DNA from: Leucoraja ocellata
Taxonomy: Eukaryota
Direction: 5' to 3'
Assembly (NCBI GenBank): GCA_036785375.1
Contig: JAWMAR010000079.1
Coordinates: 372,001-436,000, forward strand
Length of the DNA stretch: 64,000 bases
Shown: positions 1 through 64,000 of the stretch, piece by piece
Layout of the letters: every line of letters starts with the position of its first letter
Numbering within the stretch: position 1 is the first letter of the stretch
Made by a program: the position numbers and the translations under genes
Notes under the pieces: generated by a model
Told to the model about the DNA's origin: nothing
The model's database searches: none
The model's input: the letters and a program-made list of their open reading frames with translations, nothing else

Positions 1-1289
1 GGATAGCCAAAAAGGTGGTGAATTAGTCACTGACTAGTAATGTGCCTTTCAACAGTTATATATAATCAGTATTCTAGGCTTCTGGACACTACTGCATTTA
101 TCTTAATCAAAAAATGTAAGGCATTTTAAACCAAAGTCCGGCACCGTGTCAGGCAAGTAAATATTAAGACAGGTGACTGAAAATTTGGTCAGTGGACTCT
201 TGAGAAGGAAGCAATGAGGGAATTAAGAGCCAATGGCCTTGGCTACCAATAGCTGGGGCAGTTAAAATCCAGGATGATCTAGAGGCAATAATTGTAGTAG
301 TACAAAAATCCCAGAAGGTTGTTGGACTGGAAAAAATCGCAGTGGTAGGGTGAAGCCAGAGAGGAATTCAAAATTGATAAGAATGTTAAAATTGAGATGT
401 TGTCAGATCATGCTGCCTGCATTAAGTTACCTCTCTCCAATGCCATCTTTACTATGACTTGATTTTCTAATTTGGTCTTGCATTAACGTCTTGTTTTCTT
501 GCACCATATGTATAATTCATGTTTTTGTTTGTGTGCTGTGGCAGCAAGCAAGATTTTCATTTTACCTCACCTTATTTGTGCATATGACAATGAACAACAC
601 TCAACTTGCCTTGATCGGAAGCTAGAGGAAGCCAGTGAATGAAGTGTGAATAGGGCAGTGTGAAAGGGACGTGCAGCTGAGCTCAGACCGGTGGAGGTGG
701 GAGGAAGTCAGCAGTTATGGGGCCAGAAGATTATGCTGACATGGGTGTGAGTACCCACAGTGAAAGGGCTAAGCCATGGGAAGACAAGAGCTGGCAAATT
801 AAATGGTAGAATATACAGATTCTCCTGCACTTTGAAGGAAGATCATTGTCCTTCATTCTCAGCAGATGTCAGGCTTCCAAGCCCCATGGAACATATCACA
901 GAGAATCGCAGCAATTGAACAACCAAGCAAGAGACCAGTAACTGTCAGCCCTTTGGAAAGGACAGTTCCGTGTTCTGCAAACTTCCCCCCCTTGTTATTT
1001 ATCCAATTCCTTTTGGAAATGCCCTGTTAAATCTGCTTCTATCATCCTTTAAGGCGTAGCATTCCAGTTCACAAGAATGTGCGCATAAAACAAATTCTGC
1101 TCATCATCTCCCTGGTATTTTTGCCATTCTGTCCTGACTACGGACCCACACCATGGGCTTGACTTTTAATCACCATCTGAAATCACCCAGCAAGCCACTC
1201 GGGTGCATCGTAATCACCACACTGAAGCAGAGAAAGAATAAAACCAGACCAACATTGGTCAACATTGAATCAGGCACTGAGTTTGGACA

Positions 1290-1935
1290 CAGCCAAGTTG
1301 ACTTTACAAACATCTGGGGACTAGCATGTAAATTGGGGGAGTTGCTTCACAGTCTAGTTAAGCAACAGTCTGACTTGGTTGTACTGAAGGAATCATCTTT
1401 ATGTAAAATGGTGTTGTCAACTAAACTGTTAAGTGTTACCTGCTCACTGATGGAAGAAACTCTTGGGTCCAGACGTCATCACAGCCTTGGTCCAAATGCA
1501 GACCAAAGAGCTGAGTTCCAGAGATGGTGGATGAGTGACAACTTTAGATATCGAGGCAGCAATTAATTGAGTGTGGCTCTCTGACCCCTGATAAAATCGG
1601 TTAATGAACAACAAGGGGAAAGCACTTCAATTCTTGGAATAATTTCTTGCACAAAAAGGTTAGCTGTGGTGTCGGATATCAATCATCCTATCCCCAGGAG
1701 ATCTCCGCCATTTACAACCTTCCTTCCCTCGTAAGATCACAAGTAGAGATTCAATTCAGGAGTGTGGTGGTATACTCTTAACTTGCTGAGATGAGTGTAG
1801 CTCCACAACTCTGAAGAAACTCTTCAGAGCAAAGCAGCCCATTTGATTGGCATCCCATCCAGCACCATAACTATTTATTCCCTCCTCTGCACACTGGCTG
1901 CAATTCTATCATCTGCAAAATGCACCTTGGGTACT
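1290..1935 (+). mobile_element. Ancient, internally deleted CR1-like LINE remnant
   Basis: FTNIWGLACKLGELLHSLVKQQSDLVVLKES resembles the APE endonuclease N-terminus (NxxGL...DxxxLxE); RT C-terminal-like remnants follow. Confidence 0.5.
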
Positions 1936-2227
1936 CTTACAGCACCTCTCAAACCACGATCTCTACTGTCAAGAAGGTGAAATGTAGCAGATGCAGGTTC
2001 CTCTCCAAATTGCACACCATCCTGATTTGGAAATATCCTTCAATCCATCATTGTCTCTGGGTCTAAACCCCACTGCACCATGGGGCTACCTTCACAAAGG
2101 CAATTAGTTGTTGTGGCCAATAAATGCTGGCAGTGATGCCCATACCCAAATAAAATCTTCAATCCGTTGACCCTCCTGCCAGGAGGAACCTTTTTTTCTC
2201 TGAGCAAACCCTTCTTGATATTGAACA

Positions 2228-2443
2228 GAGATAGACAAAAAAGCTGGAGAAACTCAGCAGGTGAGGCAGCATCTATGGAGTGAAGGAATAGGCGACGTTT
2301 TGGGTCGAGACCCTTCTTCAGACTTCTTTAGTCCGAAACGTCGCCTATTCCTTCGCTCCATAGATGCTGCCTCACCCGCTGAGTTACTCCAGTGTTTTTG
2401 TCTACCTTCGATTTGTCCAGCATCTGCAGTTCCTTCTTAAACA
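2228..2443 (+). mobile_element. Palindromic Penelope-like (pLTR-derived) non-autonomous element, copy A
   Basis: Inverted arms, tail ending ...CTTCTTAAACA, 12-bp TSD TGATATTGAACA (2216-2227 / 2444-2455); minus-strand hammerhead core at 2291-2324 with G12->A. Confidence 0.8.
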
Positions 2444-3525
2444 TGATATTGAACACATCTTTCCCAAACCTTCTTTGCTCTGAAGATAATCCCAGCTTCT
2501 CCAGTCTCTACACTGAGCTGAGGTTCGTCACTTCCTCAACCAAACTGGTAAAGCCTCTGCATTTCCCCCTTCCAAGGTCTTAACACCCATCCACTAAAAA
2601 TGCAGTGTCAGGGTTAGGTATATTAGTCTAGTTCGGGTCAAAGCACGGTTAATGTGGTTGTGTACTGTTCTCTTATGTTTGTACTCTGTGCCTCTACAAA
2701 TAAACCCGTGGATCATTGTTATGTAGACTCCTTAAATCTGTCCTTCAAAGAGTATGTAGACACACTGTATGGTATTTCTGTTTTCTGCATGCACTGCCAT
2801 CATTTCACACTTGTCTGTGCTAAATTTCAATGTCTGTTAGTCTGCTCATTTCTCCAGTCTGCCTTAGACCTCCTGAAGTTTGTTACGTTCTTCATTACCA
2901 TTCATTATATTTCCTTTCATTGCACTGCAAACATTTAAATATTGCGCTGTGTATCCAAGCCAGATCACAATCAGCAACCAGCAAATGCTGTGGTCCAAAT
3001 TGCAACCACACAGTCATCTTCCCTTGGTCTGAGAAACAACCGCTATTCACTGCTTCATGCAGCAAAACTTCATCCGATTTATGAAGAATTACAGTAGCTT
3101 TGCATGATAGAGCTTTTAAAAACACAAAGACTGAACATTTTGTGTAACTGTCAGTTCAAATCTGTGGTAATTACAGAGTACGGAAATCTCGCTGCCCTTG
3201 TTTCTCCGCCCTCTCTCTCTACCAATCTTTATATAGACCCAGGCGAGCTTCTTCTGCCAAACATGCACATATATGGCAAGTGTACAGTTTTACAATCAGA
3301 GTCACACCATTCGATAGTAGGAGTATCCAGAATATTGTCTCCCAGAATCAACTCCAACGTCACAGTGGGGACTACATTTCAAAAGCTTTTTGGAACATCC
3401 TGAAGCAATGTGACAGGTGCCATAAAAATATATTTTTAACACCTTTACCAAAGATCTGGAAATATTCCGGATTCAGGTCAATGTACGGTTTGTGCAGAAT
3501 GAAGGAGTCTGGAGCAAAGGCAAGT

Positions 3526-3753
3526 CAAGATCAAGGTCAAGAGAGTTTATTGTCTTGTGTTCCTGATAGGACAATGAAATTCTTGCTTTGCTTCAGCACA
3601 CCAGAACATAGTAGGCATGAATACAGAACAGATCAGTGTGTCCATATACCATTATATAAATATATACACACATGAATAAATAAACTGATAAAGTGCAAAT
3701 AAACAGATAATGGGCTATTAATATTCAGAGTTTTGTCCGAGCCGAGTTTAATA
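3526..3753 (-). mobile_element. Rex1/Babar LINE 3' end fragment
   Basis: Near-identical to 52371-52560, which is contiguous with a Rex1-type ORF. Confidence 0.75.
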
Positions 3754-6700
3754 GCAAGTGAGTTTGATTCCAAGTGAATGGAAGGAGGAATTCAACTGTA
3801 TTAGATAGATTGGCAGAACAGGATCAAGGGTCTGAGTGACCTCCTGTTGCCCATGAATACATATTTTGATTAGTTTACAGTGCCTTTGCTGAGGAATGAA
3901 ATGTTTGGAAACACCATCTGCTTCCTCATCATAGGTAGCATGGACTGGATTCAGAATACGTCTGTCCTATTCCCTTGACAGCTTAGAACACAGGCCCATT
4001 CACAGCTTCTCCAGATTCAATTATACTGGCAATAGAAAATCAACTAACTTGATCTGGTGCCACCTAACTTTGCACTGATTGATCTTATTTCCTGGAAAAT
4101 GACCAAATGGAGAAAGGGTAACGTTATAAAACATTAGGCATTAAGTATATAAAATCCCAGCTAAAGGATTCCGCTACACCTTATCGTGTCTTTAGATCCT
4201 TGTAATTAAAACTAAAGGTTTCTCTCTTCTGGGCTGCATGATGATCCAATTTATATTCAATGACCGTATATGCAAATGGTCCTGAATCCATCACAGAAAG
4301 CTGAATTTTTGCTGCACCCACAGCATGGCTGGCCACTGGAAATTACCCCTCGTGTGTAGGTGAGCAGTAGAATTTGGAAGAGCTGATGAGAACGTGGGCA
4401 GAATTAAAAAAGGATTGATGTAGAATGTGTGTAACTGGGTTGGTGGACAGCACAGACTGGCTGGGGCAAAGGATTTGTGTGTAAAATAAAAGCAGAAAAT
4501 ATTGGTAAAATACTCAGCTTATCTGGTCACATCTATGGGAAGAGAAACAAAGCTAACATTTAAGGTCTGCAATGAAAGGTGCTGAACGGTCTTTGATCTG
4601 AAACATGAACTCGGTTTCTGACCCGCTGTGAATTTCCAGCAACAGAATCACTCTAACCTTGCTTTCAATAAATGGCTGCAGTCAACTTGTGCGATCTCTG
4701 ACCCCAACACTGGGAACTGTGATGTCCCCAGTATCAAGCCCCCCCCCCCCCGCTCCCATACCACCCATCAATGCCAGTAAATGTGCAATGTTATGACTAG
4801 CATCTGCTCAATATACTGTGGTTCTCCTCATTTCCATGGGCCCAGATTTCCGAAGTGGAATAGAATGCACACATAATACTGCAGGGCTGGAGATCCAGCT
4901 TTTAGGCAGCTGTATTAGGGTTTCCATAAAGCTCCCAATAAATCAGTTATTAATAAGTCCAATGGAAAACTCAGGAGAAATATATTTGGTCAGAAAGTGG
5001 TGCCATGGTTCCACCTTGCAAGTGCAACTCACTCGCAAAGAAAGTGGTTGAGGCAAGTAGCAGAAATGTGTTACGGCAGAAGTTTAATAGAAAGAATGAG
5101 AAGGCCTACTGATGGTGGTGTGAGGTGGGAGCAGTATGCTGTGCAGCATTGGCACTGCACGCTGCACTATAAATTCCATGGGAAGACATCCAGTGCCATG
5201 GAGCCACGTGCAAGTGGAATGACTGTGCAGGGTCAGGAGGAGGGGAATCGGCAACTGATGGATTACATGCTCGGTGACAATAGAGCAAGGAGTCTGTCGC
5301 CTCCTCAGGATACTCTAAGACTATTCCTGACATTAAGTCCTCCTGAAATATAGTCATTGTTGTTCTGTTGACACACAGTAACCGGACTGTACACAGTAAG
5401 TTGACACAGATATCATGCCCCAATAATCCAAATGATGAAATAGAAGTCAATATTGTCCAGACTCCAGAGGGAACTCCCTACTTTAAAAAAAAAGTCCACC
5501 TACACAGTGAAAGAGGTCCTCAGATCATCTCAGCTGAAAGACAGCACCTCGCTGGTACTATCTGCATTAGATTAGGTTGCCTAGTTCCAGAGCGTGATCT
5601 CCCACACCTCCCGCCCCTCCCCCCTCAACTCAGCAGACAGACTGCTAACCAAAGAGCCCGACTGATGCAAAAATCTTCCAGTCGCATTAGTATTGAATTG
5701 TGAACAATCTGTTGCTCTGACCTAACAAACCATGAACAAATATGGGATTAGATATGCCAAAATGATTACATGTAGATTTAGTGATAGCCTGCGCATGGGA
5801 AACGACTTACAATGGACTTCAGTCCAGCAGGTTTGGTTGAAAAGTATCAAAGGAGTACATCAGTGGAAATGTACCAGTATCATCTGATTTCTAAAGATGG
5901 TCTCTCCTGATATTATTCACTTACAAGGAGCCAGAAGAATACACTCCAGTACATAAAAGTACATTTAGGAAATCTTTAATTGGTTACCAGGGAAACCATA
6001 TTCAGTACTATAATTAACTAGAACATCTTGTAACTGAAATAAATAAATTGTTTTTAATCAACTCACTCATTAATATTTTCTCCATGACAGTAAATAGCAC
6101 CCATAGTTCAGTATTTGTTAGAACTATTTGAAATGTAGACACATTCCTCTCTTTTCATGAAACAGTGGCTACTATTATCGAGTGTTGAATATAGGCTGAT
6201 GTCAAACTTCAGCTCAGCACAATTGGTGAGGAATGTGTCTAAATTACAGCTGGTCCACGTCAGGATCCGCTCACTGACTGCAGAGGAAAGTAACGGAGAA
6301 AGTGCAGGTCGCAAGACAATTAATGTTCCCTCACATTTCTCCCTCCCTCTCTCTCACACACACACAGAGACACAATTCAAACTTAATAGGTAAAAACCAC
6401 ACCTGTGCTGCCAACAAGCAATCCTACAGGAAGCCAAGTGCTTAAATATAATTATACCGATAAAACAGTAAGCTTGATGGATAAAATGCACCAGCTTTAG
6501 ATCCTAATCTGTGAGGCAAGATCATTTATGAGAAAGCTGTTGCATTGGGAATAATCCATTTTCTATTAATGTCCATCTGATTCCTGCTCTTGATATAAAA
6601 TGGAAGGACCAGAGGGACACCGATTTGTGTGCACGCTAATGGCAGTGTGAGGAAGGAGGTTCGCTGTGATGAATGTTGCTCATTATTGCTGAAGTGATAT

Positions 6701-7000
6701 AGTTTAAGAACTACATTTCCAACTGCAGATGTAATTGAAGGAAGTTACGTTTAGCATCTTTCCCATCTCAGAAAAGGCCACAGTACGTTCTGTCTGTGAC
6801 CTGGTGCAGTCACTCTGGTAATGTAGAAACACAGCATTTTATTTGTGTATATCAAGCCCTCATAAACAGCACTGTGTTTATGACCAGGTTATGTGATGCG
6901 AGTGATGTTAGTTGAGGGGTAAGTACAGGATTAGGACAGGGAAGAGACCTGAAACTACATCTTTCTGACTCCAAATGAACTGGCAATACATTTTGAACAA

Positions 7001-7218
7001 TGTTTAAGAGGGAACTGCAGATGCTGGAGAATCGAAGGTTACACAAAAAAGCTGGAGAAACTCAGCGGGTGCAGCAGCATCTATGGAGCGAAGGAAATAG
7101 GCAACGTTTCGGGCCGAAACCCTTCGTCTGAAGAAGGGTTTCGGCCCGAAACGTTGCCTATTTCCTTCGCTCCATAGATGCTGCTGCACCCGCTGAGTTT
7201 CTCCAGTTTTTTTGTGTA
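7001..7218 (-). mobile_element. Palindromic Penelope-like element, copy B
   Basis: Near-perfect ~85-bp inverted arms, tail TGTTTAAG... at left, TSD ACATTTTGAACAA (6988-7000 / 7219-7231). Confidence 0.85.
7128..7155 (+). ncRNA. Minimal type-I hammerhead ribozyme motif (PLE type) in copy B
   Basis: CTGAAGA-A-GGGT(TTCG)GCCC-GAA-ACGT-T: intact catalytic core and stem II, palindromic ACGT in place of stem III; stem I weak. Confidence 0.6.
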
Positions 7219-8079
7219 ACATTTTGAACAATGCCTGGCTCCAAATGGCCTTTGTTGCTTCAAGCAGATTGACTTACACTGCAGCATCACAATTGCTGGT
7301 TTACAATTTTTAGTAAGAGAACTAACTATTAACCAGGTCCTGTGGTTAGTCGATGGCTTACTGTTGTACTTGTACATAACATCCCTCACTCCTTCCCTGC
7401 TCGAGAAACTCAATGGGCGTGCAATAGCAATAGTAAAAATTACTGTTCATATATATCAAATATGGGGTTCCAATTAGTTCACCTTCTCTCATCCATGTGA
7501 TACAATGATGATAGAGTTGTTAATTAATCTCTGTCAACAAGTCTATAACAGTCCCTATGGTAAAGAGACGAGAAAAATGATGTCTGCCGAATTTGCAAAG
7601 AGTGTTAAAGATCTAAAGCTCACTCAGTACGGGTTCTGAGTCTCACATCGCGGGAGATGGTGAACCCTTGGTTTGCGTGGGCATTACAGGTACCATGCTG
7701 TGTCTGTACAGAGGCAGTGCCCTCTTTGAATCTTACACTCAATTGGGGTTGTAAGATCTGATAACTCCCGGGGTACATGACAGCGCTGCTTGTTGTTGGG
7801 TGATGTCATCAACCACACGCTGGATAATTTTAAACTCTGTCTCCAGACTCAGTAAACAAGTCAATAAAGTGCATTGTGCCAATTGCTGAAGTGATGCGGT
7901 GCTTAGCGCAAAATGTTACAGAAATTGCTTGCATAAATTTCTCAACTGGTTTAAATATGTTTGCTATGAGCATAATGATACCATAGGTTCCACGGCAAAT
8001 CTCATCCTAAATCCACAGACTCTACATAAATTATAGAAAACATACCAAGACAAACATTGACTGCTGCTGAAAGATCATC

Positions 8080-9162
8080 CAAGGAGAGATAGTTGAATGG
8101 AAAGAAAATTAGCTTCATGGAAGGAAGCAGAGAGTGATGGTGGAAGCTTGCATCTCAGACCGGAAGCCTGTGACTAGTGGTGTGCCTCAGGGTTTGGTGG
8201 TGGGCCCGTTACTGTTTGTCATCTATATCAATGGTCTGGATCATTGATGAGAACATACACGGCAAGATTGGCAAGTCTGCAGATGATACAAAAGTGGGTG
8301 GTTTTGCAGATAGTGAAGATTAGTTGTGAAAAATTGCTGCAAGATCTTGATCGATTAGCCAGGTGGGCTGAGGAATGGTTGATAAAATGTAATGCAGAGA
8401 AATGTGAGGTGTTGCAATTTGGGAATTCTAACATGGGCAGAACCTACACAGTGAATGATAGGGCTCTGGGTAGTGTTGTAGAACAGAGGGATATAGGAAT
8501 GCAGGTGCATGAGGTGGAGCCGCAGGTAGATTGGGTGGTCACAAAGGCTTTTGGCACATTGGCCTTCATCAGCTAGAGTATTGAGTATAGAAGTTGGGAA
8601 GCAGCATTTAGAGTATTGTGTTCAGTTCTGGGCACTGTGTTATAGGAAAGATGTTGTCAAGGTGCAAAGGGTGCAGAGAAGATTTATGAGGATGTTGCCA
8701 GGACGAGGGTCTGAGCTATAGACAGAGGTTGAGTAGGCCTGGGACTCTATTCCTTGGAGCGCAGAAGGGGGAGAGGTGATCTTATACAGGTGTATAAGAT
8801 CTAGATGAATAGATCGGGTAGAAGCACAGTCTCGTGACCAGAGTAGGTGACTCGAGAAACAGAAGACATGGGTTTAAGGTGAAGGGAAAAAGATTTAATA
8901 GGAATCTGAGGGGTAACTTTTTCACACAAAGGGTGGCGGATGTATGGAACAAACTGCCAGAGGAGGTGGTTGAGGCAGGGACGATCCCATCATTTAAGAA
9001 ACAGATAGACAGGTACATGGATAGGACGGGTTTTGAGGGATATGGATCAAGTGTGAGCAGGTGGGACTAGTGTAGCTGGGACATGTTGGCCAGTGCGGGC
9101 AAGTTGGGCTGAAGGGTTTGTTTCCACACTGTATCATTCTATGACTCTATGAATCTATGACT
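8080..9162 (+). mobile_element. CR1-clade LINE 3' fragment (RT, frameshifted)
   Basis: GVPQG region, LQDLDRLARWAEEWLIKCNAEKCEVLQFG, RGNFFTQRVADVWNKLP; (ATGACTCT)n-like tail. Confidence 0.9.
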
Positions 9163-9834
9163 AAAAGCAGGGATGTCTCCCAAGATCAGTTATCTGCTAT
9201 TAACCTGTTCTGCAATTGTTTGAGATCTCCACACTACTCTTATTATAGACTCCCATTCATTCCTGAATTTAATCATTCTGCCAATGCTGGTGTTGCTTAT
9301 CTTGCGACTTTGTTATCCTGAGCTCTGAAATTCTCTTCCTTGATTCTTTCACCTCTGGACTTCTGTAAGGTGAAAGCCTATCTCATCACATCATAAATCA
9401 TCAAATTTCTAAATTTCTCCATATGTGGGTCCGTCAGATAATGCTCATCAGAAGTGTTTGGGCATTTTCCTTGTGTTGTACAAATGTCTGGTGTTGTTGT
9501 TACTGACCAGTAGCCCAACAACCAGAGAGTGACATTGCCATTAGTGATGCACCAAAACTTCAGCTGATGACTAGTCCATCCACTAACTCCTGTGGAAGAA
9601 GCAAGTTCTCCAATTGACATCCCTGACATTACCAAAGGACAATTTAACATGTGGTACAAGAGATAGCAACAGAGTGGAGGTATAGACTGACCTCTGCTCC
9701 CATTCTCTATCTACCTTAGTAAAGTAACATCAAATATTTGCGTTAGCAGTGCGTTAAAACCAATGATACCTTTTTTTCCTCTTTTAATCCTGGTTGTAGT
9801 ATAATATTCCACAAGAATGCAAATAGATAATAGC

Positions 9835-10370
9835 TGGAGTAGGCCATCAGGCCTTTCAAGCCTGCCCCTCTACCTGATATAATCATGGCTGATCTGCCCT
9901 GGTTTCAAAACCTTTTTAGTGCCAGTGCCCCATAGCCTTCAATTCCTTGATCCTTAAAAAAACTATCTACCTTCAAAACTCTAAGCTCCGCGACTCTCTA
10001 CTTGCGAATTCCAGACATTCGCCACTCTCTGAGACAAAAATCCCTGCACATCTCAGACATATATCATACAGCTTTAATCAATTCATCAAGACTTTCCCTC
10101 TGGCATCTACCCCTTAGGATCTTAAATGTTCCAATGAAATTACCTCTCATTCTTCTAATTTCCAAGGAATAATTTTATGATTAGAAAACTCTCTGATGTG
10201 AATCTCTTCTAGACCACCTCCAATGCTGGAATATTATTTCTTTGCATAAGGGGATCAAAACTCTCGTCAGGATTATCAGTGCAGCCTCGCCAATATCTTG
10301 TACAATTGTAAGAATATTTTTCTATTTTTAATTTCTAAATCTTTAGCAAAAAAAGGCTAATGTCTGATTT
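9835..10370 (-). mobile_element. Degenerate CR1 LINE 3' fragment
   Basis: ggagtaggccatcaggcc...aatcatggctgatc 3' end motif and decayed RT C-terminus. Confidence 0.55.
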
Positions 10371-10638
10371 TAGATTAACTCTTCTTTCCATCCTCTGACA
10401 TGCACCCAGTAAAATTCCCACTATTATCCCCATCAATTAGGCCATTGTCTACCAAAAGGATTATCTAATAGCTAATACAGTTCAATCCCCAGTGCAAACA
10501 TTGTGCATCACGCTTTCTCATACATATCTTAATCTAGCTTTTTCCAATTAAGGCTATTTACCGAATGGTGTTTGTTCAGTTAATCAGTACAGGACTAATC
10601 TTCCTTTGCAGTGAATGGTTAAATTCATACAATGCCAA

Positions 10639-10664
10639 CTCTCTCTCTCTCTCTCTCCCTCTCT
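10639..10664. repeat. (CT)n microsatellite
   Basis: ctctctctctctctctctccctctct. Confidence 0.9.
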
Positions 10665-11410
10665 ATTTGGCTTTATATGATACTACGTTTGTGTGGGAGG
10701 GTCCTGCAGTACTGTGTATGCTTGGTATCTGATTATTACAGTGTGATGTTTCATGTCTAAAATTCTGTAGGTGTTATCCTTCTGTGACAGGGATGAGTCT
10801 TATTGAAGATTGAGGGCTGGGACGTGGAACCCTTACTCCATTCACTCCATTAGACGGGAAGAGAACCAGTTAAGAGGAGACTGGCGTTTCGTGAATATTT
10901 AGGCACCAGTAACCATTGAAACGGCTGTTTAACAATTCCTGCATGAATACTCCATTTCCCTGAGCAATGCCCTTTAAAGTTTTAATACCAATTGGTAAAG
11001 AATTATGAGCAAAACACAGTGCTGGAGGAACTCAGTGGGTCAGGCAACATCTCATATCTGGATTGGAAAAGTTACATCTATTTCAAATACTTACCTCTCA
11101 GTGGAGGCAACCTCCACATCCCCTTTTGAGAGGCTCCAAAACAGTAAAGAGCAACAAAACAGGTTTTTAATTATGTATTTACGGTTGCAGTGTGGGAAAC
11201 CAAATAGCTAATTCGACCATCCCAAGCTCTTCTGCATAATAGTCAAATAATCTGCTGATTCTTCCTAAACTAAGTGAGGGATCATTTTTGGCCAGGGCAA
11301 TAAATCTAATTTACCAGCTCTTCCAAGTAGTACCATGGAATTGTTTTCCAACTGCGAAGAGATAGAGCCCTGCTTTAAAGCTCCATCCAGAGAACTGCGC
11401 ATTCTAGAGT

Positions 11411-11511
11411 TGTTTAAGAAGGAACTGCAGATGCTGGAAAATCAAAGGTGGACAAAAATGCTGGAGAAACTCAGCGGGTGAGGCAGCATCTATGGAGCGA
11501 AGATCCAAGCT
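11411..11511 (-). mobile_element. Truncated single-arm copy C of the Penelope-like family
   Basis: Same fixed TGTTTAAGAAGGAACTGCAG terminus; 16-bp TSD CTGCGC(A/G)TTCTAGAGT (11395-11410 / 11512-11527). Confidence 0.8.
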
Positions 11512-12153
11512 CTGCGCGTTCTAGAGTGATGCATCCCCTCATTGATCAACCGTGCGGTGGTCCTTCAATACTTTCTCTCCACACTTCGGCACTCCCTCTG
11601 TTCAGCTCCTCCAGGAAAAACAGTACCCCTCAGCCCAGGCCCTCCAACAGTGCCGTGTACCCTCAGTCAGGTCTCACCGACAGTGTGGGACATACTCAAA
11701 ATTGCCCCACATACAGTGCAGGACACCCTTAAAGCTTCCTGGCTTTCGATGATCATTTATAGTGAAACTTTACCTCTTTGAGTGCTTCTTATGATTTGCT
11801 GTGGACTTGGTTTTCTCTTCTTTGATTGTTACTGTGATGATTATATTCAGATGTTGCTAATTTTTAATTTCTATAATATCCAAACAAAATGCAGAGGAAA
11901 TAACAAAACTGTGTACTTGTGTTTTTATGGCGCTGAGCATTGTATGGTCATTTATTAATTATAAAATATCTGGTGAAGAAGTTGGGGAGGAGGGGATATA
12001 TGGAGGAGTCAGCATTCCATGGTCACAGAATGAAGGGCCTCCTGGCTTTTCAATTGGCAATGGGAGGATGGGATTTGGTGATAATGACGAAAGCATTGGG
12101 GTGATTGGCCGTGGGCAGTAATGTGATGAAACATCCTTGAGTACATTCTATTT

Positions 12154-12346
12154 CCAGTTCATTGGCTATATTTAAGAGGGAGTTAGATGTGGCCCTTGTA
12201 GCTAAGGGGATCAGGGGGTATGGAGAGAAGGCAGGTACGGGATACTGAGTTGGATGATCAGCCATGATCATATTGAATGGCGGTGCAGGCTCGAAGGGCC
12301 GAATGGCCTACTCCTGCACCTAATTTCTATGTTTCTATGTTTCTAT
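12154..12346 (+). mobile_element. Young CR1 LINE 3' end, 52 nt upstream of RASGRF1 exon 2
   Basis: Near-identical to the 37106 element in opposite orientation; (TTTCTATG)n tail. Confidence 0.9.
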
Positions 12347-12398
12347 CTGAGTGTTTGCTCTGAGATGATTGAGATGGTTTATCCTTTGCTTCCCGCAG

Positions 12399-12505
12399 TA
12401 TTACTTCACCATAAACTTTGGCCATGATGCTCAGAAAGCCCTGGAGCTGAGGACGGAGGACATGAAGGATGGTGATGACTGGGTGACAGCAATCAGCCAT
12501 GCAAG
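12399..12505 (+). CDS. RASGRF1: RASGRF1 exon 2 (end of PH1)
   Basis: cag|TATTAC...GCAAG|gtagg; [36 protein letters not shown]; 107 nt. Confidence 0.95.
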
Positions 12506-15500
12506 GTAGGTGATGGATCAGCGCTCCAGCTCACTGGGTCAGCCGCCCGCCTCCCTGACCCCACCCCCACCACCCTGCCGCTCCTGTCAACATTTGCACC
12601 AAACTCTCACATGTTCTCATCACCCATCATCTGTTTGCTCGCTGACCTTAATCGGCTCCTCGTTCCGCAAAACCCTTGTTTTCAAATTTCCCCCCTCCCT
12701 CTCTCTATAATCACCTCAAGCAACTATGATAGTGGTGTTAAAGAGGTTTTTAGATAGCAACATGACACAGTGGCTTAGCTAGTAAAGCTGCTGCCTCACA
12801 GTGCCAGAGACCCGGATTTGATTATGACCTCGGGTGCTGACTGTGTGGAGTTTGCAAAATCTCCCTGTGACCGCGTGTGTTTCCTCAGGTCTGTAGGTTA
12901 ATTGACCTCCATATCGGCCTCTGTAAAATTGCCCCTTGTGTGTCGGGAGTGGATGAGAAAGTGGGATAACATAGAAATAGTGTGAACGGGTGACTGATGG
13001 TCGCTGTGGAGGCCAAAGGGCCTGTTTCCTTACAGTACCTCTATGCAGGCAATAGAGGGGAATGGAGCAGGTGCAGGCAGAAGAGATTAGATTTGGCTTC
13101 ATGTTTGACACAGACATCGTTGGCCAAAGAGCCTGTTCCTGTGTTGATTGGTATCTCTGCACCTCTCCACTTCCAGACTCATAATCATCTCCAATTTCCA
13201 ATGCTCCACTCTTGTTGTATTTAGCTGCTCAGACCTGCTCGTTTGGAATTCCCTCCTTTAATGCCTCTTACTCTCCACCATAAATTCTCCTCCTCAAACC
13301 TCCCACTTTGACTGAGCTTTGGCCACTCACCCTAATGTTTTCGTACATGGCACGGTGTCTGATTTTGTTTGGCGATGTTTAAGCAAAATATGCTGGACAA
13401 TATTATAGGTACTCTGTATCCATTAATATAAGCTGCTGCCATGAAGCCCACCAACATCTATCCTTCCATCTTGTTTCACCATTGAAACCCAGAGTTGCAG
13501 CGAGAGACAAAGACTTGGATTTCTATAGCATCTTTCACATCCTTTGGACATCAAAATGCATTCTGCAGCCAGTGAAAACGTTTCAAATGTACTCCATTCT
13601 GGTAACATATCTGCTTGTGCACAGTCTGATCCCAAACATGATGAGAAGCCAATAGCCAGATCATCTCTTTTTGTGATGTTGGTCAGAAAGCAGATATTGG
13701 AAAGTAGATGAGAACATAGTCGCCCCTCAGCATTGACCCGTTGACCATACAGCACAGCCTTGGTACTGATCCTGAGACAGCACTTCATTCTCTCAGGACT
13801 GCCCCTGTGACAGTGCGTCACACCCTGAGTACTGTTCCTGCAGCTTTATGCCAGGTAGCTCACGGGGTCCTTCAATCCACCACCACGTGGCTCAGATGTG
13901 AGAATGTTATATAGTCTCCAGGTCTTCGAAAATACCACCTGAACAGACAAAACAGAGCTCCTAGACTGAGGTGACACTATTTGACAGTGCAGTACTCCCT
14001 CAACACTGCACCTTTGCCAGAATAGCACTCCTTCAGTACTGCTCCTTTGACAGTGCAGTGCATTCTCATATTGCCCCTCCAACAGTGCAGTGGTCCCTCA
14101 GTCTGCCCCTCCCAAAGTGATGAACTTCCCCAATATTGCCCCTTCCTTTTGCCTGACTTCCTCAGTACTGCCCTTCCTACAGAGCAGCATTCTTTCTGTA
14201 CTAGCCCTCTAACAATGCATCACTCCCTAAATACTGCCACTCTGACAGTGCGGCACTCCCTCTACTGCCCCTCCCACAGTGATGCACTCCCCCAGTATTG
14301 CCCTCCCACACAACAGTACTCTGACTGTACAGCACTGCCTCAGTACTTGCCCGCAGACTGTCACCTTTTCTGAAATTCTCTGGCGTTTACTTGCCCAAGC
14401 CCATCCAATTTGCTTTGCATGCTTTTGCTAAAGTCTAGTAATCGGCATCAAATGTGCTATTCCTAATACACCTCCGTGTTGCCATCTCAAAATATTTCAA
14501 TGTATCACATTCCTTAAGTCACACAATCTGTGGAGTCTGCTGGCTCAAGTAGTATCTAGCAAAGATTCTATAGGATCTTTGGTATCTAGTTTACAGACTT
14601 GATCTCTGCATGTACCATTCATGGAGAGGTGAAAGACATCCAGAAAAATCCCACAGAGTCTCCAGACAGACAAAGATAGCAACTGAATTGCTTCACAGAA
14701 TCATTGATTTTAAGCTGTTGGTTGTACAAATAGATCCTCTGAGTGTCAGTTCTTATGATAATACTTGAGCTGGATGTTAATTGACACAAAATACACCATT
14801 GGGAGCGATTTCAGGTTAGTAATTTGAGTGAAAGGCTGCAGATTGTGTCAGAAGGTGGCTTGGCATCAATCACACTCAAGAGGCTGTCAATGGATTTCCT
14901 GTTGTCCTAACAAGACATCTGCTGTTAAGGCAGAGATGTTTAATCTGCCTCAGAAACATGTTTAAAGACAAAAGGAACTGCAGATGCTGCTTTACAAAAA
15001 ACACAAAGTGCAGGACCCTTCAGGGTTCCCACCCCGAACGTCACCTCTCCATGTCCTCCAGAGCTGCTGCCTGACCTGCTGAATCACTTCGTAACCTTGT
15101 GTTGCAGAAAAATATTTTATGGCTCCAGTATAGGAGCAACATTGGATATGATGGGGGTGTGGTACATTAGGAGGATCATGCAGTCATAGAGTTACGCAGC
15201 ATGGAAACAGGTTGGGTCAACTCATCCACGCCGACCAAGATGCCCCATCTAAGCGAGTCCCTTTTGCCCACATTCGACGCATATCCCTCTAAACTTTTCC
15301 GATCCAGGTACCTGTCCAAATGTCTTTTAAATGTGATTGTAACTGCATCAACAACTTCCTCTGGCAGATTGCCCCTTATGCTCACCATGCTTTATGTGGT
15401 GGGCAAATGGGACCAAGGTTGTTATTTAAATCTTTCTCCTCTCAACTTAACCCTATGTCCCCCGGCTCTTGATTCCCCCACCCTAGGGAAATAGATATTA

Positions 15501-18500
15501 AACATTAACTCTGTCCATTCCCTTCATGAACTTGTACTCCCCAATAAGATCACCCCTCACCCTTCTGCGCTCCAAGGAATGAAGTCCTAGCCTGCCCTAC
15601 CGCTCCCTATATCCAGGCCCTCAAGTCCTGGCAACATCTGCATGAATGTTCTCTGCATACTACAAATCAGTGAGTTTTGTTTTCCATTTCCATTGTCCAG
15701 CAGTACTGAGCCTCCTCACATATTGTCTGGATTTGTTGCAGCCACATCAATACGGATTGATCAGTGTGTGATTACCCAACTACTTACTCCATTATTGTTG
15801 CATCTGATCACCATCAGCGTTACTTAGCAAACTGTACAGTTCAGAGGGAGATTATATAGTCCATCATGTCTGTACAAACTCTCAAAAGAACTACCAAATA
15901 ATCCCTGCAGAACATATTGTGTCCAGCAAGTTTTTGCTTTATATAGCTATTTCCTTTTAGGTTATTTTGAAACTATTTCCTTTCAGGAAAAGCAGTCTAG
16001 ACAGAGGCAGACATTGATCCCTTTGATAAGAGAACATTTATGTAGTATCATATAACAACCAGGATAGAAAAGTAAAATGATTCAAGAAAGGAGGCCGTTC
16101 AGCCCATTGCTCTCATGCTAGTTCATTGGAAGAGTGTCCATCTCGGCTGATAAACGAGAATAAGAGGAACTTTGGGCTTTTATCATCTAGCGGTTCTCAG
16201 GCTGTTTGAGGCCAACAATTACCTTTGTGGCAAGGTACGGATCAACTAGGCACAAATGTGTGGAGCAACACATCACCTCATTACAACACTGCCATCCTCG
16301 CCCTCGCATAGAATTTACACCTGATGGCTGCATTTTGAGATCCTCTCAGGCTAGCAATAAAATTCACACAAATATTAATTGTGCTCATTATAAACCTCAT
16401 ACAGGCAGTATCGGCACTTTAACGGTCCATATGCTGCAGTCATCTTTGCCACCTGTCAGATTGCCCTTGCTGATTCTCAAGAAAATCTCTTTGTTATTTC
16501 CTCCGTCCTCCTCTCCCGCGGATCTTGCTTTAAGCCCCATGGCTACCCTTCCAATAACTCTCCCAGTCACAGTGAAAAGAAAGCTGTTATCTTTATGTGG
16601 TTCTGAGCCTATGTGTGACTCACATAAAGGCTCACACCAGCGTGATCGACTTTTAACTGAACTGGCCAAGCAAGCTGACGAAAGACAGCAATGCCCACAA
16701 CTCCAAAACACAGTTCTTTTTTAAAAAGTCATTTGAATCGCGGTTACTTTTTCAACATGTTTCTGTAATCACATGACACACAGTAAGGATGAAGGTTTGC
16801 AATTGAGATGGAGATTTGATTGATATCCAGGGTAGAATTTATTCCTTAAGGTCACTCTCACTGTCTTCTTCTGGAATGTACTTTATTTGCCTGAGTGGCC
16901 AATTATTGTGACAAACAAGTCCAGGAAGGCTTTTAGTAACCATGGTAACCAAAGGCCATCAAGGACAGGCCCTGAAAGTGGGCCTGCCATGGTTTCATAA
17001 ACAAGTCAAGAGCCTTGCTGACTAAACTATTCAAATCCTTACACGGCTGGAGTGTGATTTTTTGTGACATTTTGTTATGTTTATAAAGAGACTGTGTTTG
17101 ACGTTGAACTATTGAAGCAAGGATTGAAAAGATTTCAATGAAGTACTTGGGGCAAAAGATTTCAACTGTTTATTTTGTGCTGTTGGATCCAATGTCCAAA
17201 ATAATTTAATGGGCCCAGATGTTTCTCAGCCTCAAGAGGCCTGATGCCCTGGGTCAATTAGCGCAGCAACCATAGCTGGAATGCCAAGAGCTGGAACAGG
17301 AGGAGGCCATTCATCCCTTAAGTCTGTTCTACCATTCAACAAAATTACAGCTGATCCTCTGTCTCCTGCTCTTTCCTGCCCGATCCCCATTTTCAATATT
17401 TCCTGAGTCTCCATGAATCTTAACACCCTTGTATCCACAATTGAACGGTGGAGCAGACACAGACCCAAATAACCTATTATATTTCTTATAATCTCCGTGG
17501 TTTAGTGGGCACCACCCTTGCTTCTGAGGTGAAGATTGCACGCTCATGCTCCATTCTCATATATAGAACTAGGCTGATATTCCAGTGTGTAACTGGAAGG
17601 TGCCATTATTTTGACATATCATCTGCCGTTTCAAATGCCTGTGCAAAATCCAATTTTTCAATATGTATTCCTAAATTATTAAAGGTGATTAACTGGACCC
17701 AATTCCTTGAAAAAGAAAAGATTGTGCAAAAGAAAATACATGACTGCAAAAACACATTAAGACAAAAAAAGGTTGATGGCTGTGCAAGTGTGGTCCATAG
17801 TGTTCTGTTGCCGAGGTAGGATTAGGGGTGTGCGGGTAGGTTTGAGAAGTTGTTAATTGTAGGAAAGTAACTTCCTGAACCTGGTAGTGTGCGACCTCTG
17901 GTTTCTGTACCTCCTGCCTCATGTAGTTGGTGAGGAGGTCCGTGCCTGTTATAGACTCTCTACGTCACTCTCTGCAGATTTGTGACAACCTGGTATGGGC
18001 AGCAAATATAAACTAGACCCATTGCAGTGCCAGGAACAGCATCTCGCAGTTATTGGTGCTGTCAACGTTTGGCCGAGACCTCATGTTTCTGATGAGATCC
18101 CTGCGTGCCAGAAAGAATTAGTGGGCAGCAGGCATAATTATTGGTCTTGCATTGGAAATAAGTATCTCGATTCTAGTTCCTTTAAGAAGATTTAACTTAT
18201 TTAATATTTGAAGATGATTTGCTCCATCAGCACTAACCTCTGATTCACCGTCACTAGAATATTTCAGGTTGAAGTTGAGATCTGGGCTTACTGAGAGAAA
18301 CTGACTACTGGGATTAGTCAATAATTCTGTATGTGAGGATCAGGTACACCTTGTCAATGGACAACAGTCATCTCATCCAAAAATCTCTTTGGTCCAATGC
18401 AATTTCCATTCTCATTTCCCCTATTGGAGATTAGCAACTGAAGCTTTGCCTTTCCCTTCATTCCATCTGTTCACGATTGCATTTTTGAACAGTTACAGGA

Positions 18501-21500
18501 ACCTTGCAACAGAACACGAGTCCCTGATGCAGAAATACCTCCACCTTCTGCAGATCGTAGAGACTGAGAAAACAGTCGCAAAACGATTGCGGCAGCAAAT
18601 TGAGGATCAAGAGATTGAAGTTGAGCGACTGAAAGCTGAGGTAGGAGACGATCAAGACTGGGTTGTGGTGACTGGTGCGCGGGATGTCACCTCTGTAGGA
18701 TCATTCTGGGTTACAAGTCAAGAAAATGGGTAGAAGTGAAGGTGTGATTCTTACTGAATTCGGGATATATTTCACTCCCAGTTACACTGCGGAGAATCCT
18801 GTTGGAAGCTGGGAATATTGTATGGAAAAACTTGTGGCTCTTGTTTGTGAGCCCTTGGCTGAGTGACTCCAGTGGCAGTGGATCAGGTCATTGAATTCAC
18901 TTAGCTTTCTTTCTCATTTCTTTTAACAGATTGCTTCACTGCTCAAAAACAATGACCGCATCCAACTAACCGAGCCAGTGATGCAGAATGATGAAGATGT
19001 TGATATAAGGAAAATCAAGAAGGTAAGACAGATACACAAGCCACTGACATATCCTGCAGTAAGACATTTTTGATTTTATTGTGACCCACTCCCACATAAC
19101 ATATTCTTCGTAAACAAATAATCTTCTTGACCTTAAGCTCCAAGATTCCTTTGCTCCCCAGGTGTCCCCTATTTATGATACATTTTCTTGCCTTGTTTGC
19201 CTTCCACAAATATATTGCTTCACACATTTCCAAACTGGATTCCATTTGTCACTTTCCCGCCCTTCTAAGCAGTTCATTGATATGTAACTTTCTTCCTTGG
19301 GGTTGATTGTCTTTGGTTTGAAACTTTGGTTTCACCTGTAAATTCTTAACTGTGGCACCTACCCTCCAAGTTAAAGTCATTGCTGTATCCAACAGGTCCA
19401 AAGCTTCCTGCGAGGATGGCTGTGCAGAAGGAAGTGGAAGACCATTATCCAGGACTACATCCGCTCCCCACATGCTGAGAGCATGAGGAAGAGGAACCAG
19501 GTTGTGTTCAGTATGCTGGAGGCTGAGGCTGAGTATGTCCAGCAGCTCCACATCCTTGTGAACTGCTTCCTCCGACCACTCCGCATGGCAGCCAGCTCCA
19601 AGAAGCCTCCGATCACCCATGATGATGTTAGCAGCGTATTCCTAAACAGGTATCCAGCAAGAGAATCTAATAAAATAGTACTTAGGATGCTGGACCAACA
19701 ATCATGAAGTTGAGTTCCTATCCCATGCTGGCAGGCGGGTAATTTAAATTTAGATAATGAAATAAATCTAAAATTATTGTATTGGTAGTGGATTATGTTA
19801 AAAAGTCATTTGGATCACTAATGTTCAGCCATGGAAACCTTTGATCGTTACCCGTTGTGACCTGTATGTGACTCTGGACCCACTGCAATATTCCCCCTGA
19901 AAATGCTCTGAAGACAGTAAGTTGCACCAAACCGTCATGACTGGTTCCACATTCCCACCAGATTCCCAAAGCAGGAATAAATGCAGCCTTCCTGTGAAAG
20001 ATTTACAAAAAAAGTAATTTTAAGAATTCCATACATACCTATCACCATTGAGTTGTCTATGACTTGGAAGGATGTGATCAGAAATGATTAGCAGGATTTT
20101 ATTGTAAATACACATTCCATTCTCTTTCTTTATACTTACCTTGTTCTCTTTTCCAGTGAAACAATTATGTTTTTGCACCAAATATTTTACCAGGGACTAA
20201 AAGCCCGAGTCTCCAGCTGGCCTACACTAGTACTAGGTAGGTATCGTGAGTACTTATATCATGAGGCTCCCCATTGGTAACTCAGGTGTCGTGTTCTTTT
20301 GTGCAGATGTGAAAATTATAGTGTTCAATCCGCAATATGCTCTGCTCTCAAGACGGAGCCTTGCCTCTTTAACAGAACAGACCAGGATTAGCTTCTTGTG
20401 AAGTAAACAAAGCACAGTTCAATCAGAGTTCAGTTGCTCTTTTAGTTTAATTCCTCAACCAGAGTGAAAGATCTGGCTGTTTAAAAGGAAGGTGATCAAT
20501 TGGTGAAAAGGCTGACTGTCAGTATAAAATCAAAGAGCATAAGACGAGCTGGCAGAAAACACAGCGGGTCGAGCAGCATCTGTGGGGCAAAGGAATTGTC
20601 AAGGTTTCTGGTCGAGACCCTACATCAGGATTCCTTTCCCACATAGATGCTGCTTGACCAGCTGAGTACCGCCAGCAGTCTGCTTTTCTTTTTGCAGTTT
20701 CCAACATCTACAGTCATTTGTCTAAAAAAAATGAAGAATCCAATTAACAGAATGTTTTTCCAAAAAAAAAGGTCCAGTTAGTAGAATTCCATGAAATGTT
20801 ATGTTGGGTCTGCTCCCATTTATTACATATAAAACAATTAAGATTAATTTTGGAATTTGAGTATTCTACAATTTTGGAAATGCTGTAACCTGAATTAGTT
20901 TAGTTTAGTTTATTGTCACATGTATTGAATTATCAAGATTATAGGTGGACAGAACTGCATCAGCAGGTGGGTGCCATGTGCAGTTGAATATTGGCAAATG
21001 GCAATTAATAGCCCTTTAATCTAAGAGCAGAGCAACAAAGTACAAGTTTGTTCAATGTTCACACAAAAGTCCAAAGGCATCATTGTGTAAAAAGTCCACA
21101 AATAAAAATAGCTACCATTTTTGTTTTAGTATCAAGGAAAATAAGATGCACTGAGTGTTTATCATATTATAATTAAGCCACAGTGGAAATGCTGTTTTTC
21201 AGATTTAGGCACCAAGTATAGAAAGAATGTGTAAACGTAAATCACTGGGATGTTACCAACAGTTATTGGGATACATGTGCAATGCAGGGTATTCACTAAA
21301 ATTGGGAACATTTAGAGAACGGTCTAACCTTTAAGATCATCGTATTATTTACACTGCGTTATTTCTGATAAAATCAGAAAATGCTGAAAAATCTCAGCAG
21401 GTCAGGCCGCATCAGTGGAAAGAGAAACAAATACCTGTAATGCTTTAGGTCTGGGATATAGATTGACTGACTGAGATTTTGCAAACAAAGAAGAAAACTT

Positions 21501-24500
21501 TCACCAAAAAAAAATCACAGGTGGTTAGGAAGGGAAGTAATGTTCTAACACTCTATAACCACAGGCAGTTAAAATTTAGAATTGTTGGCTACTGACTGTT
21601 GATGAATAAAAGTTAGCATTTTCTTGGCAGTTAAGAGTACTACATTGTTAAAGCTTTTGGCTTTCTAGATAAAATGTTAAATTGAGCCCCAGCTTGCCGT
21701 CTTGTGTGGATACAAGCCAGAAGAAATGCAAGAGGTTTCTCCATGAATTATCCCCAATCAATATTACCAAAACAGATTATTGGCCTTCATTTAATTTCAT
21801 TTGTGGGAACATGCAGCTCATATTGCAGTGTGTTTGCAGCAGTGATTGATTTCCAAACGCTCTTCACGGGCTGCCAGGATCATTTGCAGCTCATGGCAGG
21901 CAAGCCTTTGCTTCTTTATCCACACAATGAATGAATCTTCCCATCTGTGTGCCAAGTCATAACGTGAGGTCTGACTTTCCACTGCCAGTCCATGTGTAGT
22001 CTTGCAGAAATGTTTAGAGGTGCCCACTACACCAAGTTTTTGACCATGCGTATTCTGAACCATCCCACAGCTGACCTGTTCGACATTCTCCTTCCAATGC
22101 TGAACATCTATCAGGAGTTTGTAAGGAATCACCAGTATAGTCTACAGATCTTGGCCAGCTGCAAGCAAAACAGGGACTTTGACAAACTTCTGAAACAATA
22201 TGAAGCAAAGCCGGATTGTGAAGAGAGGACACTGGAGACATTCCTGACCTATCCAATGTTTCAGGTGAAACAGCAGAGCATAGGGGAGGGGTTGGGTGCA
22301 TGTTGCAGTGATAAAGTCCGGGACCAATTATATGTAGTTGGTATATATAAATATAAATAGACCATTCCTCAACTATTTCAATAACACAATGTCGTTCTTG
22401 TGTCCGATCCCACATTCCGTGTGATCATAGGATTATCCAACTGGAGATTGTGTATAGAATGTGGAGAAAGTAGAGAATATCTATAACATGTGCAAATGAA
22501 AAATGAGGGAATGTTAGTTGGGAAGTAGAGGAACACAGAATAAGCAATGGGGACTTAGTAGTCATTGTTGCAGCTCATTTGATTTTCCAGTGAAGTCTAG
22601 TGAGGCAACTGATTCAATATTATCCATTTTACATTATCGTCAATTATCCATTTTATTTCTGTAATCTTTTGCATATAACAACAAAGTCGGTTTGGTGTCC
22701 TATAAAAAGCAGCCTGCAAACAGAGCATCTACTTGTTTGTAATTTGTATTTCCTGACTTTGGCTCCTTAGATCCCCAGATACATCCTGACTCTCCACGAG
22801 TTGTTAGCTCACACACCCCACGAGCACGTGGAGAGGAAGAGTCTGGAGTACGCCAAGTCAAAGCTGGAGGAACTCTCACGGTGAGTGACGCCATCCAGTG
22901 GCCATCTCTGGCATGCAGTGGATGGAACATTCCTTCCACTGATCTGGGCAGCATTTAAAGACTGTGGCTGAATTAAAGTTTCTCCAACTTTTTATTATAG
23001 GGCAACAATCCTCTTTTGAAAATTAATGTCAGCTCACATCCAGCTACTCCATCCTCTGCTTTGTAAATTAAACTAGTGTATTGGTATTTGAAACTATTTC
23101 TTCAAGTTTGTCTCTTCCAATTTTATCCACATCTTCTCCTCTCCTTCTCCGTTCCCTTTCTTCTGGCGTTAGTTGTTTTCTCGTCCTGATTACCATGTTC
23201 TGGCATCTCACTGATGACACAGTGAGGGTTGAAAATCTACCCCACGAATGAACTATTGAAACTGAGACCAGTCTCCTTCCATACGCATATCAGTGTGGGT
23301 TGGTGGAAAATGTTTACAGTGCGGAAAACCCTCTTTTCCCCCTATTCCTGGTTTAGAAGTGCTGCACCCACCCACATTGCAGACCATGAGAAAACTTGGA
23401 TCCACTGATCAAAGATTGACAGTTCTTCCACTGTCCTGCCATAAAGCTGTGTTGTCCGTGTGCACGGCAATGTGAAACCAACACTGTTTGTGTTTGTCAC
23501 AGGATAATGCACGATGAAGTGAGTGAAACAGAAAACATTCGCAAGAACTTGGCTATCGAGCGGTTAATTGTGGAGGGATGCGAGATTCTCTTGGACACCA
23601 GCCAGACGTTTGTACGGCAAGGTAATGGGAGATGGTATTGTTCAGGACTACACTGAGAGCACATGGCATACAGCTCAGTGTGTGTCAATGACATGCATGA
23701 TCACTGGTCTGGTATTATATTTCAGAGTGAGGCCCAATACCTTTGGTTCAGTGCACTGGGTTGATGGATTGGTCATTGCAACACTATGCATTCAATTATT
23801 CCTTTGCCATTCACTTGCATTTTCATTGGCAAGTGGACTGTCAGTTGGTAAGCTGATTTCAGGCTGTGCTGCTTGAAGATATTTGCAATTAGATGAACTC
23901 TGCCAACTTGCAGCCAGTGAAATCCCTGTGATGAGTTGCCACGACTAAAGAAAATGTCCATGGCATTGTTACATAAACTTTAATGATGGTTGAGAGAGAA
24001 ACATTGACTGAGACACTGAGGGGAACTGCAAGGCAACCTGGGTTTAATGTCTTATACTCCTTCAATAACATTTTGCATCTGACTCTGGGATACATCACTA
24101 AGTTTGATATTCTAGGAGTGAAAAGTTAAGCTGAAAACCCATCTACTTTCTTGTATGGATGTAAAGAACCAATTTGGGTAGTTACTTAGTTTAGTGTTAT
24201 TGCCTATAAACGATGTATGGAATTAAATTCCTTGTTTATATGAAGCTCATAGAGTAAATAATGCATATACTGTAATGATAGATACAATAAGTACAATGAG
24301 GAGTGCAAAACAGCAGAATGGTGCAAGATTATATTGCAATCGGAAGACGTGTAAAAAATTCTTATAAAGTACAATAACGGAATTAACAACCGGCGTAGAG
24401 TTAAGTGGAAATGTACTTGTCAGCACCTCTGAGAAATAGGTGTGAATGAGGTAATTGGTTCAGGAGGCAGATAGCAGTGGGGAAGAAGCTGTTTTTAAGT

Positions 24501-27500
24501 TTGTACGTCCAGGCTCCTAATATCCCAGAAGGAGAAGAAGGAACAGGGAATGGCCAGAGTGGCAGGCATCCTTGACGAGCAAAGAAATCCTGTGGAATGA
24601 TCTTTACCAATGGAGTGGACTACAAGTGAACAAAGTGTTCAGTGACACACCGAGTCACATGGCAGACCGTTGTCTATTGTGCCGTACCTTCAGCAGCTTG
24701 CAAGTGGAATTTTAGCATTTTATTTACGGCCACTTTAGAAGGCAGTTCGAAGACTCAGAGCAGCTAAGGTGGCAACTTTCCTTCCCTAATATACATGAGA
24801 CGGGTCACAAGAATTCAATAGTATTGTGACTAATTATACTTAATCAACTGGAATTATTTAATGAACTGAGTTTAAAATCACTTAAATTTGCCTTCAAACT
24901 CTCATTAGCTGGATTACTAATCTAATATTATAACTGCAATTGCATCATGCTCAATACACAACCACTGCAGGTTTTGCTGAGTTGGCAGCTCACATGATAT
25001 TCTGTTGAGAGCGATATGCTTATCTTTGTTTTACGGTCCACCAGTAACTAGCTGATACTCTCTCTAACCCAGGATCGCTTATCCAAGTACCCATGACTGA
25101 GAAAGGGAAGATTACCCGTGGTCGGTTGGGATCGCTCTCAATGAAAAAGGAGGGAGAGAAGCAATGTTTTCTGTTCTCCAAACACTTGATAGTTTGTACC
25201 CGAGGATCGGGTGGGAAACTCCACCTAACTAAAGTAGGTGACCAATGCTCATCTGTGTGTTCTTTCATTTCAAAATGTAATATGTGCAGAAATGCTGCAG
25301 CATTAGCACTCAAATAAGTGATGTACACAGAAAATAAATGTCTTTTTGCCCATCCATCAATGTGCTAGATTTTTGAAAGAGTTCTCTATTCAATGCCTCT
25401 TTTTCCCAAAAGTTCTGCAAATATCCCCTTTCATCAAATTTCCCCATCGAAAGTAGCTATCGATTACCCACTATTGGTCACTTTAAAACAGCATGTGTCC
25501 AGAAAAATGCTGTGTAAAAATCCCTTATCTTCCCTCTGGTGGCCAGCCTTCTGTGGAAGCAGCTTCTCCTCATTGACTCTATCAAAACTCTGTGCTTTTG
25601 AATTTCCCCTCCATTTTCTCTACTCTCAGAAGAACAATCTCAGCAACTCATCACTCCCCCACATAAGATGAAGTTTTATCGTCCTTGGGCTCACATGAAT
25701 AAATATCCTCTCCGAGGTCATGATCATGGAAACATTGTTCTGAATGGTGTAGCCAGTGACAAGGTGAAATGTGTTTTTGGCAATATCTTACTCTAATGTT
25801 TCAAATGTGATTTTGAGGAATTCCTCACTCGGGGATCAAAGTCTGAACAGTGGAAGCAGGCTCAACCTGAGAGGCTGGATATCAGGCTGGGAATCCATCC
25901 ATGCCCAGATGTTGGAGGAGATTTGATAATCTAGTCACAAGTCTACAGTTGAGGCTCAGTTTTAGGATGTTCATTTAAAAATTGATAAACAATGGAATTA
26001 AGGGAAGTATTAAAGGCCACATTAATGGAATTACATCACATATCACTCAAAATTTACAGTAAGGTCGAACAGGCTTGAGAGAATAAATGGGCTCCTCCTC
26101 CTTCAATATCATTTTGTGTCGCAAATATAGACCATTCTCCCACCCACTCAGACATTTCTCTGCTTCCTCATCCCCCCCCATGTGATAATCACTGTGGCTG
26201 GTTTTGTTTTTCAGATGCTGTTTGACAGTAAACGAGTAAGTACATCAGAAGCTGCTCAGGGAACTTGACTCTCGCTCAGTGCCAGGCGGGTGGGAACCTT
26301 ACTGGAAGTGAAAGGCTGGGGCTTTAGGTTTAGGTTAAACCTCCCATCATTTGTACAGGGCAGAATGTACCGGGGTTCCATTCAGGGATCTCCCCATTGC
26401 TTTTACCAGTGACCTCACAGGTCCTGGAACTCCTTGGCCCTGACCACAGAATCACTGTTAATTTATGAAAACTACCACCTCTCTGGGGACCACTGAGGGG
26501 ATTCTGATCACGGGCACTAGACACATTAATGCTCCCCTTGTCAGCCAACAACCAACTGCACTGAGTCATGTGTGCAACGCTGCTCCAGACAAGAGCAGTT
26601 GCCTATGGGGAGGTGATCCTTCAATTATTTATGTATATAACCTCCTGTTCACTTGGTTCTTGCATCTCCTGTATGACCTCACCATTGATTACCTTTCTTC
26701 AATGTATTATGAAAATGTGTCATTTCACACCTTTCTGTTAATTACCACCAGTGTGTGCCTGGCCATTTCACTAACGATATGTATCATTCCAGGGATGAAC
26801 TCAGCTGTGAGAAAGAATGTCATTTATGTTTAAGTCAAATCTTGTTTGCCTTTTCAAGTGGTTTTAATTGCTTTACAGAATGGTGTTCTCTCACTCATTG
26901 ATTGCACCTTGCTGGAGGACCCAGAGACCACAGAAGATGAGAGTATGTAAAAAGAGTTACAATATAGAATTTGTGTGCAAGTGTGAATGGGCGTGAGCAC
27001 CTGTGAGTGTGAATCTGTGAGACCGTGTGTATGTGTCGGTGTGTGTTTATGTCTAAGACTGGGCTTGCACACAAGACTCAGCACATGCATTTGTGTTTGC
27101 GTGTATCTATGAGAGGTCCTTGTGTGTGTACTTGCTTCTGTAAGTTGGCAGGTTAAATCAGTATATCAACTCCTGGAACCAAAGCCTGACCAGTCTAATT
27201 CTGTTCTAAGGGCTCTCACTGAACCCTGGCTTGGTACTGCCTTAGTGAAAAGAGCCTCAGCACTAAAGGTTAAAGTTGATGCTGAATTTATGCTTTCCAC
27301 CAAGCTGGAAAGGGTACAAAAAAGATTTACGAGGATGTTGTCAGGACTAGAGAGTCTGAGCTTTGGAGGGAGGTTGAGTAGACTGGGACTCTATTCCTTA
27401 GAGCGCAGGAGGATGAGGGGTGATCTTATAGATCATGAGAGGAATAGATCAGGTAGATGCACAGAGTCTCTTGCCCAGAGTAGGTAAATCGAGGACCAGA

Positions 27501-30500
27501 GGACATAGGTTTAAGGTGAAGGGGAAAAGATGTAATGGGAATCTGAGTTTTTCACACAAATGGAGGTGGATGTATGAAACAAGCTGCCGGAGGAGGCAGT
27601 TGAGGTAGGGACTATCCCAACATTTAAGCAGCAATGAGGCAGGCACATGGATAGGATAGGTTTGGAGGGATATGGACCAAATGCTGGTAGTGTGTAAGTA
27701 ACTCTTTGGGATAGATTGGTCAGGCTGTCTCAAATAGGCTTCGAGCCAAGGCAGGAAGAGCAGAGGACCTAAACTAGTAAATACGGAAGATTCAAGCCAG
27801 AATATTGGGGATTCTATTTCTGAGGTTGCGGAAAGGAATGTATATGAGGCATGGTCAAGGGATATTTATTCTGTTTCTGCCTGTGCATCTGGCACCAGGT
27901 CAGATGCAAGAAAATTCCTGAATTCTATTTTCTTTAAGTCCATTAAATCCCCATTTGGGCACTATTCCAAGAGGTAACAATTCATGTCAGGTACCTGTTG
28001 CTTTGGGAGAGCAAGATGGGAAATCCATTGGATGATGAATAAGTGGAAGCAATGGCACAACTGGGAGTTGAAGCCGAGGACTTGGCGGCTGCGGTTTGGC
28101 TTGTCAGGGATGTTATGATATTCGGGGCAAATTCAAGATGGAGGGAGAGGGAAAAGAACCAATTGGTGTGCCACTGTTGCTGTCAATCTTTTATTTTTAA
28201 ATCTGCCAGCTCGAGGAGCAGGTCAAGACATGGAACACCTTGATTTCAAACTTGTGGTGGAACCGAAAGATACGCCGTCGTTCACTGTGATTCTGGTGGC
28301 CTCGTCACGGCAAGAGAAAGCTGCATGGACTAGTGATATTAGCCAGGTGAGTGAATTCTCATAGAATCATGTAGACAAAGACTGTTTGGTCATTGTGCAT
28401 GTCCCAATGTGAAAGAGCCTCTCCATTTAATCTCACTCCTCTTGTCCTTTTCCTGGGATTTCTCATTGGTTCTTGCTCTGGTTCTCACTCCTTTCTTCTT
28501 CAAAAGGTTCCTAATCTCCTCCCTCTTTGGCAAAAGTTTAATTTTAGTATCTCCTCATGTAGTTGGTAACAAACTGTTTGTTGGTGCTCCTGTGAAGTAT
28601 CTTGGCTGTTCTACTGTGTTAAAAGTTCATTAATTATTGCTGTATGGCCATAGAAAGGTGCTGAATTTTCCGACAGTAATTTCAGTTCTTAGAGAATACA
28701 ATTATTGCTGCAAATATTCAGCGGATCAGGGAGCATCAAAGGAGGGAGAAACAGATTCATATTTCAAGCTTTTAACTTTTCATCCAGTTGTTCAAAACTT
28801 TGCAGGGTTTAAAAAAAAAAATCAGGTCTGCAGTTTTTTTATTATTATATACCAAATTATTTCTCTCTCTCCAGTGCATAGATAATATTCGATGCAATGG
28901 TCTGATGATGAATGCATTTGAAGAAAACTCCAAAGTCACAGTTCCACAGATGATTAAGTAAGTGATAATCCACTGCAAGTCTACTCAACTCACAGAAGCA
29001 ATTGTGTGCAGAGGAAGTGTCTCTTTAATGCAGTCAGAATTTGGTCACATAGTGGCTAAGTTACTGGGCTAGAAATCTGCAAACATAAAAACATAATGCT
29101 GTTCAGGGAAGGAAATCTGTTCATCTTATCTATTATGGCCCCATGACTCCATTGCATTGAATCCATGACAGGTTCTGGATGCGTCTGAACTACCTTTGAC
29201 ATGCCTTACCAAGCACTCTGCTCTCACATCACCTTCTCATGGCAATTAGGGATGGAGAACGATTGATAGCCTTGCTAGCAAAACTTACATCCCATTATTG
29301 AATTTAGAAAAAACACTCCCAAACAACAAAAAGTAGAACTTGACCTATCTCTGTTATGTAGCTCCATTTCTATCTGCTGTGGGATAGACATTATCCTATA
29401 ATATACTGGCTAAGAAGTTCCTTTTGTTATTGGGGCTGAAGCTGTCAAATACTGTAAGCCTGCTACAGGGAGTTTGAGACTATACCCTTAACTTATGACA
29501 AGTCTGGTCAGTAGTCTGATAAGAGCATTGAAGAAACTGTCCCTTAGTCTGGTGTTACGTGCTTTCAAAGTTTTGTATCTTCTGCCCGACGGGGGACGAG
29601 AGAAGAGGGTGTGTAAAAGGTCCTTGATTTTGTTGGCTGCTTTCCCGAGGCAATGTGAAGTGCAGATGGAGTTTGCTTTGTATGATGGACTGGGCCTCAT
29701 CTACAACTTTCTTCAATTTCATGCTGACTTGTGAAAATCTGTTTCAAAACCAAGTTGCGATGCATCCCAATAGGATGCTGTCTGCCGAGCATCCATGGAG
29801 GTTGGTAAGAAATGTTGGAAACATGCAAAACTTCCTTAGTCTTCTAAGAATATAGAGGCATTGCGGTGCTTTCTTGGCTGTAGCTTCAATGTAGTTGGTT
29901 CAGGACAAATTGTTGGTGATTCATACCACTAGGAACTTGAATCTGTTGACCATATACATTTCAGCACCATTGATGATGATTAGGACTTGTAAATTACTCT
30001 GTTTTTTTTAAAACAATAACTAACCTTAATTTTTCTGACATTGAGAGGGGTTGGCTTGACACCATGTTACTAAGCTCTCTTTCTTCTCTTGTTCTCCGTT
30101 TTTGCCATGGTTTGAAATCTGGCCAACTATGGTGGTGTCATCTGCAAACTCGTAAATGGAGTTAGAGCAAAATTTGGCCACACAATTGTGAGTGTATAGG
30201 GAGTGTAGCAGGGGCTGAGAACAAATCCTTGCACAGCACCAGTAAAATTACCAACAAGGTTGTTTTGTAGCTGATCTTCCCTGATCGTAGTCTATCGGTC
30301 AGGAATCGAAGATCCAGTGGTAGAGGGTTGTACTAACTCCTAGATCTATGTGTTTGGTACTACAATCTTCTGCCACTAAATATTAGGGAAGGTGAGTGTT
30401 TGCATCCTCTTGAGCTGTTAAGCCAATTGATGAGATTATGATTGTTCTATTACACCTTACCTGCAGAATTTCTACCTTTCACCTATATCGCACCAACGTT

Positions 30501-33500
30501 GGTTATCTATCAGTCTCAGACTTAAAATTAACAATTGATCTGGCATCAATTGCCATTTACAATCTGCATCTTAACTGTCTCAGCTCGATATCCATTGAAA
30601 TCACATACTGTACTGTATGTACAAAATCTGCCAAACATTATCTGGAAATTTACCAGAAATGACATTGTCTGCATTCCAAATGACAGTCCACCTTTTCCTG
30701 ATTGTGATTCTCATTGTTTTCATTGTAACTGGCAGGTCTGACACCAGCCTTTACTGTGATGATGTGGATATAAGATTCAGCAAAACCCTCAACTCCTGCA
30801 AAGTTCTCCAGATTCGCTATGCAACCGTGGAGCGTCTATTGGAGCGCCTGACTGACCTGCGCTTCTTAAGTATAGACTTCCTCAACACGTTCCTGCATTC
30901 ATATCGGGTTTTCACCACAGCCGAAGTGGTGCTGGACAAGCTCATCACCATTTACAAGAAGCCAATAAGTGCGATACCTGCAAGGTGATGTCTCTCTGTG
31001 TCCATGTTTTGGTGTGATACATTTAAACCTACTGTACAAGCATATGTCATGTGGAAAGAATGAGTCCAATCATATGCATAATGATGTCAGTAATATGTTC
31101 ATACAAAATTCTTCACATTGTTTACAGAATTGAAATCATTGAGTTCTTGTTCTAATGAGAGCGTTTCCACTATTAATTTTGAATGAGGCAGATTTGCAAC
31201 ACTGTCAATAATTCAATAATTCCTTCCAACATTTTCTCCCAAAAACACATAAAAATCAATAACCATAGTGTGTTTAGATTGCCTGAAAGGGATAATAATG
31301 AAGAGACTAACTCTCAGCAAAGTGTGTTTGATTTCACAGTCTGCCCTAATCGTTTAATGATGCTTATAGTTAAATAAATGGAGCAATTATACATCAATCA
31401 TCCTATTAACACTAGATTTCCTCTCAAATGTAGGTCACTTGAACTCTTTCTTGCAAGCAGCCAAAATAATAAACTTATGTACAGGGAGCCCCCAAAATCC
31501 CCACGAGCGAGTCGGAAATTTTCCTCCCCACCGCCCCTTTCTATTTCTAAGACGTCGTCACCAATTCGGAGGAGGAAGCTTTCCCTGAATATTCCCATTA
31601 TCACGGGGGGAAAGGCCCTGGACCTTGCCACCATGACTTGCTCATCCAATGGCTATGCAAGCATGTACTCCTCGCCGTCCCCCTTCAGCAAGACCAGCCT
31701 GGATATCAACAAGCTGTACGTGTCCAGCACCTATTCCAACAAACTCTCCGATGAGCAAGAAGCCAAATCAGACAAAGCCGAAGATTCTGGTCCCAGTAAA
31801 GGAGGTGAGTTGCGAGAACACTTCAAAAGCCAGTAGAGTTAAATGGTGAATGGTCAGGAAAAGAATCATTCTACAACTCATGTCTTGGTGCCAGGGTTCT
31901 CAAGATGTAGCTGCTGTTGGTTTGGACAACACTTAGTGCTTGTCCCTAATTATGTTTGAGAATATGAAAGTGCTTCTCCCCGAACCTTGCAGCCTGTACT
32001 GTTCAAGGGAAGACACTACCCTCCTACTTAATGACAATGCGTAAATGGCAGCAATGGTGAGAGGGTGCGTGAGTTTTCCTTTGCACTTAACGTACAATGA
32101 TAGGAAATATTTAATTGATATTAGTCATTGTGTACATCAGTTACTATTGAAAAATGGGCACTTCGCACTTTACCTGGGAGCTTGGGGCTTTGACATATAT
32201 ATGTCCGGTATCTTGATTAGTTGACCCACTACTAGTAAAGGTGATGGCGTTTATGTGAGTAAGGCTGGTGTGGACAAAAAGGCTTATTTACTGTAGGCTG
32301 ACTGCTTCTCATGTCAGCTATTGTAGTCAGGCCCCTTTCAGGCCAAGAAACACAGTCCTTCACTGAAATCGACACTGAGAGGCCAATTATTTCATGCAGC
32401 CCCCCATTGAAAGAGAAAGTATTCCAGGTGACGATATGCATGGATTGAACGCACTCCAGACATATAATGAATTTCTCATTTTGCAAGTAGGTGCAGCCAG
32501 GACAGTCAAGGAGGATTCCGAGATTGAGCAAGGCTTCAGTGATGAGGCTGAGACAGAAACATCACCGACAAAATCTCCAACGTCTCCAAAAAAACTAAAA
32601 TCAAAGAACTCCTCAGGTACGGAGTAAAGAACCTGGTGTCAACTCACGATAAGATCAAACAATCTCCTTCAACCGGGGAACTTTGTGTCTCTGTAACCTT
32701 TTCCCGACTGTAACTTGTGTCGGATTCCTGTCTCTGTAATCTCTTCAGTCCCAACAGTCCTTGGAAAACTGTAACCACCTCTAACCTCTGCAGCTCTCCA
32801 ACACAGCATGGCCACCTCCATCCACAACAATCATATCATTTACACCACCTTCAGCCCTGACACTCTGAGACCACTGCATTCGTCCATGTCTAGCTTTTTG
32901 TATTTATTCATTAATAGCCCCCTAGGTCCCAATATCTGGAATTCCCTCCTTTTAAAAGCAACCATTGTGTTACCTGCCCCACTATCACCTTATGCAAGTG
33001 TCTAATTTTGTTTGATAATATTACAATAAATGTGTTCAGATGCACTTTCTCCAACTCAAAGATTTGTTACAATACATTTTCAGAAGGTTGTATTTCTTGT
33101 CTGACTAGTCTGCTCTACAGACATACATTTTAGGTAGAATCTTTTATGTCTTTTGTTTGTTTCTTTTTTGAAAATTCTACTCTTACTTTAATTGTCTCAT
33201 TATTCTGTTTTATCAAGAATAATATAACTCATCATTATATAGCAGTTGTATTTCATACAGAAAAATAAAACTATTAATGCAGAGAATTTGGGGATATTGA
33301 AGGAATCAAGGGATATAGATGATTGCAAGAAAGTGTACACTGGAACAACTGCTATTAGCTTGTTGAATGGTGAAAGGCACGAGGGGCTAAATGGCTTTCT
33401 TCTGCTTTTAGCTTTTATATTCCCATTTTCTCACAAATGGCTTTCTAGAGAATGATATACACTATAGTATACATAAGTTGGCACAGCCAGTATAAGTTGA

Positions 33501-36500
33501 AATATATAACAAGCTAGTGATTGAAATAGCCAGGAGTTGTGGATTACCTGTGACCTTCTTTGACTCTGCAGAGTTCCCCTTGTTTTCCTACAATAACGGA
33601 GTGGTAGTCACCTCCAGTCGGGAGATGGAGAACAATCGTAGTGCACTGTCAGCGACCTCAGCATTTGCCATTGCGACGGCTGGTGCCAACGAGGGCACTC
33701 CCACCAAGGAGAAGTTCAGGAGAATGTCCCTGGCCAGCGCAGGTACCCTTTATTTTGGCACGTGGGATCGGATTTCTTAATGAATCTTTATTAATAAAGT
33801 CCCCTGTTAATTGATTCTAGTCATAATAGTTACTCTAATAATCAGCAGAAGGCAGTTTCAAAGATTAATCAATGATGAAATTGTATTTCTGCCTGTTTTT
33901 ACTATTAATGTAGTTAATGTATTTTCAGTGAAATCATGCTTTATTGGTGCTAGATTCGTATGAAATATCAAAAAGGAGGCATGAGGTCCCTTGTGTCTGC
34001 CTCAGCTCTTTTAAAGAGCATTATATTGGGATCAGATCAATAAATAGCTAAATGTTCTTGATTGTAAGTGAGGAATATAAATGACGCATTACATTCTCTT
34101 ATGAACAATATTCTAAATTAGCGCAGATGATGATGAGTTGGCAGTGGTAACAGAGTGATAGTTGATGGTTAGCGAGGATCCACATAACACCACAATAGAG
34201 AACAGAGTTGAATTGATTTATGTCACAATGTAAGGTGGCCAGTAGCGAGACTGAGAGCCAATAGAAATAAAAAAACTGGNNNNNNNNNNNNNNNNNNNNN
34301 NNNNNNNNNNNNNNNNNNNNNNNNNNNNNNNNNNNNNNNNNNNNNNNNNNNNNNNNNNNNNNNNNNNNNNNNNNNNNNNNNNNNNNNNNNNNNNNNNNNN
34401 NNNNNNNNNNNNNNNNNNNNNNNNNNNNNNNNNNNNNNNNNNNNNNNCTTAAAGGGGCAGGAACCAAAGCTGGAAATAGTTTTCGTATTTAATGTGAGAG
34501 AAATACATTTGTGCAGAATCACATGTTCCAAATGCACATTACAGCATGGTTGTACACTGCTGCTGAAATTCAGTTCCACTTATTTCACTGGTGAATTTTG
34601 AAAGTAGCTGCTGGTGTATGCATGTGGAGCACATATGAATGAGGACCTATTTCGACCCACTTGCTTAACTTTAACGGACCCTAGATAGACAGTGAAGGAA
34701 TCAAAGGATATGGAGTTAGTGACACAGAAGTAAAAAAACAGCCATGATCTTACTGAATGATAGGGAATCATGATTGTGATTATTATATTCTTATCTCGCT
34801 GAGATTTGGTGCGAGATAGTGAACCTGTTTGGGCACAAAATTGCAAATGTGATTTGTTCTTGGCATAATTTTCTGACTGTTGGCATAATTAAACAAGCTC
34901 AAACATGCTAGGTTTCGGATTCCTGTGTTAAGTTCACAGCTTGCATCTACCAGACACAACAGGGCAGAGCCTCACGATGGGTCCCAACTTTAAAAGTTCC
35001 TCTTTCACTCAAACGTCACTACAGCTGTTCACTTCAGAAACCCCCCAAACCCAAACCAGCTCTCTCTTCCTCTTTCGGCATGCTGCGGCTGAAACACTAT
35101 CGTTGTGAGCAAACCTTCTCCCAACAGAAACCACTGCGCATGGCCTGCGTGGTGAAAGATAGCTCAGCACAGATTACTCGAGAGTGGCACTGCAGTGGAT
35201 TTACTTCCTACTTCGCCAGAGACCTGGGTTTAAACCTGACTACAGATGCTGTCTATACGGAGTTTGCATGTTCTTGTTGTGACTGCGTGAGTTTTCTGCA
35301 GTTGCTCCGGTTTTCTCCAACATTCCAAAGATGTGCAGGTTTGTAGGTTAATTAGCTTCTGTAAATTATACCTAGTGTGTAGGATAGAACTAGTGTATGG
35401 GGGATCATTGATTGGCGTGGACTCGGGGGGCTGAAGGGCCTGTTTTCCACGCTGTATCTCCCAACTAAACTAAACAGTGTAAATTGTTGCATGTGGCTGA
35501 GCACTACAACCCGAGCTAAGCTACAGTTGCATTATCATTTTCATAACTAAGACAAGTCTAACATAGATAGTCAGGTTCTGTCAGACTCAAGTTGGTAGGC
35601 CAAGCTCCAGTGTGAGAGAGGGAGAGATATAATCAAATGCTTAGTCGTCAGCTCCCAATAGATGATGTGCCGAGGTGGTCTCTGATGTTCACTATTATTT
35701 CTGAATACATTTTTGCATTGATTCCAGGCTTTCCTGCTGATCAGAGAATTTGTGACAAAGAATTTGTCATTCGAAGAGCAGCTACAAATCGTGTGCTCAA
35801 CGTGTTGAGGCATTGGGTCTCAAAGCATTCCCAGGTAGTGCTTAGCTTCAATGTCGTATCCAATGGAACTTGATGTGCGTAAAAGAGGGTCGTGTCCTCC
35901 TGGTTTGATTCAAATGTGGTTCATATATTACCGAGTAGGTCCACTACAGGTATTATTTCCATAAACCTTGTGATCGGTTCTTTGGAATGTTATTATTCCA
36001 CTGTTCCATGCTGTTAAACAAGGTGTATCAGAGGATTATCTCATACTGTGGTTTCATTGATCCGAGGTACAATCTTGGCTTGCCTTACAAGCTGCATTGG
36101 ATCAGATAAGATGCAATCACTGAACAGATGACAGAGGCTCCCCTTCTCTGCTGTGGCCACTGTCAGGAACCAGTCAAGAGCATTTGATTTAAGTGTTTGG
36201 GAAATGATAAAGGCAGAAGAGTTTAATTGCACGCCTGGTATCCTGGTGTGCGATTGTCCAACTGCACAGGAGTATAACATTCCAATGTGAGTACCACGGG
36301 ACAAGGGAAGCCATTCACAGTCTCTGCTCCTACTCTGCAAAGTGTTGCAGTAGGATATTTCTCATTCACAGACAATGAAATACTTTTAAAGTCTAGATAC
36401 TGTAGCAGTATGCGAAATAAACTCACCAATTTGCATATGTTACAATAGGTATACTTCATAATATGCACAGTTTTCTTGTTTTCCTTACATTCATTTTACC

Positions 36501-39500
36501 ATCAATCCTATACGTTCTCTTACAATGTGTCCATGCCAGTCATGTTTCTTCCTTAAACAGTGTAGCTGTGGAGCCTTTGAAAGGCTGTTACACAAACACA
36601 GCACCCCAGTGGCAGCTGGGCCCTCCACAGAGCCTTCATGGTGTCTGCACGGAGGCTCAGCACATACCCTTGCACCCTGGTATGTACCAGTTAGCAGAAT
36701 CTGCTTATGGACATTTCACCCTGGAAGTTCAATCGGTTTCAAGCAGACCAAAGTGTGTCTTTCACCAAGTTAATTATTTTCAAGAGGCGATTTATGTTAT
36801 CTCAGTGTGCATTCCTGCAGACAACCCATGGATCACAAAGTCCTCTGGTACACAGCTGATCACGGCAAACCTCAGCAAGAACCACTACAGCATATCCCAG
36901 ACTTTCTCTCGGAAGAAACAGTACAGAAATGGCAGCATATTTCTCAAAATTGTTTTCCTTGGCATCAATAACCATGTAGGACTCGCAGCCACCCGTTTGG
37001 GTTAAAGTATCCCGGACACAAATTGTAAAATATCCCACTGCGGCAGAAATTAATTCATCAATCTACCACAAAAAATAGATTGACTCATAATTTGCTTCAT
37101 TTATACATAGAAACATAGAAAATAGGTGCCATTCGGCCCTTCGAGCCTGCACCGCCATTCAATATGATCATGGCTGATCATCCAACTCAGTATCCTGTAC
37201 CTGCCTTCTCTCCATACCCCCTGATCCCTTTAGCCACAAGGGCCACATCTAACTCCCTCTTAAATATAGCCAATGAACTGGCCTCAACTACCTTCTGTGG
37301 CAGAGAATTCCAGAGATTCACCACTCTCTGTGTGAAAAATGTTTTCCTCATCTCGGTCCTAAACGATTTCCCCCTTATCCTTAAACTGTGACCCCTTGTT
37401 CTGGACTTCCCCAACATCGGGAACAATCTTCCTGCAGCTAGCCTGTCCAACCCCTTAAGAATTTTGTAAGTTTCTATAAGATCCCCCCTCAATCTTCTAA
37501 ATTCTAGCGAGTACAAACTGAGTCTATCCAGTCTTTCTTCATATGAAAGTCCTGACATCCCAGGAATCAGTCTGGTGAACCTTCTCTGTACTCCCTCTAT
37601 GGCAAGAATGTCTTTCCTCAGATTAGGAGACCAAAACTGATCGCAATACTCCAGGTGTGGTCTCACCAAGACCCTGTACAACTGCAGTAGAACCTCCCTG
37701 CTCCTATACTCAAATCCTTTTGCTATGAATGCTAACATACCATTCGCCTTCTTCACTGCCTGCTGCACCTGCATGCCTACTTTTAATGACTGATGTACCA
37801 TGACACCCAGGTTTTGTTGCATCTCCCCCTTTCGTAATCAGCCACCATTCAGATAATAGTCTACTTTCCTGTTTTTGCCACCAAAGTGGATAACCTCACA
37901 TTTATCCACATTATACTGCATCTGCCATGCATTTGCCCACTCGCCCAGCCTATCCAAGTCACCTTGCAGCCTCCTAGCATCCTCCACACAGCTAACACTG
38001 CCCCCCAGCTTTGTGTCATCCGCAAACTTGGAGATGTTGCATTCAATTCCCTCGTCCAAATCATTAATATATATTGTAAATAGCTGGGGTCCCAGCACTG
38101 AGCCTTGCGGTACCCCGCAGAGATACATGAGATCTTTGTTCATCCAGTTAGACTATTAGGATTGTCACACAATAAAAACAGTGACTACATTTTAAAGAAT
38201 GGCTGAAGTCCATTTGGGTCATTCCTGAAATGTGAAAGGTGCTTAATAATGTCAGCCATCCCTCCATAAGATGCATATGGTACATGATGGGAAATTTAGC
38301 CACAGTTTTTGTAATTGGAGTCCCAGAAATATTAAATGTTAATTGTTCTTCATCTATAGGATTTTGAAGCAAACATCGAGTTAAAAACCAAAGTGATTGT
38401 TTTTCTGGAGGAAGTTATTCATGACCCTGAATTGCTAACTCAAGAGAGGAAAGCAGCAGCTAACATCATCAGGCAAGTTCTCCTAAGCAGGATTTTACTC
38501 CAACAAAACGATGAAATCGTAATGCGGATTACTTAATGGAAGGGATACTTCTTCAGGGTGAACCAGGTGATATTCCACAGAACCTGCAATTTGGAAACTG
38601 ACCATTTGGCATCTGGTTCCTGCAGGTGTTCCTGTTCCTCCTTAAACACCCCTGCCAATCCTTGTCTCTTTCCCCACCACCATATCCTTTATTTTATTGG
38701 TAATTTGTTTACCTAGATTCCTCTTAAATCCATTTTGATTATTGATTTCAACCATTGTGGAAATGGGTGGCTTGTCGTGATTGTGTCTGACTCCACCACC
38801 CAAGCTGCCACGACTCCAGCAGGTACAAGGTGGTGGAGCTGATCATCATTGGTGTGAGTACAAGTATCAGGTCCATGGACGTCGATCCATAGGGGAAATA
38901 AATGTGTTTTAATGAAGCTCTTGCTGGATTTTGTACTTGTATCTCTGTGCTAAATGTACTTCCTCGTCCACCCACTCAGTATTTTAAAGACTTGCCATCT
39001 TCCTGTGTTTAATAACACAGCATTTCCAATTTCTAGGACACTGAATGAAGGCGACCCAGGATATTACCAAATCCCTATGGAAGAGATTATGAACACGGTC
39101 GGTATCATTGTTTCTCTCCGCTTTGAGGGTTTCTGTGCTTTACAACCTTTATATTAAAATTCCATCTTTTTTTCCTCCTCTTTGAAAAGACGGAAGCAGA
39201 GACTTTTGAGAATCTTTCTGCCCTGGAGATAGCTGAAGAGTTGACTTTGTTGGACCACCTGGTCTTTGGGTGCATTCCATATGAGTAAGTCACTTCCTTC
39301 TTTTTAGACTTCCTTCATGTCAGTACAGAGGTGGCCGATGAGGCTTCTGTGGGATCTGCAGATTATGCTTCAGGTGTTTGACAAGGCAGTTGGTTGGGTA
39401 GTATGGGAGATGTGTACTCCTTCATTGGTGTGTTTGGCTTCCCTTTGCGCCCTACAAAGAGACACCGAGTGCTCAGTGCCTTCCTGAACGCTCCTTCAAC

Positions 39501-42500
39501 ATGCATATCAGTCATGAGACAAGGATTTCCAGGAGTTGGTGTGGATGTTGTATTTTTCCAAGAACATCCTTGAAGCATTTTTGTAGTCTAGTTACTCTCT
39601 TACTGTGATAGAATATGAGGTAGAGGGCATGTTCTGAGTACGTAAACAAAATGACTTGGTGATGAAACTTCCAAACCTTGATGTTGGGATCATTGCATTG
39701 GGGGAAGTTCAGAATCGGCTTGCCTATCATCTAATGGACTAAGAAGATTTTGCAGAGGCAGAGCTGGAGGTACCTCTCTGGTGCTTTGTGGTCAGATATA
39801 CTAGGCATAAAGGAGGGTGGAGGCCAATGCTGCACTGGGGATCATGAACATGTTGGTATGTTTGTGGGTGTTGATCTTCAAACACTCTTTTCTTCGGATA
39901 ACCTAAAGCTTTGTTGGTATACTAGCGAGCTGAATACTAATTCATGTAGTTTATTGGTCCTTTTGGCCCATCTGGATTATACTCTTGATCGGGCTCTAGA
40001 GATGGCCTTTAATTTCTCTTTTCTCTTAACAGCTACAAGTACCTTCTCTGCTCCATCCTAAAAATGGTGTTTGCAATTTAAATATCTCTATTGATTTATC
40101 TCTCAATCTTCCCCTTATCTAAAGAGACATTTCCATGTTACAAGGTGCAGGAAAACGTTAATCAGAAAATATCACAGAATAAAATGTTCACTTATTTGTT
40201 TTCTATGCAGGGAATTTTTTGGTCAAGGTTGGATGAAACCTGAGAAGAACGAGAGAGCACCCTACATTATGAAAACCACCAAACATTTCAATGATGTGAG
40301 TGCAGCCATTGAACAAACTGTATACATTGCGTTTCTTCACTGAAGTGTCCTTTGTCTCGAGTGCAAGGCTCAATGAAGTTGAGAGGAATTTAGCTTCTTT
40401 GGGTAAATGAGATCTGACGTGATGTGATGGAATAGTAGTGTCGACAAGCTTGAGAGTGTCGGTCATGCTCCGAGCATTAGAACATTGCATAAAGGAATTG
40501 TCAACTGGCATAAAAACCTCTTGAGAATCAAGTACTTATTTTAAAATCCCCCAGCTAATACAGATCTATTCCCAAGACAATGAGTGACACTCTGCATGTT
40601 GTAAGAGAGCTATCTTCTTGCTAAACTCATCAATTTTTGACATTATTTTTACATGCCAGCCCATCCTGATTCCCAGCATGGAGTAATCTTAAACTTCCTT
40701 TACCCTACTTCTAACAGAGAGTTCTCCTCCACCTGACTTGCTTCATATCTTCCTTCATCTCATTATTTCAGAAAGGTTTGTATCTCAAACAGTTTTCCAT
40801 TAAATTTTAAGCAAATTGGGAAAATAATACCATTATACTACAAAAAATAAGTATGTTGTGCACTTGATACCGAGTCCATAGTAGATTGTTATCACGGTAC
40901 GGTTGTGGTCAGGGTTGTGTAGTGTGGGTTAAGAGCCTAATGTTCAATGGTTAATACTTTGATGATAATGTTACCTTCTTACTGTTCTCCTCAGATCAGC
41001 AACTTAATTGCTTCAGAGATTCTGAAGAGTGATGACGTGAATTTCCGAACAGCTGCCATTGAGAAATGGGTGGCAGTGGCGGACATCTGCAAGTGTCTAC
41101 ACAATTACAATGCCGTGCTGATGATAACCTCAGCACTGAACAGAAGTGCCATCTTCCGGCTGAAAAAAACATGGCTGAAAGTATCCAAGCAGGTGGGTGG
41201 ATGGGGATTTATTTTAGTAATTAAGTGGCTTTAGGTGCAGATGGCCAGACCTGTGATCAGATTCTCCTCTCTCTTTCTTGTTCCAGACCAAAGCATTAAT
41301 TGACAAGCTGCAAAAACTGGTGTCTTCTGAAGGGCGATTCAAAAATCTCCGGGAGGCACTGAAAAAGTATGTTTCCATTCTCAACCAGATATTAAATGGA
41401 GTAATAGGAATTAGAATACATCAGATGCATTTTCTAGATGTCCATCTTTCAAGTGTCGGCCAGCAGATACCATTCTCGACTCTAAATCAGACATTGTGGG
41501 TTCAAACTCCTCTTGAGTGGAAAGACCTAGACTGATGCACCGGTACAGTCCTGAGAGAGAAATACACTGGCAGCTATGTAATCTTCCAGATGAGACATGA
41601 AACCCAAACTATATCTGTTCCTGTTAATGGACATAAACAATCTCATGGTCTTTCTTTGAAAAATAGCAGGAGAATTCTCCTATGTGTCCTGGCCATTATA
41701 TATTGCTCAGTGAAATCATATTCTTACTATTTTTCTTGCATATGTATATGTGCTAAGGTTTAATGTTTAACCAACAACTTTTTTGTTGTTGTCTGAAGTT
41801 GTGATCCTCCGTGTGTTCCTTACTTGGGAATGTACCTGACCGACCTGGCATTCATTGAGGAAGGAACACCCAATTATGCTGAAGATGGCCTAGTCAACTT
41901 TTCCAAGATGAGAATGGTAGGTCAGCAGATCTCCTTTGTTTAATCATGTCTCACTCTGCTGCATCTTGTTTTCTGGCAGATGATGTGGTAAGTCTTTTGT
42001 AATAAGGCTTGAAGGGCCGAATGGCCTACTCCTGCACCTATTTTCTATGTTTCTATGTTTGTGTCACAGTGATGGTTTCCAGTTTTCCCCAAACCCATTT
42101 TCATTAAAGAGATCTAAATGAAACTATTTGAGTGGAGAGCCAAAGAGATAGATGTCATCTGCCACTAGTAATCCTCTCCATTACTGAAGGCGTTGATTGC
42201 AGAGGATACTGATTATCCTGTGATATTGCTTGGAAAAGGGCTATTTGGCAATAGGAGCATTGCACTAAAGCCTAGCTCTATCGTATTAATCAAGGCTGGA
42301 TCTGTTGGAGACTCATTGGTTAGAATCACAACTCCAACATATATACATTGCTGAGGGCAGCCACATCCACCAATCCTCCACCAATCCTTTTAGTTAATGG
42401 AATCAAAGGGATTATGAGTTCAAGAAAGACCATGTACCGTGGTTGATGTTCCATGTATTTCTCTTGGATTCATCAAGCAGTGAAGATCACTTCCATTGTA

Positions 42501-45489
42501 TCTCTAGATGTATGGAACTCACACTGTAATTTGAAAGCAGTTTTTCATAGCTAGTGGTAGGAGGCAGTTGTGGAGAAACCTTATGATGACTTTCCCTGTG
42601 GCATGTATCATTTTCCTTAGAGTTGCAAATTATAGGATTCTGGTACCTCTCAAATACTGCAGTTGCAGTCAGAGCGTTCCTACTGTATCTGAACCATCAA
42701 AGGCCTCATTTTAATTTTGATTCCTTTGTACTGTTTATGAGTTGGCAGATTTAAAAATTCCACATTATCTGAATGGATCAGAACAGGACTCATTTCCATT
42801 TCACTGACTAATGCACCAAGCACAATAGTGGATCATATTACAATGCTATAAATGTATCAGAAAATCCATACAATTATAACTTTTTAACAGGAAATGCTAG
42901 CAATACATAAAACAGAAGCACTAGTGGGGAAAGAAATAACATTTCAGGTGGGTTGACCTTTTGTCCAACCTTTATGTTGCTCTGGCCATTTGTTATATTT
43001 TATACTTTAACTTTAGATTTTCAGCAGTTACAGTTTAGTGCTTCAGAATATTTTAAACATTCATTTTTCAGAATCACATGGTGCTGGTAAGACTGACATG
43101 TGTTACCCAAACTTGTCCTTAAACTGAATGGTTTACTCAGTCATATCAACAGGCATTGAAAATTCAACCATGCTTTTAAAAAATCTTTCACTAAATTTCA
43201 GAGGTGAAATGTGGATTCAGTTGAATTCTGCGGAACAGGAGGGAATGAGGGAATCAATTGGGACACAAATTACAATGTTTTTGTAAGTTGCACAAAGATT
43301 TCAAAGAGCAGTGAATGTTTTTAGAAAACCTTCTATGGTAGAGTTATATGGTACTCATCAGACATCCCATAACCCACACAAATGGAGTGGACAAAGATTA
43401 TCCTTCATCTTAAGGGATTGCTGAGGAAAAAGACGAGGCCTCAAAAGGCTCTAAACTCAATGGAATTGTAAATATTTGATAATATGTCTTGTACAGGGGT
43501 AACCTACAGGATAAATGAATAGCCCTTTTTCTTATTATGACCTTATGCTACACACGATATTTAGACATACATAGATTTATTCAGCTGTTAACTGGCTTTG
43601 AAAAGTTATGGGAAGACTCTGTAAGCACGATTGATTGTGGAATGCATTTTCACCCATGGTTTACATTAACAGATATCTCACATAATCCGAGAAATCAGAC
43701 AATTCCAGCAGACGTCCTACAAGATAGAGCAACAAATCAAGGTCAGTTCATTTTGTGTTAATTGAGTAGTTTCACCAAATATTCCCCTGACAGATAGAAT
43801 AGATGTAGTTTCTGATGAAGAAATATTGGTGAGGACTCTCAAGTAGATTGTTCAAATAGTGCTGTGAGATCCTCAAGAACTATCTGATCCAGCAGGCAGG
43901 TGCTCAGCCTTATTCGAAGCGTCGTACTTCTGACAATGCAGCACTTCCTCATTAATGCAGCAATAGCCATTTGACGTTCACATCTTATGCTCAATTTTAG
44001 AACTTATTTTTAAATCTTATCTTTTCCATTCATCTCTAATGTTCTCAAAGCCACCTACTGAATGAGTTAGCATGCTGATTATTCCGATTACTTTCTCCCC
44101 AAGTCACACACTATCCTAACTGAATAGGTAGTGCTGTTCCTTCATTGGTTCTAGCCAGAATCTTGACTGAATGACATTGAGCAAATGCCATCACCATGCC
44201 AGTTGCACTTCTCTGGGGAATAAATACAGGCCTTGTTACATCCCTAGAATTTTAGATTAGCCGAGGCTCCAAAGAGTTGGTCCTTACACACTGCTGAGCT
44301 GGGAGGTAAACATAATTGGAACAATTCAAAAGATTGAAATTGCAAATGGGATCAGGTTTATATATCACAATTTGTTTGTCAAATTATATTGAACAACTCA
44401 GAAAGCCATCAATTTTCATAGCCTGCTGCTGCAGAGAAAAAATATTCGCCACTTCCAAACATTGCTTGCATTGTGATTTTAACCAACGGTGTTATTTTTA
44501 GACCTGTTGGGAGGGGCACTAGCCCTTAGAGACATTTGCTATGGAGAATGGGGGGGGGGGGGGATGAGAACTTTTAACCTCTGCACTACTATTTCAAAGA
44601 AAATCCCATTGTTTATTCATCATCCCGATTGCCTATGAACTGAGAGGTTTCCTGGGCTGTTTCAGAAGGCAGTTACAGAAAGTCTTGAGTCCCATAGAGG
44701 CCAGACCAGCTATTCTTCTCCAGCAGCAGGTGGCTTCATCTGATTGTTTCTATCTCAATCCAGTAGTTTCTTGATTACCATGGCTTTGAAGGTTGAATTC
44801 ATATCTCCGAATCGTTAGAGTGTTGCCCTTTGGATTAACAAAAACATTGAAGATGTCAGATAGCCACACAATGCTGGAGATAAACTCCAAAACTAGCTGC
44901 ACTTAACATCCACTTAGGAATCCATGTTCTACACCTCTGGGTTCTGTAGGAAGTACTATCGCTGCTGGGTCAGAAGATTGTGGACTCGTGCCCCTCCAGA
45001 GACCTGAGCACAAATATCTAGGCATCATTCCTTATTCAAAGGGAATGTACGAAATGTTGAAATATTGCCTTTCGGAAAAATTGTCTGAAATGTTGCCTTT
45101 AGGAAAAAATGCTAAAGTCATGTCCTGTCTGCTCCCTCAATGGAAGCAAGAGCGATCACATGGCAACACTTTAAAGGACAGCAGTAGAAAGGCAACGATA
45201 ATGTCCCCGAGATTTACTGGCTCAGGCTGTGAATTGAGTGTTGGATATGGATTATTTTAGCTGGATGTTGATGTATAATCACAACACAGTGATGAACTTA
45301 ACTCTAGTTAATATGTGGAATCCACGTGTGGTCACCAACTGGTACAACCTGCTAAACTTCATTTTCAATAAAAATGTCATGTTTTTCTTCGATTAGGTGG
45401 CACGGTATTTATTAGAGCAGTCTAACGTCATGGATGAAGAAAGCCTTTATGAAGCATCTCTGAGGATAGAACCAAAGCAGCCAACCTGA
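12399..45489 (+). CDS. RASGRF1: Ras-specific guanine nucleotide-releasing factor 1, multi-exon gene span (26 coding exons, numbered 2-27 here; exon 1 upstream of window)
   Basis: 26 exons splice in frame (3486 nt) and give the order PH1 end, coiled coil, IQ, DH, PH2, REM, Ser/Pro-rich linker, CDC25. Linker [17 protein letters not shown] and RRMSLASAG are RASGRF1-type; CTSH lies downstream as in mammals. Confidence 0.97.
12765..13043 (+). mobile_element. tRNA-derived V-SINE (HE1-like)
   Basis: gctgctgcctcacagtgccagagacccgg head, tgtgtggagtttgca core, gggcctgtttcc CR1-type tail. Confidence 0.75.
13505..13980 (-). mobile_element. Old DeuSINE (SacSINE1-like) remnant
   Basis: aaagacttggatttctatagcatctttcac L2-like tail and Deu-domain-like sequence; degenerate. 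Confidence 0.45.
13981..14352. repeat. Degenerate ~32-33 bp minisatellite, about 11-12 units
   Basis: Recurring unit approx. cagtactgcccctccaacagtgcagcactccct; related shorter array at ~11530-11730. Confidence 0.75.
14959..15105. mobile_element. Degenerate copy of the palindromic Penelope-like family
   Basis: aaggaactgcagatgctg tail, remnant ccgaacgtcacc and gctgctgcctgacctgctga arm. Confidence 0.55.
15177..15660 (-). mobile_element. CR1 LINE 3' fragment
   Basis: Minus-strand [25 protein letters not shown]; gtcatagagt tail. Confidence 0.85.
17745..17925 (-). mobile_element. Rex1/Babar LINE fragment
   Basis: ttcctgaacctggtagtgtg...ctgtacctcctgcct matches 52585-52635. Confidence 0.6.
18493..18640 (+). 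CDS. RASGRF1: RASGRF1 exon 3 (coiled coil)
   Basis: cag|TTAC...GCTGAG|gtagg; [26 protein letters not shown]...RLKAE; 148 nt. Confidence 0.96.
18930..19022 (+). CDS. RASGRF1: RASGRF1 exon 4
   Basis: cag|ATTGCT...AAGAAG|gtaag; [31 protein letters not shown]; 93 nt. Confidence 0.94.
19396..19649 (+). CDS. RASGRF1: RASGRF1 exon 5 (IQ motif and start of DH)
   Basis: cag|GTCCAA...AACAG|gtatc; [14 protein letters not shown]...[19 protein letters not shown]; 254 nt. Confidence 0.96.
20157..20236 (+). CDS. RASGRF1: RASGRF1 exon 6 (DH)
   Basis: cag|TGAAACA...CTAG|gtagg; [26 protein letters not shown]; 80 nt. Confidence 0.95.
20535..20715. mobile_element. Older palindromic Penelope-like element
   Basis: Inverted arms cagcgggtcgagcagcatctgtgg / ccacatagatgctgcttgaccagctg; decayed CTGATG-type core on the minus strand. 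Confidence 0.6.
22071..22264 (+). CDS. RASGRF1: RASGRF1 exon 7 (DH)
   Basis: cag|CTGACC...TTTCAG|gtgaa; [21 protein letters not shown]...TFLTYPMFQ; 194 nt. Confidence 0.96.
22771..22880 (+). CDS. RASGRF1: RASGRF1 exon 8 (DH)
   Basis: tag|ATCCCC...TCACG|gtgag; [36 protein letters not shown]; 110 nt. Confidence 0.96.
23503..23621 (+). CDS. RASGRF1: RASGRF1 exon 9
   Basis: cag|GATAATG...CAAG|gtaat; [39 protein letters not shown]; 119 nt. Confidence 0.96.
24190..24580 (-). mobile_element. Degenerate Rex1/Babar LINE 3' fragment
   Basis: Minus-strand [15 protein letters not shown]. Confidence 0.6.
25073..25233 (+). CDS. RASGRF1: RASGRF1 exon 10 (PH2)
   Basis: cag|GATCG...ACTAAA|gtagg; [21 protein letters not shown]...GGKLHLTK; 161 nt. 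Confidence 0.96.
26879..26942 (+). CDS. RASGRF1: RASGRF1 exon 11 (PH2)
   Basis: cag|AATGGT...GAGA|gtatg; [21 protein letters not shown]; 64 nt. Confidence 0.94.
26970..27130. repeat. Degenerate (TG)n-rich tract downstream of the exon 11 donor
   Basis: Interrupted tgtgtg runs. Confidence 0.7.
27301..27700 (+). mobile_element. CR1 LINE 3' fragment
   Basis: [43 protein letters not shown]. Confidence 0.88.
28210..28346 (+). CDS. RASGRF1: RASGRF1 exon 12 (PH2)
   Basis: cag|CTCGA...AGCCAG|gtgag; [20 protein letters not shown]...[12 protein letters not shown]; 137 nt. Confidence 0.95.
28875..28957 (+). CDS. RASGRF1: RASGRF1 exon 13
   Basis: cag|TGCATA...ATTAA|gtaag; [27 protein letters not shown]; 83 nt. 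Confidence 0.96.
29490..30360 (-). mobile_element. Rex1/Babar-type LINE RT fragment (decayed)
   Basis: Minus-strand [22 protein letters not shown]; FADDTT motif (gtggtgtcatctgcaaac) and GAxQGFVLSPLL remnant. Confidence 0.75.
30736..30984 (+). CDS. RASGRF1: RASGRF1 exon 14 (REM domain)
   Basis: cag|GTCTGAC...GCAAG|gtgat; [16 protein letters not shown]...[13 protein letters not shown]...KKPISAIPA; 249 nt. Confidence 0.96.
31434..31804 (+). CDS. RASGRF1: RASGRF1 exon 15 (Ser/Pro-rich linker)
   Basis: tag|GTCACTT...GGAG|gtgag; [14 protein letters not shown]...[17 protein letters not shown]...; 371 nt. Confidence 0.95.
32491..32616 (+). CDS. RASGRF1: RASGRF1 exon 16 (alternative start at 32488 via AAGTAG tandem acceptor)
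   Basis: aagtag|GTGCA...TCAG|gtacg; [41 protein letters not shown]; 126 nt. Confidence 0.9.
33572..33742 (+). CDS. RASGRF1: RASGRF1 exon 17 (contains the RRMS PKA-consensus site)
   Basis: cag|AGTTC...GCAG|gtacc; [12 protein letters not shown]...[28 protein letters not shown]; 171 nt. Confidence 0.95.
34280..34447. other. Assembly gap (168 N) in RASGRF1 intron 17
   Basis: Run of N; exons 17 and 18 join in frame, so no essential exon is missing. Confidence 0.99.
35183..35475 (+). mobile_element. tRNA-derived V-SINE (HE1-like)
   Basis: cgccagagacctgggttt head, ggagtttgcatgttc core, gaagggcctgttttccacgctgtatctc tail plus (AACTA)n. Confidence 0.8.
35728..35834 (+). CDS. RASGRF1: RASGRF1 exon 18
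   Basis: cag|GCTTT...TCCCAG|gtagt; [35 protein letters not shown]; 107 nt. Confidence 0.96.
37106..38117 (-). mobile_element. Young 5'-truncated CR1 LINE (RT domain to 3' tail)
   Basis: [20 protein letters not shown]...KFADDTKL and a 211-aa C-terminal ORF, one break between them; catagaaacatagaaa tail. Confidence 0.95.
38360..38472 (+). CDS. RASGRF1: RASGRF1 exon 19 (GC donor)
   Basis: tag|GATTTT...ATCAG|gcaagt; [37 protein letters not shown]; 113 nt. Confidence 0.93.
39037..39097 (+). CDS. RASGRF1: RASGRF1 exon 20
   Basis: tag|GACACTG...AACACG|gtcggt; [20 protein letters not shown]; 61 nt, phases match both neighbours. Confidence 0.88.
39190..39284 (+). CDS. RASGRF1: RASGRF1 exon 21 (start of CDC25 domain)
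   Basis: aag|ACGGAA...TATGA|gtaagt; [31 protein letters not shown]; 95 nt; first AG after the pyrimidine tract and in frame. Confidence 0.88.
39410..39930 (-). mobile_element. Decayed RTE-clade LINE fragment
   Basis: Minus-strand [15 protein letters not shown] resembles RTE LExxHQxCLRKIL. Confidence 0.45.
40211..40295 (+). CDS. RASGRF1: RASGRF1 exon 22 (CDC25)
   Basis: cag|GGAA...AATGAT|gtgag; [28 protein letters not shown]; 85 nt. Confidence 0.96.
40995..41192 (+). CDS. RASGRF1: RASGRF1 exon 23 (CDC25)
   Basis: cag|ATCAGC...AAGCAG|gtggg; [10 protein letters not shown]...[20 protein letters not shown]...[13 protein letters not shown]; 198 nt. Confidence 0.96.
41287..41366 (+). CDS. RASGRF1: RASGRF1 exon 24 (CDC25)
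   Basis: cag|ACCAAA...AAAAA|gtatg; [26 protein letters not shown]; 80 nt. Confidence 0.96.
41799..41916 (+). CDS. RASGRF1: RASGRF1 exon 25 (CDC25 helical hairpin)
   Basis: aag|TTGTGAT...AGAATG|gtagg; [39 protein letters not shown]; 118 nt. Confidence 0.96.
42005..42058 (+). mobile_element. Very short CR1 3' end
   Basis: gaagggccgaatggcctactcctgcacctattttctatgtttctatg, same as the 12154 copy. Confidence 0.8.
43673..43741 (+). CDS. RASGRF1: RASGRF1 exon 26
   Basis: cag|ATATCT...ATCAAG|gtcag; [23 protein letters not shown]; 69 nt. Confidence 0.95.
45397..45489 (+). CDS. RASGRF1: RASGRF1 last coding exon (stop TGA 45487-45489)
   Basis: tag|GTGGCA...; [30 protein letters not shown]. Confidence 0.95.
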   Translation: MARYLLEQSNVMDEESLYEASLRIEPKQPT

Positions 45490-45645
45490 ATCACAATCAT
45501 CCCTCAGCATCAGAAACCTTGCATAACTGATGATATCGCTGGTCTCCTTCAATGTGCTGTGCATGGGCCATCGCTGAAGAGAAGACACTACTAAATAATA
45601 CACGGAGTGCACCATCCGTCCACCTGCTCCAGAGGGCCATTTGAC

Positions 45646-45651
45646 AATAAA
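45646..45651 (+). terminator. Candidate proximal polyadenylation signal of RASGRF1
   Basis: AATAAA 157 nt after the stop, followed by T-rich sequence; motif only. Confidence 0.4.
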
Positions 45652-47801
45652 ACAGCTGCTGGACTTTTATTGTAGAGCAAATCTTTTTGAAAAAAAAATA
45701 GTGCAGCAGTTGTTGCTATTTAAGTTACAACTGAACCATTTCAGCATTCTTTAGAAAATCTACACAGTTCTCCAACACTATCCCAGAACGGATGGTATAA
45801 TGGGCCAGAACATGCCCTTTCACTTCCAGGGGCTTGGATCCAATCCTGCCCTTGGTGCAGGGCCCACGGTATTAAAGTCTTCCCTATCTCATGGACTCCT
45901 TTTCACCACTGGGAACCACTGATGTGCTGAATGACCCTTACCACTTACAAAGGGTTGTGTGATGTTCTCATCCACACTTGGTCTTGTTATCACAGGCTTA
46001 AGGCTAAACCTGACAGTCACCTCTTCTCTGATGGAGGTTTCCTTTCACCACTGGAGGCACTGTGATGTAACTGACCAGCACATCATCCTTTCCTGGGGAG
46101 GATCTGAGTTCATTACCCAGATTGAAAGCTTCATCTCTCTAGCTCACTCACCTTCTATCTCTGGGTCCACATTAAGATTACCTTGATGGGTCGTATGACT
46201 CCTTTCCAGTGTTAAGGCTGGATTAGCCCCCCTGGGACCCTGGTTTGAATCCTCTCCTTGCTGATCTGATAAATAATAAGGCTCAGACTACTCAGTCAAG
46301 AAACAGGAGCCTGTCGCATAGATGCCCACTTGATGTAGCACCAATTTCCAGTTGATGCCCACGGATAGTGTGGGGGATGTCCACACACTCCTACTGAAGC
46401 TAACACACATAACTAAAACATATCAAGAGATTATTAGTTTGCACCTATCCCATGCTCTACCTAACTGCAGAACACTGAACACCAACATTTCTCAACTCAT
46501 TAAGATGAGAATTACCAAGATAAACCTCACCTTAATGAGGACCAAAGAAAACCTCTACCCCCAATACAGAAACAAAACTCCCTTACAAACAATTCTGGGA
46601 TAAGAGTTCTGCTGAAGCTCAATCTCCAGGCCAGTGCTTCTCTGTTGACCCCAAGCTGCTTTAAGTTTCTCTGGGATTGCTTTGGCTGACACGAGATGCT
46701 CTGCACTCACAATGTCCAGGATAAGGTTCATCCACAGTGGCTTTGGGCAGCTCCTGGAGTCTCCGAGCAGTGATGAGAAACGCAAATAGGCTGGATCTTT
46801 GCTCTGCGTGTACTTACATTATTTTATGAGTAAAGAGATTTTTCACTAGTCTGTCAACATTTTCTTGGGTATTATTTTATTTTAACTTCATAGTAAATGT
46901 GTGCAATAATGATTCAGTCAAAAATGCAAACAGAGGAAATCAGGTTTTGAGCATGATTATCTGTTAAAAATCACTCCTCGAATACATAACCAGGCCTCTC
47001 CACTGATTCAGCTTAGTGTAATGTGTCGTACACATCTTCAGTCTGCCTCTCCAAGCCAACGCCTGCTGCTGCTTATAGAATGCAGAACAAACGGGTAAAA
47101 TCATTATATTCAAGCCAAACTGCTCAGGCGAAATCAGGAAGTGCTTCATCACCAAAACGTGGAGAGGAACTCTGGCTTTCAATGTAAAAAGCTACAGAAC
47201 TGCCTATAGATGGAGCAGGGGATGGTGTGGATATGGTAAATGGTCTGAAGTGCGATCAGGTAAGAAAAAAAAATCAAAGTGGAGATTTTTATTAAGCAAC
47301 TATATTGGCGACTGCACAAACCATTCAGTCCATTTAGTCAATGCTGGAATTTATTGTGCACTCCAACTTCCCCACACCCTACTTCATCTCACTTGCTCCG
47401 GATATCCTTCAGTTTTTCTTCTCCCTTACACATTTGTCCAACTTCTCCATCAATATATGTTGTTATTTGTTTCAATCAATTCCTTCAGGATCTTGGTTCA
47501 CATACCCACCACTCTCTGGGTAAGAGTTCATTGTTGGATTTACCAATGACTCATATTCCGATAACCTCTAGATTTTAGGTCCCTACAAATGATAATTGTT
47601 TTTCCACGTTCCATTAAATGCTTTCATAATTTCAAAAGCCTCTCTGAACCCTAAGCTACCCTTACTATCGGTAATGGGTCAATAGCCTCACAAGTCTAGA
47701 TCTAAATGTTAGGAGACGACTACGGGGCTGTGCAATCCCCTCAAGTTCCTGTGTTCCTATCACTGTTTAATTTCTATTGTTAGTTTCAGTTCTTTAAAAA
47801 A

Positions 47802-47807
47802 AATAAA
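47802..47807 (+). terminator. Candidate distal polyadenylation signal of RASGRF1
   Basis: AATAAA followed ~35-60 nt later by a GT/T-rich tract (gtgcttttctaatgtttgtgctttt); motif only. Confidence 0.35.
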
Positions 47808-47894
47808 TGCAGTACAAATGAAAGCATGGTTTAAGAAATAGTGCTTTTCTAATGTTTGTGCTTTTCACGGCCATGAAGGTCATCATGTCAGATT

Positions 47895-49145
47895 AATGCA
47901 GCACAGAAACAGGCCAACGCATCTGTGCCATTGAAGGTGCTTACCTACGCTAGACCCATTTATCTATGCTGTGCCCACATCCTTCTAAACCCATCCAAAT
48001 GTCTTCAACGTTGTAATTGTACTTGCCTCGACCACTTCCTATGGCAACTCATTCCATAAACCCAACCTCTGAACGACAAACCTGCCCCAGTCAGATCTCT
48101 TTTAAATCTTCATCTTTACACTTTAACCCTATGCCCTTTAGCCATAGACTACCTTATCCGAAGAAAATGACTGTGACTATCCATAATATTATAACTGTCT
48201 TTAAGGTCTCCCCTCAGTCTCCTTTGTTCCAGGGAAAATACTCCCAACCTGTCCAGTCTCTCCTTATAATTCAAATCCTCCATTCCAGGCAACATCCTGC
48301 TGAATTTATCCTGCACTTCATCTAGCTTAATCACATTATTTCTAAAGTCTGGTGATCAGAAACCCATAGAAGACTCCAATTGACTTGTACCATTGCAACA
48401 TATTGTCCCAGTGTTGTTCTTAATGTCCCTACTTGTGAAGGAAAGCACTACCCTGTCTACCTGTGTCACCAGTTTCAGCGAACTGTTTCACCAATTTCAG
48501 GCGACTCAATTTCTCTGGTCAACGATATTCCCCAGAGCCCAGCCATTTACTGTATATGTCCTGCCCTGATTTAACCGACCAAAGTTCATCACTTCGCGCT
48601 TACTAAGTTAAATTCCATCTGCCATTCCTTTGCCCATGTACTCAGTTGGTCTAGAACCTGGTGTAACCATGGACAACATTCTTCACTGTCCATTAAAGTA
48701 ACAATTTTGGTGCCTTCCATAAATGTACTAATCATGCCACCTAAATTCTCGTCCAAATCATTGATGTGTGACAAATAACAGGAACACAACACTAATCCCT
48801 GTGGCACATATTTGGTCACCAGCTTCCAATTTGAAAAACAACCAGCCATCACCACCCTCTGCTTCTTACCATCAAATTAATTTTGTTTCCATTTGGCTAG
48901 TTCTCCTTTTATGACTAAACTAACCTTCAGACCAGCATACCATGCAGGACCTTGTCAAAGGCCTGGCTGAGGTCCATGTACCAACATCTATCGCCCAACA
49001 TCATCAATTCTCCTGATCGCCTAAAGAGACACGTTTTCTCACGCACAAAGCCATGCTGATTATCCCTAATAGGTCCTTGCCTTTCCAAATGCAAATATAT
49101 CCCATCTCTCAGAATTATTACCAACAATTTTCCCACCACTTTCCC
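47895..49145 (-). mobile_element. Decayed CR1 LINE RT fragment
   Basis: Minus-strand NQHGFV...YMDLSQAFDKVLHG, VPQGLVL, KLDEVQDKFSRMLPG. Confidence 0.88.
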
Positions 49146-49739
49146 CCAATCTTGCCCTAAACTCATCTGCCTACCTGTCAGGCTTCATGTATTAAGATAA
49201 ATGCAGTTTAGTTACTCCAACCTTCCTGTCTCCTGCTTACTTGACAATCATTTTTATAGCTATGTTTGCTTCAATTTTCCCATCTGCTTTGGGTCTCACT
49301 CCCTACCAAACTAATTTAAACCCACCTAAGGTCATTAATTTTTTCTTGACCCTTTGCTTTAATATCTTTATTGATACCAAACTCAAATGTTAATTAAAAA
49401 AACATCACTTTTATTTTCAAATAGTTAAACCATTCCAGCAAATTCCACAGACAATCGTCTTTAGAATCATAAAAGGAGTTTACCAAATGTGACCAAAGAC
49501 AGAGAGGAGGTTTAGAATCATTACATGTTCTCTCAAGTTACAGTGTCCATCAGTATCAGTGACTGCTCTATCTGTCACCTGATACTTAAGGTATCAAAAT
49601 CCATTTCCAATCTGTAGATCTCATTGAAGGAGATGACTGCCAAGTCTTGCTGCTATACTCCTGGCCTTAATATGAATAGGAAACAAATTGGAAGTAGTTG
49701 ATATTGCATCCTGTTTTAACTCTTCCATCGTCATTTTCA

Positions 49740-50070
49740 TATGCGCAGAATATGACTTTGTTCTTGCTGCAGCTTTACAGGCTCATTAGATGCAACAATA
49801 ACAACACAATATACAGTAAATTAAAAGTTATTTTACACAAACTAGACAATGATAATGCAAAAAGCCAAAGTATTGCAAAATCTGTTGCAGTTTGCTGCTG
49901 AGGTCGGGTTGTGCACAATTGTTCAAGAACCTCACGGTTAATGGGAGGAAGGTGAGGAAATGTTTCTGATGCTTCTGTACCTTCTTCCCAATGGTAGCGG
50001 TGAGAAGAGAACGTGGCAAGATATTAGTTGTCTTCTTGAGGCAACACTTCCTGTAGATCCCTTCAATGGT
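49740..50070 (-). mobile_element. Decayed Rex1/Babar fragment
   Basis: cttctgtaccttcttccc and tcttgaggcaacacttcctgtagatcccttcaatgg resemble 52620-52735. Confidence 0.55.
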
Positions 50071-50073
50071 GTT

Positions 50074-50381
50074 GAGTCATAGAGTCATAGAATGATACAG
50101 TGTGGAAACAGGCCCTTCAGAACCAACTTACCCACACCAGTCGATATGTCCCAGCTACACTAGTCCCACCCGCCTGCGTTTGGTCCATATAACCTATATA
50201 CCTCCAAACATGTCCTATCCATATACCGGTCTAACTGTTTCTTAAATGTTGGGATAGTCCCTGCCTCAACTACCTCCTCTGGCAGCTTTTTACATACACC
50301 CACCTCCCTTTGTGTGAAAAAGTTACTCCTCAGATTCCTATTAAATCTTTTCCCTTTCACTGTAAACCTATGTCCTCTGGA
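50074..50381 (-). mobile_element. CR1 LINE 3' end
   Basis: RGHRFTVKGKRFNRNLRSNFFTQR; gagtcatagagtcatag tail; same subfamily as 8080-9162. Confidence 0.9.
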
Positions 50382-51283
50382 CACCTGGGAGGTCAATGCC
50401 TGTGATGTCCACTGCTGTATCATAGATAGCAGCACAGGGATAACAGCTCCAGCAATGCTTCCTTCATTAACAAAGCTGCCTGTGTTGAGGCTATGGGAAG
50501 GTGATTTGTTTATATAACCATTTACCTTATATAGCCACACTGTTTTGGACCCTTTCCCACATTGCCATAATTAGCAGCTTCGTGAAAATAGCTAAGAAAT
50601 TCCACCTTCAAAAATCTTTTGATACCAGTGCATTTTTAAAAAAGTGACTCAAGGAGAAGGTTTAAATGCAAATGATTACTTTCTTCAGCTGCATTTAGAG
50701 AATCATCTGCCTGTAGTCTGCAGACTGTTTTGTGATTGTTGGCTCATTGAACATTATCTTGCCTCAACGGCCATGTATATCACTGAAGCTACATAGGATT
50801 CAAGTGAGGAAACCTGGTGTTTAATGCAGTCTCCGTACATGTCTGCATATCAGTAGAATTCCTGGGCTAATAAGATGACAAACTGCAATATTGTATAATG
50901 CCGACAGACAATTCTGCCTTGCACGTGAGCTTTACAGATAACAGATAGTCAGCAATGAATAATGTTAAGATAAATGACATAGCAAATAGCAAACTTATCA
51001 CTGGTAATGACCTGAGTGCCCTCGCCTCTTAATGTTCCTTCTGTTTATGAGTATGAAGTACTTGCAATATGGCCCCGACCCAAAATGTCACACATTCTTT
51101 CTCTTCAGAGATGCTGCCTGACCCACTTAGTCCAGCACTTTGTGTTTATCTTCAGTATATACCAGCATGTCCAGTTACTTTCTACTAAACTGCATGTATC
51201 ACTTTTAAAGCATTTACAAATGATTACACTTTTCTAATAAAATAAGCAGAATGTAAAGACCACGTCAATTTTTAAACCCTTAA

Positions 51284-51849
51284 GGGCCTGTCCCACGAGC
51301 ATGCGACCTGCATGTGGCAAGCACGACCAAACCAGAAGCAGGGGCTGCACGGAGGTCGAGTGATCCCCGTACAAGGCTGGTCCCACCAGCATGCGACCTG
51401 CATGTGGCAAGCGCGACCAAACCAGAAGCAGGGGCTGCACGGAGGTCGAGTGATCCCCGTACAAGGCTGGTCCCACCAGCATGCGACCTGCATGCGGCAA
51501 GCGCAACCAAACCGGAAGCAGGGGCCGCGCGGAAGTCGAGTGAGTGACGTGAAGTTCGAGCGAAGTCCGCGGGAAGTTTGCACGTGACGTACGGCGTCGA
51601 GACGCTGCGCACGCCCGTCGAGGCAGTGCATACGGCGTCGAGGCGGCTGCGGGCTGGCAGGCCGTTGCCGCGCGGACTTTTTGAACACGGTCGGTTTTTC
51701 GGAGCCCCGTGCGATGTCGGGACCAGATCCGCACAACTCCACACGGCTCCGGCGATCGAAGTGGGACCGGCCCCACGAGGCCATACGGTTCAAGTGATCA
51801 CGTTAGGTCGCGCTTGCTGCATGGAGTCACATGCTCGTGGAACAGGCCC
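51284..51849. mobile_element. CpG-rich non-autonomous DNA transposon (MITE) with TIRs, flanked by TTAA
   Basis: TTAA|GGGCCTGTCCCACGAGCATG ... CATGCTCGTGGAACAGGCCC|TTAA; superfamily uncertain (PIF/Harbinger-like or Kolobok-like). Confidence 0.85.
51290..51542. repeat. 90-bp tandem repeat (~2.8 copies) inside the MITE
   Basis: atgcgacctgcatg recurs at 51301, 51391 and 51481. Confidence 0.95.
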
Positions 51850-52370
51850 TTAAAGCAATTATCTATGTGAACCATATTGATAAACTAAACTCAACTGAAC
51901 TGTAACATGAGCAGGTTTGGATGGATGAATGTGTTTTTACAGAACTTGAAACATTATTAACATTCGAGTACGAGAGCCTTATGTTTTTAAATTGAGATCT
52001 TGAGTAATGCAAATAACAAGAATGGTGGGTTGCTGATTGTCACACTAATATAATTGATAACAACCTTGAGCATTTGTTTTAAATACCGAGAGTATTTAGT
52101 GGGGAAAAAGACTAGAGTAATACAAATGGGAAATAGTTCATTCAATTTAATTTTGCTTAAATATTTATTACAGCAGCACAGAATTTAATGCAAGTAAGGA
52201 ACATAATAAAAGTTTTGCATTCTGTATTATTATAGTTGATTTCAGACATGAAACATGAAATGATTCATCAGGTAATTGTAATTATTCTGCTAAACATGAT
52301 ATTTTAAAGCAAACAAAAATTAATATGCTGGAAATCTGAAAAAGAAAATACTGAAAATATTCAGCAGATC

Positions 52371-52908
52371 CAAGATCAAGTTCAAGAGAGTTTATTGTCA
52401 TGTGTCCCTGATAGGACAATGAAATTCTTGCTTTGCTTCAGCACAACAGAACATAGTAGGCATTGACTACATAACACATGAATAAATAAACTGATAAAAT
52501 GCAAATAACAAATAATGGGTTATTAATGTTCAGAGTTTTGTCTGAACCAGGTTTAATATCCTGATGGCTGTGGGGAAGTAGATATTCCTGAACCTGGTCG
52601 TTGCAGTCTTCAGGCTCCTGTACCTTTTACCTGAAGGTAGCAGGGAGATGAGTGTGTGGCCAGGATGGTGCGGGTCTTTGATGATACTGCCAGCCTTTTT
52701 GAGGCAGCGACTGTGATAAATCCCCTCGATGGAAGGAAGGTCAGAGCCGATGATGGACTGGGCAGTGTTTATTACTTTTTGTAGTCTCTTCCTCTCCAGG
52801 GCGCTCAAGTTGCCGAACCAAGCCACAATGCACCCGGTCAGCATGCTCTCTACTGTGCACCTGTAGAAGTTAGAGAGAGTCCTCCTTGACAAACCGACTC
52901 TCCGTAAT
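52371..52908 (-). mobile_element. Young Rex1/Babar LINE 3' fragment inserted in an older Penelope-like arm
   Basis: LSNFYRCTVESMLTGCIVAWFG...LLPSGKRYRSLKTATTRFRNIYFPTAIRILN; flanks rejoin as aatattcagcagatc...cagcagcatttgtg. Confidence 0.88.
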
Positions 52909-54029
52909 CCAGCAGCATTTGTGAAGAGAAAAACAGTATTAACATTTCAGGTCAATGAGTTTTCAGCAGGACTAGTTTGTGGAGAGAAAAACTGACCTTG
53001 CATGAGGCCTAATCAACATGTAACATGGAACATTTTCTCTCTCTCTGCAGATGTACCTGAACCTGCTGAGTAGTTTCATTATTATTTTTTATTTAAGTTT
53101 TTAGAAAATGCAATGCTCTGCATTTCACAGTTCCAGCACCATCTTTCACATTTTCTCATCTCCCCTGTCCTCACTCATCACCCACCATTTATACCTCCTC
53201 CACACAGCCCTTTTTAACTCCTTTGTACATCACCAACAGCACTTGTATCACCTGGGCAATCTTGGCTCCAACCTGTCACAGACATTCCCTCTGTTTTCTC
53301 CAGACCTCCTTTCCCCAGCACTTTAAAACCCACTTGTTTGCTCAAGGTTTAAAAGTACATCAAACTGAAATGTTAACTTTATTTCTCTCTCCCGACCCGT
53401 TGATGCCAGGTGATGTATGGAAGACCATTAAGTGTGAAAAATTCTATGATTTTTTTCGTAGTTTACCCATATTGTATCAATAAATATGGGGTGGAAGATT
53501 GCAACCTTCAAGTGGTCCATCCTGTTTCGACTAATGCAATCAAACGGAAGATCAAATAGAACAAATTGTCCTACAACTTTAGGCTGTGCACGCCACACAA
53601 AAGAAGAACTCAGTGATATAATGAGTGAACACGTTAAAAATGGGCTATAAACACTAGTGTGGATCAGTTGGACTGAATGGGATGTGAAACTAACCTTTTT
53701 TAAAGGTTACATTTCTTGCTCAGTTATTTAATTTGATCTTAGATCATGAGAATTTTAGCCCAGCTGTTTTGGTGTTTTGTGTCGTGATTATTGTCAAGTT
53801 TTTAATAGCACTGCCCTGCTGGTAAATGGCACTTCTGGTAAATGGCGTGATTATAGGTGATATATTTTGTCAAGAAGCCAAATTATTAAAGGGCAATACA
53901 TCCTTCATCCACACGATGGCACCAACCTCAATCATCCCCCCTTACTAATTGAAAACACATAGGGTTTGCAACTTTATCTCTCTTCCAGCACAGACCAGGG
54001 TTTGTAAAATTCAACATTGACAGCATTTA

Positions 54030-54253
54030 GAAAACGCGCTTCATTGCGCCCTCCCACTATTTCGCCGAACAGCCACCAATTAGAAGTAGGATAGGATATT
54101 CCGTCATTTGTCCACAGCTCTACATTGACTTTTCTCTCCAAGTTAACAGTTGCTTGTTGTTTGGCAACTGCTGTACAGTAAGAGGAAGTAGAAGCAGTGA
54201 AATTCAGCAGAGGAAGGAGAACGGTGCTAGTTCTGCTCAGTCACCTCCTGAAA
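54030..54253 (+). promoter_or_regulatory. Putative CTSH proximal promoter/5' UTR
   Basis: Local CpG enrichment, CCAAT at 54076-54080 and ETS/PU.1-like AGAGGAAGT at 54181-54189, directly upstream of the ATG; TSS not determinable. Confidence 0.45.
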
Positions 54254-54326
54254 ATGTCGGGAATAGTTATCCCATTACTGCTGTTTTTTCATTCCGTCTG
54301 CAGCTTGCCCGAGTTTTCTTTCAAAG
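54254..54326 (+). CDS. CTSH: CTSH exon 1 coding part (signal peptide); alternative donor at 54347
   Basis: aaaATGTCG...TTCAAAG|gtaagg; [24 protein letters not shown], hydrophobic leader, phase 1 matches the next exon. Confidence 0.82.
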
Positions 54327-57300
54327 GTAAGGCATTTTCTTTCAAAGGTAAGGAATTTTCTTCTGAAGCTCAGAAACAGGAATCATATTTCTGATTGTTC
54401 CGGAGCCTCTGGCATGCATTTTCCAATAAACGCGACGGGAGTTTTGTGCAAAGAGGGCTTTGTGCAGGGAGTCGTGGTGAGAGCTTCTGATGGGGAAAAA
54501 ACGTGTTTAACACGGCAAATTATTACCTAGAAATCACAGCCCGGGGGTTTGGTGGATATCAGCAGGTTTTCAAAAAAAAAGGAAGTAGATATGCTTACAA
54601 GAAGGATATATATCTTTAGGGCCGCGGTTATAGAGCAAAGGAGCTGGGTAATTGGAAAACTTTCAAAAATCGCTGACACAAACTATCTTCCGTTCCACAT
54701 TATTTTATATTTTTTAACTCAAATTGCTGTGTGTGGTCAGGCCATTCGGCATTAACCCGTCTCATAGCTCGCGTTTAATTTTTAGGCAATTGCAGACTGT
54801 ACTGAGACAGGTTCGACCGATACCAACTTATTTCCAGATTGTTGGAAACCCCCTTGTATGTTCCCTTAATACTGGATGCTCTGGCTGCTCTCTCGTCGTT
54901 TCTTCTGCTATTGTTCCCGGTGGCTACACAAAATTAAATATTTGTTTTTTCCATTGCATCATTCAAATCCCTTTCAGAACAACCCAACGCGCTTTAACAC
55001 TAATTGAGGATTTTTTTTTTAATGTTGTCATTACTGTTGTTAGGGAAATAAAATCAGGGCCTGGGTTTCAAGTGTGGAGCATTTTTCACTCTGAATCAGT
55101 CGTTCTTCAGAAGCCAGGGCATCAAAACCCGGGCTGTAGCTGCCAGTATTGGCAGGTTAATACGTCAAACAGAAATGTCCTCCTGTCGATATTTTTCCAC
55201 AGATCCCTTTGCGAACCTGTGTGTGGCCTTTGTTGTGTGTAATATTGGTGGGGTTACCTTGTACTAGGTTGTGCTGCTGGTGAACTTAATATTAATGAAT
55301 AGATATGAATAGTGTATGAAGAAAGCCAAACAACAGACCAAGTAGTCGGTAATGGACCGGTAATGGAGAAAGTTTCAGAAACAATAGTTAGCAGACAGAT
55401 GGATAAGTCAGAGTCGTACAACATGGAAACGGGTCCTTCAGTCAATTGGGTCCATGCCCATCATTGAACAAACATTTATACTCCTCCTATTTTGTTCTCT
55501 TCCCCCCACCCATTGCAGGTTCTATCACTCATTTACACATCGGAGGCCATTTACAGTGGCCAATAAACCTATCAATTGACAAATCTTTAGGATGTGGCAG
55601 GAAACTGAACCACAGGGGAATCATGCACACAACACACACAACATCGAAGGCTAGGACTGGGCCCTGATTTACCGCAGCTGCTCTACTGCACCGCTGTACT
55701 GATTAGAAAAAAGGAAGCTGGCAGTATGAAAGATAAATCACATCCACTTAGCAGCAACGTGGTTGATGTATATATGGACTTCCAAAAGGTATCTGATCAA
55801 GTGCCATTTAGCATTTTGCTAAATTCAGGCAAATAGGGCTAACTCAGGGGCACAGCACAGCACAGCAATGGAGTTGCTGCCTCAAAGTGCCAGAGATCTG
55901 GGGTTCGATCTTGACTACAGGTGCTGTCTATGTGGAGTTTGCACATTCTCCCTATGGCCGCATGGGTTTCCTCTGGCTGCTCCAAACATGCAGGTTAATT
56001 GTAGGTTAATTGTAGGTTTGTAGGTCTGCCTTGTTGAAGGTACACAACGATCTGCTTCCCGCCATCGACTCTGGTGACTGTGCAGTCCTGCTCCTTCTCA
56101 ACCTCAGCGCAGCGTTTGATACAGTGGACCACACCATCCTAATTGACCATCTCCAGTATGGGGTTGGTGTTGATGGCATTGCCCTGAGCTGGTTTGTTTC
56201 CTACCTCAAAAATAATTCTCTACCAACATAGTCAATTCTTTCTCTTCCCCAGCTAGCCTTTTCTGCGGGGTGCCACAAGGCTCCATCCTTGGTCCCAATC
56301 TCTTCTCTCTGTACATGCTGCCCCTCGGCCAAGTCATTCAAAGGCACGGCATTTCTTTCCACTGTTATGCAGATGACACAGCTCTATCTCCCCCTGAAAC
56401 CCAACGACCGGTCAAATTTAATCAGCCTCATGCACTGACTTGAGGACATAAAATGTTGGATGGCCCAGAACTTCCTCCAACTAAAGGAGAGGTCATCCTA
56501 CTCGGCCTCTCCGACTCCATCAAAACTAGGCAGCCTTGGAAAAGCCTTGACTCCTTAGTCAAACCGCACGTCAAAAACCTTGCCATGATATTTGACTCCG
56601 CATTAAAGTTTGACAAACAAGTTAACTCTGTGGTAAAAGCTAGTTTCTTCCAGCTTCGTGCCATAGTTAAAATCAAACGATTCCTCCAATTCGATGACCT
56701 TGAAAAAATCATCCATGCATTCGTCTCCTCCTGCTTTGACTACTGCAACTCCCTATACTCTGGCATCAGCCAATCATCCCTGTCCCGCTTGCAATTGGTT
56801 CAAAACGCTGCAGCGAGACTTCTGACGGGCACTCGTAAAAGGGACCACATCACCCCGACCCTGGCCTCTCTCCACTGGCTCCCAGTACAGTACAGAATCA
56901 ACTTTAAGCTCCTCTTATTCGTATAAAAATCCCTTAATAGGCTTGATTCTACACTGTATCTCTAAGATAAAGGAAAGGATGGGCAACTTTGTTTGTATGG
57001 CCGTGCATAACTCTTTGGCTTTAATCTCAGTCCTGACAAGTGGGACAGCATTTGGATGAACGGATTCCAATTAGGGAAGAATTGATAGAAATAGGATTTT
57101 TTGATACAAACAGTATTGGTAACATGGAGACCTTGGGAATGGAGGGAGGGCAATAATTTAAATGCCATAACTGGAGTTAATTTTCTTTATTTTGTTTTAC
57201 AGAAATAAGTTATTTCAAAGAATGGATGATCATGGTAATTATTTCTGTGCTGCGTTGATCCTTTCTGCCATTCTGTCAGAACCAATCGTACTTGTATTTC

Positions 57301-60300
57301 TGCCGTGTTTTATACCTTGGTCCCTCTACCCGAGATGGATTCCAAGTCAGAGTTTTGACTGAGTCACCCATGTACCAATTACTTGAGAAGCAAGATCCCT
57401 CTTGTATTTTAAAGAAAGCCTATGTGGGAATATGACATTTAAAAAGAAGAACATTTCTCAGAATAGGAAAAACTTTTGTTAAGGCCTTGTAGAATTCTTG
57501 CTCTAGATTTGTCAGCTACTGGACAGAATTAAGGGGACTTTCCATCAGACAAAATTAGTTCCTTCATTGTGGGAAGACTGGAATTAGACAAAGCTACTAA
57601 ACGTTCAGTGGGTCATGTTGTCTTCACAGTTCATCTTTTACACAAATGTTTTTTTTTAAATTCAAGCCTGTCTTCCTGCTCTGTTGCTAAGGTGGATGTT
57701 AAATATCCCACGGCCTCTTTTGGAAGATCAGTATAAAACTGGATCTGAAATTGCAGAGGAACGTAGGTAGGAGTAAAGAACAAAAGTGAAGGTCCATTAT
57801 AGAAAGGCCCAAGGCAGAAAAACAAGTAATGATAATGGTGCTGTGGGGACAAACTGCATTGGTAATAAGAAAATAAATAAAAGACTGTTGTAGAGCAAAT
57901 GTAAATACAAACCAAACTCATACCTACCCAAAACTGTTGAACTTGCTGTTTGGTTCAGAAGGGTGTAAAAGACTAGTGAGTTAAAGAGAGCTTTATGGTA
58001 ACAGAATGGGAGGCTATGGAAAGGGAGGTCAGGGTGGAAATGGGAGGGAAATTAATGTTATCAGAAACTCAGGGTCACAATTGGGCAACAAAGGAGAGCA
58101 TTCCATAAATTTGTTAGCCTATCTGTTACTGACCATTAAATATATAATCGCAGGTCAGCAAAGCAATTCATGTTGAACTGCACAACACGTGAGCCTTGTT
58201 GGCTTGGCTAAGATTTATTATGGCTAGATTAGCTTTTATTGCCCATCATTCTCTAACCTTGTACAAAGTATCAGGCTGCGCCACATCAGAGAACTGTTAA
58301 GAATTAATCACATTGCTGGGATTTTAACAAGTCTCAGATTTAGCCGAGACCTCTGGATTATTAATCTAGTAATTAAAACTTTTTTTTAAAATGCTAACAA
58401 AATACAGATTTATTTCTAGGAGAATAGAATTGAAATGTTATAAAGTTGTATAAAACTTGGGAAGGGCACGTTCGGCTGGAAATAGACCCCCATGGAGACA
58501 TGGCACAGCAGTCTTGTATCTCCAGAGACACGGCTTCAGATCAGACCTCAGATGCTGTCTATGTCTGCCCAGTTCTCCAATTTCCTACCAATCTCCGAAG
58601 ATGTGCAGACACAAAATGTTGGAGTAACTCAGCGGGACAGGCAGCATCACTGGAGAGAAAGAATGTGTGACGTTTCGGGTCGAGACCCTTCTTCAGACAT
58701 GAGATTCCAAAGAGGTGCAGGTGGATTAACTGGCCTCTGTAAAGTAATTTCTTAGTGTAGGTGGCAAAAAGAATCAAAGAGGCCTAGTTAGATGTGGGAG
58801 TGAATGAGTGCAGAGTTGTGGGGAGATGAATAGCTGGTGAATGGGACTGATGGGATTGCTATGCTGAGTGTACCATGGACCCAATAAGCTTACTGGCCTC
58901 CTTTTGCTTCAGAGTAAGTTTAGTTCCACCACTGTAGTATGAAATAGAATGGAAGCTGTGGAGAAAGTGCACAAAGCAGACTGAGAAATGAATTGTTGTA
59001 ACGAAAACAGTGAGTAGATCGGGCTTTGTTTCCTTTAGAAATGGCTTAAAAGTGACATGGTAGAAATCTAAAATTATGAATGATAAGTCAAGGTTGTTAA
59101 AGAGAGAATGCTTCTATTTGTTGGCAAACCCAGAACTTAGCTTGATAAATGCAAGGTTGTTTCTAATAAATTCAATGGGAACTTCAGAATACATTTCTCT
59201 TGTAGTGTAATTAGAAGTTGGAACTCTCTGCCTCTGGGAATAATTAACTTGTATACTTTGGATGCTTTCTGAAGGAAATTAGAATGTTGAGAGAGTTTGA
59301 TGCGATAGATTAAGTCTAAGGCTCCTTTGGTTTATAAACACCAGCATAAATTAATTGGGCCAATTGGCTTATTGTGCCGTATATTCTATGTGTATCTATA
59401 TTGTAAATGAACGCAATCAACTCTCTATTGAAAGTAATTCCGTTTACAAAGGGATGCAAATCAATAACTGACAACACTGATTTGAGATAATTGGCAAGAG
59501 ATCAGAGGATGGATTAGAAGATGGTATTTAATTCAGCAATTTGTTGAAATCTGGATGGTATCGTGTGAAACAGTATTATAAATCATTCAACCGCACACAA
59601 AGGAAATTGAACAGATACTTGAAAAGGAATTGCTGGTCCATGTAAAAATAGAATACAGTGGATAGTTGGTGGTGGTTGGGGAGAGAGGACTTTGAAAAGC
59701 TAAAGTCCTTGGTGTGCTGTTTGCCCAAAAGATCTTTTGTGGTGCATGATCTGCATTGGTCTACAAATGTTGTGACCCATCTCATGTCTTTTACCATTTT
59801 GTTTGTTTCAGACATTGACGGGTAAATGAATAGGAAAGGTTAGATGGATATGGGCCAAATGCGGGCAAATGGGAATAGCTCAGATAGACATCTTGATTGG
59901 TATGGATGATGTTGGGCTGAAGGGCCTGTTTCCATGCTATATAATTAAATGGCTCTGAAGACTTCATAATAGTGACTTAACATGGAGTTTAGTAACGCAT
60001 TTTATTTGATTATGCTTTCTGGGATGTTTTACTGCATTATAAGATGATACGTAAATCAAAATTCTTGTTGATTCAAGATAATATTTTGCTTGATTCCATT
60101 TTTTGCGAGCAGAACAACAAAGACTACAGCTCAGAGGAGTACACCCACAGGCTGCAAACCTTCATCCAGAACAAGAGAAGGATTGATGACCACAACGAAA
60201 GCAGTCGTACCTTTCGCAGTGAGTTCACTCGAATATACAGTGGCTTGCAAAAGTATTCATACCCCTTGAACTTTTCCACATTTTGTCACGTTACAACCAC

Positions 60301-63300
60301 AAACGTAAATGTAATTTATTGGGATTTTGTGATAGACCAACACAAAGTGGCGTATAATTGTGAAGTGGAAGGAAAATGATACATGGTTTTTTTTTACAAA
60401 TACAAATAAAAAACTGAAAAGTGTGGCGTGCAAAAGTATTCACATGTTGAGGGTCAGATTAGTGAAGATTTAATCCTGTGGTAGAATGGGTTTTATAAAC
60501 AAATCATCCAACCCTTATTCAAGTTCCTCCACTTCATCTGTTCCTAAGTACCCTACACACTTAGATTGTATGAAGAGCACGGTCATGACGCAGAGATCAA
60601 CAGATTATAAAAAATAGTTTATAGTTATTTTTATTGACCGTTTAATAAAACATCATGGATTGAAGTAGCTTCATTTTAACGATTGCCGTGCGAATTATAA
60701 TCTCCATGTACAACAGCTGAAGGAACTTCACAGACTTAGTACAACAGTTTGGAGGAAAGCACTGCACTCTGTCAACTTTACAGTTGTGAAGTAATACCAT
60801 CAATATAAATGTTTAAGAAAGAACTGCAGATGCTGGAAAATCGAAGGTAGACCAAAATGCTGGAGAAACTCAGCGGGTGAGGCAGCATCTATGGAGCGAA
60901 GGAAATGAGCGATGTTTCAGGTCCGAAGAAGGGTCTCGACCCGAAACGTTGCTTATTTCCTTTGCTCCATAGATGCTGCCTCACCCACTGAGTTTCTCCA
61001 GCATTTTTGTCTACCATCAATATAAATATTGTGTTTTGCAGCATGCAAACTTTACTATTTACAGTAATACCATTTTGAAGGATTAATGTCTAATGTTTAG
61101 CTTCTCATATTTTGAATTCCCTTTCTACAGTGGGTCTCAACCAATATTCTGACATGACCTTCAGTGAGTTTAAGACGCTGTACTTGATGAAAGTACCACA
61201 GGTAACAGCTTCTTTCTTTCTTTGCTGCTAACTTTCTACCTGGATTTCATGCTAATTCACTGCCTTCAAGTTTCTCTGCCCATTACTTATGGTTTCCCTT
61301 AAAACAGGCACCATTGTGAAAAGATAAGGTCACTATAGTAATTGGATATCCATGTGTAAAACACACAAAAAAATATAGAGCAAGTCAAAAATTAATGGCA
61401 ACTACAGAGGGTTGTGACAGTATGTTTAACCTCAAATGAACTTTGTCTCCTACGCTTGCTCCTTAAGTTGTACAGTTTTCTTTTGAAATGCTTCTCTGGT
61501 GGGCACCTCTCTTGTCTCTAGTTTAGATGATCATGAGTTCATTACATGAACACGAGTCCAGCTACATATACAATCAATGTCAACATTCCCGATCCCAATA
61601 CAATGGAGAGCATTAGAAGTACTATTGATTAGATTTTCTTTAACCAAATTCAATCCACCATTACACATGGTCAGAAGATGAAACAACGCAATTTCAAAAA
61701 TAAAACCCACAGCCCTGGCCCCTACTCACAACTTTATCACATTGCCATCTCCAAATCGGCTGCTGCCTTTCCTACAAAGCATTTTGAGACATCCCTAATG
61801 AAAGGTGCTTTGGAAATGCAAATGCTTTCTTTCACTTGCTCTATAGTTGGTTTTCAAGCATTCATGGCTCATTCATCGACATACTGATTTAAATCCTCTG
61901 TCGTGATATTGTATAGAAATTACCAGAGGTATGCTGTATATATGTATATATTTTATATATATATTTTCCCAGTTGTGTGGTTATTGCAGTATCTTATGTT
62001 GTTTCAGTAGTAACCAACTAACCAGGTTGTACAAGGCAGGGAGCTTGTCAAATGTGTATATAATATCTTCATAATTATGTTAACAAGAACATTATTGTAC
62101 TTGACAGTGGAGAAACTCTTTAAAACTAACAGGATTATCTTGAACTTAAGAGTTGATTCAACATATGCTATCGCATGAAACATCCAAGTGCCTCACTAGA
62201 AAGAAAAGTGCAATAGTGCGGGTAGGATGGGATGCAGAATGATTCAAGGTATCATCTTTCAAATGAGATCTTAAACTGTTCCCCAGGCCATCCTCCTTCT
62301 CAGTTGCAGACAATAGATTCCAAGGCACTATTTGCAGCATGTTCCCCCAGTGGCAAAGTGGACATTTGATGCCATTGTTGAACTTCCCCAATATATAGAT
62401 GGATAGGACCGGTTTGGAGGGATATGGACCCAATGCGGGCAGATGGAATTAGTGTAGCTGGGACATGTTGCTGGTGTGGGCAAGTTGGGCTGAAAGGCCT
62501 GTTTTTACACTGTATCACTCTATGACTCTATTAGGAACTAACACTTGTCACTGAGCTAAAGAAAATAAAGTTTGATATACATCTGAGTGATATGCCTGTA
62601 GGTACTACCCTGATGACAAGGTCTGTCATGACAAAAGGGGCTTCTATCTATAATGCGGGGAAAGATTGACAGCGGGCTAAACCATGCCACCTTCATTAGC
62701 TTGATTGTCAAAACAGTTGACCTCTTCAAAATATTCCCAAACTTTTCAGAAACATCTCAAATTTTAGCAAAACAAAGGAAAAAGTCAGAAGTAAAGATTC
62801 TAAAATGCTTACATTTCTTAACATTATAAAAACAAAAAAAATGAAATGTTAAAGATTTAAAAAATGTTAAGATTATATGGTTTTACGTAAATAACATATG
62901 TATGTCTTTGTATAATATCACTTGTCCAAGGCTTTTCCATTCAAGCCACTGGGTTTCCTGGTAATATTTCCTGTTTTCAGGGAAGCTAGTCTGTTTCTTT
63001 GTGGTCTTCATATGGAGCCTATAGTTGGAGCTGGGGGCTTTCCAGTGCCAAATTGCTTGATGGGGCACTAGTTCTTCTATTCACACATGTACAGAAGCCT
63101 TGAGCTGGAATGCTGGAGTCCTTGCTGTAAACTTCCTAGAAAATCCAAGCCCTAAATACAAAATTAAAATATTCCAAGTGCTGGGAATCTGAAATGAAGA
63201 GCTGCGTTCCAGACTGCAGTGAATAACTATCCTCATGCCTTGATAGCATTGGGTTTATCTTTGCAAAATATAAATTGTTCCCTCTGTCTCATAGAACTGC

Positions 63301-63399
63301 TCGGCTACACGAGGGAACCATTACTCAAAACACGGCCCGTTACCAAAATCCATTGATTGGAGACAGAAAGGAAAATTTGTCACGCCCGTAAAAAACCAG
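54254..63399 (+). CDS. CTSH: Pro-cathepsin H, multi-exon gene span (coding exons 1-5; continues past window end)
   Basis: Five exons splice in frame (387 nt): signal peptide, I29 propeptide with ERFNIN and GxNx(F/Y)xD motifs, cathepsin-H mini-chain (V)PQNCSAT, and mature N-terminus [20 protein letters not shown]. Confidence 0.95.
54314..54355 (+). repeat. 21-bp tandem duplication containing the CTSH exon 1 splice donor
   Basis: ttttctttcaaaggtaaggca / ttttctttcaaaggtaaggaa. Confidence 0.95.
55847..56025 (+). mobile_element. V-SINE (HE1-like) 5' part
   Basis: gttgctgcctcaaagtgccagagatctggggttcgatc (B-box-like GTTCGA), tgtggagtttgcacattctccc core. Confidence 0.75.
56026..56945 (+). mobile_element. 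L2-clade LINE internal RT fragment
   Basis: LKVHNDLL...[44 protein letters not shown]...[13 protein letters not shown]. Confidence 0.9.
57203..57234 (+). CDS. CTSH: CTSH exon 2
   Basis: Long pyrimidine tract, cag|AAATA...ATCATG|gtaat; [11 protein letters not shown] (FxxWM start of I29); 32 nt. Confidence 0.9.
57700..58130 (-). mobile_element. Decayed 3' part of a Penelope-like retroelement (GIY-YIG C-terminal region)
   Basis: Minus strand near 57935-57980 reads [15 protein letters not shown], resembling the LgtLqPsGLNieFN end of vertebrate PLE ORFs; heavily degraded. Confidence 0.4.
58609..58705 (-). mobile_element. Single-arm Penelope-like copy E nested in a V-SINE
   Basis: Arm homologous to copies A-D; flanked by a 15-bp imperfect duplication TCC(G/A)AAGA(T/G)GTGCAG (58594-58608 / 58706-58720). 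Confidence 0.7.
58666..58699 (-). ncRNA. Minimal type-I hammerhead ribozyme motif (PLE type), best-preserved copy
   Basis: Minus strand reads TGT-CTGAAGA-A-GGGT(CTCG)ACCC-GAA-ACGT-C-ACA: core, stem II, 3-bp stem I and GUC cleavage triplet all intact. Confidence 0.65.
59812..59945 (+). mobile_element. CR1 3' end fragment
   Basis: ggatatgggccaaatgcgggcaaatgg...gggctgaagggcctgtttccatgct. Confidence 0.75.
60113..60218 (+). CDS. CTSH: CTSH exon 3 (ERFNIN motif)
   Basis: cag|AACAAC...CGCA|gtgag; [35 protein letters not shown]; 106 nt. Confidence 0.94.
60238..60443 (+). mobile_element. Solo ~205-bp terminal inverted repeat of an IR/DR-type Tc1 transposon
   Basis: TA|CAGTGGCTTGCAAAAGTATTCA start; the direct repeat TGCAAAAGTATTCA recurs at the inner end; no partner TIR or transposase seen. 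Confidence 0.8.
60810..61015 (-). mobile_element. Palindromic Penelope-like element, copy D (CTSH intron 3)
   Basis: Fixed tail at left, inverted arms, TSD (TACC)ATCAATATAAA (60795-60809 / 61012-61026); plus-strand hammerhead at 60920-60953 with U4->C. Confidence 0.85.
61131..61201 (+). CDS. CTSH: CTSH exon 4
   Basis: cag|TGGGT...CCACAG|gtaac; [24 protein letters not shown]; 71 nt. Confidence 0.94.
62397..62530 (+). mobile_element. CR1 3' end fragment
   Basis: atggataggaccggtttggagggatatggacc...cactctatgactcta. Confidence 0.85.
63295..63399 (+). CDS. CTSH: CTSH exon 5 (mini-chain and mature N-terminus)
   Basis: tag|AACTGC...AACCAG|gtaaa; [35 protein letters not shown]; 105 nt. Confidence 0.95.
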
Positions 63400-63719
63400 G
63401 TAAAGACAAATGATTCACTCAATCAGGTAACAAAAAAACATAGTCAGTGGATGCTGGAAACCTGAAATAGAAACAAAATGCTGAAAGTATTAATCTGGTT
63501 ATACTGCATATATCGGGGAGAAACAGATATAACACATCTTTTTAATCAATTGCAGATAAGGATAAAGTACACAGTGTCTGTCAGCATTGTGTTGTTAGCT
63601 AATGACTTGGTGCTGAAGTGGATCCTAAAGCAAGATGCACATAAAGTAGTCTGATTTTACAGCCATGTCTCGTTACTCAGCAAAACATCTGTACAGCCAA
63701 CAGATGGCCAAAACTGGAG

Positions 63720-64000
63720 AAAAGCAGCAGTGAAGAAAGCGAATGGCATGTTGGCCTTTATAACAAGAGGAATCGAATATAGGAGCAAAGAGGTCCTTCT
63801 ACAGTTGTACAGAGCCCTATTCAGACCACACCTGGAGTTTTGTGTACAGTTTTGGTCCCCTAATTTGAGGAAGGACCTTCTTGCTATTGATGGAGTGCAG
63901 CGTAGGTTTACAAGGTTAATTCCCGGGATGGCGGGGCTGTCATATGCTGAGAGAATGGAGCAGCTGGGCTTGTACACTCTGGAGTTTAGAAGGATGAGAG
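63720..64000 (+). mobile_element. CR1 LINE RT C-terminal fragment (runs off window)
   Basis: [42 protein letters not shown]. Confidence 0.9.

Follow-up and report, generated by a model that had tools for sequence, protein, structure and literature searches.

In the available part of PMC8557442, EN+ Penelope-like elements (PLEs) are described as having a single ORF with a reverse transcriptase (RT) that carries a DKG motif, a CX2-5CxxC linker and a C-terminal CCHH GIY-YIG domain, and this motif set assigns an element to the Neptune and Nematis PLEs. Their pLTRs occur in partial tandems with an inverted 5′-truncated copy, a tail of 30–40 bp at one end and a hammerhead in the pLTR, and the same source describes the origin of the inverted structures and of the one-sided tail as undefined. 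PAc (Poseidon) from Anolis carolinensis cuts and extends both strands in vitro; as far as the accessible text goes, its RT has two internal start sites, which set the limits of the tail, a dimer is predicted, and insertion does not need hammerhead cleavage (Frangieh et al. 2024, PMC11167929). Head-to-head inverted pLTRs with one tail, TSDs, junction palindromes and an Inr-like motif in the pLTR were reported for the rotifer Adineta vaga, in the portion of PMC3846280 at hand. The animal non-LTR retrozymes, in the available part of 10.64898/2026.07.22.740005, are short, non-coding, related to PLE pLTRs and arranged as head-to-tail tandems with a type-I hammerhead in each unit.

Here we analysed a window of 64 kb of skate DNA, the whole stretch presented above. 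The short inserts in it are the 3′ end of a Penelope-like element, namely a pLTR with a minimal hammerhead core and an optional 35-nt tail. EN+ PLE membership fits every feature that could be tested, and the motifs suggest a Neptune- or Nematis-like element. The ORF architecture, pLTR tandems, inverted truncated copy, tail and predicted hammerhead are all shared with the Neptune (or Nematis) elements as the consulted sections describe them, but the skate element has a very high copy number and most of its copies are about 130 nt long. As in the described part of the PAc system, the tail would span the interval from one RT start site to the other at the pLTR/ORF junction. In contrast, PAc (Penelope/Poseidon clade) lacks the Zn-finger linker and its ORF begins inside the hammerhead, whereas the skate ATG lies 35 nt past the tail end; PAc initiation is also reported there as non-homologous to the target, whereas junction microhomology is strong in the skate element. 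The Adineta Penelope shares the inverted anatomy, but it is a low-copy element. Retrozymes differ in that the skate inserts are solo or head-to-head, with 5′ ends mostly upstream of the hammerhead cut site; an assignment to the retrozymes was rejected since the window copies are solo or inverted, and only rare loci such as L295 approach that arrangement. The element is thus a known kind and a high-copy new member of it, and a useful mechanistic record. A literature search by titles and the beginnings of abstracts, covering mostly papers outside subscription, returned no description of the family in sharks or rays and no count of twin priming in PLE hairpins; an existing entry for the family is possible, for example in Dfam/Repbase or in paper supplements.

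Inserts in the 64-kb window

Element positions were numbered backwards from the tail end, which is −1. The features in the window were:

6988–7002, + strand: left TSD of the first hairpin, 15 bp, the final 2 nt common with the element tail end
7001–7125, − strand: tailed arm of the first hairpin, PLE 3′ end from about −125 to −1
7001–7035, − strand: 35-nt tail of the first hairpin, which in tandem copies runs into the ORF leader
7126–7223, + strand: tail-less arm of the first hairpin, PLE −132 to about −35/−40
7128–7155, + strand: predicted minimal type-I hammerhead core (CUGAAGA, extra A, helix II, GAAA-C-GUU)
7219–7233, + strand: right TSD of the first hairpin, direct-repeat partner of 6988–7002
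2216–2455, both strands: second hairpin copy as a whole, insert 2228–2443 with 12-bp TSDs
2232–2324 (− strand), 8-nt filler, 2333–2443 (+ strand): tail-less arm, filler and tailed arm of the second hairpin
11395–11527, − strand: solo tailed copy with 9-nt filler, −93 to −1 at 11411–11502
60795–61027, both strands: third hairpin copy, tailed arm 60810–60927 (− strand) and tail-less arm 60921–61013 (+ strand)
58609–58698, − strand: older tail-less solo relative, about 79% identity
20545–20677 (approximate), both strands: older palindromic relative, 78–80% identity

The insert at 7001–7223 is an inverted pair with arms of 94 nt and 97% complementarity. A first-pass annotation had placed five inserts in the window, and all five were found where it put them, four with clean direct repeats of 12–16 bp. 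Its TSD lengths held for the copies at 7001 (about 13 bp, or 15 bp with the 2 shared nucleotides), 2228 (12 bp) and 11411–11511 (16 bp with 1 mismatch), while the 11–15 bp given for the third hairpin (60810–61013) became 16 bp when shared bases were counted. The insert at 58609–58705 is an older relative with only 77–79% identity to the young copy, and it is the weakest of the five: the claimed 15-bp TSD was read by eye at 58594–58608 and 58706–58720 with 2 mismatches, but TSD scans gave no direct repeat of at least 7 bp. For the palindrome at 20545–20677, which was absent from that annotation, a TSD scan found none. Alignment confirmed that four window copies have a common tail terminus and that the second arms of the three hairpins stop short of it, at −40, −35 and −40, with three different centres. 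Still older relatives of the same pLTR end (about 64–77% identity) lie at 4507, 15033, 21387, 28711 and 51071. When the 64 kb were scanned for the element ORF, no part of it was present.

Read against PMC4209133, the stretch 7128–7155 carries the CUGANGA, extra base, G10.1–C11.1 pair, GAAA, palindromic C-G and NUH of a putative hammerhead with a predicted cut after 7155. Its helix I is only 2 bp, as in the D. virilis variant, compared to the 4–5 bp of the minimal type-I criterion. An Rfam scan of 6900–7350 showed no hammerhead and only sub-threshold matches to microRNA hairpins, and the motif folded no better than shuffles, with an input in which one copy had a mutated GAAA. Two stems were given no weight. 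An 8-bp stem between body and tail was invariant in 16/16 copies, but its bases are the selection anchors and no pair covaries; a long-range stem of −134/−121 with the tail end in the MFE fold had a z of −0.8.

Other repeats are also found in the window. One family, which we take to resemble the 3′ end of a CR1/L2-type LINE, occurs at 37190–37837 (− strand), 8739–9150, 12154–12353, 27372–27718, 50081–50379 and 62396–62531 and has a 216-aa stop-free frame; 12154–12307 and 37128–37281 are 98% complementary. A 90-nt GC-rich unit is present three times in tandem at 51285–51554 (81–100% alike), dispersed satellite-like units with a 32-nt period lie at 11640–11707 and 13797–14303, a further repeat has two copies (3526–3753 and 52371–52558, 87–96% alike), and 34280–34447 is a run of 168 N.

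Continuity with a Penelope-like ORF, copy number and age

With one arm as the query, the 3.44-Gb genome yielded 40 scored loci of 95–100% identity. In two of the 30 fetched loci (L005 and L010) the tailed arm was attached to a longer copy on the opposite strand, with a GIY-YIG frame, UTR, hammerhead core and tail-less end; in L010 the order is TSD, inverted tailed arm, sense GIY-YIG/UTR/hammerhead-core copy, tail-less end and TSD. Upstream walking led to a 624-aa frame (L047) that matched RVT_1 (2e-7) and GIY-YIG (4e-3, under the Pfam cut-off) and contained DKG, YIDD, CX4CxxC and a CxxC inside GIY-YIG. The CX2-5CxxC linker between RT and EN takes the form CX4CxxC at residues 491–499 of protein P0001, and DKG is accompanied by a CCHH motif, in which two Cys lie between GIY and YIG. 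Both L097 and L098 are partial tandems that form pLTRs. L097 is bounded by a TSD and reads truncated copy, pLTR, tail, leader, ATG, frameshifted ORF, pLTR and tail-less end. Its tail continues into the leader and then the ATG, and thus the tail is the pLTR-to-ORF junction. Stop-free RT+EN frames reached 1138 aa in L091 and 1068 aa in L098, and no intact ATG-to-stop copy was seen among the 16 junction loci with frames read. The nearest proteins were unnamed shark and ray ORFs at 62–71% identity, homologues that carry no clade names, and a PDB sequence search with the element protein gave chance matches only (E 0.34 or worse). L073 and L098 have an expanded 12-residue repeat, in frame, within the low-complexity N-terminal region of the ORF. 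The link to PLEs that had been suspected from the window was therefore established by longer genome copies that run into an RT and GIY-YIG ORF (L010, L047 and L097).

The same continuity bears on whether the hairpins are MITEs of a DDE cut-and-paste transposon, a reading that only their short hairpin appearance would suggest. It is refuted, with next to no probability left: TSD lengths vary, the ends are asymmetric, the centres vary, the inserts are continuous with the RT ORF, and solo arms outnumber hairpins (53/67 loci in a random sample). The tabulated copies are the opposite of what a DDE transposon predicts, in agreement with the first-pass annotation, which had argued against cut-and-paste.

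A body 32-mer had 81,327 exact matches genome-wide compared to 0 for the reversed control, so the resemblance among the inserts is not due to chance. The tail-to-ORF-leader junction had 72 exact matches, and patterns beginning at −132 and −142 had 22,178 and 7,183, all with reversed controls of 0; these exact-match counts are lower bounds, and the patterns are unequal in variant tolerance. In a random sample of 1.32 Mb, made up of stretches chosen without regard to content, 84 arms had at least 85% identity, or about 219,000 when scaled to the genome, and the 67 loci consisted of 14 inverted inserts and 53 solo arms (27 tailed and 26 tail-less). Arms of every age numbered about 307 per 1.32 Mb, which together with the older window relatives shows that there were earlier waves of this pLTR end. 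As proposed earlier, the family is young, with 4/40 scored loci 100% identical across all 128 nt, the window copy among them, and it is also very abundant. Four window inserts were checked for empty paralogous sites; none was found, and their flanks had no match other than themselves among the fetched loci.

The hairpins had been taken for a distinct non-autonomous PLE system. The data do not support such a separate family, since the hairpins are the short end of a continuum that reaches full-length copies (arms of 44 nt to more than 3 kb) and the same centre occurs on different subfamily backgrounds. A related explanation is that most of the short copies come from non-autonomous loci mobilised in trans, either deleted pLTR-leader-pLTR tandems, retrozyme-like units or hairpin masters. 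Internally deleted tandem copies that keep the leader do exist and could be such sources: among 14 sampled junction loci, the majority have internal deletions and retain only a short ORF-start piece, L295 is a dimer of a 194-nt unit and contains two hammerhead cores, both L291 and L292 are tandems, and animal retrozymes have been argued to be PLE-derived in the available part of 10.64898/2026.07.22.740005. One centre also recurs in 7/17 pairs of a query-selected set. However, that recurrent centre is on three subfamily backgrounds, with the variant in both arms, and the unselected sets show diverse centres. In addition, the L291 and L292 units have no hammerhead core, the short copies lack the leader that the Anolis element, in the accessible text, needs downstream of its start sites, and their 5′ ends showed no common upstream leader sequence. 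We consider this origin for most copies unlikely. L291 (G000:C466:676700-677800), L292, L295, L299, L302, L303 and L306 are all internally deleted pLTR-leader tandems and possible non-autonomous sources. The units of L291 and L292 are 144 and 150 nt long, and L291 has four tail ends in tandem and an inverted tail-less arm, all inside one TSD.

Insertion ends and arm pairing

A TSD filter of 11–21 bp near the boundaries, which excludes shorter TSDs and counts shared bases, was passed by 101/186 loci, and 75 of these 101 had TSDs of 13–16 bp. The distribution of 3′ ends had two modes, one at −1 to −4 and the other at −34 to −43. Head-to-head inserts (n = 59, including 2 duplicated loci and a few compound inserts) combined a tailed with a tail-less arm in 57 cases and two tailed arms in 2, and none had two tail-less arms; one of the two exceptions is compound and the other has no TSD. 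In sets unselected on ends the pairing rule held in 20/22 (P=6e-5 against 0.5). One locus, L147, appears to be an extreme hairpin, with the first 8 nt of the tailed arm followed by the tail-less arm inside a 15-bp TSD.

Microhomology with the target was counted after ends with extra bases had been dropped (13/70 tailed and 33/80 tail-less). At least 3 nt were shared by 28/57 clean tailed ends (two-sided null 6–7%) and by 9/47 clean tail-less ends (null 5%). The tailed-end match extended at least 3 nt into ORF-leader bases that are absent from the short copies in 7/70 (vs 2.3%, P=0.001), and it was weak in the unselected subset, with 7/27 having at least 1 nt (vs 19%). Endonuclease site preference could account for the leader-matching bases as an alternative to primer pairing, and the data here fit both. 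Three independent inserts of different lengths (L008, L054 and L192) had entered the same 16-nt site of another short repeat, a site that resembles both element ends; 13 look-alikes of this repeat were present in the random sample, 12 of them insert-free.

At the centres of 57 pairs the arms overlapped in 37, often on quasi-palindromes, met flush in 8 and were separated by filler in 12. Arm lengths were concordant, with 9 pairs both long, 46 both short and 2 discordant, although divergent UTRs make some long arms appear short. Where a centre included a long arm, 19/21 had two, against a background of 9/85 long arms; about 5 of these 21 are small internal inversions, and L010 was merged with L005. 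Arms within a pair shared subfamily variants, with a difference of 3.8% compared to 4.7% when shuffled, and 0/5000 shuffles were as low. Such sharing would likewise be expected of two RNAs derived from a single active source or from contemporaneous sources.

In L1 twin priming both target strands prime cDNA, which leaves an inversion inside one TSD; the second primer anneals at a variable internal site and the segments barely overlap. In the skate element, by contrast, both start sites are constant, with a spacing of about 36 nt, and there is almost complete overlap between the arms. Twin priming at two fixed RT start sites is favoured by the target microhomology at both outer ends, the arm concordance and the quasi-palindromic centres. 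We infer that the hairpins, which are extremely 5′-truncated PLE copies, were each probably built by RT primed on both strands of a staggered cut.

The overlapping centres, 19 in a count of 32 pairs with −120/−120 the commonest, would also be expected if hairpins arose by self-priming of a folded-back antisense strand, as put forward for the Adineta Penelope palindromes in the part of PMC3846280 at hand. A fold-back copy, however, can neither reach beyond the 5′ end of its template nor gain a tail, and the tail-less arm extended at least 15 nt further 5′ in 12/57 pairs, which disfavours simple fold-back (the tailed arm did so in 8/57). The filler at 12/57 centres and the microhomology with the target at both outer ends also speak against it. 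Fold-back is excluded for asymmetric cases such as L010 and possible for symmetric ones; as a general explanation it is improbable.

The first-pass annotation had proposed that each palindrome is assembled at insertion, with the opposite target strands as primers on two RNA templates. The assembly and the primers agree with the twin priming suggested here, but two separate RNAs are not required, because the concordant arm lengths and the near-exceptionless pairing of tailed with tail-less arms fit a single junction no less well. The model in which each arm comes from a separate RNA held by a dimer does not on its own predict the 57/59 pairing or the long–long concordance, barring an asymmetric dimer and one source locus. 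Some loci do need two pLTRs, namely those in which a short arm is joined to a long one (L005, L010 and L045) and those in which the arms differ at diagnostic sites (L008 and L167), and tandem re-joins between units are common. Separate RNAs as the general rule appear rather unlikely, and we lean towards both primings taking place on a single RNA junction in most inserts and involving two pLTRs in a smaller number. L005 and L010 have the same junction of a short tailed arm with a long arm, and their TSDs differ; the run-off end is imperfectly homologous to the ORF, which may have made this junction a hot spot.

The 5′ cliff and the proposed mechanism

Coverage in the 1.32 Mb fell from 68 at −115 to 11 at −138 and decayed slowly beyond, and the exact genome-wide matches beginning at −132 (22,178) likewise outnumber those beginning at −142 (7,183). 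In the unselected sets 42/53 cores ended at −127 to −136, with a mode of −132, although the cliff is overstated since about 9–10 of the 42 apparent stops, judged by eye, continue into a divergent C-rich UTR. Most copies reach about 132 nt upstream from the tail end and stop at a TCAGTC that we take to be Inr-like. The site also has a polypyrimidine tract and CAG, a candidate splice acceptor, and adjoins a C-rich stretch that is a candidate RT barrier; in D. virilis an intron end was mapped to helix I, according to the available part of PMC4209133. Hammerhead cleavage does not explain the cliff, which lies about 30 nt upstream of the predicted cut, and cleavage was rejected as the origin of 5′ ends, with only 6 random-sample ends at −101 to −104, where a palindrome is also located. 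The ORF start was re-joined to −123 to −135 in 6/14 internally deleted tandems, which is compatible with an RNA end there but no proof of it. Five of the 14 leader-junction loci reach −123 and 2 of these 5 pass beyond −135, the same as for 3′ copies. RNA reads from two related organisms, in which passenger copies dominate, showed no start site or GT..AG joint among the matches listed; the same three boundaries appeared as loose ends in both, with a strand bias that differs between the libraries. That the short copies are run-off products of the mRNA leader, with the stop near −132 being the mRNA 5′ end, is a weaker proposal with even chances.

In the full model, a protein, probably a dimer, would bind the RNA at the pLTR/ORF junction, and both target strands would be nicked 13–16 nt apart. 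One strand would prime at the tail end and the other at a site about 36 nt upstream, usually with a shared RNA junction as template. The 3′ ends of both cDNAs would then be joined, often via self-complementary words (−135/−127, −119/−107 and −108/−103) or filler, and in the weaker step most cDNAs would halt near −132, the 5′ end of the element mRNA. This complete scheme of a dimer, one RNA junction, two sites about 36 nt apart, short target–RNA pairing and run-off about 132 nt upstream is tentative, with odds somewhat short of even.

An inverted 5′-truncated copy with a one-sided tail of 30–40 bp is anatomy known from earlier descriptions of PLEs and would by itself not surprise a PLE specialist; the gain lies in the junction statistics. 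The copies are liable to mis-annotation as MITEs or microRNA hairpins, and they spread perfect inverted repeats across the genome and host transcripts. The family offers tens of thousands of near-identical, TSD-bounded insertions with countable ends and bears on the open mechanism of PLEs, for which the first in vitro system dates from 2024. The strict pairing, junction microhomology and 5′ cliff give clear predictions for that system. If the full model were true, a single mechanism would account for the PLE tail, for its restriction to one side and for the head-to-head palindromes; it would replace the antisense self-priming proposal and qualify the claim of no-homology initiation in vitro, and a few source junctions would have given the skate genome roughly 10^5 'strong-stop' insertions.
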